A stretch of 18,645 nucleotides of DNA. It comes from a virus. Its lineage: Duplodnaviria > Heunggongvirae > Uroviricota > Caudoviricetes. This document shows, in pieces, positions 1-18,645 of this stretch. A model generated the notes under the pieces. That model was not told where the DNA came from and did no database searches. It worked only from the letters and a program-made list of their open reading frames with translations. A program made the position numbers and the translations under genes. How positions within the stretch are numbered: the stretch's first letter is position 1; every line of letters starts with the position of its first letter. The stretch lies in IMG/VR virus record IMGVR_UViG_3300029241_000184; one strand, 5' to 3'.

Positions 1-54
1 GCTGATAGAAACAGAAGCCACTGGAGCACCTCAAAAACACCATCATACACTAAA

Positions 55-210
55 TCAGTAAGTTGGCAGCATCACCTCCATATTGTTCTTTTCAGCATAA
101 TCTTTGATATATTCGGACTGATTATGTAAAGAATATTGCTGATGGTCGGTAGACATCCTCAAGTACTGCGCGACCCTAACTCTATGATTTTTGTCATTTT
201 CGCTAGCCAT
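55..210 (-). pseudogene. Short ORF (51 aa) with a serine-recombinase-like N-terminus; probable truncated or frameshifted gene remnant
   Basis: My own translation of the minus strand from ATG at 210 gives MASENDKNHRVRVAQYLRMSTDHQQYSLHNQSEYIKDYAEKNNMEVMLPTY then a stop at 55-57. The R-x-S-T-D-x-Q / YSL.NQ / YAE pattern resembles the catalytic N-terminus of resolvase/invertase-type serine recombinases. Below the 60-aa ORF track threshold; too short to be a functional recombinase. Confidence 0.3.
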
Positions 211-492
211 GCACGAAACCTCATGGATGATTCAATACAATGTAGTGGATAAAATTGATCAAATTTTAACCGAATTCAACTGTTTTATCATTGATTAGAG
301 CGAATTTGGTAGATCTTCGAGGTGTATGATAATCGAGAAGAGATGTGAATTATTTAGCTGATATGACCGACAGCTTTCGTTATGTGGACTCAATGTCCCC
401 ATTTGTAAATGGCTATGCTTAGTCCACATAGGTTAATGGTGTGATTATTAATTCTTTAACTAAATCAAGATAGTTAATCCATCATGGGAGAG

Positions 493-1722
493 TTATGCGG
501 CAATAACTTTGCATTTTTGAGACGAAACATAGTCACTCCACCATTGCATGAGAACCACCCGTTCAGTGAGATACTCTGCACGATTGTAGGCTGCAATTAT
601 TTCATCTTTCTTCGAGTGGGCAAGGGCGGCTTCTAAGACATCAGTCCTAAACTTGCCAGACTCCTCAGCAGCCGTTCTAGCAATGGATCGCATACCGTGA
701 GCTACAAGCTCACCTCCGAAACCCATACGGATTATGGCCGCATTAGCTGTTTGTTCATGCATGTGATTGAGTGGAGCTTTGATACTGGGGAACACCCACT
801 CTCTATGCCCGCTGATGACTTTCATTAAATCCAAAACTCGCAAAGCTTCTTTGCTCAGTGGAACTTTGTGAGGCTTCTTCATTTTCATAAACTCCGCCGG
901 GATGTTCCACATGCCAGTTTCAATATCAATATCTGACCATCTTGTGCGAACAGCTTCACCTGGGCGAACCCATGTGAGAAGTTGCCACTCAATCAGTAGC
1001 CTTGTTTCCAAACGGATAGAAGCATTGTTTAGAGCAACCAAGAAGCGAGGGAGTTCGGAAGGGGGTAATGCTGGCATATTCTGTTTTTTTGGCTTGCTGA
1101 ACCGTTGCCCCAGGTTGTCTGCCGGGTTGAATTCTATGAGTTCTTCTGTTGCTGCATAGCGGAAAATTTCATTCAGGCGGGATATGATGCGGCGAAGTGT
1201 TTCAAGGACACCTCGTTTTTCTATGGGTTCTAAATGCTGTTTAAGCATTTTAGGGCGAATCTCCTTAATTGGGGTATCACCCAATGTGGAAAAGATATTT
1301 CTCTCTAGGCTTCGCCAGATGTCGTTAGCATGATCTTGGGAGATGCCTGACGTTTTGACTTTCTCATCAAGCCACTTCTTGGCTACTGCTTGAAATGTAT
1401 GTTCCGTGGCATCTTTCAGTGCATTGGCTTTTTGGTTGTTATGAACTTGGGGGTCTATACCATTTGTAAGCAACGACAAGTATTCATCACGTAAAGCTCG
1501 TGCCTTCGCAAGTGTAAGGTGAGGATAGGTTCCTAAGCTCACCTTAGTTCGCTTTTTGGTCACAGGCACTGCATATCTGAAATACCAATTTTTCTTCCCT
1601 CCCTTCGCCAGGGGAGCGATTCGCAACAGCAAACCATCGCCGTCAAAAAGGTTAACCTCTTTTTCGGCAGGTTTGGTGCTTTTGATTTCAGTGTCAGTGA
1701 GCTTCTTAGCGATTTTGGCCAT
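493..1722 (-). CDS. int: Tyrosine recombinase, P4-family integrase (integrase of an older, neighbouring island)
   Basis: ORF 493..1803; preferred start is the in-frame ATG at 1722 (MAKIAKKLTDTEIK..., GAGGG about 10 nt upstream). N-terminus KLTDTEIK...DGDGLLL is typical of P4-like integrase arm-binding domains; C-terminus carries HGMRS and AYNRAEY, consistent with the H-x-x-R and catalytic Tyr boxes. Paralogous to the integrase at 11401..12591. Confidence 0.88.
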   Translation of the reverse strand: MAKIAKKLTDTEIKSTKPAEKEVNLFDGDGLLLRIAPLAKGGKKNWYFRYAVPVTKKRTKVSLGTYPHLTLAKARALRDEYLSLLTNGIDPQVHNNQKANALKDATEHTFQAVAKKWLDEKVKTSGISQDHANDIWRSLERNIFSTLGDTPIKEIRPKMLKQHLEPIEKRGVLETLRRIISRLNEIFRYAATEELIEFNPADNLGQRFSKPKKQNMPALPPSELPRFLVALNNASIRLETRLLIEWQLLTWVRPGEAVRTRWSDIDIETGMWNIPAEFMKMKKPHKVPLSKEALRVLDLMKVISGHREWVFPSIKAPLNHMHEQTANAAIIRMGFGGELVAHGMRSIARTAAEESGKFRTDVLEAALAHSKKDEIIAAYNRAEYLTERVVLMQWWSDYVSSQKCKVIAA

Positions 1723-1820
1723 GTTTGGGACCCTCGATTTTAGGACCCATCTTCGTGGGTCCCATTCAGGGTGCCATAACTCGTAGTTCTCAGCAATTCT
1801 CACTAGACTACAATAGACGT

Positions 1821-1854
1821 AAAAAAGCCCGCAGAGCTTGTGCTGTGCGGGCTT
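1821..1854 (-). terminator. Hairpin plus T-run on the minus strand; diverged duplicate of the ssrA terminator
   Basis: aaaaaagcccgcagagcttgtgctgtgcgggctt matches the ssrA terminator at 12708..12742 (aaaaaagcccacagggcttgtgccgtgcgggctt) with three substitutions; GC stem followed by a T-run when read on the minus strand. Confidence 0.5.
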
Positions 1855-1888
1855 AGTAGACTTTACTGAACTTCAGTACATCAATATT

Positions 1889-1910
1889 TGGTGGGCTGGC
1901 GGAGTCTGAC
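1889..1910. other. Degenerate copy of the ssrA 3' end; likely attR of the P4-like satellite and junction between the two tandem islands
   Basis: tggtgggctggcggagtctgac versus the true ssrA 3' end tggtggagctggcgggagttgaac at 12775..12798 (about 20 of 24 positions with two 1-nt gaps), lying the same distance and order from the terminator-like hairpin as in the intact ssrA. Confidence 0.5.
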
Positions 1911-1961
1911 TTTGTCTTTTAATTGTCTGTATTTAATGGTTTTTTATTAAATTGAGATTTT

Positions 1962-1982
1962 GGATATACCTAAGCGTATACC
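1962..1982. repeat. Two GTATACC-type motifs (ggatatacc, cgtatacc); candidate integrase arm-type sites on the far arm
   Basis: Same heptamer family as the four copies at 12614..12661 next to int; acctaagcgtataccaat here versus acctaaacgtataccaat there. Confidence 0.4.
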
Positions 1983-2102
1983 AATTCTGCTTTGTAGGCA
2001 CAAAAATACAGTCATGCTGGTATGACAATTCCAACCCCGTCACAGCTTGTATCCATCTGGTCACACATGACAAAAGCAGGCAACCAATACTAAGAATTTA
2101 CT

Positions 2103-2762
2103 TTACGGCTCTTCGCTATTGGGGTTCTTAACTTTTTCCCATTCAATGCCCAACCCTTTAAATTTTTGTGCAAATGGGATTACTATGAGCGCAACACAAG
2201 CCCCTAATAGTGCCATTCTCTCAGTGGTTAAAAAATTAAATCGTATATCTGCAATTACTATAAGTAATAAGGCGACAGCAAGAAACCAAGTAACTCGTTG
2301 AAAAATATCCATCGTTTGAGATTTTTTCTGCCGAATATCATTTTTCCTAACTGCTGACTGCTCTGCGGTAAGGGCTCGAAAAGTTGGGAAAAGATTGAAA
2401 TCAGATTTAACTAATTCACCCGAATCACTGACTGAATACAGTGAAAATGGCAATGGGTTATTAGGCAGGGAGGATACGGTCACCAAGAAAAGTGGGATTT
2501 TTTCATTTCCAATTGCTTGTTTGTATCTTTTTAATTGATTTAGAGTGTTTTCGCTATGTGCAAATCTGTCTGACTTTATTTCAATAATAGCAAGATATTC
2601 TTTCTTTTCTGGATCTATAATTGCAAAGTCTGGTCTATATGTGTTTTTGCCATCGTTGGAGAAAAATGCTGGTTCGTATAATATAGAATCTTTGGTATAT
2701 CCTAGTGATAATAAGTATTCAGAGAATTTATTTTCCGCCTCTGAATGGTAATTGTTGTCCAT
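2103..2762 (-). CDS. Membrane-anchored protein with an N-terminal restriction-endonuclease-like (PD-(D/E)xK, HsdR-N-like) motif and two C-terminal transmembrane helices; AT-rich cargo gene
   Basis: 219-aa ORF with GAGAGGGA about 7 nt upstream of the ATG at 2762. N-terminal segment LGY...YRPDFAIIDPEKKEYLAIIEIKS carries a D ... E-I-K arrangement as in restriction-endonuclease-fold proteins; C-terminus has two hydrophobic stretches (WFLAVALLLIVIADI and ALLGACVALIVIPFA). Visibly AT-rich compared with the neighbouring primase gene. Confidence 0.7.
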   Translation of the reverse strand: MDNNYHSEAENKFSEYLLSLGYTKDSILYEPAFFSNDGKNTYRPDFAIIDPEKKEYLAIIEIKSDRFAHSENTLNQLKRYKQAIGNEKIPLFLVTVSSLPNNPLPFSLYSVSDSGELVKSDFNLFPTFRALTAEQSAVRKNDIRQKKSQTMDIFQRVTWFLAVALLLIVIADIRFNFLTTERMALLGACVALIVIPFAQKFKGLGIEWEKVKNPNSEEP

Positions 2763-2956
2763 TACAGTCCCTCTCTGCTGTGTGAAAACTAGTGAGCTAA
2801 ATTAATAAGGTAACTAAAAAACGCAAGAGATTCAATTGATTAACGAGTGATAGGTCAAGTCAAGGTCAAACTCGGCGATCATGATGGTTATCTTGTTGAA
2901 TCACAGCCAGACATGATGAATTTCTAGGTTGGAGAAAAAACTTTTTTTCAGGAAAA

Positions 2957-3058
2957 CTGTTCACACTGTTCACACTGTTCACACCGTTGTTTTTGCTTTT
3001 AATTTCATAGTGATACGTTGTGAATGGTTGGTAAACAGTGAACACTTTACTGTTCATT
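2957..3058. repeat. Iteron cluster: three tandem CTGTTCACA repeats (2957..2983) plus inverted and variant copies (gtgaaca 3038..3044, tgttcat 3052..3058); candidate ori-type alpha-binding iterons
   Basis: Tandem 9-bp repeats seen directly; the core TGTTCAC matches the P4 type I iteron octamer TGTTCACC that I recall as the alpha-protein binding site in P4 ori and crr. Lies immediately downstream of the alpha-like gene. Confidence 0.6.
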
Positions 3059-3108
3059 TTTGCCGTTTTGCAGGTAAAAAAAGACCGGCGATTGCCGGTC
3101 AGGGTAGA

Positions 3109-5442
3109 TTATTTTGCTACAGGGTCATCACATTTCGGCAGCCAGTCGGCGTTGCTTTCCTCTCTTAGTGTTAGATTGGTTTGTATGCCCTGATTTTTTC
3201 GGCGCTTCTCATAACTTAGCCCGTACTCTTTCAGCATAGCTGGCAGCCCCTTACCGAACATGGTGAGGCTCAGGGTGTTCCTGTAGCCGTGGGCCTCCAT
3301 ATACGCCAGATAGGCATGATACAGATACAGGCGCGGCTGACGCGGAATGATGTTGGCATTGCCAATATACATTCCCTCAGGCTCCGGCAGTGCTTCCAGA
3401 TAGCCGCAAAAATCAAATGTCGGGTCAGCATCGCGTTTAATACTGAGCGCCTCGTCCGAGTTCTGCTGTGACTGGAGCAGGGCGCGGGCGGTCATCGGGT
3501 CGCTGAACTTCTGCATAAGCTGCCGAACAATCACCGCCAGCTCACGGGCGATTTTATTCTTAAGCTGCGGGTCACGTTCCTCCGGGGCAATCTGTTCCGG
3601 GAAATGCAGAATCACCCGGCGCCGTGAGACACCGCCGCTACGGTCGGTAAAGCGCATCGGGTTATTGTTCACGGCCAGAATCACCGCTGGAATATGGGTG
3701 GAGTACGCATCCTTGTATTTCGGGTCAACGGAGACCGCATCCCCGCCGGTGATGGCCTTGAGTCCTGCCCCGTCACCACTCCATTTTTCCTGGTCAGGCA
3801 GGCGTATCAGCGAGAAGCCAATCAGCGCAGCGCGTTCACGCGGTGATTCCAGCGTTTCGATGGTGGCCGATGTGGCGTTATCTTCCCCGGCGAGCAGGGT
3901 CGCAATTTCGGCCAGAATACTTTTCCCGCTGCCACCCGGCCCGGTCACTTCGAGAAAGAGCTGCCAGTCGTAGCGGTTCGCCAGTACCATAAACAGGGCG
4001 GCAAGTATCACGTCGCGTTTTTCCGGTCGGCCACCGGCGGCACGGTCGAGCCAGCGCCAGAAATCCGGCGCATGGGTTTCCAGCGTTTCGCCCTCCACCG
4101 GTGGGGTAAAATCGACATCACAGAGTGTGCGCAGCCAGTGCGATTTATGATGCGGGCTGAAAGTACCGGTAGCGGTATCGAGTACGCCGTTACGAAAACC
4201 AATCAGACGGCGCGCCGGTGCGTCCTGCTGCGGAATAATCAGTTTCAGGGTCTCCACCACTGAGGCAATTTTCCCCGACGAGAACGGTGCGCGCAGACGC
4301 TGAAATAACCCGGCCACGTCGCGGGCAAAATCCGATGGCGGAATGATTTTCCATATACCGGCCTCATAGCGGGACAGGAGCTGGCCATTTGCGTCCACGG
4401 CCAGCGCTTCGCCGTAATGTTCATGCACCCGCATTGCCTTTTCACTGGTGCTCATGGCGGTAAATTCCGCCTCGCTCATGGTAGTGAAAGGACTGTCAGC
4501 CAGTGGCCGGATGGCGTCATAAATCGCTTTCCGCGTCGCCTCTTCGCCTTTCTGAACGAACGCATCATTCCAGTCACCGAACACCGGCGGCAGGGCAACA
4601 ACACCCTCACAGGCGTCTGCGGCCGCAGCGGCTTTTGTCTGGCCGGCGCCGTTAAGGTCACGGTCGGCGGCGAGGACAATCTGACAGGCCGGGTGTTTCT
4701 GACGGGCAAGGCTCGCCAGAGAAAAGAGGTTCACGGAGGACAGCGCCACCATGACGGTTTCGCTGGTCAGGTGATGTACGGTGAGTGCCGTCGCATAACC
4801 CTCCGCAATCCACAGGCGTTTTCCGGCCTGTTTTTTTCCTCCGATGACATGACATGTCCCTTTGACCTGACCGCCTTTCAGGGTGCGTTTGAGACCGTCA
4901 GCATTAATAAGCTGAAGGTTAACCAGTGCGCCGGTATCCTCATACAGCGGGACAACCACATCCCCGGCGCGGAACGTCACGCCGCCGGTTTTATGCATGA
5001 CTGTCAGTACCGGACATTCCCGGTCGGGGAACCCCTTGCGGGTGAGGTAGGCGTTGTCGGTGGCCGGGCGCGTTTTCTCCAGCAGTCTGACGGCCAGCGC
5101 GGCCGCCGCTTTGCGGTCGGCATCGGTTTCAGCCTCTGCGGCTGCCATCACTTCCGGGGCAACCGGCGACAGATTGCCGGTCACGGCGTTCACCTTCCCG
5201 GCGGCTTCTGACGGGGTCACGCCAAACACTTTTTCTACCAGCTTAAGCCCGTCACCCGCGCCGCACTGATTGCAGAACCACGTCCCGCGCCCTTCTTTAT
5301 CGTCAAAGCGAAAACGGTCAGAGCCGCCACACACCGGACAGGCCTGATGGCGGTTTTTAATCACCTTCACACCCAGCGCCGGAAGAATGCGCGGCCAGTG
5401 GCCGCACGCCTGTTTTACCGTTTCTGTTACGTTCATTTTCAT
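3109..5442 (-). CDS. P4 alpha-type primase/helicase (zinc-binding primase N-terminus plus helicase domain)
   Basis: ORF 3109..5493; preferred start at ATG 5442 (MKMNVTETV..., GAGGGAG upstream) giving 777 aa, the length of P4 alpha. N-terminal CPVCGG...CNQCG zinc-binding motif; Walker A-like GPGGSGKS in the C-terminal half. Confidence 0.9.
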   Translation of the reverse strand: MKMNVTETVKQACGHWPRILPALGVKVIKNRHQACPVCGGSDRFRFDDKEGRGTWFCNQCGAGDGLKLVEKVFGVTPSEAAGKVNAVTGNLSPVAPEVMAAAEAETDADRKAAAALAVRLLEKTRPATDNAYLTRKGFPDRECPVLTVMHKTGGVTFRAGDVVVPLYEDTGALVNLQLINADGLKRTLKGGQVKGTCHVIGGKKQAGKRLWIAEGYATALTVHHLTSETVMVALSSVNLFSLASLARQKHPACQIVLAADRDLNGAGQTKAAAAADACEGVVALPPVFGDWNDAFVQKGEEATRKAIYDAIRPLADSPFTTMSEAEFTAMSTSEKAMRVHEHYGEALAVDANGQLLSRYEAGIWKIIPPSDFARDVAGLFQRLRAPFSSGKIASVVETLKLIIPQQDAPARRLIGFRNGVLDTATGTFSPHHKSHWLRTLCDVDFTPPVEGETLETHAPDFWRWLDRAAGGRPEKRDVILAALFMVLANRYDWQLFLEVTGPGGSGKSILAEIATLLAGEDNATSATIETLESPRERAALIGFSLIRLPDQEKWSGDGAGLKAITGGDAVSVDPKYKDAYSTHIPAVILAVNNNPMRFTDRSGGVSRRRVILHFPEQIAPEERDPQLKNKIARELAVIVRQLMQKFSDPMTARALLQSQQNSDEALSIKRDADPTFDFCGYLEALPEPEGMYIGNANIIPRQPRLYLYHAYLAYMEAHGYRNTLSLTMFGKGLPAMLKEYGLSYEKRRKNQGIQTNLTLREESNADWLPKCDDPVAK

Positions 5443-5456
5443 CGTTGTTTTCTCCC

Positions 5457-5777
5457 TCAGTGCACTACCGGTACGGTGATGTGACGGGCGCAAAGCTCAT
5501 CCATCACGGCCAGCCCGAGAAAGGACAGCGACGGCGCGGCTTTGAGTGGACCGGCTTCCATTAAATCTTCCAGTAATGCACAGGCTATCTGGCGGCCTTT
5601 TTCCTCGCCGTGCTGGCGCAGGTAGAAGCCCTCCAGCTCGGTAGCGATGGCACTTTCCAGCGCGTCGAGGGTGAGGTTCGGGTAGCGGCGCTGGCGTTCG
5701 CACAGGGTCAGCCATGCACAGGCCACGGCGCGACGATACAGCGCGGCGCGTAATACGGGCGGTAATGGCTTTTTCAT
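5457..5777 (-). CDS. Hypothetical protein of the satellite early operon (106 aa)
   Basis: ORF whose start overlaps the stop of the upstream ORF (translational coupling), ending 15 nt before the alpha start; same strand and operon as the alpha gene. No recognisable motif. Confidence 0.55.
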
Positions 5778-6001
5778 ACGTTGCCCTCCCCGGTCAGCCA
5801 GTGCTGATTGCAGCGTTCAACCACGCCGTCGAGCTGGGCGGTCATGAGGTAAATCACGGAGGTGAGCTGTAACTGCTGCGCCGGGTCACGACGAACGGTG
5901 GCGCAGTCCTGTACCTGCATCAGGTCGCTGACGAGCTGGCCGACATTGCGCATATGCTCCAGACATTCGAGGTCACGGGCGGTAATGGTGGTGTGTCTCA
6001 T
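5774..6001 (-). CDS. Hypothetical small protein of the satellite early operon (75 aa)
   Basis: ORF with start/stop overlaps (ATGA) to both neighbours on the same strand, typical of coupled small genes in P4-like early operons. Confidence 0.5.
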
Positions 6002-6192
6002 GCGCGCACCTCCGCAACAGGCAGACGGCCAGCAAATGAGAGGACGTAATCGCGAACGAGGGAAAGGCGTGCGGCGTGCTCATCACCGGCAACGGTGCGG
6101 AGCATACAAATACGGGGTTTACGGTCTGCACGACGAACGGCGGCAAACACAAAAACAAATTGCGGGTGTAACGGGGTGAGGATAGTAGCCAT
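5998..6192 (-). CDS. Hypothetical small protein (64 aa), possibly Icd-like; short form of the 185-aa ORF
   Basis: Internal ATG at 6192 ([19 protein letters not shown]...) preceded by GGAGG about 8 nt upstream; the longer 5998..6555 extension is low-complexity and overlaps the AlpA-like gene, so the short form is preferred. The Icd-like label is a recollection of similar annotations, not verified. Confidence 0.45.
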
Positions 6193-6551
6193 GATGGCAG
6201 CCTCCATTGAGTAGCGGTTACTGCTACCACCGGAAACGCCAATTTCACTGGTGGCAGCCCGAACGGGGTTGGCGTAACCGGCCTCAATGGATACCGGCCA
6301 GCCCGAAGGCTGCCCCGCCCGGACTACCATTATCTTGCTGGAACCATGGTGTATAAAAAGACACCACAACCCGGAAAATGGGTGTGCCTGAGCTACGACG
6401 AAAAAAAAGACGCACGGCGCGTCTGGTGTCGCCATTGAGTTTCGCGGAACGCCAATTCCGGCTGTCGATTTTGCGACAGCGGGAAAACTATACCTGGAAA
6501 CGGCGAAAAGAAGCAAGCCAGAAAAAGGGGCTGAATGCTGAACGGTCATCA

Positions 6552-6818
6552 TCATGCGTCACAGCCCCGGTTGCGTTCGGCAATGCGATCTGCCATCCAT
6601 GCGGTGATTTCAGACTGCGCCCACGCCACGTTTTTACCGCCCAGGCTGATTTGTTTCGGGAAGGCTTCCCGGCTGATGAGGTCATAAATGGTCGACCGGG
6701 ACAGGCCACACAGATGCATCACTTCGGGCAGGCGGATAAAGCGCTCCTGAACGGCATCAGAAACCGGCATCAGCGGCGCGGCAGGGGCAGAAGACGGGGA
6801 AGAAAAAGCGGTGTGCAT
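6552..6818 (-). CDS. alpA: AlpA-family phage transcriptional regulator (small DNA-binding, excisionase-like)
   Basis: [54 protein letters not shown] matches the AlpA/excisionase-like helix-turn-helix family; GAGGT upstream of the ATG at 6818. An alternative start at 6770 (MPVSD) is possible. Confidence 0.8.
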
Positions 6819-7087
6819 CGGGCTACCTCACAAAGTCCATACAGTGCCGGTCGTGTCCGTCCGGCTTCGGGTAGCTCTCTATTTTGTGAATATTTTCCCT
6901 CAGGGCAACAAGTCTTTTTATAGCTCCTCGTCACACAACAGAGCGATTTTTGAACAATGGCAAACGCTGGCAAACAGATGCAAATCAATGCATTACATTG
7001 CAGTAACTTTAAGTACTTTCACTTATATATTTCCTCATAATTAATCGGAAAAAAGACTAAATCCGACACCCCAGGCAAAAAGCAAAA

Positions 7088-7192
7088 GGTGAACAGTAGT
7101 GAACAGTCGGTGAACAGTTACACCCTCAACTGTTCACCCTTTATCTTACTGTATTACTTATCTTTTTCTTTTCAGTGAACAGTAGTGAATAG
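7088..7192. repeat. Second iteron cluster: GGTGAACAGT x3 (7088..7117), inverted TGTTCACC (7131..7138), GTGAACAG (7175..7182) and variant gtgaatag; candidate crr-type alpha-binding iterons in the divergent early/late control region
   Basis: Direct and inverted copies of the same octamer as at 2957..3058, about 4.1 kb away; I recall that P4 ori and crr are separated by about 4.5 kb. Confidence 0.6.
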
Positions 7193-7268
7193 TTATAAGT
7201 AAAAAAACAAACAGTGAGTAAGGTTTTCCTGAGACCTTTCTCTGGCCAGCCGGGTTTTAAGGTCTGTT

Positions 7269-7286
7269 TGTGCCATTTTTGCCACA
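7269..7286 (+). promoter_or_regulatory. TGT-N12-ACA dyad upstream of the sid-like gene; candidate Ogr/Delta activator site of the late promoter
   Basis: TGTgccatttttgccACA about 75-90 nt upstream of the ATG at 7359; P2/P4 late promoters carry a TGT-N12-ACA element near -55. No clear -10 identified, so low confidence. Confidence 0.3.
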
Positions 7287-7358
7287 ACGGCAATGAATCG
7301 TGTTGTTGTGTCTGGCGCGGCAGAATCTCCTCAGGTTGAAACGAAGAGGAGACCCGAC

Positions 7359-8096
7359 ATGACTCAGACCGCTGTTATTCCCGACTACCTTAAACCTGCA
7401 ATGGAACGCCTTGAGACTGCCCGCTCGGCGCATCTCGTCAATGCCAGCCGTATGGATGAAACCACGACGGCCATCAGCCAGGTGCAAACGCAAAAAAAGG
7501 AACTGGAGCAGGAAAACGGCAATGATTCCGGCGCATGGCGCGCCGCCTTTCGTGCCGGTGGTGCTGTCATTACCGACGAGCTGAAACAACGCCATCTGGC
7601 GCGCGTGGCACGGCGGGAACTGGCGCAGGAATGTGACAGCATGAACGAGGTACTGTCTTTTGAGCTGGACAGGCTCAAAGGAGCCTGTGACCGCACGGCC
7701 AGAGCATACCGTCAGGCACATCACGGCGTCCTCAGTCAGTATGCAGAGCATGAACTTGATGCTGCCCTGCGTGAAAGCTGCGGTGCCCTCATCAGAGCAA
7801 TGAAACTCAACATACTGGTTCTGAATAATCCGCTTGCTAATACGACCGGGCATCAGGGATATATCGAACCGGAAAAAGTTGTAATGCAGCAGGTGAAAGC
7901 GTGGCTTGAACAGGCCGTAAAGGGCTGCAATATCCGTCTGACCGATGAACCGGTGCTGTTTAAAACAGGGCTGTCGGCTTCCACACTGCCGCATATGGAA
8001 CATGACGTTGCGACCATGCCCGGTCAGCGAAAAGTCTGGCAGGAAAAAATGTGGGAACGTGAAGCTGACCTGAAAGCACGGGGGTTATTGTCATGA
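7359..8096 (+). CDS. sid: Sid-like protein (P4 capsid size determination / external scaffold), first gene of the late operon
   Basis: ORF 7293..8096 trimmed to ATG 7359 (MTQTAVIPDYLKP..., AAGAGGAG upstream) giving 245 aa, close to P4 Sid (244 aa); position immediately upstream of the Ogr/Delta-like and psu-like genes matches the P4 sid-delta-psu order. Called from size and synteny only. Confidence 0.55.
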   Translation: MTQTAVIPDYLKPAMERLETARSAHLVNASRMDETTTAISQVQTQKKELEQENGNDSGAWRAAFRAGGAVITDELKQRHLARVARRELAQECDSMNEVLSFELDRLKGACDRTARAYRQAHHGVLSQYAEHELDAALRESCGALIRAMKLNILVLNNPLANTTGHQGYIEPEKVVMQQVKAWLEQAVKGCNIRLTDEPVLFKTGLSASTLPHMEHDVATMPGQRKVWQEKMWEREADLKARGLLS

Positions 8097-8338
8097 TGCG
8101 CTGCCCTTTCTGCCGCACGGCGGCACACGTTCGCACCAGCCGCTATATGTCTGACAGCGTCAAAGAGAGTTACCTGCAGTGCCAGAATGTGCACTGCTCG
8201 GCGACATTCAAAACGCATGAGTCCATCTTTGAAGTGATACGTTCGCCGGTCGTCGATGAGAAACCCGCGCCGGTGCCGACAGCCCCCGTGGCACCCCGTC
8301 GGGTAAAAGGCTGCTACAGCTCGCCGTTCCGCCATTAA
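8093..8338 (+). CDS. Ogr/Delta-family zinc-finger late-gene transcriptional activator
   Basis: MMRCPFCRTAAHVRTSRYMSDSVKESYLQCQNVHCSATFKTHES has the C-x2-C ... C-x4-C arrangement and RTSRY / QCQN motifs of P2 Ogr and P4 Delta; start overlaps the stop of the sid-like gene. Confidence 0.85.
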   Translation: MMRCPFCRTAAHVRTSRYMSDSVKESYLQCQNVHCSATFKTHESIFEVIRSPVVDEKPAPVPTAPVAPRRVKGCYSSPFRH

Positions 8339-8354
8339 TCAGGAGAGACAACCC

Positions 8355-8921
8355 GTGACCACTCTGACCTTACAGCAGGCCTATGACGCCTGTCAGACGA
8401 ACAAAACCGCGTGGCTGAACCGTAAAACCGAACTGGCCGCCGCAATGCAGGAATATCAGGAATTATTGCTGGATGACAATGTATCAGGCTCCCGCAGATT
8501 ACAGATGCTGCGTGACCTGATTGACGTAAAAAAATGGGAAGTTAATCAGGCCGCCGGTCGCTACATCTTCTCGCATGAGGAGGTGCAGCGCATCAGCATC
8601 CGTAACCGGCTGCATGATTTTATGCAGCAGAACGGCGCAGAGCTGGCCGCCGCACTGGCACCGGAGCTGATGGGGATTAAAAACCAGCCCGCGATGATAA
8701 AAAATCGCGCGCTTGACCGTTCAGTCTCTTACCTGAGAGAAGCTCTTTCCGTCTGGCTGACCGCTGGAAATGACATTAATTATTCTGCACTGGATAACGA
8801 CATCTTAACGGCCATCGGATACAGGCCTGACGCGCCTTCGCGGGATGATAATCGTGAAAAATTCACCCCTGCACAGAACATGATTTACACCCGTCGACGC
8901 GCCGGACTGGCCGCGCAGTAG
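8355..8921 (+). CDS. psu: Psu-like protein (P4 polarity suppression / capsid decoration)
   Basis: 188 aa (P4 Psu is 190 aa), third gene of the sid-delta-psu type operon; N-terminal region ...QQAYDACQTNKTAWLNRKTELAAA... and QAAGRYI resemble Psu as I recall it. Confidence 0.75.
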   Translation: MTTLTLQQAYDACQTNKTAWLNRKTELAAAMQEYQELLLDDNVSGSRRLQMLRDLIDVKKWEVNQAAGRYIFSHEEVQRISIRNRLHDFMQQNGAELAAALAPELMGIKNQPAMIKNRALDRSVSYLREALSVWLTAGNDINYSALDNDILTAIGYRPDAPSRDDNREKFTPAQNMIYTRRRAGLAAQ

Positions 8922-8967
8922 TCTGTCAAAAAATCCCTGTAAATCCCGTCATTTTTCCCGAATTTAG

Positions 8968-8994
8968 CCATGCATCCCTAAGGTGCATGGTTTT
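8968..8994 (+). terminator. Candidate rho-independent terminator after the psu-like gene
   Basis: Inverted repeat ccatgca / tgcatgg with a 9-nt loop followed by tttt. Confidence 0.4.
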
Positions 8995-9094
8995 GCATGC
9001 GTTTTCCCGACCCTGCACTCCCTGCCAGCGCCAGTTGCGGCGCGGCCTGAGGCCACCTTTGCACCTGCATTAAAAGCGGTCCCTTAAGCGGGCA

Positions 9095-9113
9095 GGCGTG
9101 GCGGGGAGAGCAT
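9095..9113. other. cos-like site (P2/186/P4-type 19-nt cohesive end sequence)
   Basis: ggcgtggcggggagagcat differs at one position from the phage 186 cohesive end GGCGTGGCGGGGAAAGCAT as I recall it, and at three from P2 (GGCGAGGCGGGGAAAGCAC); lies just downstream of psu, where cos sits in P4. Confidence 0.55.
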
Positions 9114-9375
9114 TGCGCGCTAAGTTAAAGATACTTTTAATTTTACAACTACGTTGTGATATCTTTTTAACTCGCTAATTCAATAGTGATAAAACAATTT
9201 TTTATAGCTAATAAGAATCAATTCCAGACTAACAATCGTCAAAAACTATGTTTTGTGAATGGCTATCTAAAAATACTGGCTTAATTATTTGACGTGATCT
9301 AAAGTACTGATGAAATTATTATACTGATTTAATTTTTTAACTGCTAAAAACATTAACAAAAAATAAGGGATTCAC

Positions 9376-11361
9376 ATGGCAGAGAAATCATTTAATGTAG
9401 AAGTACAGATGGATTATTTAGATAAGGTTTCTAAATCTTCTGCATTACAAGCAATCGCTGAGTTGGTATGGAATGCCTTAGATGCTGATGCTGAAAATGT
9501 ATATGTTGATTTGACAGAGTCTGAATTAGGACTCTCGCATATATTTATCAGGGATGATGGTAATGGTATTCCCTATGAGAATGCAGAAAAATTATTTAGT
9601 TCACTGGGCGGATCATGGAAAAAAGACAAGGTTTTATCAGAAAGAAAATCTCGTTTTTTACACGGAAAAGAAGGGCAGGGACGTTTTAAGGCATTCTCAA
9701 TAGGTCGATATATTGAGTGGGATACTACTTATTTACTTGATGATGTATATTATGAATATAAAATAAAAGGAATAGCTGATAATAAGAAAAAGATTTCAGT
9801 TTCTGATAAGGTAGTATCAAGTGAAGTTAAATCAGGAACAGTTGTTTCTATATTGGAATTGGTGAAAAACTTCACCTCTTTGACACCTCAAAAACTATCT
9901 GAGTTTCTTTCCACTACACTTGCTTTATATCTTAGTAAATACCCATCCGTAAAAGTATTTGTAAATCGAGAACAAATCGATCCAACAGCACAGATTTTAT
10001 TTGATACAAGCTATAAATTAGATGATGTAGTTTATTGTGATGAATTACATTCATATGAGTTACAAGTTATTGAATGGAAGTCAGCTAAAGAAAATGAGAT
10101 TTTTTTATGCGACAAAGAAGGTTTTCCCTTAATAAGTTATGAGAAGAAAATTAGAGGGACTGGTACATATTCTTATTCTGTTTATTTGAAGTCTACACAT
10201 TTGACCAAACTTTCCCATGAGGGTACTTTGTCGCTCATGGATTTAGAGCCTTCTTTAAGCCCTGTATTAAATAAAGTCGAAGGTTTGATAAAGGAACACT
10301 TCCGGAAAAGAGATCATGAAAAGTCAAGGGAGTTAATTGATAAATGGAAAAATGAAGGTGTTTATCCGTATGTTGGTAAGGCCGAAAATATTGTTGAGGA
10401 TGCTGAAAGAAAAGTATTCGATATTATGGCCATCAATGTTATAAAATACATACCACAATTTGATAATGGCGATCTTAAACTTAAGAAATTTCAGTTTAAA
10501 TTACTCAAGCATATTGTTGGGAGTTGCCCTGATGACTTGAGAACTATATTAGAGGAGGTTCTCTCGCTTCCTAAGGAAAAACAAGCTGAATTGGCTGAGA
10601 TATTAAGGGATGCCTCATTGTCAGCTGTTATTAGTGTTTCCAAAATAATTACTGATAGATTGAAGTTCATATCTGGGCTTGAGAATGTATTATTTCATCC
10701 GAATACAAGAAAAGTATTCAAAGAGAGAAGTCAGCTTCATAAAATAATGGCGGATAATACATGGTTTTTTGGTGAGTCTTTTACATTGAGTGTCAATGAT
10801 AAGTCACTAACTGAAGTATTAAAAGTACATTTGGAAAAGCAAGGGATTGATATTCCAGTTGATGAGAAAGTAACTAGGATAGATGGTAGTGTAGGTATTG
10901 TTGATTTAATGCTTACTAGAAGTATAGGCAAAAATTACCCAGATGAGCGTGAGCATATTATTATCGAATTAAAGGCACCTAAAGTAAATATAGGTCAATC
11001 AGAAATAGAACAGGTTAAATCCTATGCGTATGCAGTTGCTGAAGACGCAAGATTTAATGGTTTAAAAACAAAGTGGAACTTCTGGGTTATATCGAATGAG
11101 CTCACAACTTATGCTCTCAGAGAATTAAAACAAAAAAACCTTCCTGAAGGTGCAATATATCAAGCTGAAGAAATGACTATTTGGATAAAAACTTGGTCCC
11201 AACTTATTCAAGAGAACAAACATAGATTGGGTTTTCTACAGAATCAGCTTAATATTTCGTATGACCGTGAAGATGGACTACAGTTCTTAAAGCAAAAGTA
11301 TGCTGAGTACACTGAGGGCGTTGTATTTGAAAATGAATCACAGGATGAGTATATAGATTAA
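9376..11361 (+). CDS. 661-aa GHKL-type (HATPase_c, Bergerat-fold) ATPase fused to a C-terminal PD-(D/E)xK-like nuclease motif; candidate single-gene anti-phage defense protein carried as satellite cargo
   Basis: Single uninterrupted ORF with AAGGGA 6 nt upstream of the ATG. N-terminus: E29-x3-N33-A-x-D36-A (N box; E29 codon at 9460), D60-D-G-N-G64-I (G1 box, 9556..9567), G97-K-E-G-Q-G102 (G2 box, 9664..9681). C-terminus: GIVD510LML ... IIIE531LK533 (D at 10903..10905, E-L-K at 10966..10974) in the arrangement of PD-(D/E)xK nucleases. Strongly AT-rich with A/T-ending codons, unlike the flanking P4 core genes. Confidence 0.85.
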   Translation: MAEKSFNVEVQMDYLDKVSKSSALQAIAELVWNALDADAENVYVDLTESELGLSHIFIRDDGNGIPYENAEKLFSSLGGSWKKDKVLSERKSRFLHGKEGQGRFKAFSIGRYIEWDTTYLLDDVYYEYKIKGIADNKKKISVSDKVVSSEVKSGTVVSILELVKNFTSLTPQKLSEFLSTTLALYLSKYPSVKVFVNREQIDPTAQILFDTSYKLDDVVYCDELHSYELQVIEWKSAKENEIFLCDKEGFPLISYEKKIRGTGTYSYSVYLKSTHLTKLSHEGTLSLMDLEPSLSPVLNKVEGLIKEHFRKRDHEKSRELIDKWKNEGVYPYVGKAENIVEDAERKVFDIMAINVIKYIPQFDNGDLKLKKFQFKLLKHIVGSCPDDLRTILEEVLSLPKEKQAELAEILRDASLSAVISVSKIITDRLKFISGLENVLFHPNTRKVFKERSQLHKIMADNTWFFGESFTLSVNDKSLTEVLKVHLEKQGIDIPVDEKVTRIDGSVGIVDLMLTRSIGKNYPDEREHIIIELKAPKVNIGQSEIEQVKSYAYAVAEDARFNGLKTKWNFWVISNELTTYALRELKQKNLPEGAIYQAEEMTIWIKTWSQLIQENKHRLGFLQNQLNISYDREDGLQFLKQKYAEYTEGVVFENESQDEYID

Positions 11362-11371
11362 CATAATTGAA

Positions 11372-11402
11372 AGGCTCGCCAGTTTATTCTGGCGAGTTTC
11401 TT
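11372..11402 (+). terminator. Rho-independent terminator after the cargo gene, convergent with the end of int
   Basis: Stem ctcgccag / ctggcgag (8 bp) with a 6-nt loop, followed by tttctt. Confidence 0.5.
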
Positions 11403-12591
11403 AAAGACTGGATACTTTATTACCCCACCAATTCATTAATTCTATTCTTTGCGGAAGATATATAGAGCGATTATAAGCTCTTCGTACTTCATCTTTATAA
11501 CTATGAGCTAGTGCTGCCTCAATAACATCAGCATTGAATCCTGCTTCATTCATGGCAGTACTGGCTATAGAACGTAAACCATGTGCAACAAGCTTTCCAC
11601 CATAACCAATTCTCTTCAGCGCAGCATTAGCAGTCTGGCTATTCATTGGCAGCTTAGGGTCATTTCTGCTAGGAAAAACATGTTCTCGATGGGCACTGAT
11701 TGGCTTCATCACTTCTAAAATTTCTAATGCTTGAGGAGACAAAGGTACGATGTGCTCTCGTTTAGCCTTCATCCGTTCGGCTGGAATCGTCCAAAGCTTC
11801 GCATCAAGATCGATCTCTTCCCACCGAGCTCCGGAAGCCTCAGAAGGACGCACAAGGGTCAGGAGCTGCCACTCAATTAGACAGCGAGTCGAAACAGATA
11901 GATTCGACATGACTAGAGAACGCATCAGCTTTGGCAATTCCTCTGGCCGCAGCGTCGGCATATTTTGCTTTTTGGGCTTCTCAAAGGCCATCCCAACTCC
12001 TGAGGCTGGGTTCGCATCAATCAGACCCGTGTTTACGGCATAAATCATTATCTCGTTAATGCGTTGCACCAGTCGACGTACAGTCTCAAGCGCCCCACGA
12101 GCTTTGATGGGCTCAAGAGCTTCAACCAGTGTCCGGGCTTTGATTTGCTGAACAGGGATCTCACCGATGGCAGGGAATACATCTTTCTCCAGTGAGCGCC
12201 AAATGTCTTTTGCGTAATCAGGGGTAACGCTTTTGCTTTTGAGCTGGAACCAGTTAGCGGCGACCGTTGAAAAAATACTGTCCAGTGCGATTTGCTGCTG
12301 TTCCTCTGCAACTTCAGCTTGAATCTGTGGGTCGATTCCATTGGCTAATAAGGCAAGGTAATCAGCTCTTAACCCTCGGGCATCAGCAAGCGATAGGGCG
12401 GGGAAGGCTCCGAGTCCCATCATTGTCCGCTGTTTTGTTGCCGGACGTTGATAACGGAAACGCCAGAGCTTTTTGCCGCTGGTTTTCACTATCAGGAAAA
12501 GCCCATCGCCATCATGTAGCGTTAGATCCTTCTCTAGCGCTTTAGCGCGCAGAACTTCGGTGTTGGTCAGGGGGCGTGTTGTCCGTGCCAC
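11401..12591 (-). CDS. int: Tyrosine recombinase, P4-family integrase of the satellite, adjacent to ssrA
   Basis: 396-aa ORF; N-terminal LTLHDGDGLFL...GKKLWRFRY as in P4-type integrases; C-terminal HGLRS and AYNRSIY catalytic boxes; same orientation as ssrA and immediately downstream of it. Confidence 0.92.
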   Translation of the reverse strand: MARTTRPLTNTEVLRAKALEKDLTLHDGDGLFLIVKTSGKKLWRFRYQRPATKQRTMMGLGAFPALSLADARGLRADYLALLANGIDPQIQAEVAEEQQQIALDSIFSTVAANWFQLKSKSVTPDYAKDIWRSLEKDVFPAIGEIPVQQIKARTLVEALEPIKARGALETVRRLVQRINEIMIYAVNTGLIDANPASGVGMAFEKPKKQNMPTLRPEELPKLMRSLVMSNLSVSTRCLIEWQLLTLVRPSEASGARWEEIDLDAKLWTIPAERMKAKREHIVPLSPQALEILEVMKPISAHREHVFPSRNDPKLPMNSQTANAALKRIGYGGKLVAHGLRSIASTAMNEAGFNADVIEAALAHSYKDEVRRAYNRSIYLPQRIELMNWWGNKVSSL

Positions 12592-12613
12592 TGTGGCCGC
12601 TCCTTCATGAATT

Positions 12614-12661
12614 GGTATACGCTTTTAGGTATACATCCTACCGTATACCTAAACGTATACC
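12614..12661. repeat. Four direct copies of a GTATAC(C) motif at 12- to 14-bp spacing between the int start and the ssrA terminator; candidate integrase arm-type sites
   Basis: ggtatac (12614), ggtatac (12628), cgtatacc (12642), cgtatacc (12654); the same motif recurs at 1962..1982 at the other end of the element. Confidence 0.45.
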
Positions 12662-12707
12662 AATAATCACCGGATTTAGCCGGATGCTCTCGGACAACTA
12701 CAGACAC

Positions 12708-12742
12708 AAAAAAGCCCACAGGGCTTGTGCCGTGCGGGCTTT
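12708..12742 (-). terminator. ssrA rho-independent terminator
   Basis: On the minus strand, stem aagcccgcacggcacaagccctgtgggctt followed by tttttt, about 33 nt downstream of the mature tmRNA 3' end. Confidence 0.7.
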
Positions 12743-12774
12743 CAGGATTTCACCGGACGTATCCGGATCATAAT

Positions 12775-13138
12775 GTGGTGGAGCTGGCGGGAGTTGAACC
12801 CGCGTCCGAAATTCCTACATCCTCGGTACTACATGCTTAGTCAGTCTTTATATTCGCTTGCCAGCTGCGGACGGACACGCCACTAACAAACTAGCCTGAT
12901 TAAGTTTTAACGCTTCAACCCCAGGCAGGGCTTCCACGCGATCTCTTTTGGGTTTGACCTCTCTTGATCCCCGTCCTAAGAGCGGAGGCTAGGGAGAGAG
13001 GGCTCTAAGCAGGTTATTAAGCTGCTAAAGCGTAGTTTTCGTCGTTTGCGACTATTTTTTGCGGCTTTTTACGAGGCCAACCGCCCCTCGGCATGCACCT
13101 TGGGTTTCGCAAATCCCGTCGAATCCAGAATCAGCCCC
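12775..13138 (-). ncRNA. ssrA: tmRNA (SsrA, transfer-messenger RNA)
   Basis: Minus strand reads GGGGCTGATTCTGGATTCGACGGG ... GGAGTTGAACCCGCCAGCTCCACCA; internal tag reading frame at 13017..13049 (minus) encodes ANDENYALAA followed by a stop. Length about 363 nt; ends are within a few nt. Confidence 0.95.
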
Positions 13139-13352
13139 AATGTGTAAAGGTAAGTATACCAGATTTATGAGCGCCATGACCAGCCTCAATGGCGTTATCG
13201 TTAAAGATTTAGCACCCATGTAGCCTGATTTTTATTCGATTAAGCAATGGGATGGCAACATTTGTGTCGGATGTGATAGCCAATAAGATGTTCATTCGCG
13301 CCGCCGGAGAGGGAGGCGCGGTGAGGAACTGGTCAATAATTGGAGTGCAGGT

Positions 13353-13835
13353 TTAACGGTGGGCGTTTTTCATGATACGTGCTTTATCCACCTGCCATTC
13401 GCGCTCTTTGATATCTGAACGTTTATCGTGCTGTTTCTTACCTTTGGCGACGCCGATTTTCACTTTGCACCAGGCATTTTTCCAGTACAGGGAGAGCGCC
13501 ACTACGGTATAGCCTTCTCGATTGACGCGACCGTACAATGAGTCCAGTTCGCGCTGGTTGAGAAGTAACTTGCGGGTACGGGTAGGATCGCACACCACAT
13601 GCGTGGAGGCCACGGCCATTGGCGTGATGTTAGCGCCAAACAGAAATGCCTCTCCGTCACGCAGAAGGACGTAGCTGTCGCTGATATTGGCTTTTCCTGC
13701 GCGCAGGGATTTAACTTCCCAGCCTTGCAGGGCAAGTCCCGCTTCGAACTCTTCTTCGATAAAGTATTCGTGACGGGCGCGCTTGTTAAGCGCGATGGTC
13801 GCTGAACCAGGTTTATGTGCTTTTTTCTTCGTCAT
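13353..13835 (-). CDS. smpB: SsrA-binding protein SmpB
   Basis: 160-aa ORF immediately upstream of ssrA on the same strand; length and sequence consistent with SmpB. Confidence 0.93.
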
Positions 13836-13966
13836 AAGCGTCGTGAATCATCGGTAATCTGAAATCGAAAACACCCCATATCAATCCTGCGGGGGACAAG
13901 GCTCTATCTTAGCATGAACCCGATGTTACCCAGCGCCGGGATAGCGTTTTTTTTACAGCAGGATAA

Positions 13967-14443
13967 ATGATATTATTTGTTGGATTTTTGTTGATGGAAA
14001 TTGTTATGCCTCAGATTAGCCGGACCGCACTGGTACCCTACAGCGCGGAGCAAATGTATCAGTTAGTGAATGACGTTCAGTCTTATCCTCAGTTTTTGCC
14101 GGGTTGTACCGGAAGTCGGATTCTGGAGTCCACTCCTGGGCAGATGACTGCGGCGGTAGATGTCTCTAAGGCTGGGATCAGCAAAACGTTTACTACCCGC
14201 AACCAGTTGACCAGTAACCAAAGTATTCTTATGAATCTGGTGGATGGGCCGTTCAAGAAATTGATTGGTGGATGGAAGTTTACGCCGCTGAGCCAGGAGG
14301 CGTGTCGTATCGAGTTTCATCTCGACTTTGAGTTTACCAATAAGTTGATTGAACTCGCCTTTGGTCGCGTGTTTAAAGAGCTGGCGGCTAATATGGTCCA
14401 GGCTTTTACGGTTCGTGCGAAAGAGGTTTACAGTGCCAGGTAA
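13967..14443 (+). CDS. ratA: Ribosome association toxin RatA (SRPBCC/polyketide cyclase-like fold)
   Basis: 158-aa ORF in the conserved position divergent from smpB; the true start may be an internal Met. Confidence 0.8.
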
Positions 14444-14723
14444 AATTGCCGTTGAGGTGGCTTATGCGCTACCTGAGAAGCAGTACCTGCAGCGAGTGAC
14501 GCTGCAGGAGGGCGCGACGGTTGAAGAAGCTATTCGCGCCAGTGGCTTGCTGGAATTGCGTACCGATATCGATTTAACTAAAAACAAAGTCGGCATTTAC
14601 AGCCGTCCGGCAAAACTAAGCGATAGTGTGCATGATGGCGATCGGGTGGAGATTTATCGCCCTCTCATTGCCGATCCGAAAGAGCTTCGCAGGCAACGAG
14701 CAGAAAAATCAGCGAATAAATAA
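14433..14723 (+). CDS. ratB: RatB (YfjF-type small protein, UPF0125)
   Basis: 96-aa reading frame from GTG at 14433 (AAGAGG 6 nt upstream), overlapping the end of ratA; the ORF track shows the in-frame upstream extension 14349..14723. Confidence 0.75.
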
Positions 14724-14730
14724 CAGACAG

Positions 14731-14760
14731 AAAAAAGGTGCTCATTGAGCACCTTTTTTA
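14731..14760. terminator. Bidirectional rho-independent terminator between ratB and bamE
   Basis: aaaaaaggtgctcattgagcacctttttta: GC stem flanked by an A-run and a T-run, so it can terminate on either strand. Confidence 0.6.
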
Positions 14761-14784
14761 ACGTCTTTGAGAGCAACTTTATTA

Positions 14785-15126
14785 TTAGTTACCACTCAGC
14801 GCAGGTTTGTTATCAATATTGGTCAACACACCGCTACTGTTAAAGGTCAGCGTCAGCGTTTGCTGAGTTACACCTTCATGACCTGGTTGCTGGCGGAAGA
14901 CATAGAACCAGGTATTCGTACCAAATGGATCGGACATCAGCGGTGTACCCAATGCGTACGCAACTTGTTGTTGCGTCATGCCAACACGTATTTTGGATAC
15001 GTCGTTAGCGGTCAGATAGTTCCCCTGGTTGATGTCAGGACGGTAAACCACTCGCTCCAGAGTGGAACAGCCTGCGGTCAACATCAATAGTACTGCTGCT
15101 GCAGCAGTCAGCGTTTTACAGCGCAT
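14785..15126 (-). CDS. bamE: Outer membrane protein assembly factor BamE (SmpA lipoprotein)
   Basis: 113 aa; signal peptide with lipobox LTAGC near the N-terminus; conserved position next to recN. Confidence 0.93.
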
Positions 15127-15274
15127 AGTGATTTGATTCCTTTTCGGGCCCGAGCAGTACGTGGCTCATCTGTAATATGCCGATGATAATAGACCTTTCA
15201 TCACTTTAAAACCTTTTGCTTTCCGGTCTTACGGCGTTTTGCTGTTTACTCTGACCGTGAAGCAGGAAAAAAGT

Positions 15275-16936
15275 TTACGCCGCAAGCAGTTCTTTCGCAT
15301 TCGCCAGTGTGTTACGTGTGACTTCACTGCCACCAAGCAGGCGCGCCAGCTCTTGTAACCGCGCTTTTTTATCCAGGGATTGCATGTGTGTTTCTGTCAT
15401 CGCACCATCGGTTTCTTTGCTGACAAAATAGTGTTGATGACCACATCCCGCGACTTGTGGCAGGTGGGTAACACACATCACCTGAGTTGATTCGCCGAGT
15501 TGACGCAGCAGTTTGCCGACAACTGCCGCTGTTGGACCGCTAATCCCTACATCCACTTCATCAAAAATCAGTGCCGGGGTTTCCATTTTACGCGCCGTGA
15601 TGACCTGGATTGCCAGTGCGATGCGGGACAATTCACCACCGGATGCGACTTTGGCAATAGGCTGCATTGGCTGACCTGGGTTGGTGGTTACCCGAAACTC
15701 AATACGATCGGCACCGTCAGCGCCCAGGTGATGCTCGTCAAATTTAACATCGATCGTAAACTGCCCATGCGGCATTGAGAGCGCATGCATACTGTCGGTG
15801 ATCAGCTGTGCAAGTTCTTCTGCATATTGCTGGCGTTGTTGGTGTAATGCGCGCGCGATTTCCAGTGCCTGCTGATGATGTTTCGTTACCGCCAGCGCAA
15901 GCGTTTCTTGTGAGTCGGCCTGATCGTCCAGTTGCTGCTGTTCTTCCAGTAGCGACTGGTAATACTGTGGCAATGCCTCAGGGCTGACGTGATGTTTACG
16001 TGCCAGCGAAATCTGTTTTGAGATGCGCTGTTCAAGTTCAAATAGTCGGTTGGGATCGAGATCCAGACGATCGCAGTAGTGGCGCAGTTCATCGCTGGCT
16101 TCAGCAATCTGGATGGTAGCTTCTTCCAGCATATCAAGTACGCCGGACAGTTTGCTGTCCATGCCAATCAATTCGCTCACCAGTTGTTTAGCCGTGTAAA
16201 GCTGACTTTGCAGGTTTGCGTCTTCACCGTCGGCCATTAATGCCAATGCATTCTGGCTGGTGGTCAGCAATTGACCGCTGTTCGCCAGACGTTTGTACTC
16301 TTCGTCGATTTGTTCAAACTCTCCGGGCTGCGGATTAAATTCGTTAAGTTCTTTTAATTGGTATTGCAGCAGTTCCGCACGGGCAGCGCGTTCCTGACTT
16401 AACTGTTGATGATGCGCGAGGTCACGGCAGCTTTGATGCCACAACTGATAACGTGCTGTCATTTCCTGGAGTAGAGAGGTTTCATTGGCATAGCCATCAA
16501 GCAGGAACTTTTGGTGCTCGGGTTTGGTGAGTAACTGATGAGCGTGCTGACCATGGATCTGAATCAGCAACTGACCCAGTTCGCGCAGTTGTGACAGAGG
16601 AACAGCTGTACCGTTGATGAAACCACGGGAGCGACCATCGCTGCTGATCACGCGACGAAGCAAACATTCATGCCCGTCTTCAAGCTGGTTTTCTTCCAGC
16701 CAGCGCAGAGCCGCTGGCGTATCTTTCAGAGAAAAACGGGCGCACAGGTCAGCGCGAGCAGCGCCGGTACGCACCATGTCGGCTTCAGCGCGACCACCGA
16801 GACAAAGACCGAGGGCATCTATTGCAATAGATTTACCCGCGCCGGTCTCGCCAGTTATTACGGTCATGCCGCTATGAAAATCAATCTCAAGCTCACGAAC
16901 GATAGCAAAGTTGCTGATGGTCAGTTGTGCCAACAT
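15275..16936 (-). CDS. recN: DNA repair protein RecN (SMC-like ATPase)
   Basis: 553 aa; N-terminal Walker A GETGAGKS; long coiled-coil middle; LexA boxes immediately upstream. Confidence 0.95.
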
Positions 16937-16964
16937 AGTCGTTTTCCTGTATGAAAAACCATTA

Positions 16965-17002
16965 CTGTTATTGTGTACAGTATAAACTGGTTTTATATAC
17001 AG
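16965..17002 (-). promoter_or_regulatory. recN SOS operator region: two LexA boxes (CTGT-N8-ACAG type)
   Basis: ctgttattgtgtacag (16965..16980) and ctggttttatatacag (16987..17002) between the nadK stop and the recN start; a weaker third candidate lies at 16947..16962. Confidence 0.7.
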
Positions 17003-17021
17003 TAAAGAGGCTGGCGTAAAA

Positions 17022-17900
17022 TTAGAATAATTTTTTTGACCAGCCGAGCTTGGTGCTTAATGTGTTGAAATAACTGTAATCTTTCGGATGAATCAGATTC
17101 AGATGGTAATCACAGCGACGAATCAGGACATCTTCACCTTCCTGAATCGGCAGTGCTATCTGGCTGTCGCAACTGATTTCCAGGTCGTTACGGCGATGCG
17201 AAAAACGCAGACGGATCGTGCTGCTGCTGTTTATGACCAGTGGTCGTGCTGACAACGTATGCGGGAACATGGGCACCAGGGTAATCGCATCCAGAGAGGG
17301 GGTCAGAATAGGACCGCCTGCAGAGAGGGAATAGGCGGTGGAGCCTGTTGGCGTCGAAATAATTAGTCCATCAGATCGCTGAGAAAACGCAAAGATCTCG
17401 TCGATATACACTTCGAACTCAATCATATGCGCCACTTTGCCTGGATGAAGCACCACTTCATTTATCGCGGTGCTGATGCGTTTCTGGCAATCTTGCTGAC
17501 AGACTTGCGCTTCCAGCAAAAAACGTTTCTCGCTGATGTAGTGGCCTTCCAGCACATCGGCTAACTGTTGCTGGGCGTTATCGGGGTCAAGGTCAGTCAG
17601 GAAACCCAGGTTGCCACGGTTGATTCCAATAACTTTAATATCGTAACGGGCGAGTGTGCGTGCCGCGCCCAGCATATTACCGTCGCCACCAACGACTACC
17701 GCGAGATCAGCTAGTTGCCCAATCTCCGCGAGCGTGCCAGTTTTCACATTCTTCAGTTGCAGTTCGTGAGCGATTTGTTGCTCAACGATGACCTCGTAAC
17801 CTTTTGTGCACAGCCAGCGGTAGAGCATTTCATGTGTTGTCAGTGCAGTGGGGTGCCGTGGGTGTCCCACAATGCCAATACACTTGAAATGATTATTCAT
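17022..17900 (-). CDS. nadK: NAD kinase
   Basis: 292 aa; GGDGN motif ([14 protein letters not shown]) typical of NAD kinases; divergent from grpE. Confidence 0.93.
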
Positions 17901-17948
17901 TTTTCCGAGGTCCTTGTTGCGAAGATTGATGACAATGTGAGTGCTTCC

Positions 17949-17977
17949 CTTGAAACCCTGAAACTGATCCCCATAAT
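17949..17977 (+). promoter_or_regulatory. Sigma-32 (heat-shock) promoter of grpE
   Basis: CTTGAAA (17949..17955), 13-nt spacer, CCCCATAAT (17969..17977), matching the sigma-32 consensus TTGAAA ... CCCCATNT, about 45 nt upstream of the grpE start. Confidence 0.6.
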
Positions 17978-17989
17978 AAGCGAAGTTAG

Positions 17990-18616
<627 letters not shown>

Positions 18617-18645
18617 TTTCTGTTTTCGTAATAATTCACGGCCCT

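What the first reader, a model, noticed from the sequence alone, without database searches (positions are those of the whole stretch)
1..1915. Tandem island array at ssrA: second paralogous integrase with a diverged copy of the ssrA terminator and 3' end
The integrase at 493..1722 is clearly related to the satellite integrase at 11401..12591 (parallel N-terminal and catalytic motifs, and similar spurious antisense ORFs in both genes indicate nucleotide-level similarity). It is followed by aaaaaagcccgcagagcttgtgctgtgcgggctt (1821..1854) and tggtgggctggcggagtctgac (1889..1910), which mirror the real ssrA terminator and 3' end at 12708..12798 in the same order and spacing. This is the expected footprint of successive integrations into the same tmRNA gene: the older element's reconstituted ssrA 3' end became attR of the newer one. 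The two related integrases and repeated att-like sequences are potential substrates for deletion or co-excision of the array.
Basis: seen in the sequence. Interest (0 to 1): 0.5.

Follow-up and report, generated by a model that had tools for sequence, protein, structure and literature searches.

The report
Two mobile elements stacked at ssrA
An intact P4-like phage satellite has inserted into the 3' end of the E. coli tmRNA gene in front of an older, IS1-broken island that used the same site, which is a well-documented arrangement and therefore ordinary.

Summary
A second P4-type integrase (493..1722, -) is 51% identical to the satellite integrase. It is followed by a second hairpin terminator and an ssrA-3'-like stretch, in register with the real ssrA end (63/89 matches; shuffle maximum 43).

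Positions 77..1894 are 99.8% identical to E. coli B (REL606/BL21) DNA. There, this integrase, trailer and terminator lie directly against ssrA. Positions 1903..12790 are a complete P4-like satellite that supplies ssrA's present trailer and terminator.

One correction is needed. The "diverged ssrA 3' end" (1889..1910) is not a decayed copy. It is the satellite's hybrid attR:
- CCACCA (1889..1894) comes from the former ssrA end.
- The crossover core is GCTGGCGG (1895..1902).
- From 1903 on it is the satellite's own T-arm mimic. The same sequence ends this satellite in strains that lack the older island.

This attR lacks T357, the known CP4-57-type signature.

The older island is cut by IS1 at 76/77, and in proxy genomes it has no outer att site. 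The two elements carry different arm-type repeats and share no exact word longer than 11 nt, so co-excision or homologous deletion is unlikely.

Equivalent tandem junctions occur in 44 of 5,426 complete E. coli genomes. Tandem arrays at the tmRNA gene have been described since 2003.

The parts
1..76 (.). End of an IS1 copy, cut by the window edge. It truncates the older island.
   Evidence: Hits are annotated as IS1A transposase. The same junction occurs in PSJ-12 and other strains.
79..210 (-). First 44 codons of the older island's large serine recombinase, truncated by IS1.
   Evidence: Pfam Resolvase N-terminal domain, E = 2.8e-5. The full 518-aa gene is present in REL606.
493..1722 (-). 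IntB, the P4-type tyrosine integrase of the older (REL606-type) ssrA island.
   Evidence: 100% identical to REL606 WP_001062342.1. It has the three integrase domains. It is 51% identical to IntS and 48% to K-12 IntA.
1727..1763 (.). Three GGGACCC/GGGTCC repeats in the IntB leader, candidate IntB arm-type sites.
   Evidence: They are conserved in all 5 IntB-type leaders examined while the spacers vary, and are absent from IntS and IntA leaders. That they are binding sites is inferred.
1819..1854 (-). Intrinsic terminator brought by the older island. It terminates ssrA in REL606-type strains and is displaced here.
   Evidence: -20.4 kcal/mol, z = -5.9. It lies directly after ssrA in REL606.
1855..1894 (-). 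Older island's ssrA trailer plus CCACCA (1889..1894), the only remnant of the former ssrA 3' end. T357 is missing.
   Evidence: Identical to REL606 and PSJ-12 up to 1894, except that those strains have the extra A/T.
1895..1902 (.). GCTGGCGG (CCGCCAGC on the ssrA strand), the shared core and crossover region of attR.
   Evidence: Identical at attL (12783..12790), at attR, and in the circular satellite's attP. All sampled attR sites are conserved up to this block and diverge after it.
1903..1990 (.). Satellite P arm: a T-arm mimic (AGTCTGAC...) and a GGTATAC arm-type site (1975..1982).
   Evidence: The same sequence lies at the satellite end in EcPF15 next to ypjA. Motif enrichment is shown.
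1903..12790 (.). Complete P4-like satellite, about 10.9 kb. Components: HsdR_N-like cargo, alpha primase-helicase, DUF5375, icd-like, 88-aa HTH (Vis-like), isrK and C4 RNAs, sid-like, delta, psu, GHKL-ATPase cargo and int.
   Evidence: Pfam, Rfam, RefSeq annotation of the 99.4% identical copy in EcPF15, and a circular 10,182-bp relative, L014.
11401..12591 (-). IntS, the satellite's P4-type integrase.
   Evidence: Three integrase domains. 61% identical to K-12 CP4-57 IntA.
12614..12661 (.). Four GGTATAC repeats in the IntS leader, candidate IntS arm-type sites (P' arm).
   Evidence: There are 6 copies in the window against 0.8 expected, 5 of them at the satellite ends. They are conserved in other satellites and in attP of L014.
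12706..12775 (-). Satellite-borne trailer and intrinsic terminator that now serve ssrA.
   Evidence: -22.6 kcal/mol, z = -4.7. The same trailer and terminator occur in EcPF15 and in the circular satellite L014.
12776..13138 (-). Intact ssrA (tmRNA), with T357 present. Its last roughly 7 to 15 nt were re-supplied by the satellite.
   Evidence: ARAGORN finds the tag ANDENYALAA. Rfam RF00023 scores 296.6 bits over the full length.

Best explanation
The locus records two successive site-specific integrations into the 3' end of ssrA by two related P4-type tyrosine integrases.

First, a REL606-type island occupied ssrA. It carries IntB, a large serine recombinase and two ParB-like genes, and it supplied ssrA's trailer and terminator. 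IS1 later cut this island.

Second, a circular P4-like satellite recombined with that ssrA. Its attP carries an imperfect mimic of the last ~24 nt of tmRNA (TTCAGACTCC-GCCAGC(T)CCACCA). Exchange took place in the 8-bp block CCGCCAGC.

The outcome has three parts:
- ssrA keeps its body and receives a fresh CCACCA, trailer and terminator from the satellite (attL, 12776..12790).
- The previous CCACCA, trailer, terminator and intB are displaced 10.9 kb away.
- The displaced block is fused to the satellite's mimic arm (attR, 1889..1910).

Each element carries its own arm-type repeats: GGTATAC for IntS and GGGACCC for IntB. The two recombination modules share a core but are probably orthogonal. Only the satellite still has both att sites and can excise.

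Shown here: the architecture, the junction position and the provenance of each side. Inferred: the order of events, the arm-site function and the orthogonality.
For: - Provenance of the left part: 77..1894 matches REL606, BL21 and E. coli C at 99.8%, directly adjacent to ssrA. IntB is 100% identical to the REL606 protein.
- Satellite-free counterpart: PSJ-12 has the same IS1-cut island directly at an intact ssrA, without the satellite.
- Satellite mobility: the same satellite (99.2-99.4% identical over 1888/1894..18645, flanks included) sits at ssrA next to ypjA in EcPF15 and other strains, with no second integrase and the same far-end sequence GCTGGCGGAGTCTGAC....
- attP: a circular 10,182-bp relative carries attP in the order int, terminator, trailer, TGGTGGAGCTGGCGGAGTCTGAA, primase.
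- Junction position: in 60 evenly sampled attR sites from 261 genomes, the satellite arm is conserved exactly through CCGCCAGC and variation starts immediately after it.
- Recurrence: the same tandem architecture is found in YZ22PE165 and Tig228. 44 genomes cover at least 80% of the junction.
- Arm repeats are specific to each integrase type and conserved.
- Literature: tandem arrays at tRNA and tmRNA genes arise this way (PMC7192596; PMC4383910).
Against: - No complete E. coli genome in the collection holds the whole window contiguously; the best covers 90% and has the satellite alone. This exact combination therefore rests on this assembly only.
- attR lacks T357 although REL606 and PSJ-12 have it. 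A simple exchange inside CCGCCAGC would have carried T357 into attR, so an extra step is needed: a later 1-nt loss, a target already lacking T, or an exchange extending past position 357.
- The order of integration cannot be proven from a single genome.
Confidence: 0.9

Rival explanations
1. One reading: the whole of 1889..1910 is the older element's reconstituted ssrA 3' end, which diverged by mutation once it was no longer under selection.
For: It resembles the ssrA end (20 of 24 aligned columns) and lies at the right distance from the older terminator.
Against: - REL606 and PSJ-12 carry a perfect ssrA end at this position.
- The 'diverged' part from 1895 onward is identical to the satellite's far end in EcPF15, where no older integrase exists.
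- It is also conserved in attP of the circular satellite L014.
- Variation across 60 attR sites starts only after CCGCCAGC.
Confidence: 0.04
2. Reverse order: the satellite was resident first, and the REL606-type island later integrated into the core retained at the satellite's attR.
For: A second element can integrate into either regenerated core (PMC7192596). This order would explain why the T-less core precedes the REL606 trailer.
Against: - The island is IS1-truncated and has no recognisable outer ssrA fragment or GGGACCC arm cluster in proxy genomes.
- The intB region is present in 1,193 of 5,426 genomes. It abuts ssrA directly in every satellite-free genome examined: REL606, PSJ-12, and the B and C strains whose match includes ssrA.
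- The identical IS1-cut version abuts an intact ssrA in PSJ-12.
- The satellite is the element seen in several different backgrounds at more than 99% identity.
Confidence: 0.05
3. Local duplication of the int-to-ssrA-end segment followed by divergence, or an assembly chimera.
For: Two paralogous segments lie in the same order and orientation. The whole window is not found in any complete genome.
Against: - Each copy has near-identical orthologues elsewhere, while the two copies are only 57% identical to each other.
- The junction has the canonical att structure and recurs in 44 genomes.
Confidence: 0.01

Closest known systems
Tandem arrays of integrative elements at the tmRNA gene (Williams 2003, J Bacteriol 185:1059, cited but not readable here; Islander and TIGER resources, PMC4383910 and PMC7192596)
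   Same: There is an intact tDNA at one end. Each element has its own integrase next to a tDNA-derived core. The displaced tDNA 3' fragment marks the internal boundary. The newest element lies closest to the gene.
   Different: Nothing differs in kind. Here the distal element has lost its outer end, so the array is one live element plus one remnant.
CP4-57 cryptic P4-like prophage of E. coli K-12 (IntA, attR pseudogene psaA)
   Same: The target is the same (ssrA 3' end) and the core is the same. The attR form CGCCAGC-CCACCA, lacking T357, is the same. IntS is 61% identical to IntA. The leader has the same layout: trailer, terminator, then three arm-like repeats.
   Different: The window's element is a compact, complete P4-like satellite of 10.9 kb with psu, delta, sid and alpha, whereas CP4-57 is a 22-kb degraded island. 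The arm repeats differ (GGTATAC versus AGGCCCA). Here attR abuts another integrase island rather than the ypjA flank.
E. coli B (REL606/BL21) ssrA island: integrase WP_001062342.1, serine recombinase and two ParB-like proteins
   Same: Positions 77..1894 of the window are this island's ssrA-proximal end at 99.8% identity, and the integrase is 100% identical.
   Different: In the window the island is separated from ssrA by the satellite, and IS1 cuts it inside the recombinase gene, as in PSJ-12.
P4-like satellites with defence hotspots (Rousset 2022, PMC9122126; Moura de Sousa & Rocha 2021, PMC8628076)
   Same: The gene order is that of P4-like satellites, with a variable cargo gene between psu and int (9376..11361). 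Tandem or pseudogenised neighbours are noted for this family.
   Different: The cargo is a GHKL-type ATPase with no confident PADLOC system match. Its function was not examined.

Membership tests
Tandem tDNA island array (Islander/TIGER definition) | An intact target tDNA at the proximal end. | tested here: met
   tmRNA at 12776..13138, full-length Rfam match of 296.6 bits, tag ANDENYALAA.
Tandem tDNA island array (Islander/TIGER definition) | Each element has its own tyrosine integrase gene. | tested here: met
   Two full-length integrases, each with Arm-DNA-bind_3, Phage_int_M and Phage_integrase domains.
Tandem tDNA island array (Islander/TIGER definition) | Each element has its own displaced tDNA fragment in the same orientation as the tDNA. 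| tested here: inconclusive
   Met for the satellite: 1889..1910, same orientation. The older island's outer fragment would lie left of the window. None was found in proxy genomes L001, L003, L006 and L007.
P4-like satellite | The core gene set: int, alpha primase-helicase, psu, delta, sid, and an immunity region with C4 RNA. | tested here: met
   Psu Pfam E = 1.4e-87; alpha has Zn_Ribbon_Prim, Toprim_3, D5_N and Pox_D5. C4 and isrK RNAs are found. Delta, Icd-like and HTH come from RefSeq annotation of the 99.4% identical copy. Sid is annotated only in the related satellite of Tig228; the window ORF 7359..8096 has no Pfam hit.
P4-like satellite | A cos site and helper (P2-like) dependence. | not tested
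   The cos site was not searched for. Helper dependence is not testable with these tools.
P4-type (IntA/CP4-57-like) ssrA-targeting integrase module | The core lies at the extreme 3' end of ssrA, and attP restores the gene. | tested here: met
   attL, attR and attP share CCGCCAGC(T)CCACCA. The circular relative L014 carries attP.
P4-type (IntA/CP4-57-like) ssrA-targeting integrase module | Arm-type repeats on both sides of the core. | tested here: met
   GGTATAC occurs four times next to intS and once at the far end. The window holds 6 copies against 0.8 expected. Binding itself was not tested.
Excision-coupled tmRNA switch (CP4-57 / CP4So type) | The attR core lacks T357 (CGCCAGC-CCACCA). | tested here: met
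   Window attR reads CTCCGCCAGC-CCACCA, matching Table 1 of PMC10107115.
Excision-coupled tmRNA switch (CP4-57 / CP4So type) | Excision actually leaves ssrA lacking T357 and inactivates trans-translation. | not testable with these tools
   This needs an excision assay. No complete E. coli genome carries ssrA lacking T357 joined to the REL606 trailer.

The most novel reading that the evidence does not exclude
Because attR lacks T357, excision of this satellite with exchange inside CCGCCAGC would leave ssrA without the G3:U wobble partner, now followed by the older island's trailer and terminator. That would switch the cell from trans-translation to ArfA rescue, as shown for CP4-57 in K-12.

The tandem context adds a before-and-after pair. 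The same REL606 trailer carries T357 when it abuts ssrA (REL606, PSJ-12) and lacks it when a satellite is in front. T357 was absent at all three junctions examined that have the REL606 trailer or its close variant (window, Tig228, YZ22PE165).

This would mean that loss of T357 is coupled to integration, or is selected soon after it as a lock against curing, rather than being slow decay.
Probability: 0.3. Interest if true: 0.35.

Novelty: already known. Interest (0 to 1): 0.15.

Why it matters
Mostly this matters for correct annotation.
- The boundary between the two elements is at 1895..1902.
- ssrA's present terminator belongs to the satellite.
- The second integrase belongs to a dead remnant, not to a co-mobilisable partner.

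It is also a clean natural illustration of how each ssrA-targeting element brings its own gene end, trailer, terminator and private arm sites, which lets several elements queue at one gene.

The only forward-looking point is the attR that lacks T357. If excision transfers it to ssrA, curing this satellite would inactivate tmRNA.

Tried and rejected
1. Outer att site of the older island. I looked for an outer ssrA fragment or GGGACCC arm cluster in proxy genomes (REL606, PSJ-12, Tig228, YZ22PE165). The only hits were ileY tRNA and chance 8-10-mers inside IS1.

2. Scan of genome contigs with ACTCCGCCAGC(N)CCACCA. The aim was to tabulate T against no-T att sites across species. Only one relevant locus emerged, in Cedecea neteri. 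That scan was wasted.

3. Whether attP itself lacks T357.
- L014, a circular permutation of a satellite, has T.
- L015 lacks T, but its right side does not carry an integrase next to the core. It is probably an integrated or tandem junction, so it is not evidence about attP.
- The origin of the T loss remains open.

4. Natural excisants. I searched for an ssrA body joined to a T-less core and the REL606 trailer. None exists among 5,426 genomes.

5. PADLOC on the satellite cargo and the older island's recombinase and ParB genes gave only weak REase/MTase-like hits.

6. Williams 2003 (PMC142792) could not be read. It is cited only through papers that cite it.
Full report
**What is in the window**

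The window is the E. coli ssrA neighbourhood.
- ssrA (tmRNA) lies on the minus strand at 12776..13138. It is intact: ARAGORN finds the tag ANDENYALAA and Rfam RF00023 scores 296.6 bits over the full length.
- To its right are the core genes smpB, ratA, yfjF, bamE, recN, nadK and grpE, named from 99%-identical annotated genomes.
- To its left, from 12790 down to 1903, lies a complete P4-like satellite. Its parts are:
  - the integrase IntS (11401..12591, -);
  - a GHKL-ATPase cargo gene in the psu-int hotspot (9376..11361);
  - psu, delta and a sid-like ORF;
  - the C4 and isrK RNAs (6247..6334 and 6403..6480);
  - an 88-aa HTH protein and an Icd-like gene;
  - the alpha primase-helicase (3109..5493);
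  - a small HsdR_N-like gene (2103..2762).

- The finding's region, 1..1915, lies just beyond the satellite's far end.

**Check of the observation**

- The ORF at 493..1722 (-) is a full-length tyrosine integrase with the same three Pfam domains as IntS. It is 51% identical to IntS over about 400 residues.
- The leaders upstream of the two integrase genes are homologous. The 89-nt stretches 1806-1894 and 12693-12781 match at 71% without gaps. That is 63 matches, against a maximum of 43 in 300 shuffles.
- The offset is 10,887 nt in the leader and 10,884 nt inside the genes, so order and spacing are preserved.
- Each leader contains a strong hairpin followed by a U-run on the ssrA strand, at -20.4 and -22.6 kcal/mol with z = -5.9 and -4.7.
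- One claim is too strong. At the nucleotide level the two genes are only about 57% identical, and the longest exact word shared by the two regions is 11 nt.

**Provenance of the left part**

- Positions 77..1909 match E. coli B strains (REL606, BL21), E. coli C and many others at 99.8%.
- In REL606 this DNA lies directly against ssrA. The order there is integrase WP_001062342.1, a 518-aa serine recombinase, two ParB-like genes, then IS1.
- The window's integrase is 100% identical to the REL606 protein.
- The intB region is present in 1,193 of 5,426 complete E. coli genomes, in 537 of them at 99% identity or better.
- In the window, IS1 (1..76) cuts the recombinase gene after codon 44.
- PSJ-12 and several other strains have the same IS1-cut island directly at ssrA, without any satellite. 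PSJ-12's ssrA is intact, with T357.
- In PSJ-12 the IS1 is followed by a partial ParB gene, a second ParB gene, IS3 and then ileY.

**Provenance of the right part, and the junction**

The satellite together with the right-hand core genes (1888/1894..18645) is 99.2-99.4% identical to loci in EcPF15, 980-2 and Z226-1. In EcPF15, the one whose flanks I examined, the satellite is the only element at ssrA and its far end abuts ypjA.

A four-way alignment locates the junction.
- The window follows REL606 up to TGGTGG (1889..1894).
- It follows EcPF15 from GCTGGCGG (1895) onward.

Written in ssrA orientation:
- attL: ...GTTCAACTCCCGCCAGCTCCACCA | CATTATGATCC..., followed by the satellite trailer and terminator.
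- attR: ...AAAGTCAGACTCCGCCAGC-CCACCA | AATATTGATG..., followed by the REL606 trailer, terminator and intB.
- REL606 ssrA end: ...GTTCAACTCCCGCCAGCTCCACCA | AATATTGATG...

So the 'diverged copy of the ssrA 3' end' is a hybrid site.
- The T-arm-like part (GTCAGACTCC-GCCAGC) is the satellite's own imperfect mimic of tmRNA.
- Only CCACCA and everything beyond it belonged to the former ssrA end.

Three further results support this.
- A 10,182-bp IMG/VR contig (L014) is an exact circular permutation of a related satellite. Its last base continues into its first in window coordinates, 5314 to 5315. It carries the predicted attP in the order int, terminator, trailer, TGGTGGAGCTGGCGGAGTCTGAA, primase.
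- In 60 attR sites sampled evenly from 261 E. coli genomes with the commonest satellite arm, every site is conserved through CCGCCAGC and variation begins immediately after it. This places the exchange in or at that 8-bp block.
- K-12's annotation of CP4-57 and its 14-nt psaA pseudogene uses the same boundaries.

**How it works**

Both integrases belong to the P4/IntA group that targets the last nucleotides of ssrA. IntS is 61% identical to K-12 IntA and IntB is 48% identical.

Integration of the circular satellite into an ssrA already occupied by the REL606-type island had three effects.
- It replaced the gene's last bases, trailer and terminator with satellite copies.
- It pushed the previous trailer, terminator and intB 10.9 kb away.
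- As a consequence, the 'real' terminator at about 12706..12743 is satellite DNA, and the terminator at 1819..1854 is the one that serves ssrA in B strains.

This is the textbook route to tandem arrays at tRNA and tmRNA genes (PMC7192596; PMC4383910; both cite Williams 2003, which I could not read). The same architecture, a P4-like satellite followed by a REL606-type integrase island, is present in YZ22PE165 and Tig228. 44 of 5,426 complete genomes cover at least 80% of the junction segment.

**Order of events**

The satellite is most likely the newcomer, for four reasons.
- It is proximal to ssrA.
- It occurs at more than 99% identity in different backgrounds.
- The identical IS1-cut island abuts an intact ssrA in PSJ-12.
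- The older island has no detectable outer ssrA fragment or arm cluster in REL606, PSJ-12, Tig228 or YZ22PE165.

The reverse order, in which the island inserted into the satellite's attR core, is possible in principle but is much less parsimonious.

**Can the array delete or co-excise?**

I find no support for this.
- Homologous recombination between the paralogous segments lacks a substrate, because the longest identical word is 11 nt.
- Site-specific cross-reaction is unlikely because the leaders carry different repeats at homologous positions.
  - GGTATAC occurs four times next to intS and once at the satellite's far end. The window has 6 copies against 0.8 expected.
  - GGGACCC/GGGTCC occurs three times next to intB.
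  - AGGCCCA occurs three times next to K-12 intA.
- Each repeat set is conserved within its integrase type in the other genomes examined (four other IntB-type leaders, three other satellites), while the spacers drift.
- Both proteins have an arm-binding domain, so these repeats are very probably arm-type sites private to each integrase. That function is inferred, not tested.
- The satellite has both arms and both cores and should be excisable on its own. The older island appears immobile.

**The missing T**

The attR core reads CGCCAGC-CCACCA. It lacks T357, the U of the G3:U wobble pair needed for charging by AlaRS.
- This is exactly the form tabulated for CP4-57, CP4So and other P4-integrase elements. 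Excision of CP4-57 transfers it to ssrA and inactivates trans-translation (PMC10107115).
- The tandem array gives a before-and-after comparison. The REL606 trailer has T357 in REL606 and PSJ-12 but lacks it here and in Tig228.
- Across the other tandem junctions examined, T is absent in 4, present in 2, and 2 carry larger deletions.
- In the 60-site sample, about a quarter lack only T, about a fifth retain T, and the rest carry larger deletions that start at the same point.
- I could not decide whether the loss happens at integration, before it, or afterwards.
- No complete genome carries an ssrA body joined to the T-less core and the REL606 trailer, so no persisting excisant of this type is seen.

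**Verdict**

Two details need correcting.
- The 22-nt 'diverged ssrA end' is the satellite's hybrid attR, not a decayed gene end.
- The suggested deletion or co-excision potential is not supported.

The phenomenon, the element families and even the T-less attR are all documented, so novelty is low.

Noticed in passing
window 1889..1902 (attR core); compare 12776..12790: attR lacks T357 of tmRNA (CGCCAGC-CCACCA). This is the same lesion that CP4-57 excision transfers to ssrA in K-12. The REL606-type trailer next to it carries T357 in strains without a satellite.
   Followed up: partly
window 12614..12661, 1975..1982 and 1727..1763; L005 1570..1659: Three related ssrA-targeting integrases each have their own short repeat at homologous leader positions: GGTATAC for IntS, GGGACCC for IntB and AGGCCCA for K-12 IntA. 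This suggests private arm-site specificities on a shared core.
   Followed up: partly
window 9376..11361 (+): A 661-aa protein with an N-terminal GHKL ATPase domain (HATPase_c_3) and a weak C-terminal HsdR_N-like match sits in the psu-int defence hotspot of the satellite. It has no confident PADLOC system match.
   Followed up: partly
window 2103..2762 (-): A 219-aa HsdR_N_2-domain protein lies between the primase gene and the satellite's far end. This may be a second cargo position. It has no PADLOC hit.
   Followed up: partly
window 1..210: An IS1 end (1..76) truncates a large serine recombinase gene after 44 codons. The same insertion is present in PSJ-12 and several other strains, where it is followed by a partly deleted ParB-like gene.
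   Followed up: yes
L001 2799..6134 (REL606): The older island's cargo is a 518-aa serine recombinase plus two adjacent 298-aa ParB/Spo0J-like proteins, of unknown function. One ParB-like protein has a weak MTase_II-like PADLOC hit.
   Followed up: no
window 381..430: An imperfect 24-nt inverted repeat (75% complementary, 2-nt loop) lies just downstream of the intB stop codon. It has no U-run and its role is unknown.
   Followed up: no
L014 (IMGVR_UViG_2600255186_000010), 7633..7667: A 10,182-bp contig is a circular permutation of a related P4-like satellite with an intact attP that contains T357. This points to an excised or plasmid-state satellite, or a collapsed tandem.
   Followed up: partly
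L068 (Cedecea neteri NZ_BCTL01000069.1), 2995..3011: A satellite-type arm and a T-less core are followed by a CP4-57-type trailer (CCACCAAAACTCTCCATCGGTGATTACC...). This indicates a similar tandem or attP junction in another genus.
   Followed up: no
L002 ~8000 (EcPF15) versus L005 23473..23486 (K-12): The ancestral flank before ypjA keeps progressively shorter remnants of CCACCA: K-12 has CCGCCAGC-CCACCAATCATG and EcPF15 has CCGCCAGC-----CAATCATG. Across E. coli, attR right halves form a nested deletion series starting right after CCGCCAGC.
   Followed up: partly

What the first reader, a model, noticed from the sequence alone, without database searches (positions are those of the whole stretch)
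1889..12777. Apparently complete P4-like satellite with replication, late-control and packaging modules intact
The backbone retains an alpha gene of exactly 777 aa, an AlpA-like regulator with three coupled small ORFs, a sid-like/Ogr-Delta/psu operon, a cos-like site, iterons and an integrase with arm-type repeats. I saw no frameshifts or obvious truncations in these genes. If functional, a P2-type helper could mobilise the element together with its cargo genes.
Basis: partly seen in the sequence, partly recalled or inferred. Interest (0 to 1): 0.55.

Follow-up and report, generated by a model that had tools for sequence, protein, structure and literature searches.

The report
Intact P4-like phage satellite at ssrA
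This is an apparently intact 10.9-kb P4-type phage satellite inserted at the tmRNA gene of E. coli; it is a common, well-described kind of element, and it carries two foreign genes that look like anti-phage nucleases.

Summary
Window 1895-12790 is a 10.9-kb P4-like satellite in the 3' end of E. coli ssrA. Every claimed part is present and intact. These are alpha (777 aa, 85% identical to P4), cnr, an eta/kil ORF, AlpA/Vis, sid-delta-psu, a P2-type cos, ori and crr iterons, and a three-domain integrase with arm repeats. The "coupled small ORFs" region also encodes the P4-type RNA immunity system. Its three pairing sites differ from P4 in a mutually compensating way. The exact 19-nt cos end also occurs in genuine P2-like phages, so matching helpers exist. 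All seven published P4-like core markers are met. Two differences from P4 are both normal for the family. The true P4 epsilon and orf151 are absent, with a conserved 75-aa protein of unknown function in their place. No PLL-type activator site lies upstream of alpA. The cargo is AT-rich and occupies the two known P4 hotspots. One gene is a GHKL-ATPase/PD-(D/E)xK nuclease of 661 aa and the other an HsdR_N-like protein with a hydrophobic tail of 219 aa. Neither matches a known defence system. Near-identical copies occur in about 11 of 5426 E. coli genomes. Excision and packaging are untested. This is an ordinary new member of a known kind.

The parts
1889..1912 (.). attR: a degenerate copy of the ssrA 3' end (TGGTGG-GCTGGCGGAGTCTGAC). 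The 8-bp block GCTGGCGG (1895-1902) is identical to attL.
   Evidence: Alignment with the ssrA end. Identity with the same element in other strains begins at 1888-1894.
1963..1982 (+). Arm-type integrase-binding repeats on the attR side (GATATACC / GTATACC).
   Evidence: They are conserved in EcPF15 and 19SZHZ713Rt.
2103..2762 (-). Cargo gene 2: a 219-aa protein with an HsdR_N / PD-(D/E)xK-like N-terminal domain and a hydrophobic C-terminal tail. It lies in the minor primase-att hotspot, at 34-39% GC.
   Evidence: Pfam HSDR_N_2 at 1.7e-6; no PADLOC hit; absent from otherwise 97% identical elements; GC; hotspot described in PMC13586616.
2956..3048 (.). crr-like cis replication region: three direct TGTTCAC iterons plus one inverted, homologous to P4's second crr repeat.
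3083..3100 (-). Terminator-like hairpin after alpha.
   Evidence: P4 has its annotated alpha terminator (t-alpha) at the same place.
3109..5442 (-). alpha primase-helicase, 777 aa.
   Evidence: 84.6% identity to P4 alpha; Pfam domains; phrog_2249.
5457..5777 (-). orf106 / cnr homologue (DUF5375), 106 aa.
   Evidence: 87.7% identity to the P4 protein; PF17345 at 1e-63.
5774..6001 (-). Conserved 75-aa protein of unknown function. It occupies the place of P4 epsilon and orf151.
   Evidence: phrog_10110; 320 homologues in Enterobacterales; helical-hairpin model; no informative fold match; described as unknown in PMC8628076.
5998..6555 (-). eta-like ORF (185 aa, Pfam Phage_ASH) with a nested kil-like ORF (6192-5998, 64 aa). 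The kil-like ribosome-binding site overlaps seqC.
   Evidence: 70% identity to the P4 region; PF10554 at 3.8e-31; sequence reading. The names eta and kil come from my memory of the P4 literature.
6247..6334 (-). CI immunity RNA (Rfam C4 antisense RNA family). seqB is UCCAUUGAG at 6291-6283.
   Evidence: Rfam 82.9 bits, full length; pairing analysis.
6403..6480 (-). Leader RNA (Rfam isrK, the SeqA-type leader) with seqA (6439-6432) and a terminator.
   Evidence: Rfam 74.5 bits; PMC4825925.
6487..6516 (-). PLE-like promoter (TTGCTT, 18 nt, TATAGT), matching P4's TTGCCT, 18 nt, TATAGT at the same position.
   Evidence: Direct comparison.
6552..6818 (-). AlpA / Vis homologue, 88 aa.
   Evidence: 70% identity to P4 orf88; PF05930.
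7089..7181 (.). ori: five exact TGTTCAC iterons plus one degenerate, in the same arrangement as P4 ori.
7269..7286 (+). Psid activator (Ogr/Delta) site TGTGCCATTTTTGCCACA. Its centre is 81.5 nt upstream of the sid ATG, the same spacing as in P4.
7359..8096 (+). sid (capsid size determination), 245 aa.
   Evidence: 64% identity to P4 Sid; phrog_6165; start codon as called by PGAP.
8093..8338 (+). delta, an 81-aa single Ogr/Delta zinc-finger domain.
   Evidence: PF04606 at 5.6e-21; matches both halves of P4 delta.
8355..8921 (+). psu (polarity suppression and capsid decoration), 188 aa.
   Evidence: 62% identity to P4 Psu; PF07455 at 1e-87.
9060..9121 (+). cos site. The 19-nt cohesive-end equivalent GGCGTGGCGGGGAGAGCAT lies at 9095-9113.
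   Evidence: [quoted passage not shown]
9376..11361 (+). Cargo gene 1 in the main psu-int hotspot: 661 aa with a GHKL ATPase, a transducer domain and a C-terminal PD-(D/E)xK nuclease domain, at 32-35% GC.
11401..12591 (-). Tyrosine integrase, 396 aa, with arm-binding, central and catalytic domains.
   Evidence: 36% identity to P4 Int.
12611..12664 (.). Arm-type repeats on the integrase side: four copies of GTATACC, two in each orientation.
12709..12745 (-). Hairpin terminator downstream of ssrA, supplied by the element.
12783..12790 (.). attL core GCTGGCGG inside the 3' end of ssrA (ssrA is 12776-13138, minus strand).

Best explanation
Window 1895-12790 is an integrated, structurally intact P4-like phage satellite of E. 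coli. It would excise as a circle of about 10.9 kb.

The likely life cycle runs as follows.
- **Integration.** The tyrosine integrase, with AlpA/Vis, inserts and excises the element at the 3' end of ssrA. The element supplies the replacement ssrA end and terminator.
- **Lysogeny.** Transcripts from the PLE promoter are terminated early. The processed CI RNA pairs through seqB with seqA in the leader and with seqC over the kil-like ribosome-binding site. This keeps alpha silent.
- **Lytic growth with a helper.** When a P2-type helper is active, its Ogr-type activator and the satellite's own single-domain Delta switch on Psid.
- **Capsid hijacking.** Sid redirects helper capsid assembly to small heads and Psu decorates them.
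- **Replication and packaging.** Alpha replicates the genome from ori and crr. The helper terminase cuts and packages it at a cos site identical to that of real P2-like phages.
- **Cargo.** Two AT-rich genes in the two known P4 hotspots travel with the element. They probably protect the host against other phages.

What is shown here is the identity and intactness of all genes and cis sites, the covarying immunity sites, the cos match with helpers, and the precise boundaries. The rest is inferred from P4 biology: excision, replication, capsid redirection, packaging and the defence function of the cargo.
For: **Gene-by-gene comparison with P4.**
- alpha 84.6%, cnr 87.7%, eta/CI region 70%, vis 70%, sid 64%, psu 62%, int 36%.
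- Delta matches both halves of P4 delta.

**Family markers and RNA.**
- The marker families are present with full-length hits.
- The CI RNA and leader are found by Rfam above gathering score.
- seqA, seqB and seqC are mutually complementary. They differ from P4 at all three sites together: CCAUUGAG/CUCAAUGG here against CCUGUGAA/UUCACAGG in P4.

**Promoters and origins.**
- The PLE promoter hexamers are conserved.
- The Psid TGT-N12-ACA site sits at the same spacing as in P4. Such a site is present upstream of sid in 61 of 61 relatives.
- The ori iteron layout is that of P4.
- The crr has 4 iterons, a count shared by 10 of 50 relatives.

**cos.**
- The region is 74% identical to P4 cos and 82-89% identical to P2-like phage cos regions.
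- The exact 19-mer occurs in 108 IMG/VR contigs.
- These include phages with a P2 capsid, GPO scaffold, terminase, portal and GPA.

**Boundaries and distribution.**
- The same element at 99% identity sits at ssrA in other strains. There the attR side abuts ypjA instead of a second integrase. Identity starts exactly at the att block.
- 11 of 5426 genomes carry at least 80% of the element.
- PGAP calls no pseudogenes in the 99.4% identical copy.
Against: - There is no homologue of the true P4 epsilon (helper derepression) or of orf151. Induction of a resident helper prophage may therefore not work as in P4.
- No PLL-type TGT-N12-ACA lies upstream of alpA. This is also true of 52 of 59 relatives.
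- attL and attR share only 8 identical bases flanked by similarity with 1-nt indels.
- The element sits in a tandem array with a second integrase island. Such arrays can complicate precise excision.
- The crr has one repeat unit rather than P4's two.
- No functional test was possible.
- I could not check whether the source genome holds a helper prophage.
Confidence: 0.85

Rival explanations
1. The element is a cryptic, domesticated P4-like island comparable to CP4-57. It looks intact but no longer excises or is mobilised, and it persists by vertical descent because its cargo and immunity are useful to the host.
For: - No true epsilon gene.
- Short, imperfect att identity.
- Tandem arrangement with a second island that is itself disrupted by IS1.
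- Only about 11 of 5426 genomes carry the element.
Against: - All genes are intact and all cis sites conserved.
- The near-identical element is found with a different distal neighbour, with identity ending exactly at the att block. This points to site-specific insertion as a unit.
- Close relatives share core genes but differ in cargo, a sign of ongoing exchange.
- Lack of epsilon and of a PLL site is the family norm.
Confidence: 0.12
2. The element is not a P4-type satellite. It is another kind of helper-dependent island (PICI-type) or an integrative plasmid that merely shares a primase.
For: AlpA and primase-helicase genes also occur in PICIs and other islands. This statement rests on my general knowledge, not on a tool result.
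Against: - sid, psu, delta, the CI RNA, a P2-type cos and P4-type iterons are all present in P4 order.
- No other packaging or capsid gene was seen among the ORFs.
Confidence: 0.01

Closest known systems
Satellite phage P4 (NC_001609 / X51522)
   Same: - The gene order is the same: int, hotspot, cos, psu-delta-sid, ori, vis, immunity RNA, cnr, alpha, crr, att.
- alpha is 777 aa in both.
- The iteron sequence, PLE promoter, Psid site spacing, CI RNA fold and cos region are conserved.
   Different: - It integrates at ssrA with a 36%-identical integrase.
- Delta has one Ogr domain (81 aa) instead of two.
- Epsilon and orf151 are absent and a 75-aa ORF takes their place.
- There is no PLL consensus site.
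- The crr has one repeat unit.
- The immunity specificity differs (seqA, seqB and seqC).
- The cos end differs at 3 of 19 positions.
- gop-beta-cII is replaced by a GHKL-nuclease gene.
- An extra gene lies between crr and att.
P4-like satellites of Enterobacterales, 'Type A' (Moura de Sousa and Rocha, PMC8628076; SatelliteFinder, PMC10085698)
   Same: All seven marker families are present and co-located. The size is about 11 kb. It carries the 75-aa protein reported in 61% of the family and the cnr family reported in 90%.
   Different: Nothing essential differs; this is one more member. It carries candidate cargo in both the main and the minor hotspot. The literature reports known defence systems in more than one hotspot for only about 1% of P4-like elements, but neither cargo gene here is a recognised system.
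CP4-57, the cryptic P4-like prophage at ssrA of E. coli K-12 (from memory)
   Same: It uses the same chromosomal site, next to smpB. It also has a P4-family integrase and AlpA. In strain EcPF15 the present element abuts ypjA; from memory, ypjA marks the far end of CP4-57.
   Different: From memory, CP4-57 is a large degraded island without the sid-delta-psu-cos module. The present element keeps all satellite functions.
Shedu (SduA) nucleases with GHKL-ATPase N-terminal domains (10.1101/2023.08.10.552793)
   Different: There is no DUF4263 or PADLOC SduA hit by sequence. Other PD-(D/E)xK nucleases (FokI, NucS, AF1548) score equally well.

Membership tests
P4-like phage satellites (definition of PMC8628076) | Psu homologue (PF07455, E<=1e-5, at least 40% profile coverage) | tested here: met
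   E 1.4e-87, profile positions 1-181 of 182.
P4-like phage satellites (definition of PMC8628076) | Delta homologue (PF04606) | tested here: met
   E 5.6e-21, profile positions 1-47 of 47.
P4-like phage satellites (definition of PMC8628076) | Sid homologue (the authors' custom profile) | tested here: met
   The custom profile was not available. The protein is 64% identical to P4 Sid over 240 aa at E 2e-102, and hits phrog_6165 at 5e-110.
P4-like phage satellites (definition of PMC8628076) | AlpA homologue (PF05930) | tested here: met
   E 3.1e-20, profile positions 2-51 of 51.
P4-like phage satellites (definition of PMC8628076) | 'epsilon' marker, which that study detects with PF10554 (Phage_ASH) | tested here: met
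   The ORF at 5998-6555 hits at E 3.8e-31, profile positions 1-107 of 107. This profile hits the eta/CI-region ORF. It does not hit the 95-aa P4 derepression protein, which has no homologue here.
P4-like phage satellites (definition of PMC8628076) | Alpha primase (PF03288) | tested here: met
   E 1e-18, profile positions 1-86 of 86; 84.6% identity to P4 alpha.
P4-like phage satellites (definition of PMC8628076) | Integrase (PF00589) co-located within 10 genes | tested here: met
   E 1e-30. One gene separates it from psu.
P4-like phage satellites (biological definition) | cos site recognised by a P2-type helper terminase | tested here: met
   Met at the sequence level only. The region is homologous to P4 and P2 cos. 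The exact 19-mer occurs in P2-like phages. Cleavage was not tested.
P4-like phage satellites (biological definition) | Helper-dependent packaging into small capsids, plus excision and replication | not testable with these tools
   This requires experiments.
P4 RNA immunity (CI RNA with seqA and seqC) | CI RNA with a loop sequence complementary to sites upstream and downstream of it | tested here: met
   Rfam C4 at 82.9 bits and isrK at 74.5 bits. Complementary stretches of 8-9 nt occur at both sites and covary with respect to P4.
Shedu (SduA) defence nucleases, considered for the 661-aa cargo | DUF4263-type nuclease domain | tested here: inconclusive
PICI-type satellites | PICI hallmark packaging-redirection genes, with no sid/psu/delta module (hallmarks recalled from memory) | tested here: not met
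   sid, psu and delta are present. No other packaging gene is found among the ORFs.

The most novel reading that the evidence does not exclude
The two AT-rich cargo genes may be uncharacterised single-gene anti-phage systems carried in both P4 hotspots at once. One would be a GHKL-ATPase-gated, Shedu-like PD-(D/E)xK nuclease. The other would be a membrane-anchored HsdR_N-like nuclease. Separately, the conserved 75-aa helical protein in the epsilon slot may be the family's usual, still unknown, helper-manipulating factor.
Probability: 0.4. Interest if true: 0.4.

Novelty: new member of a known kind. Interest (0 to 1): 0.2.

Why it matters
The element matters mainly as a clean, fully annotated example. 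It shows a P4-like satellite whose genes and cis sites can all be mapped base by base. Its RNA immunity specificity has co-evolved at three sites, and its cos end matches natural P2-like helpers. If mobilised, it would spread two candidate defence genes among Enterobacterales. None of this changes current understanding. P4-like satellites occur in about a third of Enterobacterales genomes and their defence hotspots are already well documented. The only open points are the function of the 75-aa protein and of the two cargo genes.

Tried and rejected
1. **Known defence system for the cargo.** PADLOC gave only weak N-terminal hits to type II restriction-enzyme models for the 661-aa protein and nothing for the 219-aa protein. 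Sequence searches of the PDB found only GHKL N-terminal similarity. A profile of the C-terminal domain found nothing. [quoted passage not shown] The AlphaFold model is a plain helical hairpin and Foldseek found nothing below E = 1. The 75-aa ORF and epsilon co-occur in 5 of 57 related loci, so they are not strict alternatives.\n3. **PLL-type late promoter upstream of alpA.** There is no exact TGT-N12-ACA, only two one-mismatch candidates at positions that do not correspond to P4's site. I rejected this as a lesion because 52 of 59 relatives also lack the site.\n4. **Single crr unit as a defect.** I rejected this because 4 iterons is a common count among relatives.\n5. **Classical P4 literature on crr and kil/eta.** It is not held in the library. 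Those names rest on my memory.\n6. **Helper prophage in genomes carrying the element.** This was not feasible with the available search outputs.
Full report
**Setting.** The window is E. coli chromosome. The right part (12776-18645) holds ssrA, smpB, ratA, yfjF, bamE, recN, nadK and grpE. ssrA lies on the minus strand at 12776-13138, so its 3' end faces the region under study.

**The observation.**
- A tblastn of all P4 proteins against the window gave these identities: alpha 84.6% over 775 aa without gaps, orf106/cnr 87.7%, the "cI/orf137" region 70%, orf88/vis 70%, sid 64% and psu 62%.
- Both halves of P4 delta matched a single 81-aa ORF. The integrase was 36% identical.
- From ATG 5442 to the stop at 3109, alpha is exactly 777 aa. 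It has the primase zinc ribbon, Toprim, D5_N, DUF5906 and Pox_D5 domains.
- AlpA (6552-6818) is followed by three ORFs with overlapping stop and start codons.
- The TGTTCAC iteron occurs 10 times against 2.2 expected. Nine copies cluster in two places. One is between alpA and sid (7089-7181), laid out as in P4 ori. The other is just downstream of alpha (2958-3044), homologous to P4's crr.
- The region after psu is 74% identical to the P4 cos region. The 19-nt cohesive-end equivalent is GGCGTGGCGGGGAGAGCAT at 9095-9113, against GGCGAGGCGGGGAAAGCAC in P4.
- The integrase has arm-binding, central and catalytic domains.
- GTATACC occurs 6 times against 0.97 expected. Five copies lie in the two att arms.
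- PGAP annotates all genes of a 99.4% identical copy as intact.

**Boundaries.** The att block GCTGGCGG occurs at 12783-12790, inside the ssrA 3' end, and at 1895-1902. Around it the similarity is imperfect: TGGTGGAGCTGGCGGGAGTTGA against TGGTGG-GCTGGCGGAGTCTGA.
- In EcPF15 the far end abuts ypjA rather than a second integrase.
- Identity with the window begins at 1888-1894, at or just before the att block.
- The element is therefore a discrete unit of 10,888 bp, 94% of P4's length.
- To its left lies a second P4-family integrase (493-1803, 51% identical) with its own copy of the terminator hairpin and pseudo-ssrA end. The locus is thus a tandem array, as also seen in strain YZ22PE165 with a different P4-like element.

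**What the "coupled small ORFs" really are.** Rfam finds two RNAs inside the first ORF. One is a full-length C4-type antisense RNA at 6247-6334, the family that holds P4's CI RNA. The other is an isrK-type leader at 6403-6480. [quoted passage not shown]
- A promoter with P4's PLE hexamers and spacing lies just upstream.
- The CI loop sequence UCCAUUGAG is complementary to CUCAAUGG in the leader (seqA).
- It is also complementary to CUCAAUGGA, which overlaps the GGAGG ribosome-binding site of a nested 64-codon ORF (seqC).
- In P4 the three sites read UCCUGUGAA, UUCACAGG and UUCACAGGA.
- The sites have therefore changed together. This argues for a working immunity system with a specificity different from P4's.

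**Late control and packaging.** An exact TGT-N12-ACA dyad lies 81.5 nt upstream of the sid ATG, the same spacing as in P4.
- Such a site exists upstream of sid in 61 of 61 related loci.
- No such site lies upstream of alpA. That is also true of 52 of 59 relatives, so it is a family trait rather than a lesion.
- The exact 19-nt cos end occurs in 108 IMG/VR contigs. Most of the 80 loci fetched are P4-like.
- Several come from contigs of about 30 kb without P4 markers. Two that I examined encode a P2-family capsid protein, GPO scaffold, terminase, portal and GPA replication protein, with cos beside the portal gene.
- Helpers with a matching cos therefore exist.

**Membership.** The published definition of P4-like satellites uses Psu, Delta, Sid, AlpA, "epsilon" (Pfam PF10554), alpha and an integrase (PMC8628076). 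All seven are met, so this is a "Type A" element.
- One nuance: PF10554 hits the eta/CI-region ORF. The true 95-aa P4 derepression protein and orf151 have no homologue here.
- In their place is a 75-aa ORF. It matches the 75-aa protein of unknown function, absent from P4, that the same paper reports in 61% of P4-like elements.
- It is highly conserved across Enterobacterales and models as a helical hairpin. It has no informative fold match.
- Among 57 related loci, 49 have only this ORF, 3 have only epsilon and 5 have both.

**Cargo.** Two segments have 32-39% GC against 55-61% for the core.
- Gene 9376-11361 lies in the main psu-int hotspot.
  - Its C-terminal domain has D510, E531 and K533 invariant in 60 homologues. 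It hits HSDR_N_2 just below threshold.
  - The family is widespread as a solitary gene in Gammaproteobacteria. It is not recognised by PADLOC.
  - A Shedu study mentions homologues with exactly this GHKL plus middle-domain architecture. Membership remains unproven.
- Gene 2103-2762 encodes 219 aa with an HsdR_N / PD-(D/E)xK-like domain and a hydrophobic tail.
  - It lies between crr and attR.
  - It is absent from otherwise 97% identical elements.
  - That position is the minor primase-att hotspot, reported to hold 7% of P4 defence systems (PMC13586616).

**How common it is.** In all, 1605 of 5426 complete E. coli genomes match part of the element and 11 carry at least 80% of it. The family is reported in more than 30% of Enterobacterales genomes.

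**Verdict.** This is an intact, probably functional, P4-like satellite of a well-known kind. Function was not tested: excision, replication and packaging all remain to be shown. The main caveats are the short att identity, the tandem context and the lack of a recognisable helper-derepression gene.

Noticed in passing
window 1-210: Bases 1-76 are the terminal end of an IS1 copy. The 51-aa ORF at 55-210(-) is only the N-terminal fragment of a serine recombinase (Resolvase domain). The neighbouring island is therefore disrupted by IS1. Strain YZ22PE165 has an IS1 at the corresponding position, where its match to the window begins.
   Followed up: partly
window 493-1888: A second P4-family integrase (436 aa, 51% identical to the satellite's) has its own arm-binding domain, an upstream hairpin and a pseudo-ssrA 3' end. 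ssrA therefore carries a tandem array of two islands.
   Followed up: partly
window 12709-12745 and 1821-1856: Each island carries a similar minus-strand hairpin terminator 40-60 nt beyond the real or pseudo ssrA 3' end. The inserted element thus supplies both the 3' end and the terminator of ssrA.
   Followed up: partly
window 1889-1912: The displaced ssrA-like 3' end reads ...CUCCGCCAGCCCACCA. It lacks the U that forms the G3-U pair of the tmRNA acceptor stem, so it could not serve as a functional ssrA end. It looks like a decayed or island-specific copy.
   Followed up: no
window 13154-13160: One further GTATACC copy lies 16 nt upstream of the ssrA 5' end, on the bacterial side. It may be chance.
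   Followed up: no
L007, L008, L011 and many other IMG/VR loci: Many P4-like elements share alpha, cnr, the 75-aa ORF and alpA at 88-97% identity with the window. Their sid is only about 26% identical and their psu about 70%. The capsid-redirection module is therefore swapped between otherwise close satellites.
   Followed up: no
L005 (E. coli YZ22PE165) 20001-30168: A different, more P4-like satellite occupies the same ssrA-proximal position ahead of the same second integrase. It has epsilon, orf151, a two-domain delta and a NACHT-domain cargo gene.
   Followed up: partly

What the first reader, a model, noticed from the sequence alone, without database searches (positions are those of the whole stretch)
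2103..2762. Second AT-rich cargo gene: membrane-anchored restriction-endonuclease-fold protein at the att-distal end of the satellite
A 219-aa protein combines an N-terminal motif typical of HsdR-N / Mrr-like PD-(D/E)xK domains (YRPDFAIIDPE ... YLAIIEIKS) with two C-terminal hydrophobic helices. It lies between the degenerate attR and the ori-type iterons downstream of alpha. It is AT-rich like the main cargo gene, suggesting a second accessory slot. A nuclease-fold domain tethered to the membrane is an unusual pairing and could act as an abortive-infection effector or a membrane-located DNA sensor.
Basis: partly seen in the sequence, partly recalled or inferred. Interest (0 to 1): 0.6.

Follow-up and report, generated by a model that had tools for sequence, protein, structure and literature searches.

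The report
Membrane-anchored nuclease cargo gene in satellite
A P4-like phage satellite inserted next to the E. coli ssrA gene carries, in a rarely used slot at its far end, a small gene for a restriction-type nuclease domain attached to a very conserved two-helix membrane hairpin; relatives travel alone in integrons and transposons, so it is probably an untested one-gene anti-phage defence of a kind already reported once.

Summary

The gene lies inside the satellite, between the attR core plus an arm-type repeat and the crr-type iterons below alpha. It sits on a 946-bp AT-rich segment that 97%-identical satellites lack. This slot was described in 2026 as a minor P4 defence hotspot.

Relatives all share the ~220-aa architecture and have no conserved neighbour. 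They occur as integron cassettes in marine bacteria, as Tn7-like transposon cargo in Pseudomonas aeruginosa, and beside restriction or conflict genes.

The closest known system is Epona, a Vibrio cholerae integron cassette (nuclease plus 2-TM "holin" domain) with anti-phage activity. I could not test homology to it.

Best reading: a stand-alone membrane-tethered nuclease defence. Function and mechanism are inferred, not shown. Moderately interesting; a new variant of a known kind.

The parts
2103..2762 (-). Gene for the 219-aa membrane-anchored PD-(D/E)xK protein (stop codon included). RefSeq homologue WP_021536585.1, annotated 'type I restriction enzyme HsdR N-terminal domain-containing protein'.
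2391..2762 (-). Residues 1-124: cytoplasmic PD-(D/E)xK nuclease domain, alpha-beta-beta-beta-alpha-beta core plus two extra strands.
2571..2639 (-). Residues 42-64, YRPDFAIIDPEKKEYLAIIEIKS: beta-hairpin carrying the D45...E61-x-K63 catalytic motif.
   Evidence: D45 97%, E61 97%, K63 80% in 120 representatives
2298..2390 (-). Residues 125-155: charged, K/R-rich first half of the long helix (stalk) that leads into the membrane segment.
2172..2297 (-). Residues 156-197: two hydrophobic helices (157-171, 183-197) joined by a short loop. In alignment A1, D172, R182, G187, A191 and P196 are invariant and E181 nearly so.
2106..2171 (-). Residues 198-219: amphipathic tail AQKFKGLGIEWEK, the most conserved stretch of the family, followed by a variable end.
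2763..2931 (-). Upstream region of the gene with the Shine-Dalgarno sequence GAGAGGGA (about 2768-2775). No consensus sigma-70 promoter was detected.
1986..2931 (.). 946-bp AT-rich cargo segment (37% GC). It is present in 6 of 5426 complete E. coli genomes. About 60 bp stand in its place in otherwise 97%-identical satellites.
1889..1909 (.). Degenerate attR core, a copy of the ssrA 3' end. It is also the junction with a second island to the left.
1965..1985 (.). 21-bp repeat TATACCTAAGCGTATACCAAT, with a second copy at 12644-12664 next to int. Probably an integrase arm-type site, which places the gene inside the satellite.
2956..3060 (.). crr-type iterons (TGTTCAC, three direct copies plus inverted copies) below alpha.
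   Evidence: P4 annotation of crr
3083..3100 (-). Intrinsic terminator of alpha. It separates the alpha operon from the cargo gene.
   Evidence: P4 t-alpha at the same relative position
3109..5442 (-). alpha primase-helicase of the P4-like satellite, 84% identical to P4 alpha. The enterobacterial copies of the cargo gene always follow it.
12776..12797 (.). attL core inside the 3' end of ssrA (tmRNA 12776-13138).

Best explanation
The gene is a self-contained accessory (cargo) gene of a P4-like satellite. It occupies the minor variable slot between the alpha/crr replication module and attR.

Its product has an N-terminal cytoplasmic PD-(D/E)xK nuclease head of the HsdR-N / type IIG kind. In known enzymes that kind is a non-specific cleavage module that needs to be brought together with a partner to cut. 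The head sits on an antiparallel two-helix stalk whose hydrophobic tip is embedded in the inner membrane.

I propose that it is a one-protein anti-phage (anti-invading-DNA) defence in which the nuclease is the effector. The strongly conserved hairpin and tail would hold the enzyme at the membrane in an inactive state. They would switch it on by clustering when a phage perturbs the membrane or delivers DNA there.

Shown: gene reality, fold, motif conservation, hydrophobic hairpin, position in the satellite, stand-alone mobility.

Inferred: topology (N-in/C-in), nuclease activity, defence role, activation by oligomerisation.
For: Fold and motif:
- HSDR_N_2 scores above threshold.
- D45, E61 and K63 are kept in 97/97/80% of 120 representatives that are less than 50% identical to each other. 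This argues for catalysis rather than mere binding.

Membrane part:
- Two hydrophobic segments lie at the tip of a confident helical hairpin.
- There is no signal peptide, and K/R clusters flank both cytoplasmic sides.
- The tail and second hydrophobic helix carry 3.5-4.0 bits per column against 2.5 for the nuclease domain, in an alignment collected with the full-length query.

Stand-alone function:
- The architecture is fixed at about 205-230 aa in nearly all the 150 hits listed out of 271 clusters.
- There is no conserved neighbour.
- Homologues are single-gene integron cassettes.

Defence-type contexts:
- P4-like satellites, always directly after alpha, even when sid and psu are only 26-68% identical and the main cargo differs.
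- Tn7-like transposon cargo next to HEPN_RiboL-PSP.
- Beside CTD1/MComp1/SMC and NERD genes.
- Next to a type III Res gene.
- The slot is a reported minor P4 defence hotspot.

Precedent: Epona, a nuclease plus 2-TM cassette, protects E. coli from phages.

Selection: dN/dS is 0.17-0.24.
Against: - No phenotype is known for any member.
- PADLOC 2023 models give no significant hit.
- There are no hits in the phage or plasmid collections.
- A Pseudomonas subclade on the Tn7-like element (P0042/43/47/49/54) has Ser instead of the canonical Asp45 while keeping the C-terminal module intact. So catalysis may be dispensable there.
- The membrane module is more conserved than the nuclease. That fits an effector or sensor role for the hairpin at least as well as an anchor role.
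- The hydrophobic segments are only about 15 residues long, so a re-entrant rather than a spanning hairpin is possible.
- Some contexts look like housekeeping regions (L020, L024).
- No consensus promoter was found upstream.
Confidence: 0.4

Rival explanations
1. Abortive-infection pore. The nuclease-fold head is a DNA or DNA-end sensor, possibly with residual catalysis. The two-helix module is the effector. On sensing phage DNA the protein oligomerises into a holin-like pore or ion leak, collapses the membrane potential and kills or arrests the cell before phage release.
For: - The C-terminal hairpin and tail are the best conserved part.
- Charged or small residues sit in or next to the hydrophobic segments (in A1: D172, R182, G187, A191 invariant, E181 nearly so).
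- The Pseudomonas subclade lost Asp45 but kept the module.
- The Epona C-terminus is described by its authors as a holin domain with 2 TM.
- Most integron-cassette defences tested in V. cholerae gave lysis or growth arrest at high multiplicity of infection.
Against: - D45 and E61 are retained in 97% of divergent members, which is unusual for a pure sensor.
- No holin family in Pfam or PHROGs matches the C-terminal part.
- The hydrophobic segments are short.
Confidence: 0.25
2. A mobile-element function that is not host defence. Examples: a satellite nuclease that interferes with the helper phage genome (as the PLE NixI nuclease does with ICP1), superinfection or entry exclusion that benefits the element, or processing of incoming or outgoing DNA at the membrane.
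For: - In Enterobacteriaceae the gene is tightly linked to the alpha/crr replication end of the satellite.
- It is carried only on mobile platforms.
- Satellites are known to use nucleases against their helpers (established knowledge; cited in PMC13586616, reference 17).
Against: - The same protein family occurs in integrons, a Tn7-like transposon and chromosomal islets of bacteria that have no P4-like satellites. A helper-specific role therefore cannot be general.
- Most P4-like satellites do without it: 5 of 5 sampled slots were empty, and only 6 of 1078 genomes that carry this alpha type have it.
Confidence: 0.12
3. A decaying passenger: a leftover fragment of a type I or type IIG restriction enzyme, fused by chance to hydrophobic sequence, with no present function.
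For: - RefSeq names it only as an HsdR N-terminal domain protein.
- It is rare in E. coli, in 6 of 5426 genomes.
Against: - dN/dS is 0.17-0.24.
- The same full-length architecture recurs in 271 clusters across Gammaproteobacteria, Campylobacterota, Planctomycetota, Lentisphaerota and a Deltaproteobacteria MAG.
- The AF2 model is confident for a compact fold.
- Motifs are nearly invariant in both halves.
Confidence: 0.03

Closest known systems
Epona (single-gene anti-phage integron cassette of the Vibrio cholerae N16961 chromosomal integron; Darracq et al., bioRxiv 10.1101/2024.07.02.601686)
   Same: It is one small protein with a PD-(D/E)xK-superfamily nuclease domain fused to a C-terminal module with two transmembrane helices. 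It is carried as an integron cassette, as many homologues of the window protein are. It showed anti-phage activity when expressed in E. coli.
   Different: The Epona nuclease domain is called Mrr_cat. The window family matches HSDR_N_2, HSDR_N or PDDEXK_9, and none of 120 members matches Mrr_cat at E<=0.01. Epona homologues were reported to be almost restricted to V. cholerae, and no V. cholerae protein appeared among the named hits. The window copy sits in a P4-like satellite, not an integron.
N-terminal nuclease domains of type I HsdR and type IIG/IIL restriction enzymes (BpuSI 3s1s, DrdV 7lo5, HsdR fragment 3h1t; Pfam HSDR_N_2 PF13588)
   Same: Same fold and the same D...ExK motif in a beta-hairpin.
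   Different: There is no helicase motor, methyltransferase or specificity domain, and no hsdM/hsdS neighbours. The head is instead attached to a membrane hairpin. Total length is 219 aa.
Minor defence hotspot of P4-like satellites between the primase (alpha) and an att site (Moura de Sousa et al., NAR 2026, PMC13586616)
   Same: Same location. That paper assigns 7% of P4 defence systems to this interval.
   Different: That study counted systems recognised by DefenseFinder or PADLOC. This protein is not recognised by the PADLOC models available here. I found no mention of it in the paper's text, and no supplement was held.
Two-TM membrane effectors of abortive-infection systems and pinholins (RexB, CBASS 2TM effectors, S21 pinholin); comparison from general knowledge
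   Same: A short helical hairpin with charged flanks that could disrupt the membrane when oligomerised.
   Different: There is no sequence or profile similarity. Here the hairpin is covalently joined to a nuclease whose catalytic residues are conserved.
Shedu (SduA, DUF4263 PD-(D/E)xK nuclease), the second most common defence system in integron cassettes
   Same: A single-gene PD-(D/E)xK nuclease defence that is frequent on cassettes.
   Different: There is no DUF4263 match. Canonical SduA is soluble and has no membrane hairpin (general knowledge).

Membership tests
PD-(D/E)xK nuclease superfamily, HSDR_N_2 (PF13588) | Profile match above the curated threshold | tested here: met
   28.5 bits against a cut-off of 25, E 1.7e-6, residues 19-86. 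32 of 120 family representatives also match.
PD-(D/E)xK nuclease superfamily, HSDR_N_2 (PF13588) | Alpha-beta-beta-beta-alpha-beta core fold shared with solved nucleases | tested here: met
PD-(D/E)xK nuclease superfamily, HSDR_N_2 (PF13588) | Catalytic D...(D/E)xK residues present and conserved | tested here: met
   D45, E61 and K63 are present. They are kept in 97%, 97% and 80% of 120 representatives. Exception: Ser45 in a Pseudomonas subclade.
PD-(D/E)xK nuclease superfamily, HSDR_N_2 (PF13588) | Metal-dependent DNA cleavage | not testable with these tools
   Needs biochemistry.
Type I restriction enzyme HsdR subunit (the RefSeq name suggests it) | SF2 helicase/translocase motor domains after the nuclease domain | tested here: not met
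   The protein is 219 aa, and nothing but the nuclease domain and the membrane hairpin is found.
Type I restriction enzyme HsdR subunit (the RefSeq name suggests it) | Adjacent hsdM and hsdS genes | tested here: not met
   None in the window or in any homologue's neighbourhood.
Epona (nuclease plus 2-TM integron-cassette defence) | Single gene; nuclease domain followed by two C-terminal TM helices | tested here: met
Epona (nuclease plus 2-TM integron-cassette defence) | Nuclease domain of the Mrr_cat type | tested here: inconclusive
   No Mrr_cat hit in 120 members at E<=0.01. However, both domains belong to the PD-(D/E)xK superfamily (general knowledge), and the Epona authors' domain annotations drew on sensitive searches (UniProt, HHpred, AlphaFold/Foldseek).
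Epona (nuclease plus 2-TM integron-cassette defence) | Sequence homology to the V. cholerae Epona protein | not testable with these tools
Epona (nuclease plus 2-TM integron-cassette defence) | Anti-phage phenotype | not testable with these tools
   Needs plaque assays.
Holin / pinholin | Match to a holin family profile, or a location in a lysis cassette next to an endolysin | tested here: not met
   No holin hit in Pfam or PHROGs for the C-terminal part. No endolysin neighbour.
Accessory gene of a P4-like satellite (primase-att minor hotspot) | Lies inside the att-delimited element, between alpha/crr and attR | tested here: met
   The attR core and arm-type repeat lie to its left, and the iterons and alpha to its right.
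Accessory gene of a P4-like satellite (primase-att minor hotspot) | Presence/absence polymorphism among closely related satellites | tested here: met
   Hits H26-H30 are 97.4% identical from 2932 onward and lack the segment. 5 of 5 sampled P4-like satellites have an empty slot, and so does P4 itself.
Integron gene cassette (homologues only) | attC site directly after the gene, within a one-directional array of short genes each followed by an attC | tested here: met
   By inspection...TAAC lies at or next to the stop codon and GCGTTA.. lies about 55-75 nt later, with internal inverted repeats. This holds in L005, L010, L017, L018, L019, L022 and L025, is partial in L011, and also holds in L012. 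IntegronFinder was not run. The window copy has no attC.
Shedu (DUF4263) | DUF4263 profile match | tested here: not met

The most novel reading that the evidence does not exclude
The family is a one-polypeptide immune device that couples the state of the inner membrane to DNA cleavage. The near-invariant hairpin has buried charges (D172, E181, R182) and a small-xxx-small motif (G187/A191). It would sense the local depolarisation or membrane remodelling caused by phage genome injection. It would respond by clustering, which brings the otherwise inert HsdR-N-type nuclease heads together to cut the DNA as it enters. This would be restriction without a recognition sequence or a methyltransferase, with self versus non-self decided by place and time.
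Probability: 0.15. Interest if true: 0.75.

Novelty: new variant of a known kind. Interest (0 to 1): 0.42.

Why it matters
If the protein is a working defence, it is among the smallest nuclease-based ones. It has no modification partner, so it must tell foreign from self DNA in some way other than sequence or methylation. Membrane location is the obvious candidate.

The same gene moves between three kinds of vehicle: phage satellites, integrons and Tn7-like transposons. That makes it a clean example of defence genes as independent passengers.

It also fills the little-used alpha-att slot of P4-like satellites with a concrete, testable gene. Current defence-annotation models (PADLOC 2023) miss it, so it is one item of the still unannotated share of satellite cargo.

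Tried and rejected
Database searches that found nothing useful:
- PADLOC on the protein and on 120 relatives gave only weak, inconsistent hits, for example mad2 in 10 of 120.
- NCBIfam gave nothing above noise.
- PHROGs gave nothing for the window protein.
- A sequence search of PDB chains with the family profile gave nothing at E below 0.96.
- tblastn against the phage and plasmid collections gave no match.

Searches for a partner or alternative architecture:
- No neighbour is shared between loci.
- I looked for the C-terminal module fused to other N-terminal domains. Only truncated family members or the same ~220-aa architecture turned up.
- Profile searches on the C-terminal part found no holin family, only sub-threshold SecG-like noise.

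Attempts to reach the Epona sequence:
- I searched the paper text and its supplement, searched by name, and made a broad profile search for V. cholerae members. All failed.
- One cluster look-up returned only unnamed metagenome proteins.

- The AlphaFold-database Foldseek library was unavailable.
- A strict attC regular expression found nothing, and an ad hoc complementarity score discriminated poorly. The cassette call therefore rests on inspection of the arrays.
- The promoter scan of 1800-3200 found no consensus sigma-70 site.

Readings rejected:
- HsdR remnant: rejected on conservation and dN/dS.
- Part of a separate islet outside the satellite: rejected because the arm-type repeat and attR core lie beyond the gene.
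- Functional dependence on the 661-aa main cargo: rejected because the gene occurs with different main cargos, and the main cargo occurs without it.

Full report
**Setting**

The window is the E. coli ssrA region. The tmRNA gene is at 12776-13138, and smpB, ratA, bamE, recN, nadK and grpE lie to its right.

A P4-like satellite of about 10.9 kb is integrated into the 3' end of ssrA. Its parts are:
- int, 11401-12591
- an AT-rich main cargo gene, 9376-11361
- psu, delta and a sid-like gene, 7293-8921
- C4 antisense RNA and isrK, 6247-6480
- alpA, an icd-like gene and a DUF5375 gene
- alpha, 3109-5442, 84% identical to P4 alpha
- TGTTCAC iterons at 2958-3044 and 7089-7181

Left of about 1890 a second island begins. 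It has its own integrase at 493-1803.

**Check of the observation**

The ORF at 2103-2762 (minus strand) starts with ATG, has a good Shine-Dalgarno sequence and encodes 219 aa. The quoted motifs are residues 42-52 and 56-64.

Pfam HSDR_N_2 matches residues 19-86 above its gathering score. Two hydrophobic stretches, 157-171 and 183-197, pass the usual hydropathy threshold. The ORF is 35.8% GC, against 56% for the satellite core and 33.5% for the main cargo.

It is a real gene. dN/dS against three enterobacterial homologues is 0.17-0.24. Seventy full-length homologues were found at 36-99% identity.

**Where exactly it sits**

Six of 5426 complete E. coli genomes carry the gene at 98.9% identity, always in this satellite at ssrA. 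Other genomes carry the same satellite, 97.4% identical from 2932 to the end of the window and with the same main cargo, but without the gene.

Aligning the junctions shows that both forms share the attR core (GGGCTGGCGGAGTCTGA) and a 21-bp repeat (TATACCTAAGCGTATACCAAT). That repeat also occurs next to int at 12644-12664. The empty form then has about 60 bp before the iterons. The window has 946 bp (1986-2931) that carry the gene.

So the gene is inside the satellite, between the arm-type site and the crr-type iterons. P4 itself has attP, arm repeats, crr, the alpha terminator and alpha in the same order, with no gene in between. Five P4-like satellites sampled across the identity range also have an empty slot.

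**The protein**

AlphaFold2 with a 28-sequence alignment gives a confident model (pLDDT 86.9, pTM 0.73). It has helix 8-19, strands 27-29, 46-50 and 55-64, helix 71-84 and strands 91-96, 106-111 and 117-120. A 48-residue helix (128-175) and a 33-residue helix (180-212) then form an antiparallel hairpin.

In the beta-hairpin 46-64, D45 faces E61-x-K63, which is the canonical arrangement. D50 is in the turn.

There is no signal peptide. The stretch before the first hydrophobic segment and the tail after the second are both K/R-rich. The most likely topology therefore puts the head and the tail in the cytoplasm, with the hairpin tip in the membrane. This is an inference. With only about 15 hydrophobic residues per arm, a re-entrant hairpin cannot be excluded.

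**Conservation**

In an alignment gathered with the full-length query, the nuclease domain averages 2.5 bits per column, the second hydrophobic helix 3.5 and the tail AQKFKGLGIEWEK 4.0. D172, R182, G187, A191, P196, Q199, K202, G205 and E207 are invariant, and E181 nearly so.

A profile of the C-terminal 95 residues, searched against 1.84 billion cluster representatives, finds 271 clusters. Nearly all the listed hits are 205-230 aa with the module at about 120-218. The module is never seen on a different kind of protein.

Across 120 of these representatives D45 is kept in 97%, E61 in 97% and K63 in 80%. That set was collected with the C-terminal profile, so its C-terminal conservation is inflated but its N-terminal conservation is not.

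One Pseudomonas subclade has Ser at position 45.

**Contexts of relatives**

Enterobacterial copies (82% identity or more: E. coli, Klebsiella, an Enterobacteriaceae MAG and IMG/VR contigs) always follow alpha in P4-like satellites. This holds even where sid and psu are only 26-68% identical and the main cargo differs. A Klebsiella element that has lost sid through alpha still keeps the gene.

More distant copies (35-61% identity) are not in satellites:
- In Microbulbifer, Halopseudomonas, Halomonas, Marinobacterium, Onishia, Cobetia, Sulfurimonas and a Campylobacterota genome, the gene sits in a one-directional array of short genes. Each gene is followed by an attC-like site, with ...TAAC at the stop codon and GCGTTA about 55-75 nt later. 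These are integron cassettes.
- The same cassette is 87-98% identical in DNA across four genera.
- In Pseudomonas aeruginosa it is cargo of a Tn7-like transposon, two genes away from a HEPN_RiboL-PSP gene.
- Elsewhere it lies beside a CTD1/MComp1/SMC conflict system and a NERD gene, in a toxin-antitoxin-rich islet, after a type III Res gene, and next to an IS110 transposase.
- Two loci look like ordinary chromosomal neighbourhoods.

No neighbour is shared between loci. The pattern search found the family in only 11 of 185,579 species genomes, spread over several phyla. This is the profile of a rare, horizontally moving, self-sufficient gene.

**What it most likely does**

Three lines of evidence point to an anti-phage or anti-invading-DNA function: the mobile stand-alone carriage, the defence-type company and the location in a satellite defence hotspot.

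The HsdR-N / type IIG class of nuclease domain is, in the known enzymes, a non-specific cutter that works only when brought together with a second copy (established knowledge of type I and IIG enzymes). The strong retention of the metal-binding D and E argues that cutting matters.

A protein like this has no methyltransferase partner, so it must be kept harmless to the chromosome. The unusually conserved hairpin and tail are the natural candidates for that control.

My best reading is a membrane-tethered nuclease that is activated by clustering at the membrane during infection (confidence about 0.4). The main rival is that the hairpin is itself the killing device, a holin-like pore, with the head acting as sensor (0.25). 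That rival explains the higher conservation of the C-terminus and the Ser45 subclade. A mobile-element function other than defence is less likely (0.12). A dead remnant is essentially excluded (0.03).

**Comparison with what is known**

The closest described system is Epona from the Vibrio cholerae chromosomal integron. [quoted passage not shown] Architecture and carrier type agree.

The domain call differs (HSDR_N_2 here; no Mrr_cat hit in 120 members), and I could not obtain the Epona sequence. Membership is therefore untested.

It is not a type I HsdR subunit despite the RefSeq name, because there is no motor domain and no hsdM/hsdS. It is not Shedu. It matches no holin family.

**Verdict**

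The slot and the general architecture both have recent precedents. That lowers the surprise.

This particular family is uncharacterised and is missed by the defence models available here. Its membrane module is remarkably conserved and its role is open.

I rate it a new variant of a known kind, interest 0.42.

Noticed in passing
window 9376-11361 (+): The main cargo gene (661 aa, 33.5% GC) combines an N-terminal GHKL ATPase (HATPase_c_3, E 5.9e-15) with a C-terminal HSDR_N_2-like region (residues 495-554, E 9.7e-4). Both cargo genes of this satellite therefore carry the same class of nuclease domain. It has only partial similarity to BbrUII/HgiDII-type restriction enzymes and no confident PADLOC system call. 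In a related satellite the same slot holds an OLD-like ATP-dependent nuclease instead.
   Followed up: partly
window 1-1909: A second island lies in tandem with the satellite. Its integrase (493-1803, minus strand, 436 aa) is 50% identical to the satellite Int. It is preceded by an 89-bp copy (1806-1894, 71% identical) of the int-ssrA spacer at 12693-12781. The degenerate att core at 1889-1909 is therefore the shared junction of two elements.
   Followed up: partly
window 1965-1985 and 12644-12664: A 21-bp direct repeat (TATACCTAAGCGTATACCAAT, one mismatch) lies just inside each end of the satellite. It contains an internal palindrome (TATAC...GTATA). It is probably an integrase arm-type or accessory-factor site. 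It differs from the annotated 12-bp P4 arm repeats.
   Followed up: partly
window 6247-6334 and 6403-6480 (-): Rfam finds a C4 antisense RNA (the P4 CI-type immunity RNA, 82.9 bits) and isrK (74.5 bits). Both lie within the ORF annotated as an Icd-like protein.
   Followed up: no
window 2956-3060 compared with L031 (P4) 4291-4590: The crr-type region below alpha has a single set of iterons (three direct TGTTCAC copies plus inverted copies). P4 crr consists of two 120-bp direct repeats. A second iteron cluster at 7089-7181 corresponds to ori.
   Followed up: no
L006-L009 (Pseudomonas aeruginosa), gene at 10001-10669 of L006: The Pseudomonas subclade of the family (P0042, P0043, P0047, P0049, P0054) has Ser in place of the canonical catalytic Asp45 (YRPSF) but keeps E61, K63 and the whole C-terminal module. 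At least P0042 (P. aeruginosa) rides on a Tn7-like transposon (TnsA, TnsB, TniB, TniQ) with a HEPN_RiboL-PSP gene and deaminase/QueC genes nearby.
   Followed up: partly
L017, L018, L019, L011 (Halopseudomonas, Halomonas, Marinobacterium, Cobetia): The same integron cassette, with identical boundaries (GTTAGC...GCTAACAAT), is 87-98% identical in DNA across four genera. This indicates recent exchange of the cassette between chromosomal integrons.
   Followed up: partly
L004 (Klebsiella pneumoniae) 5634-10666: This is a degraded satellite at ssrA. It has int, a GmrSD_N plus HEPN_RiboL-PSP cargo and a split psu. Everything from sid to alpha is missing, yet the membrane-nuclease gene is intact at 92% identity. 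That suggests it is retained for its own sake.
   Followed up: no
precomputed Pfam column: The enterobacterial members carry a weak precomputed hit to a recent Pfam family, PF27326 'MJECL32'. That family is not in the local Pfam copy, and no paper in the library mentions it.
   Followed up: partly

What the first reader, a model, noticed from the sequence alone, without database searches (positions are those of the whole stretch)
2957..3058. Three tandem CTGTTCACA iterons downstream of the alpha gene (ori-type)
Three tandem 9-bp repeats are followed by inverted and variant copies. The core matches the octamer I recall as the P4 alpha-protein type I iteron (TGTTCACC), suggesting a functional replication origin for the satellite next to its primase/helicase gene.
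Basis: partly seen in the sequence, partly recalled or inferred. Interest (0 to 1): 0.45.

Follow-up and report, generated by a model that had tools for sequence, protein, structure and literature searches.

The report
Satellite phage crr iteron cluster
The repeats are real and form the "cis replication region" (crr) of a P4-like satellite prophage in E. coli: binding sites for the satellite's own primase-helicase that help its true origin, 4 kb away, to fire, which is a well-known kind of element that here carries one extra repeat.

Summary
Three perfect tandem CTGTTCACA units lie at 2957-2983, followed by inverted and degenerate copies up to 3058. They sit 51-152 nt beyond the stop codon of a P4 alpha-type primase-helicase gene (3109-5442, minus strand).

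The recalled octamer is right: the P4 GenBank record annotates TGTTCACC/TGTTCACA as "ori type 1 repeat".

The site aligns with the 120-bp repeat of P4 crr, the cis-required replication region downstream of alpha. It does not align with the origin. The ori1 homolog is at 7088-7193 and has exactly P4's iteron spacing.

The window is an E. coli chromosome carrying a complete P4-like satellite integrated at ssrA.

Across 80 related elements, TGTTCAC piles up only just after alpha and upstream of the alpha operon. The iteron columns are better conserved than the other columns of the unit (0.93 vs 0.75).

Two things differ from P4: one crr unit instead of two, which about half of relatives share, and three tandem iterons instead of two. 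Near-identical satellites carry 2, 3, 4 or 7 copies, so the array behaves as a small variable-number repeat.

Verdict: an ordinary new member of a known element, of low interest.

The parts
2935..3063 (.). Single crr unit. It is the homolog of the 120-bp direct repeat of P4 crr and is 129 bp here because of one extra 9-bp iteron.
   Evidence: Alignment to X51522 4291-4410 and 4471-4590; blastn to P4; 36-sequence alignment.
2935..2948 (+). A6-C-T7 tract at the outer edge of the unit. It is conserved in both P4 units and in almost all relatives. Its role is unknown; a bend or an easily melted element is my inference.
   Evidence: Invariant columns; column frequency >=0.9.
2958..2965 (+). Type I iteron 1, TGTTCACA.
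   Evidence: aligned to the P4 'ori type 1 repeat' at 4494-4501.
2967..2974 (+). Type I iteron 2, TGTTCACA. One of the three tandem copies is extra relative to P4 and to 35 relatives.
   Evidence: 9-bp insertion.
2976..2983 (+). Type I iteron 3, TGTTCACA.
   Evidence: aligned to P4 4503-4510.
2984..3018 (.). T-rich spacer of about 31% G+C between the tandem and the inverted iterons. It contains the conserved TTTTT and TTTCA blocks.
3019..3026 (-). Degenerate iteron CATTCACA, 5/8 matches to TGTTCACC. It aligns with P4 GGTGAATA.
3030..3037 (-). Iteron variant TGTTTACC. Closest relatives have TGTTCACC here.
3037..3044 (-). Iteron TGTTCACT with an exact core.
3051..3058 (+). Degenerate iteron TGTTCATT. 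It aligns with P4 TGTTCACC / TCTTCACC.
3083..3100 (-). Rho-independent terminator of alpha, the homolog of P4 t-alpha.
   Evidence: aligned to the P4 terminator feature; column identity 0.91.
3109..5442 (-). Alpha primase-helicase, 777 aa and 84.7% identical to P4 alpha. Residues 671-770 are the origin-binding winged-helix domain, the presumed reader of the iterons.
   Evidence: Pfam domains; tblastn; PDB 1KA8, E=2e-47.
5457..5777 (-). cnr homolog (P4 ORF106, DUF5375). From the literature it is the negative regulator that acts on alpha.
   Evidence: Pfam, E=9.5e-64; position as P4 ORF106.
7088..7193 (.). ori1 homolog, the actual origin. It has six type I iterons with P4-identical spacing and an AT-rich spacer.
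   Evidence: X51522 rep_origin annotation.
1889..1903 (.). Distal att copy, TGGTGG-GCTGGCGG, a duplicate of the ssrA 3' end at 12776-12791. It marks the end of the satellite, about 1 kb beyond crr.
   Evidence: the match of EcPF15 and four related genomes begins at 1888-1894.

Best explanation
The region is the crr (cis replication region) of a complete P4-like satellite prophage integrated at ssrA in an E. coli chromosome. It is a non-coding module of about 130 bp just past the alpha terminator. It carries seven copies of the type I iteron TGTTCAC(C/A/T): three tandem at 9-bp spacing, then a T-rich spacer, then three in inverted orientation and one direct.

Proposed mechanism: after derepression or excision, the C-terminal winged-helix domain of alpha (residues 671-770) binds these iterons and the six iterons of ori1 at 7088-7193, 4.1 kb away. 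The two alpha-DNA complexes interact by looping. This is needed in cis for alpha (helicase plus primase) to open and prime at ori1. Cnr modulates alpha binding and so controls copy number.

Shown here: homology, position, iteron content and order, conservation, the cognate ori, and the cognate binding domain.

Inferred from the P4 literature and not tested here: alpha binding, looping, the cis requirement, and initiation at ori1 rather than at crr.

The third tandem iteron is a 9-bp slippage expansion of the ancestral pair.
For: - Layout: int, cos-like site, psu, delta, sid, ori, alpA, C4/CI RNA, ash, cnr, alpha, iterons, att. This is the P4 order as seen from an integrated element (against the P4 map).
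- Homology: blastn gives 77% identity to P4 over 88% of 2700-7400, and the match starts exactly at P4 4291, the first base of the annotated crr.
- Alignment: the three-way alignment with both P4 crr units keeps the A/T tract, the iterons in the order + + - - +, and the terminator.
- Distribution in relatives: in 80 related loci from more than 20 genera, TGTTCAC is concentrated at 0 to +400 after the alpha stop and 1.6-2.6 kb upstream of alpha, with little elsewhere. Offsets from the stop codon are fixed at about 52/64/127/136.
- Conservation: columns that P4 annotates as iterons are 0.93 identical against 0.75 for the rest of the unit, Mann-Whitney p=1.3e-5.
- Binding domain: the alpha C-terminus matches PDB 1KA8, the P4 origin-binding domain, at E=2e-47.
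Against: - No experiment on this element exists. Binding, looping and the cis requirement are carried over from P4.
- The window has one 120-bp unit where P4 has two. However, 21 of 41 relatives with an alpha-adjacent cluster also have one unit.
- Three of the seven iterons are degenerate (5/8, 6/8 and 7/8 matches to TGTTCACC), and none of the seven has the full TGTTCACC.
- In roughly half of the relatives no cluster lies within 300 bp of alpha. In many of these (e.g. L020, L026, L030, L031, L056 and several Pectobacterium loci) a cluster lies 0.7-3 kb further on; in others none was found with this motif, which may have diverged in the more distant lineages. Adjacency to alpha is therefore not obligatory.
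Confidence: 0.9

Rival explanations
1. One reading: this cluster is itself the replication origin, where alpha melts DNA and starts synthesis next to its own gene.
For: The region has origin-like anatomy: iterons in both orientations flank a T-rich spacer of about 31% G+C. From my own knowledge, crr is also a required part of P4's second replicon (oriII = ori2 + crr), so it is not merely passive.
Against: The region is homologous to P4 crr, not to the annotated rep_origin. A separate cluster at 7088-7193 aligns with P4 ori1 and keeps all six iterons at identical spacing plus the AT-rich block. From my recollection of the P4 literature, initiation maps to ori1.
Confidence: 0.06
2. The cluster acts mainly as a negative element. 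Its iterons titrate alpha or pair ('handcuff') with ori, together with Cnr, to limit copy number or to exert incompatibility against co-resident P4-like satellites. The number of tandem iterons would set the strength of that effect.
For: Iteron number varies (2, 3, 4, 7) among nearly identical satellites. E. coli genomes often hold several P4-like crr copies, with a median of 2 places per positive genome and up to 8. The general behaviour of iteron plasmids, and Cnr stimulating alpha binding, come from my own knowledge.
Against: As I recall the P4 work, deleting crr abolishes replication rather than raising copy number. This reading is not exclusive of the main explanation.
Confidence: 0.2
3. 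The cluster is a relic: the prophage is defective, the repeats are no longer used, and the third copy is neutral replication slippage.
For: Several iterons are degenerate in this lineage (TGTTCATT, TGTTTACC, CATTCACA). The third copy is absent from the six closest complete genomes.
Against: All P4 core genes are intact ORFs with strong family matches. The ori, a cos-like site, the CI RNA and both att copies are present. The core iterons match a template conserved across genera.
Confidence: 0.07
4. The repeats are integrase arm-type or other recombination sites, since they lie between int/att and alpha as attP does in P4.
For: In P4 the attP arm repeats lie only about 120-350 bp from crr.
Against: The att core in the window is about 1 kb away at 1889-1903. 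The P4 arm repeats are separately annotated 12-mers at other positions. The same octamer recurs at ori, far from att.
Confidence: 0.01

Closest known systems
Bacteriophage P4 crr (cis replication region; X51522 4291-4590, X05623)
   Same: - Position immediately 3' of the alpha terminator, between alpha and att.
- Alignable sequence, including the A/T tract.
- The same octamer iterons in the same order and orientation.
- The same partner ori about 4-4.7 kb away.
- A cognate alpha protein 84.7% identical to P4 alpha.
   Different: - One 120-bp unit instead of two separated by 60 bp.
- Three tandem iterons instead of two.
- All three tandem copies end in A (TGTTCACA), and no iteron here has the full TGTTCACC.
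- A 219-aa HsdR_N-domain ORF lies between crr and att, where P4 has only attP arms.
Bacteriophage P4 ori1 (X51522 rep_origin, iterons at 9310-9413)
   Same: The same type I iterons, bound by the same protein. Both have iteron groups flanking an AT-rich spacer.
   Different: ori1 lies upstream of the alpha operon, next to sid. It has six iterons at 10-11 bp (helical) spacing rather than 9 bp. Its homolog in the window is at 7088-7193, not in the finding.
Iteron-controlled plasmid replicons with auxiliary iteron clusters (e.g. P1 incA, R6K, F incC)
   Same: A Rep-type initiator binds repeated sites at the origin and at a second, separate cluster, and the clusters communicate by looping or pairing. 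This is stated from my own knowledge.
   Different: Plasmid iterons are 17-22 bp, the auxiliary clusters are inhibitory, and those origins need DnaA. Here the iterons are 8-9 bp and the second cluster is required for replication in P4. No DnaA box lies in or near it.
Replication origins of PICI/SaPI-type satellites (iterons next to pri-rep)
   Same: A satellite-encoded primase or helicase initiator has short iterons adjacent to its gene.
   Different: Those origins are single clusters immediately downstream of rep and are themselves the origin. The P4 type is bipartite, and the gene-adjacent cluster is the auxiliary one. The proteins are unrelated in their DNA-binding domains; I did not test this here.

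Membership tests
P4-type crr (cis replication region) | Lies in the non-coding stretch directly 3' of the alpha gene and its terminator, on the att side. | tested here: met
   The iterons lie 51-152 nt past the alpha stop, the terminator is at 3083-3100, and att is at 1889-1903. This is the same order as the X51522 features.
P4-type crr (cis replication region) | Sequence homology to the 120-bp crr repeat of P4. | tested here: met
   The blastn match begins at P4 4291. The three-way alignment has 78% mean column identity, with the conserved blocks at the iterons, the A/T tract and the terminator.
P4-type crr (cis replication region) | Several type I iterons (TGTTCACC and one-base variants) in both orientations. 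| tested here: met
   There are four exact TGTTCAC cores plus three variants, in the order + + + - - - +.
P4-type crr (cis replication region) | The same iterons are present in a separate ori cluster about 4-5 kb away on the same element. | tested here: met
   The 7088-7193 cluster aligns with P4 ori and has identical spacing.
P4-type crr (cis replication region) | A cognate alpha protein with the C-terminal origin-binding domain. | tested here: met
   Residues 671-770 match PDB 1KA8 at E=2e-47. The full protein is 84.7% identical to P4 alpha.
P4-type crr (cis replication region) | Two 120-bp direct repeats separated by about 60 bp, as in P4 itself. | tested here: not met
   Only one unit is present. 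This is a feature of P4 and not of the family: 21 of 41 relatives with an alpha-adjacent cluster have one unit.
P4-type crr (cis replication region) | Bound by alpha and required in cis for replication. | not testable with these tools
   This needs EMSA or footprinting and a replication assay. It is known for P4 only from literature that I could not open here.
P4 ori1 (origin proper) | Located between the ORF88/alpA-like gene and sid, and homologous to the P4 rep_origin. | tested here: not met
   The finding lies at the other end of the alpha operon. The ori homolog is at 7088-7193.
P4 ori1 (origin proper) | Six iterons at about 10-11 bp spacing with a 35-bp AT-rich block. | tested here: not met
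   The tandem spacing in the finding is 9 bp. The 0/10/21/42/86/96 pattern is found at 7089-7185 instead.
Classical iteron plasmid origin | 17-22 bp iterons with DnaA boxes next to the rep gene. | tested here: not met
   The repeat unit is 8-9 bp. No DnaA-box match lies between 1294 and 3509.

The most novel reading that the evidence does not exclude
The number of tandem iterons in crr may be a fast-evolving tuning knob. Slippage changes it (2, 3, 4 or 7 copies in near-identical satellites, with an independent 3-copy allele in another lineage). That would alter alpha occupancy and hence replication efficiency, copy number, or interference between co-resident P4-like satellites, and might compensate for decay of the inverted iterons.
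Probability: 0.12. Interest if true: 0.35.

Novelty: new member of a known kind. Interest (0 to 1): 0.15.

Why it matters
Mostly it does not change anything. The finding correctly flags the replication apparatus of a P4-like satellite, and the check shows which of the two iteron clusters is which.

Practical value:
- crr and ori are unannotated in RefSeq E. coli genomes (the match is listed under 'none' or under the alpha CDS). The conserved template (A5-6 N T6-7, two 9-bp iterons, a T-rich spacer, inverted iterons, terminator) could be used to annotate P4-like replicons.
- The natural series of 2, 3, 4 and 7 iterons offers ready-made alleles for asking how iteron number at crr affects P4-type replication. 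This matters for the P4 cosmid and phasmid vectors now being engineered.

Tried and rejected
- **Primary P4 replication papers.** I tried to open Tocchetti 1999, Ziegelin 1993 and Lindqvist 1993. None is held, and full-text searches returned only secondary mentions. Statements about alpha binding, looping and the cis requirement therefore rest on my own knowledge and on GenBank feature annotation.
- **Tenth TGTTCAC, inside alpha (3666-3672).** It encodes Val-Asn of the conserved VILAVNNNP motif, and relatives use synonymous codons freely. I treat it as a coding coincidence and not an iteron.
- **DnaA box.** P4 has TTATCCACA just outside crr unit 1. The window has no match near crr, and matches across the whole window are at the chance level.
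- **Compensation idea (array expansion offsets loss of the inverted GGTGAACA iteron).** Both expanded haplotypes carry a mutated copy. However, 2-copy relatives L013 and L015 also have GGTGAGCA, and the whole P4-like 'GGTGAAGG' flavour lacks that iteron. The association is weak.
- **ORFs over the repeats** (2866-3057 minus strand, 2929-3168 plus strand). The homologous stretch is non-coding in P4, and the spacers vary with indels. I rejected them as genes.
- **Loose pattern TGTTCACNNTGTTCACNNTGTTCAC in IMG/VR.** It mostly hit unrelated tandem repeats, including giant-virus contigs, in contigs with no alpha homolog. Those hits are uninformative.
- **Promoter scan of 2700-3200.** It found nothing.

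Full report
**1. What is in the sequence**

Positions 2957-2983 read CTGTTCACA three times head to tail. Tandem Repeats Finder reports 2956-2988, period 9, 3.7 copies, 95% matches.

The 7-mer core TGTTCAC occurs 10 times in the 18.6-kb window against 2.2 expected, and none of 200 dinucleotide-preserving shuffles reaches 10. Nine of the ten fall in two clusters:
- 2958, 2967 and 2976 (+) and 3038 (-).
- 7089, 7099, 7110 and 7175 (-) and 7131 (+).

Degenerate copies complete the first cluster: CATTCACA at 3019-3026 (-), TGTTTACC at 3030-3037 (-) and TGTTCATT at 3051-3058 (+).

**2. Context**

The window is an E. coli chromosome. The flanking genes smpB, ratA, bamE, recN, nadK and grpE match at 97-99% to complete genomes.

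Between the tmRNA gene ssrA (12776-13138, minus strand) and a 14-15 nt duplicate of its 3' end at 1889-1903 lies a complete P4-like satellite:

| Feature | Coordinates | Evidence |
|---|---|---|
| Integrase | 11401-12591 | |
| HATPase/REase-like cargo gene | 9376-11361 | |
| cos-like site | 9095-9113 | |
| psu | 8355-8921 | |
| delta | 8093-8338 | |
| sid (64% identical to P4 Sid) | 7359-8096 | |
| Second iteron cluster | 7088-7193 | |
| alpA-like gene | 6552-6818 | |
| isrK and C4/CI RNAs | 6403-6480 and 6247-6334 | |
| ash | 5998-6555 | |
| cnr/DUF5375 | 5457-5777 | |
| alpha (777 aa, minus strand) | 3109-5442 | |
| alpha terminator | 3083-3100 | |
| The finding | 2957-3058 | |
| HsdR_N-domain ORF | 2103-2762 | |

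The integrase at 493-1803 lies beyond the att copy and belongs to a second, tandemly inserted island.

**3. Identity of the repeats**

blastn of 2700-7400 against phage records finds P4 itself (X51522): 77% identity over 88% of the query, with the match starting at P4 4291. [quoted passage not shown] It is made of two 120-bp direct repeats, each carrying five 'ori type 1 repeat' octamers, and is followed by the alpha terminator and alpha. X05623 carries the same annotation.

Reading those octamers gives TGTTCACA, TGTTCACC, GGTGAATA, GGTGAACA and TCTTCACC/TGTTCACC. The recalled iteron is therefore correct.

Window 2925-3110 aligns with either P4 unit. The alignment preserves the A6-N-T7 tract, the tandem iterons, a T-rich spacer, the inverted iterons and the final direct iteron. 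With unit 2 it also preserves the terminator. The window has a 9-bp insertion that corresponds to exactly one iteron.

The other cluster (7088-7193) aligns with the annotated P4 rep_origin. All six iterons sit at identical relative positions (0, 10, 21, 42, 86, 96), and the intervening AT-rich block is nearly identical.

The finding is therefore the crr homolog, and the origin proper is 4.1 kb away.

**4. Is it constrained?**

I fetched 80 loci encoding alpha relatives (58-95% amino-acid identity, more than 20 enterobacterial genera) and mapped TGTTCAC relative to alpha.
- Hits pile up only at 0 to +400 after the stop codon and 1.6-2.6 kb upstream of the start. A further set of hits in 44 loci lies inside alpha.
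- The in-gene site encodes Val-Asn of the motif VILAVNNNP and varies synonymously, so it is a coding coincidence.
- In close relatives the downstream sites sit at fixed offsets from the stop, about 52, 64, 127 and 136.
- With a one-mismatch octamer and a threshold of at least 3 sites per cluster, an upstream (ori) cluster is present in 55 of 61 loci with enough flank.
- An alpha-adjacent cluster is present in 38 of 77 loci. Many of the rest have a cluster displaced 0.7-3 kb further downstream. No locus has crr without ori.
- An alignment of 36 distinct alpha-proximal units shows that the columns P4 annotates as iterons are 0.93 identical, against 0.75 for the other columns of the unit (Mann-Whitney p=1.3e-5). 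The terminator columns are at 0.91.

**5. The reader of the sites**

Alpha residues 671-770 match PDB 1KA8 at E=2e-47 over the entire 100-residue chain. 1KA8 is deposited as 'putative P4-specific DNA primase' and is the P4 origin-binding domain of Yeo et al. 2002; I saw that citation.

The primase (Zn ribbon, Toprim) and D5-type helicase domains are intact.

**6. Mechanism**

Shown here:
- Homology, position and iteron content.
- Conservation of the iteron columns.
- A cognate ori and a cognate binding domain.

Inferred from my own knowledge of P4 work (Flensburg & Calendar 1987; Ziegelin et al. 1993, 1995, 1997; Tocchetti et al. 1998, 1999):
- Alpha's C-terminal domain binds type I iterons in both ori1 and crr.
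- The two sites are brought together by looping.
- crr is required in cis although synthesis starts at ori1.
- Cnr increases alpha's DNA binding and limits copy number.
- Replication does not depend on DnaA.

I could not open these papers in the library. Only the citations for Ziegelin 1993 and Tocchetti 1998 were seen, in reference lists. [quoted passage not shown] No DnaA box lies near the window's crr.

**7. How it differs from P4**

(a) One unit instead of two. Among relatives with an alpha-adjacent cluster, 21 have one unit and 20 have two, so this is ordinary variation.

(b) Three tandem iterons instead of two.
- None of the 35 other aligned units has the insertion.
- The six complete E. 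coli genomes carrying this crr flavour all have a 242-nt span against 251 nt in the window, which is two copies.
- Exact-pattern scans found the same sub-lineage with 2 (L088), 3 (L086), 4 (L087) and 7 (L084) copies.
- They also found an independent 3-copy allele in the alpha-proximal unit of a different P4-like element (L089, and also L112).
- Among the P4-like arrays retrieved, 186 have two copies and 5 have three or more.
- The array therefore behaves as a rare small variable-number repeat generated by slippage.

(c) Both expanded haplotypes have a mutated inverted iteron: GGTAAACA in the window and GGTGAGCA in L084, L086 and L087. The 2-copy alleles EcPF15 and L088 keep GGTGAACA. Some 2-copy relatives also carry GGTGAGCA or GGTGAAGG, so I do not claim compensation.

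**8. Verdict**

This is a new member of a well-known kind of element, with a minor copy-number polymorphism as its only unusual feature. Interest is low (0.15).

Noticed in passing
window 7088-7193: The true ori1 homolog: six type I iterons with exactly P4's spacing and a nearly identical AT-rich block, between the alpA-like gene and sid. TRF reports it as two arrays (7089-7118 and 7174-7193).
   Followed up: yes
L084 1308-1370; L087; L086; L088; L003: Near-identical satellites carry 7, 4, 3, 2 and 2 tandem ACTGTTCAC units in crr. L089 (2006-2032), a different P4-like lineage, independently has 3 in its alpha-proximal unit.
   Followed up: partly
window 2103-2762 (-): A 219-aa ORF with an HsdR_N_2 domain lies between crr and the distal att, where P4 has only attP arm repeats. 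It has no PADLOC hit. Five related genomes (H21-H25) match the window only from 2932 onward, so the stretch between att and crr looks like a second variable cargo site.
   Followed up: partly
window 9376-11361 (+): A 661-aa HATPase_c_3 protein with weak hits to PADLOC 'REase_II' and to HSDR_N_2 sits between the cos-like site and int, the known defence hotspot of P4-like satellites. It is a candidate anti-phage cargo of unclear type.
   Followed up: partly
window 1-1903: A second tyrosine integrase (493-1803, -) has an upstream region 71% identical to that of the satellite's int, directly abutting the duplicated ssrA 3' end. This indicates a second island inserted in tandem at ssrA.
   Followed up: partly
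window 1965-1985 and 12644-12664: A 21-nt direct repeat, TATACCTAAGCGTATACCAAT, 95% identical between copies, lies on either side of the two att copies. These are possibly integrase arm-type sites.
   Followed up: no
window 6247-6334 (-) and 6403-6480 (-): Rfam finds C4 antisense RNA (the P4 CI immunity RNA type, 82.9 bits) and isrK (74.5 bits) inside the region listed as the 'ash' ORF. This fits P4's RNA-based immunity.
   Followed up: no
window 9095-9113: GGCGTGGCGGGGAGAGCAT matches the P2/P4 cohesive-end sequence I recalled in 16 of 19 positions, downstream of psu. A 10-11 bp tandem repeat (TGCATGCGTTT x2) lies nearby at 8984-9005.
   Followed up: partly
window 3666-3672: An isolated TGTTCAC lies inside alpha and is conserved in 44 of 80 relatives. 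It encodes Val-Asn of VILAVNNNP and varies synonymously, so it is a coding coincidence.
   Followed up: yes
L002 1492-1500 (P4 4282-4290): P4 has a perfect DnaA-box sequence, TTATCCACA, immediately outside crr unit 1. The window's satellite has none in the equivalent place.
   Followed up: partly

What the first reader, a model, noticed from the sequence alone, without database searches (positions are those of the whole stretch)
7088..7192. Second iteron cluster in the divergent early/late control region (crr-type) about 4.1 kb from the first
Five to six copies of GTGAACAG/TGTTCACC in both orientations lie between the AlpA-type early operon and the sid-type late operon. Two iteron clusters at this spacing resemble the ori plus crr arrangement of P4. 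Their location inside the regulatory region also raises the possibility that alpha binding influences the divergent promoters.
Basis: partly seen in the sequence, partly recalled or inferred. Interest (0 to 1): 0.45.

Follow-up and report, generated by a model that had tools for sequence, protein, structure and literature searches.

The report
P4-type satellite replication origin (ori)
The repeat cluster is real, but it is the main replication origin of a P4-like satellite prophage in E. coli, not the accessory "crr" site; crr is the other cluster, so this is a well-known element with its two labels swapped.

Summary
GTGAACAG occurs exactly five times at 7089-7182 and a sixth copy (GTGAATAG) sits at 7185-7192. 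The window has 8 exact copies against 0.59 expected by chance.

The "crr-type" label is wrong. The window carries a P4-like satellite prophage of about 10.9 kb, integrated at ssrA. The region 6700-7310 is colinear with phage P4 8912-9533, the stretch GenBank annotates as "origin of DNA replication" with six "ori type 1 repeats".

The layout is three direct iterons, one inverted, a 36-bp spacer of 78% A+T, then two direct. The start-to-start spacing of 10/11/20/45/10 bp is identical to P4 ori. The same layout recurs 1.5-2.5 kb upstream of alpha in 44 of 63 related loci across Enterobacterales.

The true crr is the other cluster (about 2935-3063). It lies just downstream of the alpha terminator and aligns to P4's 120-bp crr unit.

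The cognate parts are present:
- alpha, 85% identical to P4 alpha, with the origin-binding domain solved as PDB 1KA8
- cnr, 88% identical

The flanking promoters are, by homology, the two late ones (PLL and Psid). The iterons end 76 bp short of the Psid activator box, so nothing suggests direct promoter control. This is an already known kind of element and of low interest.

The parts
7088..7192 (+). ori (P4 ori1 homologue): six type I iterons plus an A+T-rich spacer
   Evidence: Colinear with the P4 annotated origin. Spacing 10/11/20/45/10 is identical to P4. The layout is conserved in 44-47 related loci.
7088..7096 (+). iteron 1, GGTGAACAG
7098..7106 (+). iteron 2, AGTGAACAG
7109..7117 (+). 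iteron 3, GGTGAACAG. With iteron 4 it forms a perfect 11-bp inverted repeat (7109-7119 / 7128-7138).
   Evidence: I6
7130..7138 (-). iteron 4, inverted (CTGTTCACC on the + strand)
7139..7174 (.). A+T-rich spacer, 78% A+T, nearly identical to P4 (81% A+T). Presumed unwinding region.
   Evidence: Mean 79% A+T across 47 related loci.
7174..7182 (+). iteron 5, AGTGAACAG
7184..7192 (+). iteron 6, AGTGAATAG. One mismatch in the octamer, but this is the commonest form at this position in relatives (30 of 47).
2935..3063 (+). crr (cis replication region), a single unit homologous to the P4 120-bp crr repeat. Three tandem CTGTTCACA at 2957-2983, then degenerate inverted and direct copies at about 3019-3059.
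   Evidence: Alignment A3. Megablast places it under the P4 crr features of X05623 and X51522. It has the crr-type layout seen downstream of alpha in relatives.
3076..3100 (-). alpha transcription terminator (GACCGGC..GCCGGTC stem followed by a T run on the - strand)
   Evidence: Aligns to the annotated P4 t-alpha.
3109..5442 (-). alpha primase-helicase with a C-terminal origin-binding winged-helix domain. The homology-supported start is the ATG at 5442.
   Evidence: 85% identical to P4 alpha. Residues 688-787 of the 794-aa ORF match PDB 1KA8 at E 2.4e-47. Pfam Zn_Ribbon_Prim, Toprim, D5_N, Pox_D5. The RefSeq annotation of an identical element gives 777 aa.
5457..5777 (-). cnr (P4 ORF106) homologue, the copy-number regulator that acts on alpha
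   Evidence: 88% identical to P4 ORF106. Pfam DUF5375.
6552..6818 (-). vis / ORF88 (AlpA family) homologue, left neighbour of the origin
   Evidence: 70% identical to P4 ORF88. Pfam Phage_AlpA.
7269..7286 (.). TGT-N12-ACA box upstream of sid (Delta/Ogr-type activator site of Psid), 76 bp right of iteron 6
   Evidence: Aligned with the same box in P4. A box lies 55-94 bp (mostly 75-78) to the right of iteron 6 in 44 of 49 layouts.
7359..8096 (+). sid homologue, right neighbour of the origin
   Evidence: 64% identical to P4 Sid.

Best explanation
The cluster at 7088-7192 is the replication origin (the homologue of P4 ori, called ori1 in the later literature) of a P4-like satellite prophage integrated at ssrA. 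Proposed mechanism, transferred from P4: the element's own alpha protein recognises the GTGAACA-core iterons through its C-terminal winged-helix domain. It binds the six ori iterons and the iterons of crr, 4.1 kb away just past the alpha terminator. It then opens the A+T-rich 36-bp segment between iterons 4 and 5, and acts as both helicase and primase to start replication. Cnr restrains alpha. What the sequence shows here: homology, identical architecture, conservation across relatives, and the presence of every replicon part. What is inferred: that alpha binds, that the duplex melts at the spacer, and that this particular prophage can still replicate.
For: 1. blastn places window 6700-7310 on P4 8912-9533, under 'origin of DNA replication' and 'ori type 1 repeat (x6)'. 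The P4 feature table puts ori at 9086-9809 between ORF88 and sid, and crr at 4291-4590 between int/attP and the alpha terminator.
2. In the pairwise alignment every iteron and the spacer are in register.
3. Orientation +++-++ and spacing 10/11/20/45/10 are identical in the window and in P4. Of 63 alpha-bearing loci with enough upstream DNA, 44 carry a cluster of at least four iterons 1.5-2.5 kb upstream of alpha, nearly all in the +++-++ arrangement or a version of it with one iteron missed, at 9-10/11/19-20/44-46/9-10 spacing. The genera include Enterobacter, Klebsiella, Edwardsiella, Pectobacterium, Serratia and Rahnella. A 20-sequence alignment shows the iteron cores and spacer positions invariant.
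4. The spacer is 78% A+T against 52% for the whole window.
5. Cognate proteins are present: alpha is 85% identical to P4 alpha, including the 1KA8 origin-binding domain, and cnr is 88% identical.
6. The partner site is present: the 2935-3063 cluster aligns to the P4 crr unit.
7. PMC4234260 states that P4 alpha binds the repeats at the P4 replication origin through its winged-helix domain, then unwinds and primes.
Against: There is no functional evidence for this element. The prophage could be replication-defective despite intact parts. Iteron 6 departs from the octamer (GTGAATAG), although this is the majority form in relatives. crr is a single unit rather than P4's two, although single units are common in relatives. 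The primary P4 papers on ori1 dissection could not be retrieved, so details of the minimal origin rest on my recollection.
Confidence: 0.9

Rival explanations
1. One reading: this cluster is the crr-type accessory site, and the cluster at 2957-3058 is the origin proper.
For: Both clusters share the same iteron and lie 4.1 kb apart. From the iteron sequence alone the two are not distinguishable.
Against: The cluster is colinear with P4 ori, not crr. It has the ori-specific layout (+++-++, 45-bp step across an A+T-rich spacer). It does not have the crr layout of 9/43/18/14-bp steps, which the left cluster does have. The left cluster lies under annotated crr features of X05623 and X51522. In relatives the two architectures always keep their sides of alpha.
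Confidence: 0.03
2. The repeats are mainly operators for transcription control of the divergent promoters. They would be bound by alpha, Vis or Delta to couple replication with late gene expression, with origin function secondary or absent.
For: The cluster lies in the 540-bp gap between divergent operons. The distance from iteron 6 to the Psid TGT-N12-ACA box is tightly kept, 75-78 bp in 31 of 49 layouts.
Against: The iterons do not overlap any core promoter or activator box. They lie 76 bp from the Psid box and about 115 bp from the only promoter-like site on the left. The same iterons recur at crr, which is not a promoter region. The conserved distance can be explained by plain homology without indels. 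The Delta/Ogr-type box is a different sequence.
Confidence: 0.05
3. The cluster is a decayed relic in a defective prophage: once an origin, now non-functional.
For: Many P4-like prophages in enterobacterial genomes are cryptic (my own knowledge). No experimental data exist for this element.
Against: All six iterons keep the family-typical sequence and spacing. alpha, cnr, vis, sid, delta and psu are full-length ORFs. crr, a cos-like site and the CI-type RNA are present. The same element is 97-99% identical in at least ten E. coli genomes.
Confidence: 0.05

Closest known systems
Phage P4 ori (ori1), X51522 9086-9809, type 1 repeats at 9310-9413
   Same: It lies in the same position, between ORF88/vis and sid. 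It has the same six iterons in the same orientations with identical 10/11/20/45/10 spacing, and a nearly identical A+T-rich spacer. The cognate alpha is 85% identical.
   Different: Iteron 6 is GTGAATAG, where P4 has GTGAACAG. Iteron 4 is CTGTTCAC, where P4 has TTGTTCAC. The DNA to the left of the iterons has diverged. P4's three 10-bp 'ori type 2 repeats' (9176-9205) have no sequence counterpart here; by eye, a different run of TGGCAAAC/TGCA-type units about 10 bp apart occupies that place (6958-7008).
Phage P4 crr (cis replication region), X51522 4291-4590
   Same: It uses the same iteron core, is bound by the same protein in P4, and is the second half of the same bipartite origin.
   Different: crr lies downstream of the alpha terminator. 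It consists of 120-bp units with iteron steps of 9/43/18/14 bp and has no 36-bp A+T-rich spacer. The finding's cluster matches none of this, while the window's other cluster (2935-3063) does.
Iteron-type plasmid origins (for example pSC101, R6K, P1 oriR)
   Same: Multiple initiator-binding repeats phased at about one helical turn lie next to an A+T-rich segment, with a second iteron cluster elsewhere on the replicon (my own knowledge).
   Different: The initiator here is a primase-helicase fusion with a C-terminal winged-helix domain, not a Rep protein. By published P4 work (my own knowledge) replication is independent of DnaA and DnaG. The iterons are only 8-9 bp long.

Membership tests
P4 ori (ori1) | Six type I iterons (core GTGAACA / TGTTCAC) | tested here: met
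   Five exact GTGAACAG plus one GTGAATAG within 105 bp. 8 copies in the window against 0.59 expected.
P4 ori (ori1) | Arrangement of three direct, one inverted, A+T-rich segment, two direct, with starts spaced 10/11/20/45/10 | tested here: met
   Identical to P4. The same layout is found in 44-47 related loci.
P4 ori (ori1) | A+T-rich segment of about 35 bp inside the iteron array | tested here: met
   7139-7174 is 78% A+T. P4 is 81% and relatives average 79%.
P4 ori (ori1) | Location between ORF88/vis and sid | tested here: met
   vis homologue 6552-6818 (-), sid homologue 7359-8096 (+). P4 map.
P4 ori (ori1) | Sequence homology to the P4 origin | tested here: met
   blastn E 4e-55 over P4 8912-9533. 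The alignment has 78% mean column identity and is near-identical from iteron 1 to beyond iteron 6.
P4 ori (ori1) | Cognate alpha with origin-binding winged-helix domain, cnr, and a crr site in cis | tested here: met
   alpha 85% identical, 1KA8 domain at E 2.4e-47, cnr 88% identical, crr aligned.
P4 ori (ori1) | alpha binds the iterons and replication starts here | not testable with these tools
   Needs EMSA or footprinting and a replication assay.
P4 crr | Location immediately downstream of the alpha terminator | tested here: not met
   The cluster is 1.6 kb upstream of the alpha start, on the far side of cnr, the immunity region and vis. The other cluster, 2935-3063, meets this.
P4 crr | 120-bp unit with iteron steps of 9/43/18/14 bp and homology to the P4 crr repeat | tested here: not met
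   blastn places the region on ori, not crr. The spacing differs.

The most novel reading that the evidence does not exclude
alpha bound at the origin, possibly looped to crr, modulates one or both flanking late promoters, so that replication and late (capsid-size and transactivation) gene expression are physically coupled in P4-like satellites. The tightly kept distance of about 76 bp between iteron 6 and the Psid activator box would then be functional rather than merely inherited.
Probability: 0.08. Interest if true: 0.35.

Novelty: already known. Interest (0 to 1): 0.08.

Why it matters
It matters little beyond annotation. The origin and crr of this prophage family are unannotated in RefSeq genomes: the search over the origin reported no features under the matches shown. 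The survey here shows that the P4 ori layout is conserved almost base-for-base in spacing across many Enterobacterales genera. That gives a simple signature for marking ori and crr in P4-like satellites and for telling the two apart. It does not open a new question.

Tried and rejected
1. Retrieving the primary P4 replication papers failed. These were Tocchetti 1999 on oriI/oriII, the Lindqvist 1993 review and the Flensburg and Calendar 1987 text. They are not in the held library, or the search terms were invalid. I relied instead on the GenBank feature tables of X51522 and X05623, on two secondary papers, and on my own recollection, marked as such.

2. I looked for a canonical TGT-N12-ACA activator box on the leftward (PLL) side of the origin. 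There is none in the window, and only 4 of 49 layouts have one, P4 among them. There is only a loose mirror similarity between 6933-6948 and 7296-7311 (I2). I did not pursue this.

3. I considered a structured single-strand element. Folding 7080-7200 as DNA gives z = -1.97, driven only by the iteron 3/4 inverted repeat. The terminator-like call at 7109-7138 is that same iteron pair, so I do not read it as a terminator.

4. Chance occurrence was rejected by the shuffles.

5. The crr assignment was rejected by position, layout and homology.

Full report
**Observation**

The sequence at 7088-7192 reads GGTGAACAG-t-AGTGAACAG-tc-GGTGAACAG, then 12 nt, then CTGTTCACC, then a 36-nt T-rich stretch, then AGTGAACAG-t-AGTGAATAG. 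The octamer GTGAACAG is exact at 7089, 7099 and 7110 (+), 7130 (-) and 7175 (+). The only other exact copies are at 2957, 2966 and 2975 (-). That makes 8 in the window against 0.59 expected, and 0 of 200 shuffles reach 8. A sixth copy, GTGAATAG, lies at 7185.

**Context**

The window is E. coli chromosome; ten complete genomes match 84-90% of it at 97-99% identity. It carries a P4-like satellite prophage next to ssrA (tmRNA gene at 12776-13138 on the - strand). From right to left the element contains:
- an integrase, 11401-12591 (-)
- a 661-aa ATP-binding protein, 9376-11361
- psu, 8355-8921
- a short delta, 8093-8338
- sid, 7359-8096
- the iteron cluster
- the vis/AlpA gene, 6552-6818 (-)
- an Ash/Icd-like ORF that overlaps Rfam hits to isrK (6403-6480) and to C4 antisense RNA, the family I take to include P4's CI immunity RNA (6247-6334)
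- a 75-aa ORF
- cnr/ORF106, 5457-5777
- alpha, 3109-5442
- the second iteron cluster
- a 219-aa HsdR-N-like ORF

These assignments rest. Identities to the P4 proteins are alpha 85%, ORF106 88%, ORF88 70% and Sid 64%.

**What the cluster is**

A distant blastn of 6700-7400 against phage records hits only P4, at 8912-9533. The features under the match are "origin of DNA replication", "ori type 1 repeat (x6)", "ori type 2 repeat (x3)" and ORF88.

The P4 feature table puts ori at 9086-9809, between ORF88 and sid. Its type 1 repeats are at 9310, 9320, 9331 (-), 9353 (+), 9396 and 9406 (-). It puts crr at 4291-4590, between attP/int and the alpha terminator. So in P4 the origin proper is the cluster between vis and sid, and crr is the cluster just past the 3' end of alpha.

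The pairwise alignment keeps every iteron and the spacer in register, and is nearly identical from iteron 1 to about 20 nt past iteron 6. The start-to-start spacing is 10/11/20/45/10 in both the window and P4.

**The other cluster**

The stretch 2935-3063 aligns along its whole length with each of P4's two 120-bp crr repeats, and then with the alpha terminator. Megablast of the whole element places this stretch under "crr" features in X51522 and in X05623, the separate 3,063-bp P4 record of the alpha gene and crr. It is a single unit with three rather than two tandem 9-bp iterons.

**Comparative test**

I used the window's alpha protein to fetch 80 loci from one-genome-per-species contigs. Of the 63 loci with at least 3.2 kb upstream of alpha, 44 have a cluster of four or more iterons 1.5-2.5 kb upstream. 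In window orientation nearly all read +++-++, or that layout with one iteron missed, at 9-10/11/19-20/44-46/9-10 spacing. A layout-based pattern finds it in 47 loci.

Downstream of alpha the clusters have a different, roughly 92-bp layout: +--++ when alpha is on the + strand. One or two units are present. The two architectures never change sides.

A 20-sequence alignment spanning Enterobacter, Klebsiella, Edwardsiella, Pectobacterium, Serratia, Rahnella, Pantoea and others shows the iteron cores invariant. The spacer motif (TTAC-TGTATTACTTAT-TTTTT) is largely conserved. The spacer is 78% A+T here, 81% in P4 and 79% on average in relatives, against 52% for the window.

The "degenerate" sixth iteron, GTGAATAG, is the majority form at that position (30 of 47). 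P4's GTGAACAG is the minority (9 of 47).

**Mechanism**

The window's alpha carries the zinc-ribbon, Toprim and D5/SF3 helicase domains. Its C-terminal 100 residues match PDB 1KA8, the solved structure of the P4 origin-binding domain, at E 2.4e-47. PMC4234260 summarises that P4 alpha binds the repeats at the P4 origin with this winged-helix domain, then unwinds and primes. A 2026 preprint on P4 phasmids describes crr as the cis-required replication site flanking the non-essential region.

From my own recollection of work I could not retrieve:
- Flensburg and Calendar 1987, Ziegelin et al. 1993 and Tocchetti et al. 1999 showed that both ori and crr are required in cis.
- The minimal ori1 is about 123 bp, comprising the six iterons and a 35-bp A+T-rich region.
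- Removing an iteron, or inserting 6 or 10 bp, inactivates it.
- Cnr restrains alpha.

All these parts are present and intact here. I therefore infer that the same mechanism operates. It has not been demonstrated for this element.

**Promoter idea**

The only canonical TGT-N12-ACA box in the intergenic region is at 7269-7286. It is aligned with the same box upstream of P4 sid. I read a CAGAAT -10-like hexamer at 7321-7326 by eye. Together these would place the Psid start near 7333.

The last iteron ends 76 bp before the box. A box lies 55-94 bp to the right of iteron 6 in 44 of 49 layouts, and the distance is 75-78 bp in 31. On the left, the only sigma-70-like site is at 6973-6946 (-), about 115 bp from iteron 1.

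The iterons therefore overlap neither a core promoter nor an activator site, and direct occlusion is not expected. A looping or topological effect cannot be excluded, and nothing here supports it.

**Verdict**

This is a correct observation of a well-characterised element, with ori and crr mislabelled. It is the replication origin of a P4-like satellite prophage. It is already known and of low interest.

Noticed in passing
window 493-1905: A second island appears to sit in tandem at the satellite's far end. A degenerate copy of the ssrA 3' end (about 1887-1905, TGGTGGGCTGGCGGAGTC, against TGGTGGAGCTGGCGGGAGT at 12776 onward) is followed by a hairpin-like stretch (1821-1854) that shares two exact 10-mers with 12708-12741, next to ssrA. 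Then comes another P4-type tyrosine integrase (493-1803, -). In other E. coli genomes the match to the window stops at 1888-1894 and ypjA follows instead.
   Followed up: partly
window 2957-2983: crr here is a single unit carrying three tandem 9-bp CTGTTCACA iterons. P4 has two 120-bp units with two tandem iterons each. Relatives show one or two units.
   Followed up: partly
window 5998-6555 (-): The ORF that Pfam calls Ash family, and that RefSeq annotates as an Icd-like protein in a near-identical genome, overlaps strong Rfam hits. These are C4 antisense RNA (6247-6334, 82.9 bits), which I take to be the P4 CI-type immunity RNA, and isrK (6403-6480, 74.5 bits). The protein annotation may partly cover an RNA-based immunity region.
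   Followed up: no
window 6958-7008: At the place where P4 has three 10-bp 'ori type 2 repeats' (ACTTAAAG-type), this element seems to have a different run of units about 10-11 bp apart (TGGCAAACGC, TGGCAAACAGA, TGCAAATCAA, TGCATTACAT, TGCAGTAACT). I read these by eye; the tandem-repeat and direct-repeat finders did not report them. They overlap the only leftward promoter-like site (6973-6946). This could be a binding site that co-varies with the 70%-identical Vis protein. That was not tested.
   Followed up: no
window 6819-7088 and related loci: There is no canonical TGT-N12-ACA box on the leftward (PLL) side in this element. Only 4 of 49 layouts have one there (P4 among them, 159 bp from iteron 1), whereas the Psid side has one in 44 of 49. 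Leftward late transcription may be controlled differently in most of these satellites.
   Followed up: partly
window 8093-8338 (+): delta is an 81-aa single Ogr/Delta zinc-finger protein, whereas P4 Delta is a 166-aa tandem duplication. It aligns to both halves of P4 Delta (46% and 36% identity).
   Followed up: partly
window 9095-9113: A cos-like site, GGCGTGGCGGGGAGAGCAT, lies between psu and the cargo gene. It has 3 mismatches to the first 19 nt of the P4 record (GGCGAGGCGGGGAAAGCAC).
   Followed up: partly
window 9376-11361 (+) and 2103-2762 (-): Two cargo genes sit in variable positions. A 661-aa ATP-binding protein between cos and int has only weak N-terminal PADLOC hits to type II restriction enzyme models (E 1.4e-7). 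A 219-aa HsdR-N-terminal-like protein lies between crr and the left end. Both are candidate defence genes of unknown type.
   Followed up: partly
window 5442-5493: The mechanical ORF for alpha starts at TTG 5493 (794 aa). Homology to P4 alpha and the RefSeq annotation of an identical element both begin at the ATG at 5442 (777 aa).
   Followed up: yes
L031, L033, L035, L047: Short contigs (3.8-6.4 kb) in metagenome bins labelled Clostridiales, Ferruginibacter, 'bacterium' and Ruminococcus encode alpha proteins 84-87% identical to this E. coli one. These are probably mis-binned enterobacterial satellite DNA rather than real hosts.
   Followed up: no

What the first reader, a model, noticed from the sequence alone, without database searches (positions are those of the whole stretch)
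8922..11402. Sharp compositional switch: AT-rich cargo cassette embedded in a GC-rich P4 backbone
From the psu stop to the cargo terminator the sequence becomes markedly AT-rich (long A/T runs upstream of 9376 and A/T-ending codons throughout the 661-aa gene), whereas the primase and late genes are GC-rich. The same is true of 2103..2762. This indicates the cargo genes were acquired separately from the backbone and may be subject to H-NS-type silencing in the host.
Basis: seen in the sequence. Interest (0 to 1): 0.4.

Follow-up and report, generated by a model that had tools for sequence, protein, structure and literature searches.

The report
AT-rich defence cargo in P4 satellite
The sharp drop in GC content is real and marks the already-described swappable "defence hotspot" of a P4-like phage satellite in E. 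coli, here loaded with an untested ATPase-nuclease gene that most likely cuts invading phage DNA.

Summary
It recovers near 11510. The window holds a P4-like satellite (~1910-12775) integrated at ssrA in E. coli.

Seven related ssrA satellites keep the flanks at 71-99.8% identity but carry seven other cargos. Homology breaks at 9120-9144 and 11414-11423, and every cargo has GC 0.31-0.36. This is the published P4 psu/cos-int antiviral hotspot (Rousset 2022). The exact cargo protein, WP_021536577, is already listed there as an untested "HATPase_c_3" system. The second AT-rich gene (2103-2762) lies in the published minor primase-att hotspot.

The cargo is a standalone GHKL ATPase fused to a PD-(D/E)xK nuclease (paraMORC3 architecture). 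It is under strong purifying selection, occurs in at least 579 species, and has no partner gene. Its closest validated analogue is VcSduA (type I-D Shedu), but the Shedu signature domain DUF4263 is not detectable.

H-NS silencing is untested and has no specific support. Overall this is a known phenomenon with a modestly interesting, uncharacterised cargo.

The parts
1889..1909 (.). attL: a degenerate copy of the ssrA 3' end (TGGTGGGCTGGCGGAGT) that marks the left end of the satellite
   Evidence: Read directly from the sequence. In E. coli B/C strains the sequence to its left adjoins an intact ssrA.
1910..2935 (.). Second variable AT-rich segment, corresponding to the minor primase-att hotspot
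   Evidence: 1059 E. coli genomes match only from about window 2935-2967 rightwards; 6 match at least 80% of the 1880-3700 query that spans this segment. The hotspot is described in PMC13586616.
2103..2762 (-). 219-aa cargo 2: N-terminal PD-(D/E)xK core (D50, E61-x-K63) plus two predicted transmembrane helices and a conserved tail
   Evidence: Pfam HSDR_N_2 at 28.5 bits. Invariant residues across 22 homologues. Sequence. GC 0.358. The transmembrane helices were read from the hydrophobic stretches, not run through a predictor.
2950..3060 (.). crr-like replication iterons (TGTTCAC repeats); AT-rich but conserved backbone
   Evidence: Motif positions 2958, 2967, 2976 and 3038, compared with the P4 crr annotation.
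3109..5493 (-). P4 alpha-type primase-helicase (backbone, GC 0.583)
   Evidence: Pfam Zn_Ribbon_Prim, Toprim_3, D5_N, DUF5906 and Pox_D5.
7293..8921 (+). sid-like, delta and psu late operon (backbone)
   Evidence: Psu E=1.4e-87 and Ogr_Delta E=5.6e-21. 72% DNA identity to the P4 sid-delta-psu region.
8955..9120 (.). Conserved cos region. The 19-nt cohesive-end sequence GGCGTGGCGGGGAGAGCAT lies at 9095-9113 (16/19 identical to P4).
   Evidence: Alignment to the P4 genome ends. P2-like phages match only this stretch.
9121..11420 (.). Variable AT-rich cassette (GC 0.327) in the main cos/psu-int hotspot
   Evidence: Homology breakpoints at 9120-9144 and 11414-11423 in 7 related satellites. Change-point at 9120|9121.
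9121..9375 (+). Cargo upstream region, GC 0.25, with A/T runs. It presumably contains the cargo's own promoter, but none was predicted on the + strand.
   Evidence: No other ORF of 33 aa or more lies here.
9376..11361 (+). 661-aa cargo 1: GHKL ATPase (aa ~20-290 including the transducer), a helical linker, and a C-terminal PD-(D/E)xK nuclease (D510, E531-x-K533)
11375..11396 (.). GC-rich hairpin (8-bp stem) between the convergent cargo and int genes; a likely bidirectional terminator inside the variable segment
11401..12591 (-). Satellite tyrosine integrase. Its last ~6 codons, after a conserved WWG, fall inside the variable cassette.
   Evidence: Pfam domains. C-terminal tails differ between satellites.
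12776..13138 (-). ssrA (tmRNA). Its 3' end is attR.
   Evidence: ARAGORN and RefSeq annotation.

Best explanation
The window contains a ~10.9-kb P4-like phage satellite integrated at the 3' end of ssrA in E. coli. Its backbone is GC-rich (0.53-0.59) and comprises the alpha primase, regulators, sid-delta-psu, cos and int.

Two slots in this backbone are recombination hotspots where unrelated, AT-rich accessory cassettes are exchanged. The main slot lies between cos and the 3' end of int (9121-~11420). The minor slot lies between attL and the crr/primase region (~1910-2935). The compositional switch is the footprint of that cassette exchange. Cassettes are swapped by recombination in the conserved flanks, so the junctions sit at fixed positions: 7 nt after the cos cohesive end, and just after the integrase WWG codons.

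The low GC is a property of the mobile accessory genes themselves, not of a particular donor. This gene family is AT-shifted relative to its surroundings in 91% of species examined.

The main cargo is a standalone 661-aa enzyme. Its N-terminal GHKL (MutL/MORC/Hsp90-type) ATPase with transducer domain is fused through a helical linker to a PD-(D/E)xK nuclease.

Inferred mechanism, not shown here: the ATPase dimerises on ATP binding to form a clamp. That clamp senses or holds invading phage DNA, or a phage-specific feature, and licenses the nuclease to cleave it. The lysogen and its satellite are thereby protected without a cognate methyltransferase. This is what was shown for the architecturally equivalent VcSduA.

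The 219-aa second cargo is a small membrane-anchored PD-(D/E)xK protein and probably a second independent accessory or defence gene.
For: Satellite identity:
- Psu, Delta, primase and integrase domains are present.
- DNA identity to P4 is 72% up to its cos end, and the cos 19-mer matches in 16/19 positions.
- The element sits at ssrA with an attL remnant.

Hotspot behaviour:
- 463 genomes match part of the 4.5-kb query but only 11 share this cargo.
- Seven other cargos were fetched: an ATP-dependent nuclease, a kinase plus PP2C, DUF4747, and several hypothetical proteins.
- Their homology breaks all fall at 9120-9144 and 11414-11423, and all have GC 0.31-0.36.
- The statistical change-point is at 9120|9121.
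- P4's own gop-beta-cII slot has GC 0.359 against a backbone of 0.53-0.61.

Published descriptions:
- The psu-int hotspot next to cos is in PMC9122126.
- The minor primase-att hotspot is in PMC13586616.
- WP_021536577 is listed in Rousset Table S1 as a single-gene HATPase_c_3 system.

Cargo enzyme:
- Invariant E29/N33, D60xGxG and D510...E531xK533 across 29 homologues of 44-83% identity.
- GHKL plus middle-domain fold matches at E~1e-11.

Standalone and mobile:
- At least 579 species loci.
- No neighbour gene conserved in more than 5 of 80 loci.
- Gene GC is below flank GC in 91% of loci.
- Also found on plasmids and in two Pasteurella phages.
- Klebsiella and Raoultella share only the ORF at the DNA level.

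Functional gene: dN/dS is 0.06.

Analogue: VcSduA (GHKL + PD-(D/E)xK) gives more than 10,000-fold protection. That protection is abolished by E27A or K557A.
Against: - No experiment shows that this cargo protects against phage.
- It is not recognised by any PADLOC defence model except weak N-terminal REase_II hits.
- The Shedu signature domain DUF4263 is not detected by Pfam.
- The catalytic-residue spacing is 501-508 here against 530 in VcSduA, which argues against close orthology.
- No + strand promoter was predicted upstream of the gene.
- The recombination mechanism at the fixed junctions is inferred from their positions only.
Confidence: 0.8

Rival explanations
1. The cargo is a solitary restriction endonuclease of the GHKL-containing Type II family (BbrUII/HgiDII-like) or a modification-dependent Type IV enzyme. 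It would recognise a DNA sequence or modification rather than acting as a Shedu-like sensor-nuclease.
For: - NCBIfam BbrUII/HgiDII model hit on aa 23-203 (E=2.8e-18).
- PADLOC REase_II hits on the N-terminus.
- Iyer et al. place paraMORCs mainly in R-M systems.
Against: - The score of 65.8 bits is far below the family cut-off of 550 and covers only the generic GHKL domain.
- No methyltransferase is present in the satellite, and none is conserved next to homologues in 80 loci.
- An unregulated sequence-specific enzyme without a methylase would be lethal.
Confidence: 0.12
2. The AT-rich cassette is xenogeneic DNA kept transcriptionally silent by H-NS, so the cargo is effectively inert in the host. 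This is the strong form of the reader's suggestion.
For: - The segment has GC 0.25-0.33 in a 0.50 host, the composition class that H-NS prefers.
- H-NS silences the P4-like ssrA prophage CP4So in Shewanella (PMC8034616 abstract).
- One P4 hotspot system, PARIS-1, was active only from an inducible promoter.
Against: - dN/dS of 0.06 and fully conserved catalytic residues show that the protein is used.
- The H-NS high-affinity motif is not enriched beyond composition, with 0 matches in 9121-9375.
- Most P4-hotspot systems work from their native promoters in hns+ K-12.
Confidence: 0.1
3. The cargo serves the satellite's own life cycle, for example DNA processing near cos or interference with the helper phage, rather than host defence.
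For: It lies immediately next to cos, and GHKL-nuclease combinations act in DNA transactions such as MutL and topoisomerase VI.
Against: - The slot is filled by unrelated genes in sister satellites that have the same backbone.
- The gene family occurs in at least 579 species with no P4 genes nearby.
Confidence: 0.04

Closest known systems
P4 psu/cos-int antiviral hotspot (Rousset et al. 2022, PMC9122126; Moura de Sousa et al. 2026, PMC13586616)
   Same: It has the same position (directly after cos, before int), the same behaviour (conserved flanks with unrelated cargos) and the same organism. This exact protein, WP_021536577, appears in their Table S1 as a single-gene 'HATPase_c_3' system. The second AT-rich gene sits in their minor primase-att hotspot.
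   Different: Nothing differs structurally. A term search of Rousset et al.'s main text for 'GC content' found nothing. This analysis adds the uniform AT-richness of the cargos and the exact junction positions (7 nt after cos; after the WWG codons of int).
VcSduA, type I-D Shedu of Vibrio cholerae (Nat Microbiol 2025, PMC12137116)
   Same: It is a single gene with an N-terminal GHKL ATPase carrying the catalytic Glu, a middle clamp-like domain and a C-terminal PD-(D/E)xK nuclease. It has no partner gene and was previously classed as paraMORC3.
   Different: VcSduA carries a detectable DUF4263 domain; this protein does not. The Glu-to-Lys spacing is 530 in VcSduA and 501-508 here.
paraMORC3 family (Iyer, Abhiman and Aravind 2008, PMC2292703)
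   Same: The architecture matches: GHKL plus S5/transducer plus a C-terminal RE-fold nuclease with an E-D-ExK motif. [quoted passage not shown]
   Different: Membership rests on architecture and context. No reference paraMORC3 sequences were available to align.
Phage P4 gop-beta-cII cassette
   Same: It occupies the same slot after cos and is also AT-rich (GC 0.359).
   Different: The genes are completely unrelated, and it is a three-gene system.

Membership tests
P4-like satellite | Core genes psu, delta, sid, alpha primase and integrase in P4 order | tested here: met
   Pfam Psu 292 bits, Ogr_Delta, primase domains and integrase. 72% DNA identity to the P4 sid-delta-psu region. The gene order matches the P4 map.
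P4-like satellite | P2/P4-type cos site after psu | tested here: met
   The 19-mer at 9095-9113 is 16/19 identical to the P4 cohesive end. The flanking cos region aligns with P4 and P2-like phages.
P4-like satellite | Integration with att repeats flanking the element | tested here: met
   attR is the ssrA 3' end at 12776. attL is a degenerate copy at 1889-1909.
P4 cos/psu-int defence hotspot | Variable gene content between conserved psu/cos and int flanks in related elements | tested here: met
   Eight different cargos in ssrA satellites, with breakpoints at 9120-9144 and 11414-11423.
P4 cos/psu-int defence hotspot | The cargo confers anti-phage protection | not testable with these tools
   The cargo is listed but untested in Rousset Table S1. 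More than a third of their cloned systems were active, as were 6 of 8 unknown loci in the 2026 study.
P4 primase-att minor hotspot | Accessory genes between the primase/crr region and the att site, variable among elements | tested here: met
   1059 genomes share the primase end but only 6 match at least 80% of the query that contains this gene. The hotspot is described.
Shedu (SduA) | DUF4263 (PF14082) nuclease domain | tested here: not met
   No PF14082 hit even at E<=10 on the isolated C-terminal domain; only HSDR_N_2 at 25.1 bits. No PADLOC Shedu hit. None of 120 homologues carries PF14082 in the precomputed Pfam annotation. The profile against PDB sequences finds no Shedu.
Shedu (SduA) | PD-(D/E)xK fold resembling solved SduA nuclease domains | tested here: inconclusive
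VcSduA / type I-D Shedu | N-terminal GHKL ATPase with conserved motifs, fused to a C-terminal PD-(D/E)xK nuclease in a single standalone gene | tested here: met
   Invariant E29, N33, D60xGxG, G97-G102, D510 and E531xK533. No conserved neighbour gene.
VcSduA / type I-D Shedu | Sequence homology to VcSduA itself | not tested
   The VcSduA sequence was not retrievable because the supplement table is truncated. The different catalytic-residue spacing suggests a distinct lineage.
paraMORC3 | GHKL plus S5 module followed by a conserved C-terminal RE-fold domain with an E-D-ExK motif; standalone in proteobacteria | tested here: met
   Fold matches cover about 400 aa of the GHKL plus middle domains. 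Motifs and context.
BbrUII/HgiDII Type II restriction enzymes | Full-length match above the NCBIfam cut-off, and an adjacent methyltransferase | tested here: not met
   65.8 bits against a cut-off of 550, covering aa 23-203 only. No methyltransferase in the satellite or conserved in 80 loci.
H-NS-silenced xenogeneic DNA | AT-rich relative to the host | tested here: met
   GC 0.33 against host 0.50.
H-NS-silenced xenogeneic DNA | H-NS occupancy and derepression in an hns mutant | not testable with these tools
   A motif proxy (TCGATAAATT with up to 2 mismatches, consensus recalled from memory) shows no enrichment beyond composition.

The most novel reading that the evidence does not exclude
The 661-aa cargo represents a large family (at least 579 species) of single-gene GHKL-ATPase/PD-(D/E)xK anti-phage nucleases that lacks DUF4263 and is missed by PADLOC. 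It would be a sister lineage to VcSduA-type Shedu, with its own sensing logic. In the same satellite, the 219-aa membrane-anchored PD-(D/E)xK protein in the second hotspot would be a further undescribed single-gene defence, making this a rare satellite with both hotspots loaded.
Probability: 0.4. Interest if true: 0.45.

Novelty: new member of a known kind. Interest (0 to 1): 0.25.

Why it matters
The compositional switch is a textbook signature of the P4 defence hotspot and adds nothing new in principle. It does show that a simple GC change-point locates the cassette junctions to within a few bases.

The practical value is in the cargo. It belongs to a widespread, strongly conserved, standalone ATPase-nuclease family that PADLOC does not recognise, and its only experimentally validated analogue is VcSduA. 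Testing it, and the small membrane nuclease in the second slot, would be a cheap way to extend the catalogue of single-gene anti-phage systems. It would also clarify how GHKL ATPases gate nucleases.

Tried and rejected
1. Direct repeats for att sites. The repeat finder found none because attL is degenerate with two 1-nt deletions. It was found by reading the sequence instead.
2. Shedu membership. All of the following failed to give a specific link: Pfam at E<=10, PADLOC at E<=10, and the family profile against PDB sequences. Fold search gave only a generic PD-(D/E)xK similarity.
3. Retrieving the VcSduA sequence or the Shedu type I-D accession lists from supplements. They were truncated or not held.
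4. A possible relationship between the two cargo nuclease domains. hhalign probability was 3%, so this was rejected.
5. A conserved partner gene or methyltransferase next to the cargo. None was found.
6. A supposed non-P4 context in a Salmonella Senftenberg 'plasmid'. This was rejected: the DNA match spans psu-cos-cargo-int-ssrA, so it is the same satellite lineage in what is probably chromosomal sequence.
7. H-NS motif enrichment. Not above the composition expectation.
8. Promoter scan. No convincing + strand sigma-70 site upstream of the cargo, and the number of sites found equals the shuffle expectation.
9. One dN/dS comparison (Raoultella) failed because of a frame error and was discarded.
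Full report
**What is in the window.** The right part of the window is the E. coli chromosome around ssrA: tmRNA at 12776-13138, then smpB, ratA, bamE, recN, nadK and grpE.

A P4-like satellite abuts the 3' end of ssrA. Its genes, in order, are:
- an integrase (11401-12591, minus strand)
- a 661-aa ORF (9376-11361)
- psu, delta and a sid-like gene (7293-8921)
- regulators, including an Ash/Icd-like protein
- the alpha primase-helicase (3109-5493)
- a 219-aa ORF (2103-2762)

The intact ssrA 3' end (TGGTGGAGCTGGCGGGAGT, from 12776) has a degenerate copy at 1889-1909. That copy is attL, so the satellite spans about 1910-12775. To the left lies a second integrase (493-1803). In E. coli B and C strains this integrase sits directly at ssrA, so the window shows two islands in tandem.

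DNA comparison with phage P4 gives 72% identity over ori-sid-delta-psu, ending at P4's right cos end. The 19-nt cohesive-end sequence is at 9095-9113, with 16/19 positions identical. P2-like phages match only about 8955-9124, the shared cos region.

**Check of the observation.** GC values:

| Region | GC | GC3 |
|---|---|---|
| Cargo CDS 9376-11361 | 0.335 | 0.258 |
| Upstream 9120-9375 | 0.250 | n/a |
| psu | 0.533 | n/a |
| delta | 0.589 | n/a |
| alpha primase | 0.583 | 0.644 |
| Host genes | 0.50-0.52 | n/a |

An unsupervised segmentation puts the change-points at 9120|9121 and 11510|11511. The z-score against the backbone is -22.6.

Two refinements apply.
- The stretch from the psu stop to cos (8922-9119) has GC 0.571 and is conserved backbone. 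The true left edge is therefore 9121, 7 nt after the cohesive-end sequence.
- On the right, low GC bleeds some 100-350 nt into the conserved integrase 3' end.

Two other AT-rich patches (about 2940-3085 and 6876-7230) are not cargo. They carry clusters of the P4 ori type-1 iteron TGTTCAC and correspond to crr and ori.

A 4.5-kb query from delta/psu to ssrA matches 463 of 5426 complete E. coli genomes. Only 11 of them carry the same cargo, all at 99.9-100% identity. I fetched seven other ssrA satellites. They carry an ATP-dependent nuclease, a Ser/Thr kinase plus PP2C phosphatase, DUF4747 plus a hypothetical protein, and four different hypothetical proteins.

In all seven, homology to the window stops at 9120-9144 and resumes at 11414-11423. 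Every variable segment has GC 0.31-0.36, against 0.53-0.54 for the left flank and 0.48-0.50 for the right. P4's own slot (gop-beta-cII) has GC 0.359.

The right junction lies inside the integrase gene. After a conserved WWG, each satellite has a different C-terminal tail of 5 to 13 residues.

For the second region, 1059 genomes match the primase end from about 2935-2967 rightwards. Only 6 match at least 80% of the 1880-3700 query that contains the 219-aa gene.

**Comparison with the literature.** This is the antiviral hotspot of P4-like satellites described by Rousset et al. 2022. It lies between psu and int, directly adjacent to cos, and shows more than 300 gene arrangements. Their Table S1 lists this exact protein, WP_021536577, as a single-gene 'HATPase_c_3' system. 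A search of the main text found no mention of it, so it appears not to have been among the systems they tested.

Moura de Sousa et al. 2026 confirm the main hotspot. They add a minor one between the primase and an att site that holds 7% of P4 defence systems, which is where the 219-aa gene sits. They also report that only about 1% of P4 satellites with complete systems carry defences in more than one hotspot.

**What the cargo is.**

N-terminal module:
- Pfam detects HATPase_c_3 at aa 25-139.
- In an alignment of 29 homologues (44-83% identity), the GHKL motifs E29/N33, D60xGxG and G97-G102 are invariant. So are D510 and E531-x-K533 in the C-terminal domain.
- The AlphaFold model (pLDDT 78) matches the GHKL plus middle/transducer modules of TRAP1/Hsp90, MORC3, MORC2, MutL and topoisomerase VI-B over about 400 residues, at E~1e-11.

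C-terminal domain:

Distribution and context:
- The family is found in at least 579 species across many phyla, on plasmids, and in two Pasteurella phages.
- No neighbour is conserved in more than 5 of 80 loci, and no methyltransferase partner is present.
- None of the 80 loci carries P4 genes. In 91% of 75 loci the gene has lower GC than its flanks, by 0.071 on average.
- An 83%-identical Klebsiella variicola copy lies in a different island, beside a replicase, an AAA_15/21 ATPase, HEPN-RES and IS110. It shares only the ORF at the DNA level. A Pseudomonas chlororaphis copy is a single-gene insertion with GC 0.415 in 0.64 surroundings.
- dN/dS is 0.06 against both a Salmonella and a Klebsiella copy, so the protein is under strong purifying selection.

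**Family assignment.** The architecture and standalone context fit the paraMORC3 family of Iyer et al. 2008. That family is defined by GHKL plus S5 plus a C-terminal RE-fold nuclease with E-D-ExK, found in proteobacteria, with a subset standing alone.

The only experimentally characterised protein of this architecture that I found is VcSduA of V. cholerae. It protects E. coli more than 10,000-fold against some Drexlerviridae, requires both E27 (ATPase) and K557 (nuclease), acts without killing the host, and was classed as type I-D Shedu.

Shedu is defined by the DUF4263 nuclease domain, and that feature is not met here:
- no PF14082 or PADLOC Shedu hit, even at E<=10
- none in the precomputed annotation of 120 homologues
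- no sequence-profile hit to solved Shedu structures

The spacing from the catalytic Glu to the catalytic Lys is 501-508 throughout this family, against 530 in VcSduA. I therefore treat the cargo as working like VcSduA but do not file it as Shedu.

The N-terminal hits to BbrUII/HgiDII and REase_II models cover only the generic GHKL domain and lie far below threshold.

**Mechanism.**

Shown here:
- fixed cassette junctions in conserved flanks
- an intact, selected, standalone ATPase-nuclease

Inferred:
- Cassettes are exchanged by recombination in the cos-proximal and int-3' flanks. Rousset et al. speculate that cos ends promote this.
- The enzyme uses ATP-driven GHKL dimerisation to clamp or sense foreign DNA and to license its PD-(D/E)xK nuclease, giving anti-phage protection.
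- The AT-richness reflects the general composition of genes that circulate among mobile elements, not a specific donor.

**H-NS.** Nothing here tests H-NS binding. Three observations weigh against strong silencing:
- purifying selection on the gene
- no enrichment of the high-affinity H-NS motif beyond composition (the consensus was recalled from memory)
- the activity of most P4-hotspot systems from native promoters in K-12

Some modulation remains plausible. H-NS silences the P4-like ssrA prophage CP4So in Shewanella.

**The second cargo.** The 219-aa protein has a PD-(D/E)xK core (D50, E61-x-K63 invariant). It also has two hydrophobic helices (about 157-175 and 183-198) and a highly conserved tail. 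It has about 70 homologues, mostly in Gammaproteobacteria, and no PADLOC match. It is not specifically related to the nuclease domain of the main cargo.

**Verdict.** The cargo is an untested member of a known architectural class. Interest is low to moderate.

Noticed in passing
window 493-1909: A second tyrosine integrase (436 aa) lies just left of the degenerate attL. In E. coli B/C/BL21 strains this same integrase sits directly next to intact ssrA. The P4-like satellite therefore inserted between ssrA and an older island, giving a tandem array.
   Followed up: partly
window 2103-2762 (minus strand): The 219-aa protein has a PD-(D/E)xK core, two apparent C-terminal transmembrane helices and an almost invariant tail (QKFKGLGIEWEK). 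It occupies the minor primase-att hotspot and is a candidate single-gene membrane-anchored nuclease absent from PADLOC. The precomputed annotation of its homologues cites PF27326, which the local Pfam copy did not report.
   Followed up: partly
window 11401-11423: The right cassette junction lies inside the integrase ORF. All compared satellites share ...LM.WWG and then have unrelated C-terminal tails of 5-13 residues, so each cargo brings its own integrase C-terminus and stop codon.
   Followed up: partly
window 2950-3060 and 7089-7193: Clusters of the P4 ori type-1 iteron (TGTTCAC/GTGAACA) mark crr-like and ori-like regions. These are AT-rich but conserved backbone, so low GC alone does not identify cargo.
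   Followed up: yes
L095 (NZ_LN868944.1, Salmonella Senftenberg 'plasmid 2', 727 kb): This record carries psu-cos-cargo-int-ssrA at 92% identity to window 8364-13185, flanked by iroBC and bapA. It looks like chromosomal sequence labelled as a plasmid. Upstream of psu the satellite is replaced by an AT-rich 1258-aa hypothetical gene.
   Followed up: partly
L009-L011 (Klebsiella variicola-type contigs): An 83%-identical cargo homologue sits in a non-P4 island next to a replicase, an AAA_15/AAA_21 ATPase with a 297-aa partner, a HEPN-RES protein and IS110. This looks like a defence island on a plasmid-like element.
   Followed up: no
window 1-76: Matches that start at window position 1 overlap annotated IS1A transposase genes in many genomes, and the query hit more than 9000 records. 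The window probably begins inside an IS1 copy.
   Followed up: no
window 1910-2935 and 9121-11420: Both P4 hotspots are occupied in the same satellite. The 2026 survey reports multi-hotspot loading in only about 1% of P4 satellites with complete known systems. Of the 11 E. coli genomes with the main cargo, only about 6 matched the second-cargo region at 80% coverage or more.
   Followed up: partly

What the first reader, a model, noticed from the sequence alone, without database searches (positions are those of the whole stretch)
9095..9113. cos-like site differing by one base from the recalled phage 186 cohesive end
ggcgtggcggggagagcat sits just downstream of psu, where P4 carries cos. An intact cos would allow packaging by a P2/186-type terminase, so the cargo genes could spread by helper-mediated transduction. 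The single difference from the recalled 186 sequence may or may not be tolerated.
Basis: partly seen in the sequence, partly recalled or inferred. Interest (0 to 1): 0.45.

Follow-up and report, generated by a model that had tools for sequence, protein, structure and literature searches.

The report
Packaging (cos) site of P4-like satellite
The 19 bases are the DNA-packaging cut site of an apparently complete P4-like satellite prophage in E. coli, and the one base that differs from phage 186 is a common natural variant, so this is an ordinary, probably working, site.

Summary
GGCGTGGCGGGGAGAGCAT lies at 9095-9113. It is 18/19 identical to the true phage 186 cohesive end and 16/19 to P2/P4. It is in exact register with the ends of the P4 genome record, 173 nt after the psu stop codon.

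[quoted passage not shown] The host element (about 1888-12790, about 10.9 kb, integrated at ssrA) looks complete. It has int, att copies, alpha primase, ori and crr iterons, immunity RNAs, alpA, sid, delta, psu, and one low-GC cargo gene directly right of cos.

The differing base (position 14, A to G) is one of only three naturally variable positions (5, 14, 19). The exact 19-mer was the majority form (51 of 76) in satellites sampled through psu. It also occurs at the native cos position of 19 P2-like phage contigs. Helpers whose large terminases are 97-98% identical use A, T or G at position 14.

Most likely this is a working cos. Cleavage and packaging are inferred, not shown. The kind is already known, so interest is low. 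One curiosity: G14 is mostly found in satellites and T14 only in helpers.

The parts
9095..9113 (+). 19-nt cos core (predicted 5'-protruding cohesive end), GGCGTGGCGGGGAGAGCAT
   Evidence: Read directly. 18/19 identical to 186 and 16/19 to P2/P4. In register with the ends of the P4 record. Single occurrence, chance expectation 0.01.
9066..9120 (+). 55-bp conserved cos block (-29 to +26), containing CTGCAT.AAA, AAGCGGGCA, the 19-mer and TGCGCGC
   Evidence: 39 positions are at least 95% conserved in both satellites (n=75) and helpers (n=81), and the window matches all 39. In the helper sample only the flank positions are unbiased, because the search pattern fixed 16 positions of the 19-mer. The block's extent equals the 55-bp P2/P4 cos homology cited from Ziermann and Calendar 1990 in PMC9594776 and PMC3931495.
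8355..8921 (+). psu (polarity suppression and capsid decoration protein)
   Evidence: Pfam Psu, E=1.4e-87. 71% nucleotide identity to P4 psu. In nearly all of 76 relatives cos starts 176 nt after the end of the psu coding match.
8093..8338 (+). delta (Ogr/Delta late-gene activator)
   Evidence: Pfam Ogr_Delta, E=5.6e-21.
7359..8096 (+). sid (capsid size determination)
   Evidence: 64% identity to P4 Sid over 240 aa, E=2e-114.
7089..7181 (.). ori-like cluster of alpha-protein iterons (TGTTCAC)
   Evidence: 5 of the 10 TGTTCAC copies in the window lie here. The window total is 10 against 2.2 expected, and 0 of 200 shuffles reached 10. Same position as the P4 ori with its type 1 repeats.
6247..6480 (-). 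P4-type immunity RNA region (C4 antisense RNA and isrK)
   Evidence: Rfam C4, 82.9 bits, and isrK, 74.5 bits; both are above their gathering scores.
6552..6818 (-). alpA-like regulator/excisionase
   Evidence: Pfam Phage_AlpA, E=3e-20.
3109..5493 (-). alpha primase-helicase
   Evidence: Pfam Zn_Ribbon_Prim, Toprim_3, D5_N and Pox_D5. RefSeq relatives are annotated as primase-helicase.
2958..3044 (.). crr-like iteron cluster next to the 3' end of alpha
   Evidence: 4 TGTTCAC copies, at the same relative place as the P4 crr.
9376..11361 (+). Cargo gene in the cos-adjacent hotspot: 661-aa GHKL-type ATPase with a weak C-terminal HSDR_N_2 match
   Evidence: Pfam HATPase_c_3, E=6e-15. Only weak REase_II hits in PADLOC and a weak BbrUII/HgiDII hit in NCBIfam. 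GC is 0.30-0.35 against about 0.53 to the left of cos.
11401..12591 (-). Integrase of the satellite
   Evidence: Pfam Arm-DNA-bind_3, Phage_int_M and Phage_integrase. NCBIfam PRK09692, 582 bits.
12776..12790 (.). att copy at the 3' end of ssrA (TGGTGGAGCTGGCGG)
   Evidence: tmRNA gene at 12776-13138 on the minus strand. Sequence read.
1888..1901 (.). Distal, imperfect att copy (TGGTGG-GCTGGCGG). Together with the ssrA copy it bounds an element of about 10.9 kb.
   Evidence: Sequence read. Homology to strain EcPF15 begins at window 1894. I assigned the boundary by eye from a short imperfect repeat.

Best explanation
This is the functional cos (cohesive-end, terminase recognition and cleavage) site of an apparently complete P4-like satellite prophage integrated at ssrA. 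Shown here: the sequence, its register with P4, the conserved 55-bp block, and the gene content of the element. Inferred from what is established for P4 and P2: when a P2-family helper is present, the satellite excises through int and alpA and circularises. It then replicates through alpha, ori and crr, and uses delta, sid and psu to obtain small capsids. The helper terminase (gpM and gpP homologues) recognises the 55-bp block on the monomeric circle and makes staggered nicks that leave the 19-nt 5' overhang GGCGTGGCGGGGAGAGCAT. The resulting linear genome of about 10.9 kb would start with the cargo ATPase gene and int and end with sid, delta and psu, as in the P4 map. The cargo gene is therefore carried along. 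The A-to-G difference at position 14 is most likely neutral or tolerated, because it lies at one of the three positions of the 19-mer that vary naturally.
For: Identity and register with the P4, 186 and P2 ends. Chance expectation is 0.01. All 39 positions conserved in both helpers and satellites are matched. The exact 19-mer occurs in 108 IMG/VR contigs: 87 in satellite context and 19 in helper context, 11 of the latter with portal gene Q about 190-204 nt to the right as in P2 and 186. In a sample chosen through psu, not through cos, 51 of 76 satellites carry exactly this 19-mer, and all variation falls at positions 5, 14 and 19, apart from one satellite that also differs at position 12. It is present in about 50 species-representative Enterobacterales genomes, most with psu starting about 724-741 nt to the left, in satellites whose Psu is only 49-98% identical. 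Helpers with A14, T14 and G14 have large terminases 97-98% identical. G14 helpers carry at least three distinct small-terminase lineages. The element is complete: int, att, alpha, iterons, C4 and isrK RNAs, alpA, sid, delta and psu, about 10.9 kb against 11.6 kb for P4. Homology and GC content break exactly after TGCGCGC, as at the known cos-adjacent hotspot (PMC9122126). From my own knowledge, not checked here: P4, which has the P2-type end, is also packaged with 186 as helper although those ends differ at positions 5 and 19.
Against: There is no experimental evidence for this allele, and no paper in the searchable library contains the G14 19-mer. No G14 helper close to an E. coli prophage or to a deposited phage was found (best 81% and 84% identity). 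In E. coli the satellite would therefore meet helpers with A14. Only 93 of 5426 complete E. coli genomes have this cos region. I could not check whether the source genome carries a helper. The primary mutational study of P2/P4 cos (Ziermann and Calendar 1990) could not be read, so I do not know whether position 14 was ever mutated.
Confidence: 0.82

Rival explanations
1. The site is a real cos, but position 14 sets specificity. It would be cut efficiently only by the terminases of the minority of helpers that themselves carry G14, so in E. coli (P2-type and 186-type helpers, both A14) the satellite would be mobilised poorly or not at all.
For: Helpers with G14 exist and share with G14 satellites the left-flank signature GCACCTGCATTAAAAGCG, against GCAACTGCATTAAAACCG in the P2 and 186 classes. 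Their small terminase subunits are only 63-78% identical to those of the A14 helpers sampled. This cos region is rare in E. coli, 93 of 5426 genomes.
Against: G14 is carried by about half or more of the satellites sampled, but by roughly 4% of helpers on my rough estimate. Strict matching would leave most G14 satellites without a helper. Large terminases 97-98% identical accompany A, T and G at position 14. G14 helpers themselves have three divergent gpM lineages.
Confidence: 0.12
2. The site is an inactive relic in a domesticated, immobile satellite. The sequence is retained only by recent descent.
For: P4-like elements are often cryptic. The distal att copy is imperfect, with one base missing. 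A second integrase lies just outside the element.
Against: All the core genes tested are full-length. The iterons and immunity RNAs are present. The unit length is right for a P4-size capsid. The 55-bp block is intact at every conserved position, and is held constant across satellites whose Psu has diverged to about 50% identity.
Confidence: 0.05
3. The 19-mer is a chance GC-rich match with no relation to cos.
For: About 12 of the 62 exact matches in species-representative genomes lie in unrelated GC-rich MAGs without cos flanks, so the bare 19-mer does occur by chance in very large databases.
Against: Expectation in this window is 0.01. The flanks, the register with P4 and the gene context all agree with cos.
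Confidence: 0.01

Closest known systems
cos of satellite phage P4 (NC_001609, junction of the record's ends)
   Same: Same place in the genome: after psu and before the non-essential/cargo region and int. Same 55-bp block. 49/61 identical over -35 to +26, and 15/25 further left, which is satellite-specific similarity.
   Different: The 19-mer differs at positions 5, 14 and 19 (16/19). Position -1 is A, not G, and position +20 is T, not C. The cargo to the right is unrelated: gop, beta and cII in P4, a GHKL ATPase here.
cos of phage 186 (NC_001317), a P2-like helper
   Same: 18/19 in the cohesive end. A at -1 and TGCGCGC at +20 to +26. 53/61 over -35 to +26, the best of the three references.
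   Different: A14 in 186, G14 here. The left flank has GCAACTGCATTAAAACCG in 186 and GCACCTGCATTAAAAGCG here. In 186 the portal gene follows cos; here a cargo gene follows.
cos of phage P2 (NC_001895)
   Same: Same conserved block; 48/61 identical. Its terminase is the classical enzyme that packages P4.
   Different: Three differences in the 19-mer, plus G at -1.
cos-adjacent defence hotspot of P4-like satellites (Rousset et al. 2022, PMC9122126)
   Same: A variable gene cassette between cos/psu and int. Homology among satellites ends right after cos. Related E. coli satellites at the same ssrA locus are annotated with other candidate cargo, such as retron St85, NACHT, AAA ATPase and DUF4747.
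   Different: The cargo here matches no PADLOC system. A defence function is not shown.
G14 cos of uncultivated P2-like phages in IMG/VR (for example L142, L128, L211)
   Same: Identical 19-mer, and the same left-flank signature GCACCTGCATTAAAAGCG in most of these contigs.
   Different: These are helpers, with the portal and terminase genes to the right of cos. None is close to an E. coli prophage or to a deposited phage.

Membership tests
P2/186/P4-family cos site | 19-nt GC-rich core GGCG-N-GGCGGGGA-N-AGCA-Y | tested here: met
   All 16 invariant positions match. The three variable positions carry T5, G14 and T19, all seen in natural sites.
P2/186/P4-family cos site | Conserved flanks that make up the 55-bp block (CTGCAT.AAA at -29 to -21, AAGCGGGC at -9 to -2, TGCGCGC at +20 to +26) | tested here: met
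   39 of 39 positions that are at least 95% conserved in both helpers and satellites are matched.
P2/186/P4-family cos site | Position in a satellite genome: downstream of psu, at the edge of the variable region | tested here: met
   173 nt after the psu stop codon. In nearly all of 76 relatives cos starts 176 nt after the end of the psu coding match. GC content and homology break at +26.
P2/186/P4-family cos site | Cleavage by a P2-family terminase that leaves 19-nt 5' overhangs, and packaging of the DNA that carries it | not testable with these tools
   This needs virion-end mapping or a transduction assay.
P2/186/P4-family cos site | Same allele used by a helper phage at its own cos | tested here: met
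   19 IMG/VR contigs have the exact 19-mer next to the portal and terminase genes. None is from E. coli as far as I could tell.
P4-like satellite | Core genes psu, sid, delta, alpha, alpA and int in the P4 order | tested here: met
   The order matches the P4 annotation.
P4-like satellite | epsilon (helper derepression) gene | not tested
   Small ORFs at 5457-6001 gave no NCBIfam match. They were not compared with P4 epsilon.
P4-like satellite | alpha-binding iterons at ori and crr, and the CI-type immunity RNA | tested here: met
   TGTTCAC clusters at 2958-3044 and 7089-7181. Rfam C4 and isrK.
P4-like satellite | Unit length that fits the small (P4-size) capsid, bounded by att repeats | tested here: inconclusive
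   About 10.9 kb between TGGTGGAGCTGGCGG (12776) and TGGTGG-GCTGGCGG (1888). The repeat is short and imperfect, and excision was not shown.

The most novel reading that the evidence does not exclude
Position 14 of the cohesive end may be partitioned between parasite and host phage. G14 is carried mainly by satellites, T14 only by helpers, and A14 by both. This could mean that satellites are selected for a cos allele that differs from that of their helpers. Possible reasons are competing differently for terminase or limiting recombination with the helper at the only shared sequence. The alternative is a neutral founder effect.
Probability: 0.1. Interest if true: 0.55.

Novelty: new member of a known kind. 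Interest (0 to 1): 0.2.

Why it matters
It matters mainly for annotation. The site marks this 10.9-kb island as a probably mobilisable P4-like satellite. Its single low-GC cargo gene, a GHKL-type ATPase of unknown role in the known defence hotspot, could therefore move between Enterobacterales inside helper-derived capsids. For the scan as a whole, a one-base departure from the textbook 186 end should not be read as decay. G14 was the commonest allele in the satellites I sampled through psu, which were the 80 closest relatives of this window's Psu. The uneven distribution of position-14 alleles between satellites and helpers is a small open question. It could be tested with cos-plasmid transduction assays.

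Tried and rejected
1. My first phage-database query with a G14 helper used the wrong coordinates and hit the replication gene instead of cos. The corrected megablast gave no match. A distant search with the G14 helper consensus found no deposited phage above 93% identity. Records that start at cos would split the match, so absence is not proven.
2. I tried to read Ziermann and Calendar 1990, Christie and Calendar 2016, and Sun et al. 1991 (the phiR73 cos). None is held, and the phiR73 record is not in the phage collection. I therefore could not find out whether a P2-packaged satellite already carries G14.
3. The repeat finder with a 12-nt seed found no att repeat. I found the short imperfect att copies by reading the sequence.
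4. The terminator scan found nothing between psu and cos.
5. Chance match: rejected.
6. I considered whether G14 marks a single recent clone. I rejected this because it occurs in satellites with Psu identities from 49% to 98% and in many genera.

Full report
**Observation.** The 19-mer GGCGTGGCGGGGAGAGCAT is at window 9095-9113 on the + strand. I fetched the reference genomes. The 186 record begins GGCGTGGCGGGGAAAGCAT, and the P2 and P4 records begin GGCGAGGCGGGGAAAGCAC. The window differs from 186 at one base (position 14, A to G) and from P2/P4 at three (positions 5, 14, 19). It is the only match in the window at up to three mismatches, against 0.01 expected by chance. A blastn alignment to P4 runs through psu and ends at the last base of the linear P4 record, opposite window 9093/9094. 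The 19-mer is therefore in exact register with the P4 cohesive end.

**Context.**
- The window is E. coli chromosome around ssrA, smpB and recN.
- Between an att copy at the 3' end of ssrA (TGGTGGAGCTGGCGG, 12776-12790) and an imperfect copy at 1888-1901 lies an element of about 10.9 kb with the gene order of P4.
- The order is: int (11401-12591), one cargo gene (9376-11361), cos, psu (8355-8921; Pfam Psu E=1e-87), delta (8093-8338), sid (7359-8096; 64% identical to P4 Sid), alpA, an Ash/Icd-like ORF, and alpha primase-helicase (3109-5493).
- The Ash/Icd-like ORF overlaps Rfam C4 and isrK RNAs, the P4-type immunity region.
- The alpha-binding iteron TGTTCAC clusters where P4 has ori (7089-7181) and crr (2958-3044). 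The window holds 10 copies against 2.2 expected.
- There is one cos only. As in P4, packaging would need excision to a monomeric circle. That step rests on established P2/P4 biology, not on anything shown here.

**The cos block.**
- Left of the 19-mer the window reads ...TGCACCTGCATTAAAAGCGGTCCCTTAAGCGGGCA, and right of it TGCGCGC. P4, P2 and 186 have the same framework.
- I compared 75 satellites sampled through psu homology, that is independently of cos, with 81 helper phages. Thirty-nine positions between -29 and +26 are at least 95% conserved in both sets, and the window matches every one.
- In the helper sample only the flank positions are unbiased, because the search pattern fixed 16 positions of the 19-mer.
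- That span is 55 bp. This is the size of the P2/P4 cos homology attributed to Ziermann and Calendar 1990 in PMC9594776 and PMC3931495.
- Beyond +26, satellites share no sequence. In the window GC drops from about 0.53 to about 0.33 there.
- This is the cos-adjacent hotspot described by Rousset et al. 2022 (PMC9122126).

**Is the one-base difference tolerated?** Four lines of comparative evidence bear on this.
1. The exact 19-mer occurs in 108 IMG/VR contigs. Eighty-seven are in satellite context and 19 in helper context. In 11 of the 19 the portal gene lies 190-204 nt to the right, as in P2 and 186.
2. In the psu-anchored sample, 51 of 76 satellites have exactly this 19-mer, 12 have the P2/P4 form, 7 have G5/G14, and 3 have the 186 form. 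All variation lies at positions 5, 14 and 19, apart from one satellite that also differs at position 12. That sample is the 80 closest relatives of this window's Psu (68-99% identity), so '51 of 76' describes this clade, not all P4-like satellites.
3. In species-representative genomes the 19-mer, with proper flanks, occurs in about 50 Enterobacterales. These include Enterobacter, Citrobacter, Kluyvera, Serratia, Cedecea, Pectobacterium and Raoultella. Their satellites have Psu only 49-98% identical to the window's. About 12 further hits in GC-rich unrelated MAGs lack the flanks and are chance matches.
4. A portal-anchored helper sample showed that position 14 also varies in helpers. Fifty-seven of 80 have GGCGAGGCGGGGATAGCAC (T14), 15 have the 186 form and 2 have G14. 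Large terminases 97-98% identical accompany A, T and G at position 14. G14 helpers carry at least three divergent small-terminase lineages.

Position 14 is therefore a naturally variable site, not a conserved contact. G14 was the majority satellite allele in my sample.

**Limits.**
- None of this is an assay.
- The G14 helpers I examined are not close to any E. coli prophage (81% or less) or to any deposited phage (84% or less).
- Only 93 of 5426 complete E. coli genomes have this cos region.
- In E. coli the satellite would therefore meet A14 helpers. Its mobilisation depends on tolerance of the mismatch, or on helpers that arrive from other genera.
- From my own knowledge, not checked here: P4 (P2-type end) is also packaged with 186 as helper, although those ends differ at two positions.
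- The primary mutational paper could not be read. No paper in the searchable library contains the G14 19-mer.
- A distant P2-like phage, Smp131, has GGCGTGGCGGGGAGACGAG, which also carries G at position 14 (PMC3931495).

**Mechanism.** The helper terminase recognises the 55-bp block on the excised, replicated satellite circle. It nicks both strands 19 nt apart and packages one unit of about 10.9 kb into a Sid-restricted small capsid. The linear genome would run cos, cargo, int, att, crr, alpha, ori, sid, delta, psu, cos. The sequence anatomy is shown here; every step of the mechanism is inferred.
- Best explanation, confidence 0.82.
- Main rival, 0.12: position 14 sets helper specificity, so mobilisation in E. 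coli is poor.
- Inactive relic, 0.05.
- Chance match, about 0.01.

**Novelty.** The kind of feature is well known: the cos of a P4-like satellite next to a defence hotspot. This is a new member that carries a common but, as far as I could search, undiscussed allele.

The only mildly surprising result is how position-14 alleles are distributed. T14 was found in at least 103 helpers and no satellites. G14 was found in 87 satellites and 19 helpers. A14 occurs in both.

Noticed in passing
window 9376-11361 (+): The single cargo gene in the cos-adjacent hotspot encodes a 661-aa protein. It has an N-terminal GHKL ATPase domain (HATPase_c_3) and a weak C-terminal HSDR_N_2 match, which I take to be nuclease-like. 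GC is about 0.33. It matches no named PADLOC system, and has only weak similarity to REase_II and BbrUII/HgiDII models. It is a candidate uncharacterised defence gene.
   Followed up: partly
window 2103-2762 (-): A 219-aa protein with an HSDR_N_2 domain lies between the crr-like iterons and the distal att copy. This may be a second accessory locus at the other end of the satellite. It has no NCBIfam or PADLOC match.
   Followed up: partly
window 493-1803 (-) and 1823-1858 versus 12709-12747: A second tyrosine integrase (436 aa, same PRK09692 family) lies just outside the satellite. It is preceded by a near-duplicate of a hairpin-like sequence that I read as the ssrA-proximal terminator. This suggests a tandem arrangement of two ssrA-targeting islands. 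The closest E. coli relative (EcPF15) has ypjA there instead.
   Followed up: partly
window 6247-6334 and 6403-6480 (-): Rfam C4 antisense RNA and isrK lie inside the ORF annotated as Ash/Icd-like (5998-6555). This is the P4-type RNA immunity region.
   Followed up: no
IMG/VR loci: Position 14 of the cohesive end is partitioned. T14 was seen in at least 103 helper contigs and no satellites. G14 was seen in 87 satellites and 19 helpers. A14 occurs in both.
   Followed up: partly
L287 and L305 (both from IMGVR_UViG_641228506_000005, 21.6 kb): Two P4-like satellites lie on one contig and have different cos alleles: G14 in L287 and the 186 type in L305.
   Followed up: no
L135, L136, L168, L181, L183, L198: In several G14 helper contigs the portal gene starts 1.8-2.9 kb to the right of cos, not about 190 nt. 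This implies an inserted cassette between cos and the portal gene, the position where retrons Ec67 and Ec86 were reported in 186-related prophages (Dodd and Egan 1996, cited in PMC6868368).
   Followed up: no
window 9066-9094 compared with helper and satellite consensus: Most G14 sites in both helpers and satellites share left-flank bases C at -31 and G at -19 (GCACCTGCATTAAAAGCG). The P2 and 186 classes have A and C there. The whole cos block thus appears to travel as a unit between helpers and satellites, consistent with recombination at cos.
   Followed up: partly

What the first reader, a model, noticed from the sequence alone, without database searches (positions are those of the whole stretch)
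9376..11361. Single-gene GHKL ATPase-nuclease fusion in the cos/psu-to-int cargo slot of a P4-like satellite: candidate undescribed anti-phage system
One 661-aa gene fills the position in P4-like satellites where anti-phage cargo has been reported to sit, between the late operon/cos and the integrase (in P4 itself this slot holds gop-beta-cII). The translation shows a complete Bergerat ATPase signature (E-x3-N-A-x-D-A, DDGNGI, GKEGQG) at the N-terminus and a PD-(D/E)xK-like catalytic arrangement (IVD510 ... IIIE531-L-K533) near the C-terminus, i.e. an ATP-driven sensor or motor fused to a DNA-cleaving effector. GHKL (MORC/MutL-like) ATPases coupled to restriction-type nucleases have been predicted as defence modules by comparative genomics, but I do not recognise this architecture as a named, validated system. 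The gene is strongly AT-rich against a GC-rich P4 backbone and has its own upstream AT-rich region and downstream terminator, consistent with an independently acquired cassette.
Basis: partly seen in the sequence, partly recalled or inferred. Interest (0 to 1): 0.88.

Follow-up and report, generated by a model that had tools for sequence, protein, structure and literature searches.

The report
GHKL ATPase-nuclease defence gene in satellite
A single gene in the variable cargo slot of a P4-like phage satellite in E. coli encodes an ATP-driven clamp fused to a DNA-cutting domain; this design was predicted in 2008 and shown to block phages in 2025 for a distant relative, so this is an untested branch of a known kind, not a new kind.

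Summary
Window 9376-11361(+) is an intact 661-aa ORF, AT-rich (GC 0.32-0.35 against 0.52-0.61), lying between psu/cos and int of a P4-like satellite integrated at ssrA. It has a full GHKL ATPase domain with a transducer-like middle domain, a helical linker, and a PD-(D/E)xK nuclease with invariant D510 and E531 and near-invariant K533, Q546 and Y550.

This architecture is not undescribed. It is paraMORC3 (Iyer et al. 2008) and 'Shedu type 1D' (Gu et al. 2023). VcSduA of Vibrio cholerae, a single-gene GHKL + PD-(D/E)xK protein, was validated in 2025. This exact protein (WP_021536577) is already listed, unnamed and untested, in Rousset et al. 2022's P4-hotspot table.

It is nevertheless a separate sequence family. 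BLASTP against VcSduA finds nothing. The published VcSduA model recovers no Escherichia hit. PADLOC and Pfam SduA_C models miss it. Profile-profile comparison supports homology only for the GHKL + middle module (96%). The nuclease halves are collinear with motifs in register, but that part is not significant alone.

The family is large (720 clusters at 50% identity with E ≤ 1e-30) and sits on satellites, islands, plasmids and phages.

Verdict: a likely anti-phage nuclease, a new member of a known kind, of moderate interest.

The parts
9376..11361 (+). 661-aa ORF (WP_021536577.1): single-gene GHKL ATPase + PD-(D/E)xK nuclease
   Evidence: Present at 99.8-100% identity in 11 of 5426 complete E. 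coli genomes. The exact sequence occurs on 321 contigs.
9376..9885 (+). GHKL (Bergerat) ATPase domain, residues 1-170: motif I E29/N33/D36, motif II D60-x-G62-x-G64, motif III G97/G100/G102, motif IV G154-T155
   Evidence: Pfam HATPase_c_3 E 5.9e-15. Family profile against PDB sequences hits MutL, MLH1, PMS2, TopoVI-B and MORC2. Residues invariant.
9886..10257 (+). beta-rich middle (transducer / S5-like) domain, residues 171-294
   Evidence: AF2 model with pLDDT 84-94 in this stretch. Foldseek alignments to Hsp90/TRAP1, MORC and MutL N-terminal + middle domains span 330-440 columns. hhalign to the VcSduA family extends to residue 282-310.
10258..10710 (+). all-helical linker region, residues 295-445 (386-419 modelled with low confidence)
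   Evidence: AF2 secondary structure and pLDDT. No family match.
10711..11250 (+). PD-(D/E)xK nuclease domain, residues 446-625: motif I E450, II D510, III E531-x-K533, IV Q546-xxx-Y550, terminal strand-helix I-W-I-K-T-W-S-Q-L-I
9125..9375 (+). AT-rich upstream non-coding region with RBS (AAGGG 8 nt before the ATG); presumed promoter region
   Evidence: Sequence. Composition. Only the RBS-proximal part is conserved between the E. coli, Pantoea and Klebsiella contexts. No promoter call above chance.
11375..11396 (.). G+C-rich hairpin between the convergent cargo gene and int; likely bidirectional terminator
9095..9113 (+). cos-like 19-mer GGCGTGGCGGGGAGAGCAT marking the left edge of the cargo slot
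   Evidence: 3 mismatches to the P2/P4 cos sequence (recalled from memory). 0 of 200 shuffles match. Conserved in the Pantoea P4-like element.
8355..8921 (+). psu (left flank of hotspot)
   Evidence: Pfam Psu E 1.4e-87
11401..12591 (-). P4-type integrase (right flank of hotspot), next to ssrA at 12776-13138

Best explanation
The gene encodes a stand-alone anti-phage nuclease of the GHKL-ATPase + PD-(D/E)xK type (paraMORC3 / 'GHKL-Shedu' class), carried as exchangeable cargo in the defence hotspot of a P4-like satellite. Shown here: an intact GHKL ATPase with a transducer-like middle domain, a helical linker, and a restriction-endonuclease-fold domain with all catalytic residues conserved. Inferred from established GHKL mechanism (MutL, MORC, TopoVI-B, Hsp90) and from VcSduA: ATP binding drives dimerisation of the N-terminal domains into a clamp. 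That conformational switch licenses or positions the two C-terminal nuclease domains, arranged as in the NucS/EndoMS dimer, to cut invading phage DNA. Both ATP hydrolysis (E29, N33, D60) and nuclease catalysis (D510, E531, K533) would be needed. By analogy with VcSduA, protection would be direct rather than abortive. What the protein senses as 'foreign' is unknown. No cognate methyltransferase is present, so it is not a classical R-M system.
For: Domains and catalytic residues. Hotspot position; the same psu-int slot holds the 81%-identical gene in Pantoea. Defence and mobile-element contexts elsewhere: directly next to a canonical Shedu gene in a Klebsiella integrase island; beside an IS element in Alteromonas; in a Vibrio island with a VspR-type regulator and a ResIII helicase; among non-structural hypothetical genes in the tail region of Pasteurella phage Pmp14; on 59 plasmids, including one where it is translationally coupled to a Type ISP R-M enzyme and flanked by toxin-antitoxin pairs. 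No adjacent methyltransferase in the window or in the chromosomal contexts examined. Precedent: VcSduA has the same architecture, E27A and K557A abolish defence, and it protects at all MOIs. hhalign places E29 on E27, N33 on N31, D510 on D527, E531/K533 on E555/K557 and Q546/Y550 on Q575/Y579, with the GHKL + middle module homologous at 96% probability. In a 2026 preprint, 6 of 8 randomly chosen unknown P4 hotspot loci protected against phages.
Against: There are no experimental data for this family. It was catalogued but not tested in 2022, and an exact 14-mer from the gene is absent from the constructs of the 2026 P4 study. Sequence homology to VcSduA is significant only for the GHKL + middle module, which all GHKL + transducer proteins share. 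The linker + nuclease half scores 19.4 against 17.2 for a reversed-profile control, so the mechanistic analogy rests on architecture and motifs. Some homologues sit as solitary genes among housekeeping genes with no mobile-element markers, as in Shewanella and Pseudomonas. The promoter is not identified. The oligomeric state was not modelled.
Confidence: 0.62

Rival explanations
1. It is an orphan restriction endonuclease of the GHKL-containing type II class (BbrUII/HgiDII-like). It would be either modification-dependent (type IV-like) or would work with a methyltransferase or R-M enzyme encoded elsewhere, with ATP hydrolysis used for DNA looping or communication between sites, as Iyer et al. 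proposed for paraMORCs.
Against: The NF050001 score is 65.8 bits against a cut-off of 550 and covers only the GHKL domain. No methyltransferase is adjacent in the window or in six other chromosomal contexts. No modified-base reader domain (SRA, EVE, PUA) was detected. Iyer et al. themselves note that the nuclease-fused paraMORC3 genes are stand-alone.
Confidence: 0.2
2. It is an abortive-infection or toxin-like effector. On sensing infection, the GHKL switch releases a non-specific nuclease that degrades host and phage DNA alike, killing the cell.
For: Some Shedu proteins (PD-T4-8) have been proposed to act by abortive infection. The PD-(D/E)xK domain has no recognisable specificity element. 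Gu et al. suggest GHKL N-terminal domains may sense misfolded proteins, like Hsp90.
Against: The only validated GHKL + PD-(D/E)xK protein, VcSduA, protects at all MOIs without culture collapse. There is no antitoxin or immunity partner in the slot.
Confidence: 0.1
3. It serves the satellite or the cell in DNA metabolism rather than in defence, for example as a MutL-like repair factor, in interference with the helper phage, or in satellite maintenance.
For: Some databases name it 'DNA mismatch repair protein MutL'. It lies next to cos in a satellite whose biology involves manipulating the helper phage.
Against: Similarity to MutL is confined to the GHKL motifs. TIGR00585 scores 32.8 bits against a cut-off of 180, and there is no MutL C-terminal domain. 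The gene occurs in many non-satellite contexts. It is present in only 11 of 5426 complete E. coli genomes, occupies a slot known for swapping defence cargo, and has a foreign base composition.
Confidence: 0.05

Closest known systems
VcSduA of Vibrio cholerae WASA lineage (A1552VC_00276, AWB73059.1; Adams et al., Nat Microbiol 2025, PMC12137116), classed as Shedu type I-D
   Same: Single gene of about 660-670 aa with the same order of parts: GHKL ATPase, middle/clamp domain, helical region, C-terminal PD-(D/E)xK nuclease with E...D...ExK...QxxxY. Stand-alone on a mobile island with no methyltransferase. The GHKL + middle modules are homologous by profile-profile comparison (96%, E 3e-9). A full-length collinear alignment puts the mutated residues E27 and K557 on E29 and K533.
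   Different: No pairwise similarity (BLASTP best E 1.6), and about 18% identity in the profile alignment. Motif I here is MutL/MORC-like (AELVWNALDADA) against FEAVINSIHS in VcSduA. This family is readily recognised by Pfam HATPase_c_3, whereas VcSduA is not. The linker + nuclease half is not significantly similar. The published VcSduA HMM search (543 hits in 45,725 genomes) contains no Escherichia entry and no ELVWNALDADA motif. No phenotype is known for this family.
paraMORC3 family (Iyer, Abhiman and Aravind 2008, PMC2292703)
   Same: The definition fits point by point: GHKL + S5-like domain plus an extra conserved C-terminal globular domain of the restriction-endonuclease fold with E-D-ExK motifs and RecB-like features (here QxxxY). 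The family is prevalent in Proteobacteria, sporadically distributed, and the nuclease-fused members are stand-alone genes.
   Different: paraMORC3 was a purely computational family. I could not check whether this clade was in their alignment, because the additional file is not held. They favoured an R-M accessory or DNA-looping role.
Canonical Shedu (SduA, DUF4263 / Pfam PF14082 SduA_C; structures 8TI8/8TI9 B. cereus, 8PS4 E. coli)
   Same: Single-protein defence nuclease with an N-terminal regulatory module and a C-terminal PD-(D/E)xK domain carrying motifs I-IV (E, D, ExK, Q). The nearest solved fold of both is NucS/EndoMS. Both share a terminal strand-helix motif (T/S)(F/W)xxL. A canonical Shedu gene sits next to the Klebsiella homologue.
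BbrUII/HgiDII-type restriction enzymes (NCBIfam NF050001) and PADLOC REase_II models PDLC03419 / PDLC03485
   Same: Proteins of about 610-695 aa with an N-terminal GHKL domain similar to this one. They are the best hits in NCBIfam and PADLOC.
   Different: The match covers only residues of about 12-205 and lies far below the curated cut-off (65.8 against 550 bits). No cognate methyltransferase is adjacent here.
MutL / MORC / Hsp90 GHKL ATPases
   Same: Bergerat fold plus transducer domain. These are the best solved-structure matches for residues 1 to about 330-440.
   Different: No MutL C-terminal endonuclease/dimerisation domain, and no CW or coiled-coil elements. The C-terminus here is a PD-(D/E)xK nuclease. 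The database name 'DNA mismatch repair protein MutL' is a mis-annotation.

Membership tests
GHKL ATPase superfamily | Bergerat-fold motifs I (ExxxN), II (DxGxG), III (G-rich lid) and IV (GT) | tested here: met
   E29/N33, D60/G62/G64, G97/G100/G102 and G154-T155 are invariant or nearly so. Pfam HATPase_c_3 scores 55.9 bits against a cut-off of 25.
GHKL ATPase superfamily | GHKL fold followed by a transducer / S5-like middle domain | tested here: met
   The AF2 model matches TRAP1/Hsp90, MORC2/3/4 and MutL N-terminal + middle domains at E 1e-11 to 1e-9 over 330-440 columns.
PD-(D/E)xK nuclease superfamily | Restriction-endonuclease-like fold with D...(D/E)xK on the core strands | tested here: met
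paraMORC3 (Iyer et al. 2008) | GHKL + S5 module fused to a conserved C-terminal RE-fold domain with E-D-ExK; stand-alone gene; proteobacterial or Bacteroidetes distribution | tested here: met
   Architecture. E450-D510-E531xK533. Stand-alone in 7 contexts. Definition.
paraMORC3 (Iyer et al. 2008) | Inclusion in the authors' own family alignment or tree | not testable with these tools
   The additional file is not held, and the text names no paraMORC3 accession.
Shedu (SduA, DUF4263 / PF14082) | Match to Pfam PF14082 (SduA_C) | tested here: not met
   0 of 33 members at E ≤ 1 and 0 of 55 at E ≤ 0.1. The control Shedu scores 90.6 bits. Caveat: VcSduA itself also fails this test.
Shedu (SduA, DUF4263 / PF14082) | Detection by PADLOC SduA models | tested here: not met
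   No SduA model hits. The control Shedu hits about 20 models at E down to 1e-166. VcSduA also gives no hit.
Shedu (SduA, DUF4263 / PF14082) | Nuclease domain specifically related to the Shedu core, by profile-profile or structural comparison | tested here: inconclusive
Shedu (SduA, DUF4263 / PF14082) | Recovery by PSI-BLAST to convergence from B. cereus DUF4263 (the operational definition of Gu et al.) | not testable with these tools
   Method described. Their Table S3 is not held.
VcSduA family (GHKL-Shedu, type I-D) | Detected by the VcSduA sequence or HMM | tested here: not met
   BLASTP best E 1.6. No Escherichia entry and no ELVWNALDADA motif among the 543 published hits.
VcSduA family (GHKL-Shedu, type I-D) | Homology of the GHKL + middle module | tested here: met
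   hhalign probability 96%, E 2.9e-9, 220 columns. Earlier runs gave 87% and 95% full-length. This is not shown to be closer than to other GHKL + transducer proteins.
VcSduA family (GHKL-Shedu, type I-D) | Homology of the linker + nuclease half | tested here: inconclusive
   Collinear with catalytic motifs in register, but the score alone is 19.4 against 17.2 for a reversed-profile control.
VcSduA family (GHKL-Shedu, type I-D) | Anti-phage phenotype dependent on the ATPase Glu and the nuclease Lys | not testable with these tools
   Needs plaque assays with E29A and K533A mutants.
BbrUII/HgiDII restriction enzymes (NF050001) | Score above the curated cut-off, and an adjacent cognate methyltransferase | tested here: not met
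   65.8 bits against 550, covering the N-terminal domain only. No methyltransferase in the slot.
MutL | TIGR00585 / MutL equivalog score and a MutL C-terminal domain | tested here: not met
   32.8 bits against 180, covering residues 24-75 only. PDB matches are confined to motifs I-II.
P4-like satellite hotspot cargo (Rousset et al. 2022) | Variable gene(s) between psu/cos and int of a P4-like element | tested here: met
   The exact protein is listed in their Table S1A.

The most novel reading that the evidence does not exclude
This MutL/MORC-like GHKL-nuclease family is an independent lineage rather than a divergent Shedu or VcSduA. On this reading, a GHKL + transducer module was fused to a different PD-(D/E)xK nuclease (HsdR-N/NucS-like), and the protein has its own trigger and target range. 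It would be a widespread defence family (more than 700 clusters at 50% identity, on satellites, plasmids and phages) that current annotation tools miss entirely. In some lineages it may cooperate with Type ISP R-M enzymes.
Probability: 0.3. Interest if true: 0.6.

Novelty: new member of a known kind. Interest (0 to 1): 0.4.

Why it matters
If it is confirmed as defensive, a large family would be added to the defence catalogue: 2,603 clusters at 50% identity with E ≤ 1e-3, of which 720 have E ≤ 1e-30. PADLOC, Pfam SduA_C and the published VcSduA model all miss it at present, and databases often mislabel it as 'MutL'. It would also be a second, very divergent example for asking how a GHKL ATP switch controls a nuclease, and what such proteins sense in the absence of a methyltransferase. 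That question was left open for VcSduA. It would not establish a new principle. The architecture was predicted in 2008 and validated in 2025, and the locus was already listed in the 2022 P4-hotspot survey.

Tried and rejected
1. I asked whether the gene is the 'Aernus' system, or any other newly named P4 system, from the 2026 preprint. It is not. Aernus is DUF4365 + AbiGii, none of the six named systems is GHKL + PD-(D/E)xK, and an exact 14-mer of the gene is absent from their construct files.

2. I looked for the protein in Adams et al.'s VcSduA hit table. The journal copy is truncated. The preprint copy is complete and does not contain it.

3. Sequence searches of the family profile, both full length and C-terminal domain alone, against PDB sequences gave only GHKL hits for the full-length profile and nothing for the nuclease domain.

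4. Domain-only hhalign and hmmsearch between this nuclease domain, the VcSduA C-terminus and canonical SduA_C were all noise. The positive control was noise too, so the test has no power at the alignment depths available.

5. The Gu et al. supplement listing Shedu homologues is not held.

6. Promoter and terminator consensus scans around the gene found no more sites than in shuffled sequence.

7. The Domainator paper and the E. coli defence-island paper do not mention this protein or its domains.

8. Direct-repeat search for att sites found nothing at 16 nt or longer. A degenerate copy of the ssrA 3' end was found by eye instead.
Full report
OBSERVATION. The window is E. coli chromosome. The stretch 9376-11361 is 99.8-100% identical in 11 of 5426 complete E. 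coli genomes, where RefSeq calls the product 'ATP-binding protein' WP_021536577.1. The ORF is intact at 661 aa. Its GC content is 0.32-0.35, against 0.52-0.61 for the flanking P4 backbone.

The surroundings are a P4-like satellite integrated at ssrA. They comprise the alpha primase-helicase (3109-5493, minus strand), an Ash/Icd-like gene, a sid-like ORF, delta (8093-8338), psu (8355-8921), a cos-like 19-mer (9095-9113), the gene itself, int (11401-12591, minus strand), tmRNA (12776-13138) and smpB. A degenerate copy of the ssrA 3' end near 1886-1905 and a repeated hairpin (1823-1856 and 12708-12742) bound the element at about 10.9 kb. They also show a second integrase island in tandem to its left. 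The one correction is that the invariant Asp of the DxGxG box is D60, not D61.

WHAT THE PROTEIN IS. Pfam HATPase_c_3 matches residues 25-139 above threshold (E 5.9e-15). A PD-(D/E)xK family, HSDR_N_2, matches 495-554 just below threshold. A 33-sequence alignment (44-83% identity) and a 75-sequence alignment (30-43% identity) show invariant E29, N33, D36, D60, G62, G97, G100, G102, D510 and E531. K533, Q546, Y550 and E450 are conserved in at least 90% of sequences.

An AlphaFold2 model (pLDDT 76.8) divides the protein into four parts: a GHKL domain (1-170), a beta-rich middle domain (171-294), an all-helical region (295-445) and an alpha/beta domain (446-625). Foldseek matches the first 330-440 residues to TRAP1/Hsp90, MORC2/3/4 and MutL N-terminal + middle domains at E 1e-11 to 1e-9.

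WHAT IS ALREADY KNOWN. Iyer, Abhiman and Aravind (2008) defined paraMORC3 as GHKL + S5 plus a conserved C-terminal restriction-endonuclease-fold domain with E-D-ExK motifs. They found it prevalent in Proteobacteria, with the nuclease-fused members occurring as stand-alone genes. Gu et al. (2023) grouped DUF4263 proteins that carry HATPase_c_3 and an Hsp90/MORC-like middle domain as enzymatic 'type 1D' Shedu.

Adams et al. (2025) showed that VcSduA, a single-gene GHKL + PD-(D/E)xK protein on V. cholerae VSP-II, protects E. coli against Drexlerviridae and V. cholerae against phage X29. E27A and K557A abolish protection, and cultures survive at all MOIs. Rousset et al. (2022) list this very protein, WP_021536577, as a single-gene 'HATPase_c_3' locus in two P4-like satellites in their Table S1A. 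Their main text does not discuss it.

The 2026 preprint that tested unknown P4 cargo did not include it. The locus itself had already been catalogued.

IS IT A MEMBER OF THOSE FAMILIES? I recovered VcSduA and its relatives using the 399-aa N-terminal part of the sequence given in the preprint's supplement. BLASTP between the two proteins finds nothing (best E 1.6). The published table of 543 VcSduA-model hits in 45,725 genomes has no Escherichia entry and no instance of this family's ELVWNALDADA motif.

With a diverse profile (75 sequences, Neff 4.7), hhalign aligns the two families end to end: probability 95%, E 2e-8, 547 columns. E29 falls on E27, N33 on N31, D510 on D527, E531/K533 on E555/K557, and Q546/Y550 on Q575/Y579. 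Decomposing that result is sobering. The GHKL + middle module alone gives 96% (score 69.9). The linker + nuclease half alone scores 19.4, against 17.2 for a reversed-profile control. Only the N-terminal homology is demonstrated, and any GHKL + transducer protein would share it to some degree.

For the Shedu core, none of 33 close or 55 distant members hits Pfam SduA_C, and no PADLOC SduA model hits. Cross-family HMM scores are 5 bits or less. The controls matter here. A canonical Shedu from Klebsiella scores strongly on all of these tests, but VcSduA fails them all as well. These tests therefore cannot separate 'GHKL-Shedu' from 'not Shedu'.

FAMILY SIZE AND CONTEXT. An exhaustive HMMER scan of 1.84 billion cluster representatives finds 2,603 clusters at E ≤ 1e-3 and 720 at E ≤ 1e-30. 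The best 150 are nearly all collinear full-length proteins of about 640-700 aa at 31-44% identity. The fusion is therefore old and stable. The contexts examined were as follows.

- Pantoea (81% identity): the same psu-int slot at ssrA.
- Klebsiella grimontii: an integrase island where the gene lies directly beside a canonical Shedu gene.
- Alteromonas: an IS-flanked site.
- Vibrio renipiscarius: an island with a VspR-type regulator and a ResIII helicase.
- Pseudomonas and Shewanella: solitary insertions among housekeeping genes.
- Pasteurella phages Pmp3 and Pmp14: in Pmp14 the gene lies among hypothetical genes inside the tail module.
- Plasmids: 59 records. In Phaeobacter pGal_E78 the gene's start overlaps the stop of a Type ISP R-M gene, between toxin-antitoxin pairs.

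No DNA methyltransferase gene is adjacent in the window or in the chromosomal contexts examined. Database names vary between 'ATP-binding protein', 'DNA mismatch repair protein MutL' and 'HsdR N-terminal domain-containing protein'. The MutL label is a mis-annotation, because similarity is confined to the Bergerat motifs.

MECHANISM. Shown: an intact ATPase site, a transducer-like domain, an intact nuclease site, cargo position in a defence hotspot, and repeated association with mobile elements and other defence genes. Inferred: ATP-dependent dimerisation of the GHKL domains, as in MutL, MORC and TopoVI-B, gates or positions a NucS-like pair of nuclease domains on invading DNA. Defence would need both activities, as in VcSduA, and would be direct rather than abortive. 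Unknown: the signal that distinguishes phage DNA from host DNA.

The rivals are an orphan or type-IV-like GHKL restriction enzyme, or an accessory to an R-M system (0.2); an abortive-infection nuclease (0.1); and a non-defence DNA-metabolism role (0.05).

VERDICT. The finding is a likely anti-phage gene of a kind already predicted (2008), classified (2023) and validated in a very distant relative (2025), at a locus already listed in 2022. What remains new is that this large, MutL/MORC-like family is untested and is not detected by PADLOC, Pfam SduA_C or the published VcSduA model. Novelty: new member of a known kind. Interest: 0.4.

Noticed in passing
window 2103-2762 (- strand): A second AT-rich cargo-like ORF (219 aa) lies inside the satellite, between alpha and the attR-like site. 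Its N-terminus is a PD-(D/E)xK domain (Pfam HSDR_N_2, 28.5 bits, above threshold) and its C-terminal third is hydrophobic and looks membrane-spanning. RefSeq names it 'HsdR N-terminal domain-containing protein'. The only PADLOC hit is a weak one to PDC-M47B (E 0.014). It may be a second, small defence or exclusion gene at the other end of the element.
   Followed up: partly
window 493-1905: A second tyrosine integrase (493-1803, minus strand) lies to the left of the satellite. It is preceded by a copy of the hairpin seen next to the P4 int (1823-1856 and 12708-12742) and by a degenerate ssrA 3' end (about 1886-1905). This points to two islands in tandem at ssrA. Strain Rb-23 lacks the second integrase and has glaH there instead.
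   Followed up: partly
window 2955-2990 and 7089-7193: There are clusters of TGTTCAC / GTGAACAGT repeats: ctgttcacactgttcacactgttcacacc at about 2955-2985, and GTGAACAGTAGTGAACAGT twice, 86 nt apart, at 7089-7193. They resemble the alpha-protein binding iterons of the P4 ori and crr (from memory; not tested).
   Followed up: no
L012 (Phaeobacter gallaeciensis plasmid pGal_E78) 2076-10137: The 38%-identical homologue starts 4 nt before the stop of a 1642-aa Type ISP restriction-modification enzyme gene and is followed by a 374-aa hypothetical gene. The block is flanked by RelE/ParE and VapBC toxin-antitoxin pairs. This suggests that some members of the family work in an operon with an R-M enzyme.
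   Followed up: partly
L002 5983-7359 and L003 5984-7359 (Klebsiella grimontii): The canonical Shedu gene next to the homologue is intact (458 aa) in one assembly. In another it is split into 226-aa and 219-aa ORFs, so it appears to be decaying while the GHKL-nuclease gene stays intact.
   Followed up: no
cluster of the window protein: In Salmonella enterica serovar Senftenberg, many copies are annotated at 516-536 aa or 649-653 aa on contigs of 20-80 kb. This may reflect N-terminal truncations, frameshifts or different start calls in that lineage.
   Followed up: no
Rousset et al. 2022 Table S1A: A different 'HATPase_c_3' protein, WP_089563614, alone or with a hypothetical partner WP_047615349, occupies the same P4 hotspot in other E. 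coli strains. P2 hotspots also hold a DNA_methylase + HATPase_c_3 cassette. Their relationship to this family was not checked.
   Followed up: no
VcSduA family (P0172-P0291): The validated VcSduA and its relatives get no Pfam hit above noise for either HATPase_c or SduA_C, and no PADLOC hit. Standard HMM libraries of the versions available here therefore miss the validated GHKL-Shedu family as well.
   Followed up: yes

What the first reader, a model, noticed from the sequence alone, without database searches (positions are those of the whole stretch)
12614..12661. Four evenly spaced GTATAC(C) repeats between int and ssrA, repeated at the far end of the element
The copies at 12614, 12628, 12642 and 12654, and the related pair at 1962..1982, are arranged as expected for arm-type integrase binding sites on the two arms of attP. 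This supports the element boundaries proposed here and implies the recombination sites are intact.
Basis: inference. Interest (0 to 1): 0.4.

Follow-up and report, generated by a model that had tools for sequence, protein, structure and literature searches.

The report
Integrase arm sites of P4-like satellite
The GTATACC repeats are real and are very probably the accessory ("arm") docking sites of the integrase of a 10.9-kb P4-like satellite prophage inserted at the end of the E. coli tmRNA gene; this is an ordinary, well-understood kind of feature, here in a version whose motif has apparently not been described.

Summary
There are six 12-bp units (consensus nCGTATACCWAW). Four lie 19-72 bp upstream of the int start (12611-12664) and two lie at the far end (1962-1985).

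A before/after comparison with E. coli B places the crossover in TGGTGG (the CCACCA 3' end of ssrA). The element is therefore 1889-12781, and the repeats sit 111 bp and 67 bp from the crossover. The annotated attP arm repeats of phage P4 have the same geometry (112 and 66 bp).

In 14 related loci from other genera the sites and distances are kept while the spacers diverge. One clade changed the proximal pair, the int-nearest site and, where found, the distal pair from GTATACC to GTGTACC, together with substitutions concentrated in the integrase N-terminal arm-binding domain. The excisionase (Vis/AlpA) does not track the motif.

More distant integrase clades (CP4-57, the neighbouring island, tRNA-site relatives) carry other motifs in the same layout. 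The int-proximal sites also overlap a conserved promoter-like element, which suggests autorepression.

Verdict: arm-type integrase sites, a new member of a known kind, of low to moderate interest.

The parts
1889..12781 (-). Whole P4-like satellite prophage (10,887 bp plus one extra copy of the 6-bp crossover), integrated at the 3' end of ssrA and in tandem with a second island
   Evidence: Three-way junction alignment with E. coli B REL606. The direct repeat has a spacing of 10,887. RefSeq annotation of 99.8% identical copies lists int, psu, delta, sid-like, AlpA/Vis, Icd-like, DUF5375 and alpha primase. The alpha/crr region is 81% identical to P4 DNA.
12611..12622 (-). Arm site A, GCGTATACCAAT, inverted, 19 bp upstream of the int GTG, in the presumed 5' UTR
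   Evidence: CGTRTACCAAT is invariant in 15 aligned loci.
12625..12636 (-). Arm site B, ATGTATACCTAA, inverted; the least conserved site, at the presumed transcription start
   Evidence: It varies in relatives: GTATGCC, ATATACC, GTGGGCC, GTGTACC.
12641..12652 (+). Arm site C, CCGTATACCTAA, the first unit of the int-proximal tandem pair, lying within the promoter spacer
   Evidence: L018 lost exactly this 12-nt unit.
12653..12664 (+). Arm site D, ACGTATACCAAT, the second unit of the int-proximal tandem pair; it contains the -35-like TTGGTA and lies 111 bp from the crossover
1962..1973 (+). Arm site E, GGATATACCTAA, the first unit of the int-distal tandem pair, 67 bp from the crossover
1974..1985 (+). 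Arm site F, GCGTATACCAAT, the second unit of the int-distal tandem pair
12776..12781 (-). Crossover segment TGGTGG (CCACCA, the 3' terminus of ssrA) at attL
   Evidence: It is the only block shared by the unoccupied site, attL and attR.
1889..1894 (-). Crossover segment TGGTGG at attR (the junction with the second island)
1895..1912 (-). Element-borne core arm (GCTGGCGGAGTCTGAC..., that is GACTCCGCCAGC in ssrA sense), an imperfect copy of the ssrA T-arm/acceptor 3' strand with single-base deletions
   Evidence: The same sequence is found in 5 independent elements.
11401..12591 (-). int: a 396-aa tyrosine integrase with Arm-DNA-bind_3, Phage_int_M and Phage_integrase domains; GTG start preceded by AAGGAG
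   Evidence: RefSeq uses the same start.
12635..12663 (-). Candidate Pint: -35 TTGGTA (12663->12658), a 17-nt spacer, -10 TAGGAT (12640->12635)
   Evidence: It scores 8/12 here, below the scan threshold. The homologous position scores 10/12 (TATAAT) in L010 and 9/12 (TAGAAT) in L007. TAnnAT is conserved in A3. This part is an inference.
12709..12745 (-). Element-borne copy of a rho-independent terminator that terminates ssrA after integration
   Evidence: D1, I3. It is shared with CP4-57 and other ssrA islands.
12670..12694 (-). Three TCCGR pentamers at exact 10-bp spacing (12670-74, 12680-84, 12690-94), candidate Vis/AlpA or bending-protein sites next to site D
   Evidence: Read directly. They are conserved in A3 and are related to ATCCGGATTTCAACGGAC in P4. 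Untested.
12753..12767 (-). Two more TCCGG pentamers, 10 bp apart, next to the crossover
   Evidence: Read directly. Untested.
6552..6818 (-). vis/alpA: an 88-aa AlpA-family excisionase, 70% identical to P4 Vis
12776..13138 (-). ssrA (tmRNA), the integration target

Best explanation
The six 12-bp units (nCGTATACCWAW) are the arm-type binding sites of the element's own heterobivalent tyrosine integrase.

The C-terminal domains of Int act at the core, with the crossover in the CCACCA end of ssrA. The N-terminal Arm-DNA-bind_3 domain docks on the arm sites on both sides of the core: four on the int side (111-164 bp away) and two on the other side (67-90 bp away). Int protomers can thus bridge arm and core and assemble the intasome, for integration (attP x attB) and, with Vis/AlpA, for excision (attL x attR).

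In the prophage, the four int-proximal sites end up in attL, between the element-supplied ssrA terminator and int. There they overlap the probable int promoter: site D covers the -35, C the spacer, B the start and A the 5' UTR. Bound Int should therefore also repress its own gene, as reported for P4 and KplE1.

Shown here: the sites, their geometry, their conservation, their co-variation with the Int N-domain, and the element boundaries. Inferred: physical binding, a requirement for recombination, and autorepression.
For: (1) Int carries PF13356 Arm DNA-binding domain (E 4.5e-22), plus the central and catalytic domains. The catalytic R/H/R/H/Y columns are invariant against P4 Int.

(2) Boundaries. 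E. coli B has island 2 directly at ssrA. The window has the element inserted exactly there, and only TGGTGG is shared by all three junctions. In strains with 99.8% identical copies, similarity stops at window 1888-1894.

(3) The geometry equals that of P4, whose GenBank record annotates 'attP arm sequence repeat' 12-mers (WTATGCCCCCAA). P4 has one inverted unit at the int start, a tandem pair 112 bp from the CCA end of the core and a tandem pair 66 bp beyond it, in the same relative orientations. Int identity to P4 is only 37%.

(4) Phylogenetic footprint. In 14 loci from Enterobacter, Pantoea, Erwinia, Kosakonia, Pectobacterium, Dickeya, Citrobacter, Mixta and others (Int 74-95% identical), the sites are the conserved blocks. 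The distance from CCACCA to the first site is 112-113 or 120-123 bp, and the distal pair lies 80-82 bp from CCGCCAGC, although spacer and flank sequences differ.

(5) Concerted change. In L009-L013 and L018, sites D, C (where present) and A read GTGTACC/GGTACAC, and so does the distal pair in the two loci where it was found (L010, L013). Site B is degenerate there (GTGGGCC, GTGGTCC or GTGTACC). Elements with GTATACC proximal sites have GTATACC distal pairs (WIN, L008, L017, L007).

(6) Of the 29 Int alignment columns that fully separate the two motif groups, 20 lie in residues 1-95 (Fisher p 1e-7). The GTGTACC group is 81-85% identical to this Int outside the N-domain but only 72-74% inside it.

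(7) Vis/AlpA does not track the motif. This element's AlpA is 95% identical to that of L013 (GTGTACC) but 55-68% identical to those of L007, L008 and L016 (GTATACC). It is 70% identical to P4 Vis, whose element has the unrelated motif ATGCCCCC.

(8) Other Int clades have other motifs in the same layout, with two direct units 12 bp apart plus one or two inverted units just upstream of int. Examples are CP4-57 TAGGCCCA, island 2 GGGACCC and a tRNA-site clade TTAGGCATA with a distal pair in L020.

(9) A decayed island remnant without int has degenerate sites (L017).

(10) Literature. P4 Int represses Pint by direct DNA binding, and KplE1 IntS arm sites overlap PintS (PMC2951348; PMC7286903). The P4-family IntS of ICEMlSymR7A needs five arm motifs, TGKTGGTATC (PMC11963761).
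Against: There is no binding, footprint or recombination data for this element. The primary P4 papers (Pierson & Kahn 1987; Cali 2004; Piazzolla 2006) were not held, so support for P4 rests on a GenBank annotation and secondary citations.

The GTATACC-to-GTGTACC co-variation is probably a single evolutionary event, so statistically it counts as one observation.

Site B is poorly conserved. No IHF consensus (up to 1 mismatch) lies in either arm, so the bending factor is unidentified. The promoter in this window scores only 8/12. The element-borne core arm is offset by single-base deletions relative to ssrA, which a simple core-site model does not explain.
Confidence: 0.85

Rival explanations
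1. The repeats are operators of the excisionase/regulator Vis (AlpA family) rather than of Int.
For: In P4 and KplE1 the RDF also binds in the att arm and lowers int expression. An AlpA-family gene is present.
Against: Nearly identical AlpA proteins accompany different motifs, and different AlpA proteins accompany the same motif. P4 Vis is 70% identical, yet the P4 motif is unrelated. RDF sites normally lie on one arm only, whereas these lie on both. A separate, better candidate for Vis exists: the TCCGR pentamers at 10-bp spacing, which are shared with P4.
Confidence: 0.04
2. The int-proximal copies are only a transcriptional operator for Int autorepression of Pint and play no part in recombination.
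For: They overlap a conserved promoter-like element. Autorepression is documented for P4 and KplE1.
Against: The distal pair, 10.7 kb away, next to the other junction, at a conserved distance and co-varying in motif, has no promoter role. The geometry around the core equals that of P4 attP. In ICEMlSymR7A all arm sites are needed for integration.
Confidence: 0.05
3. The repeats are sites for a host GntR-family regulator (UxuR/ExuR), whose operator is aaaTTGGTATACCAAttt.
For: Sites A, D and F contain the exact half-site AATTGGTATAC. The operator sequence is quoted in PMC8092373.
Against: No copy has the second half-site (GTATACgc/gt instead of GTATACCAA). Relatives shift to GTGTACC in concert with the Int N-domain. 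Sister clades have unrelated motifs in the same layout.
Confidence: 0.03
4. The repeats are a chance clustering of a short AT-rich palindrome.
For: GTATAC alone is only mildly enriched in the window (6 vs 1.97 expected; 5 of 200 shuffles reach 6). One copy (13154) does look like chance.
Against: In addition, the sites are conserved at fixed distances in 14 loci from other genera.
Confidence: 0.01

Closest known systems
attP arm sequence repeats of satellite phage P4 (NC_001609 features 3915-3965 and 4151-4174; Pierson & Kahn 1987)
   Same: Both have 12-bp units and tandem pairs at 12-bp spacing. Both have an inverted unit or units next to the int start. The proximal pair is about 112 bp from the CCA end of the tRNA-like core, and the distal pair about 66 bp beyond it in the same orientation. 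The element type is the same (int, alpha, vis, sid, delta, psu, ori/crr repeats), and Vis is 70% identical.
   Different: The motif is GTATACC rather than ATGCCCCC. There are two inverted units instead of one, and no copy inside int. The target is ssrA instead of leuX. Int is only 37% identical. The core match to the host gene is imperfect (single-base deletions), whereas P4 has 20 identical bp.
CP4-57 (E. coli K-12) and other P4-family islands at ssrA, including island 2 of this window
   Same: The crossover locus and the element-supplied terminator are the same. So is the layout, with two direct units 12 bp apart plus an inverted unit just upstream of int.
   Different: The motifs differ: TAGGCCCA in CP4-57 and GGGACCC in island 2, whose Int is 52% identical. 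These are not P4-like satellites.
Lambda Int arm-type sites P1, P2, P'1-P'3
   Same: Both are heterobivalent Int systems with arm sites on both sides of the core, unrelated in sequence to the core, and more sites on the int-adjacent arm (established knowledge; summarised in PMC2951348).
   Different: The N-domain family differs (PF13356 versus the lambda type), as do the motif and the spacing. No IHF consensus was found here.
KplE1 IntS P' sites overlapping PintS; ICEMlSymR7A IntS P1-P5 (TGKTGGTATC)
   Same: The arm sites overlap the int promoter, giving autorepression. A P4-family Int requires all its arm motifs for integration. The ICEMlSymR7A motif shares TGGTAT with the one found here.
   Different: The elements, targets and RDF families differ. 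Those sites have been tested experimentally; these have not.

Membership tests
Arm-type binding sites of a heterobivalent tyrosine integrase | The cognate integrase has an N-terminal arm-binding domain | tested here: met
   PF13356 Arm-DNA-bind_3 at residues 8-92, E 4.5e-22. It is homologous to the solved apo domains 3JU0 and 3JTZ.
Arm-type binding sites of a heterobivalent tyrosine integrase | Repeated motif, unrelated to the core, inside the element on both sides of the crossover | tested here: met
   Four units lie 111-164 bp from TGGTGG on the int side and two lie 67-90 bp on the other side. The junctions are defined and the sites.
Arm-type binding sites of a heterobivalent tyrosine integrase | Sites and their distances to the core conserved in related elements while spacers drift | tested here: met
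   The sites are degenerate in an int-less remnant.
Arm-type binding sites of a heterobivalent tyrosine integrase | Motif specificity follows the integrase N-domain | tested here: met
   The change to GTGTACC is concerted across both arms. Of the 29 discriminating Int columns, 20 lie in residues 1-95. This is probably one evolutionary event; the deeper clades each have their own motif.
Arm-type binding sites of a heterobivalent tyrosine integrase | Direct binding by the Int N-domain | not testable with these tools
   This needs EMSA or footprinting.
Arm-type binding sites of a heterobivalent tyrosine integrase | Required for integration and/or excision | not testable with these tools
   This needs mini-attP integration and excision assays with mutated sites.
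P4-like satellite prophage | P4 gene set (int, alpha primase-helicase, vis/alpA, sid, delta, psu) and alpha-binding ori/crr repeats | tested here: met
   See the RefSeq annotation of identical copies and the Pfam hits for alpha and AlpA. The alpha/crr region is 81% identical to P4 DNA. TGTTCAC repeats lie at 2921-2990 and 7057-7110, matching the P4 'ori type 1 repeat' features.
RDF (Vis/AlpA) binding sites | Motif follows the RDF protein | tested here: not met
UxuR/ExuR (GntR-family) operator | 18-bp palindrome AAATTGGTATACCAATTT with both half-sites | tested here: not met
   Only one half-site is present per copy.
Sigma-70 promoter of int overlapped by the sites | -35 and -10 hexamers with a 17-nt spacer at a conserved position | tested here: inconclusive
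   The match is 8/12 here and was not reported by the scan. At the homologous position L010 and L007 score 10/12 and 9/12, and TAnnAT is conserved. No transcript data are available.

The most novel reading that the evidence does not exclude
Arm-site specificity may act as the private 'address' that keeps tandem islands at ssrA mechanically independent. All these elements use the same 6-bp crossover (CCACCA), yet neighbours in an array carry different arm motifs: GTATACC next to GGGACCC in this window, and GTATACC next to GTGTACC on one Pantoea contig (L007/L018). The GTATACC-to-GTGTACC pair, a single base pair changed in most sites of both arms together with a cluster of about 20 N-domain substitutions, would then be a natural minimal specificity switch for the Arm-DNA-bind_3 (DUF4102) fold. 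No DNA complex has been solved for that fold.
Probability: 0.35. Interest if true: 0.45.

Novelty: new member of a known kind. Interest (0 to 1): 0.27.

Why it matters
It fixes the exact ends, the crossover and the accessory sites of a P4-like satellite family that is present in about 8% of complete E. coli genomes and carries anti-phage cargo. The whole attP (about 300 bp) can therefore now be cloned for integration vectors or excision assays.

It shows that P4 attP geometry is preserved at 37% integrase identity while the arm motif changes freely.

It also offers a natural one-base-pair specificity pair (GTATACC/GTGTACC) for working out how the widespread DUF4102 arm-binding domain reads DNA.

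None of this changes current understanding of site-specific recombination.

Tried and rejected
- IHF. Scanning for WATCAANNNNTTR with up to 1 mismatch gave no site in either arm and no enrichment in the window (27 vs 20.5 expected). I make no IHF claim.
- Promoter scan of the window. The only promoter-like hit was the ssrA promoter. The Pint proposal rests on the homologous positions in L010 and L007.
- Far end of island 2, to test whether GGGACCC recurs there. The copy in the window is cut by IS1 at 1-76, and the E. coli B copy is also a remnant ending at IS1. No distal pair was found in L026-L030 within 10 kb. This remains unresolved.
- Primary P4 papers (Piazzolla 2006, Cali 2004) and Williams 2003, 'Traffic at the tmRNA gene'. 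None is held.
- Literature search for the motif string. It returned only the UxuR operator and unrelated primers.
- PDB. Only apo structures of the arm domain exist, so the discriminating residues could not be mapped onto a DNA interface.
- Crossover inside CCGCCAGC. I rejected this because the element-borne copy lacks the T of GCT|CCACCA in five independent contexts.

Full report
**Context**

The window is the E. coli grpE-nadK-recN-bamE-ratA-smpB-ssrA region. ARAGORN finds one tmRNA gene at 12776-13138 on the minus strand. Downstream of its 3' end lie two integrase genes, both on the minus strand: 11401-12591 (Int1, 396 aa) and 493-1722 (Int2, 409 aa). Each has an Arm DNA-binding domain (PF13356), the phage-integrase central domain and the catalytic domain. 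They are 52% identical to each other, and Int1 is 37% identical to P4 Int.

The DNA between them is a P4-like satellite prophage. Copies that are 99.7-99.8% identical occur in six complete E. coli genomes. They are annotated with int, an ATP-binding cargo protein, psu, an ogr/delta-like gene, a sid-sized gene, an AlpA-family regulator, an Icd-like protein, DUF5375 and the primase-helicase. The alpha/crr region is 81% identical to P4 DNA.

**The observation**

GTATACC occurs exactly six times in the window, against 0.97 expected; 0 of 200 shuffles reach that count. The positions are 12614-20(-), 12628-34(-), 12643-49(+), 12655-61(+), 1976-82(+) and 13154-60(+). A seventh, near-exact copy (ATATACC) is at 1964-70.

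The spacing of the four clustered copies is 14, 14 and 12 bp. GTATAC is palindromic, so orientation is given by the flanking bases. Extending the flanks gives six 12-mers:
- A GCGTATACCAAT (12611-22, -)
- B ATGTATACCTAA (12625-36, -)
- C CCGTATACCTAA (12641-52, +)
- D ACGTATACCAAT (12653-64, +)
- E GGATATACCTAA (1962-73, +)
- F GCGTATACCAAT (1974-85, +)

They form three '...CCTAA / ...CCAAT' couples. The repeat finder reports the C-D/E-F match (20 of 21 bases) and a perfect 16-nt inverted match between A and F. Chance expectations for such matches in this window are 0.0025 and 0.08. In shuffles of the 184-nt int-ssrA spacer, any 7-mer reaches four copies in only 0.2-0.9% of trials. The copy at 13154 lies in the -10 region of the ssrA promoter, outside the element, lacks the extended consensus, and fits the chance expectation.

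**Boundaries**

E. coli B (REL606, BL21) and E. coli C carry island 2 directly against ssrA. I aligned that junction with the two junctions in the window. The left flank of the window's attR equals the E. coli B left flank. The right flank of attL equals the E. coli B right flank (ssrA). The only segment common to all three is TGGTGG, which is CCACCA, the 3' terminus of tmRNA.

The element is therefore 1889-12781, or 10,887 bp counting one copy of the crossover. That agrees with the 10,887-bp repeat spacing and with the point where similarity to single-element strains stops (window 1888-1894). On integration the element supplies a new spacer and a rho-independent terminator for ssrA (12709-12745).

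**Position of the repeats**

Site D ends 111 bp from the crossover, and site E begins 67 bp beyond it on the other side.

The GenBank record of P4 annotates 12-bp 'attP arm sequence repeats' (WTATGCCCCCAA). One inverted unit overlaps the int start. A tandem pair at 3942-3965 lies 112 bp from the CCA end of the 20-bp core, and another tandem pair at 4151-4174 lies 66 bp beyond the corresponding hexamer. All are in the same relative orientations as here. The architecture is thus preserved almost to the base pair at 37% integrase identity, while the motif is entirely different.

**Related elements**

A scan of one genome per species returned 80 loci. Fourteen have Int 74-95% identical to Int1. 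They come from Enterobacter, Pantoea, Erwinia, Phytobacter, Mixta, Winslowiella, Citrobacter, Kosakonia, Pectobacterium and Dickeya, and they sit at ssrA or, for L018, in tandem behind another such element.
- In the alignment of their int-upstream regions, the blocks ATTGGTAYACG (site D), GGTAYACG (site C) and CGTRTACCAAT (site A) are the conserved islands. Site B is variable.
- The distance from CCACCA to the first site is 112-113 or 120-123 bp, two spacer variants about one helical turn apart.
- Where the far end lies within the fetched DNA, a tandem pair sits 80-82 bp from the element-borne core CCGCCAGC. The sequence on its inner side is unrelated between loci, and the AT-rich spacer differs. 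The same holds for an E. coli relative with different cargo (L002).
- L015 and L017 have one or two extra TGTATACCAAT units. L018 has lost exactly one 12-nt unit.
- A decayed island remnant without int has degenerate copies.

**Co-variation**

Six loci (L009-L013, L018) read GGTACAC/GTGTACC at the proximal pair and at the int-nearest site. Site B is degenerate in most of them, and L018 has lost site C. Their distal pairs, found in L010 and L013, read GGTACAC as well. All GTATACC-type elements with a visible far end have GGTATAC distal pairs.

I aligned the integrases and excluded two pseudogenes. Twenty-nine columns fully separate the two motif groups, and 20 of them lie in residues 1-95 (Fisher p about 1e-7). 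The GTGTACC group is closer to Int1 than the Pectobacterium/Dickeya GTATACC group outside the N-domain (81-85% against 75-76%). Inside the N-domain it is more distant (72-74% against 77-78%).

The excisionase does not follow the motif. This element's AlpA is 95% and 90% identical to those of two GTGTACC elements, but only 55-68% identical to those of three GTATACC elements. It is 70% identical to P4 Vis although the P4 motif is unrelated.

Deeper clades each have their own motif in the same layout, with two direct units 12 bp apart and one or two inverted units just before the int ribosome-binding site:
- TAGGCCCA in K-12 CP4-57
- GGGACCC in island 2 of this window and in L026-L030
- TTAGGCATA in a tRNA-site clade, with a distal pair in L020
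- other motifs in further loci

**Regulatory overlap**

At the position homologous to window 12663-12635, the scan tool finds a sigma-70-like promoter in relatives. It has -35 TTGGTA inside site D, a 17-nt spacer containing site C, and -10 TATAAT (L010, 10/12) or TAGAAT (L007, 9/12) between sites C and B. The window has TAGGAT (8/12), which is below the threshold. TAnnAT is conserved across the alignment.

Bound Int would therefore occlude its own promoter. This matches what is reported for P4, where Int represses Pint by direct binding, and for KplE1 IntS (PMC2951348; PMC7286903). For another P4-family integrase, IntS of ICEMlSymR7A, five arm motifs (TGKTGGTATC) are all needed for integration (PMC11963761).

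**Rivals**
- Vis/AlpA operators are disfavoured by the lack of co-variation and by the presence of sites on both arms.
- A host UxuR/ExuR operator shares the half-site AATTGGTATAC (PMC8092373). No copy has the second half-site, and the motif shifts with Int in relatives.
- A purely regulatory role does not explain the distal pair.
- Chance is excluded by the cross-genus conservation.

**Limits**

Nothing here shows physical binding or a requirement for recombination. The GTATACC/GTGTACC co-variation is probably one event. No IHF consensus was found in either arm. Only apo structures of the arm domain exist. The primary P4 papers were not available.

**Verdict**

This is a new member of a well-known kind of site, useful for defining the element but not surprising.

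Noticed in passing
window 12670-12694 and 12753-12767: There are five TCCGR pentamers at exact 10-bp spacing, in two clusters flanking the element-borne ssrA terminator, between the crossover and arm site D. They are conserved in relatives (A3). CP4-57 has TCCGA repeats, island 2 has GTCTA at 10-bp spacing, and P4 has ATCCGGATTTCAACGGAC at the same place. They are candidate Vis/AlpA (RDF) or bending-protein sites.
   Followed up: partly
window 1895-1912; L008, L010, L013, L018, L020 far ends: The element-borne copy of the gene's 3' end is systematically one base shorter just before the terminal CCACCA (GCCAGC-CCACCA vs GCCAGCTCCACCA), and it also lacks a C in the T-arm. A tRNA-site clade shows the same thing (GTGC-GACCA vs GTGCCGACCA). 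The core-type sites of attP and attB are therefore offset by 1 bp, which I cannot explain.
   Followed up: partly
window 1727-1763: Island 2 has GGGACCC, AGGACCC and GGGTCCC at 15-bp spacing immediately upstream of its int ATG (1722). These are its own presumed arm sites. Its distal arm could not be found, because the island is truncated by IS1 both here and in E. coli B.
   Followed up: partly
window 1-76: This is the terminal sequence of IS1, which cuts island 2 downstream of int2.
   Followed up: no
window 2921-2990 and 7057-7110: There are clusters of ACTGTTCAC/TGTTCAC repeats that correspond to the 'ori type 1 repeat' (alpha-binding) units of P4 in crr and ori. The satellite therefore appears to keep both replication regions.
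   Followed up: partly
window 9376-11361 (+) and 2103-2762 (-): There is cargo at both ends of the satellite. One is a 661-aa protein with a GHKL ATPase domain (HATPase_c_3) plus a weak HSDR_N_2 match, lying in the P4 psu-int hotspot. The other is a 219-aa HSDR_N_2 protein next to attR. PADLOC gives only weak REase_II hits for the first and none for the second, so they are possibly an uncharacterised anti-phage pair.
   Followed up: partly
window 13154-13160: A seventh GTATACC (cTGGTATACt) lies in the extended -10 region of the ssrA promoter, outside the element. It is probably chance, but it resembles the arm half-site TTGGTATAC.
   Followed up: no
L007 and L018 (same contig DKJK01000011); L017 15115-15225: Related satellites form tandem arrays at ssrA with different arm motifs, GTATACC followed by GTGTACC. 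There is also an int-less remnant whose arm sites have decayed (TTGGTCATAAACAAGGCATACGG).
   Followed up: partly
L005-L018 upstream regions: The spacer between CCACCA and the first arm site comes in two sequence variants, 112-113 bp and 120-123 bp long. They differ by about one helical turn, so the phasing of arm and core is kept.
   Followed up: no
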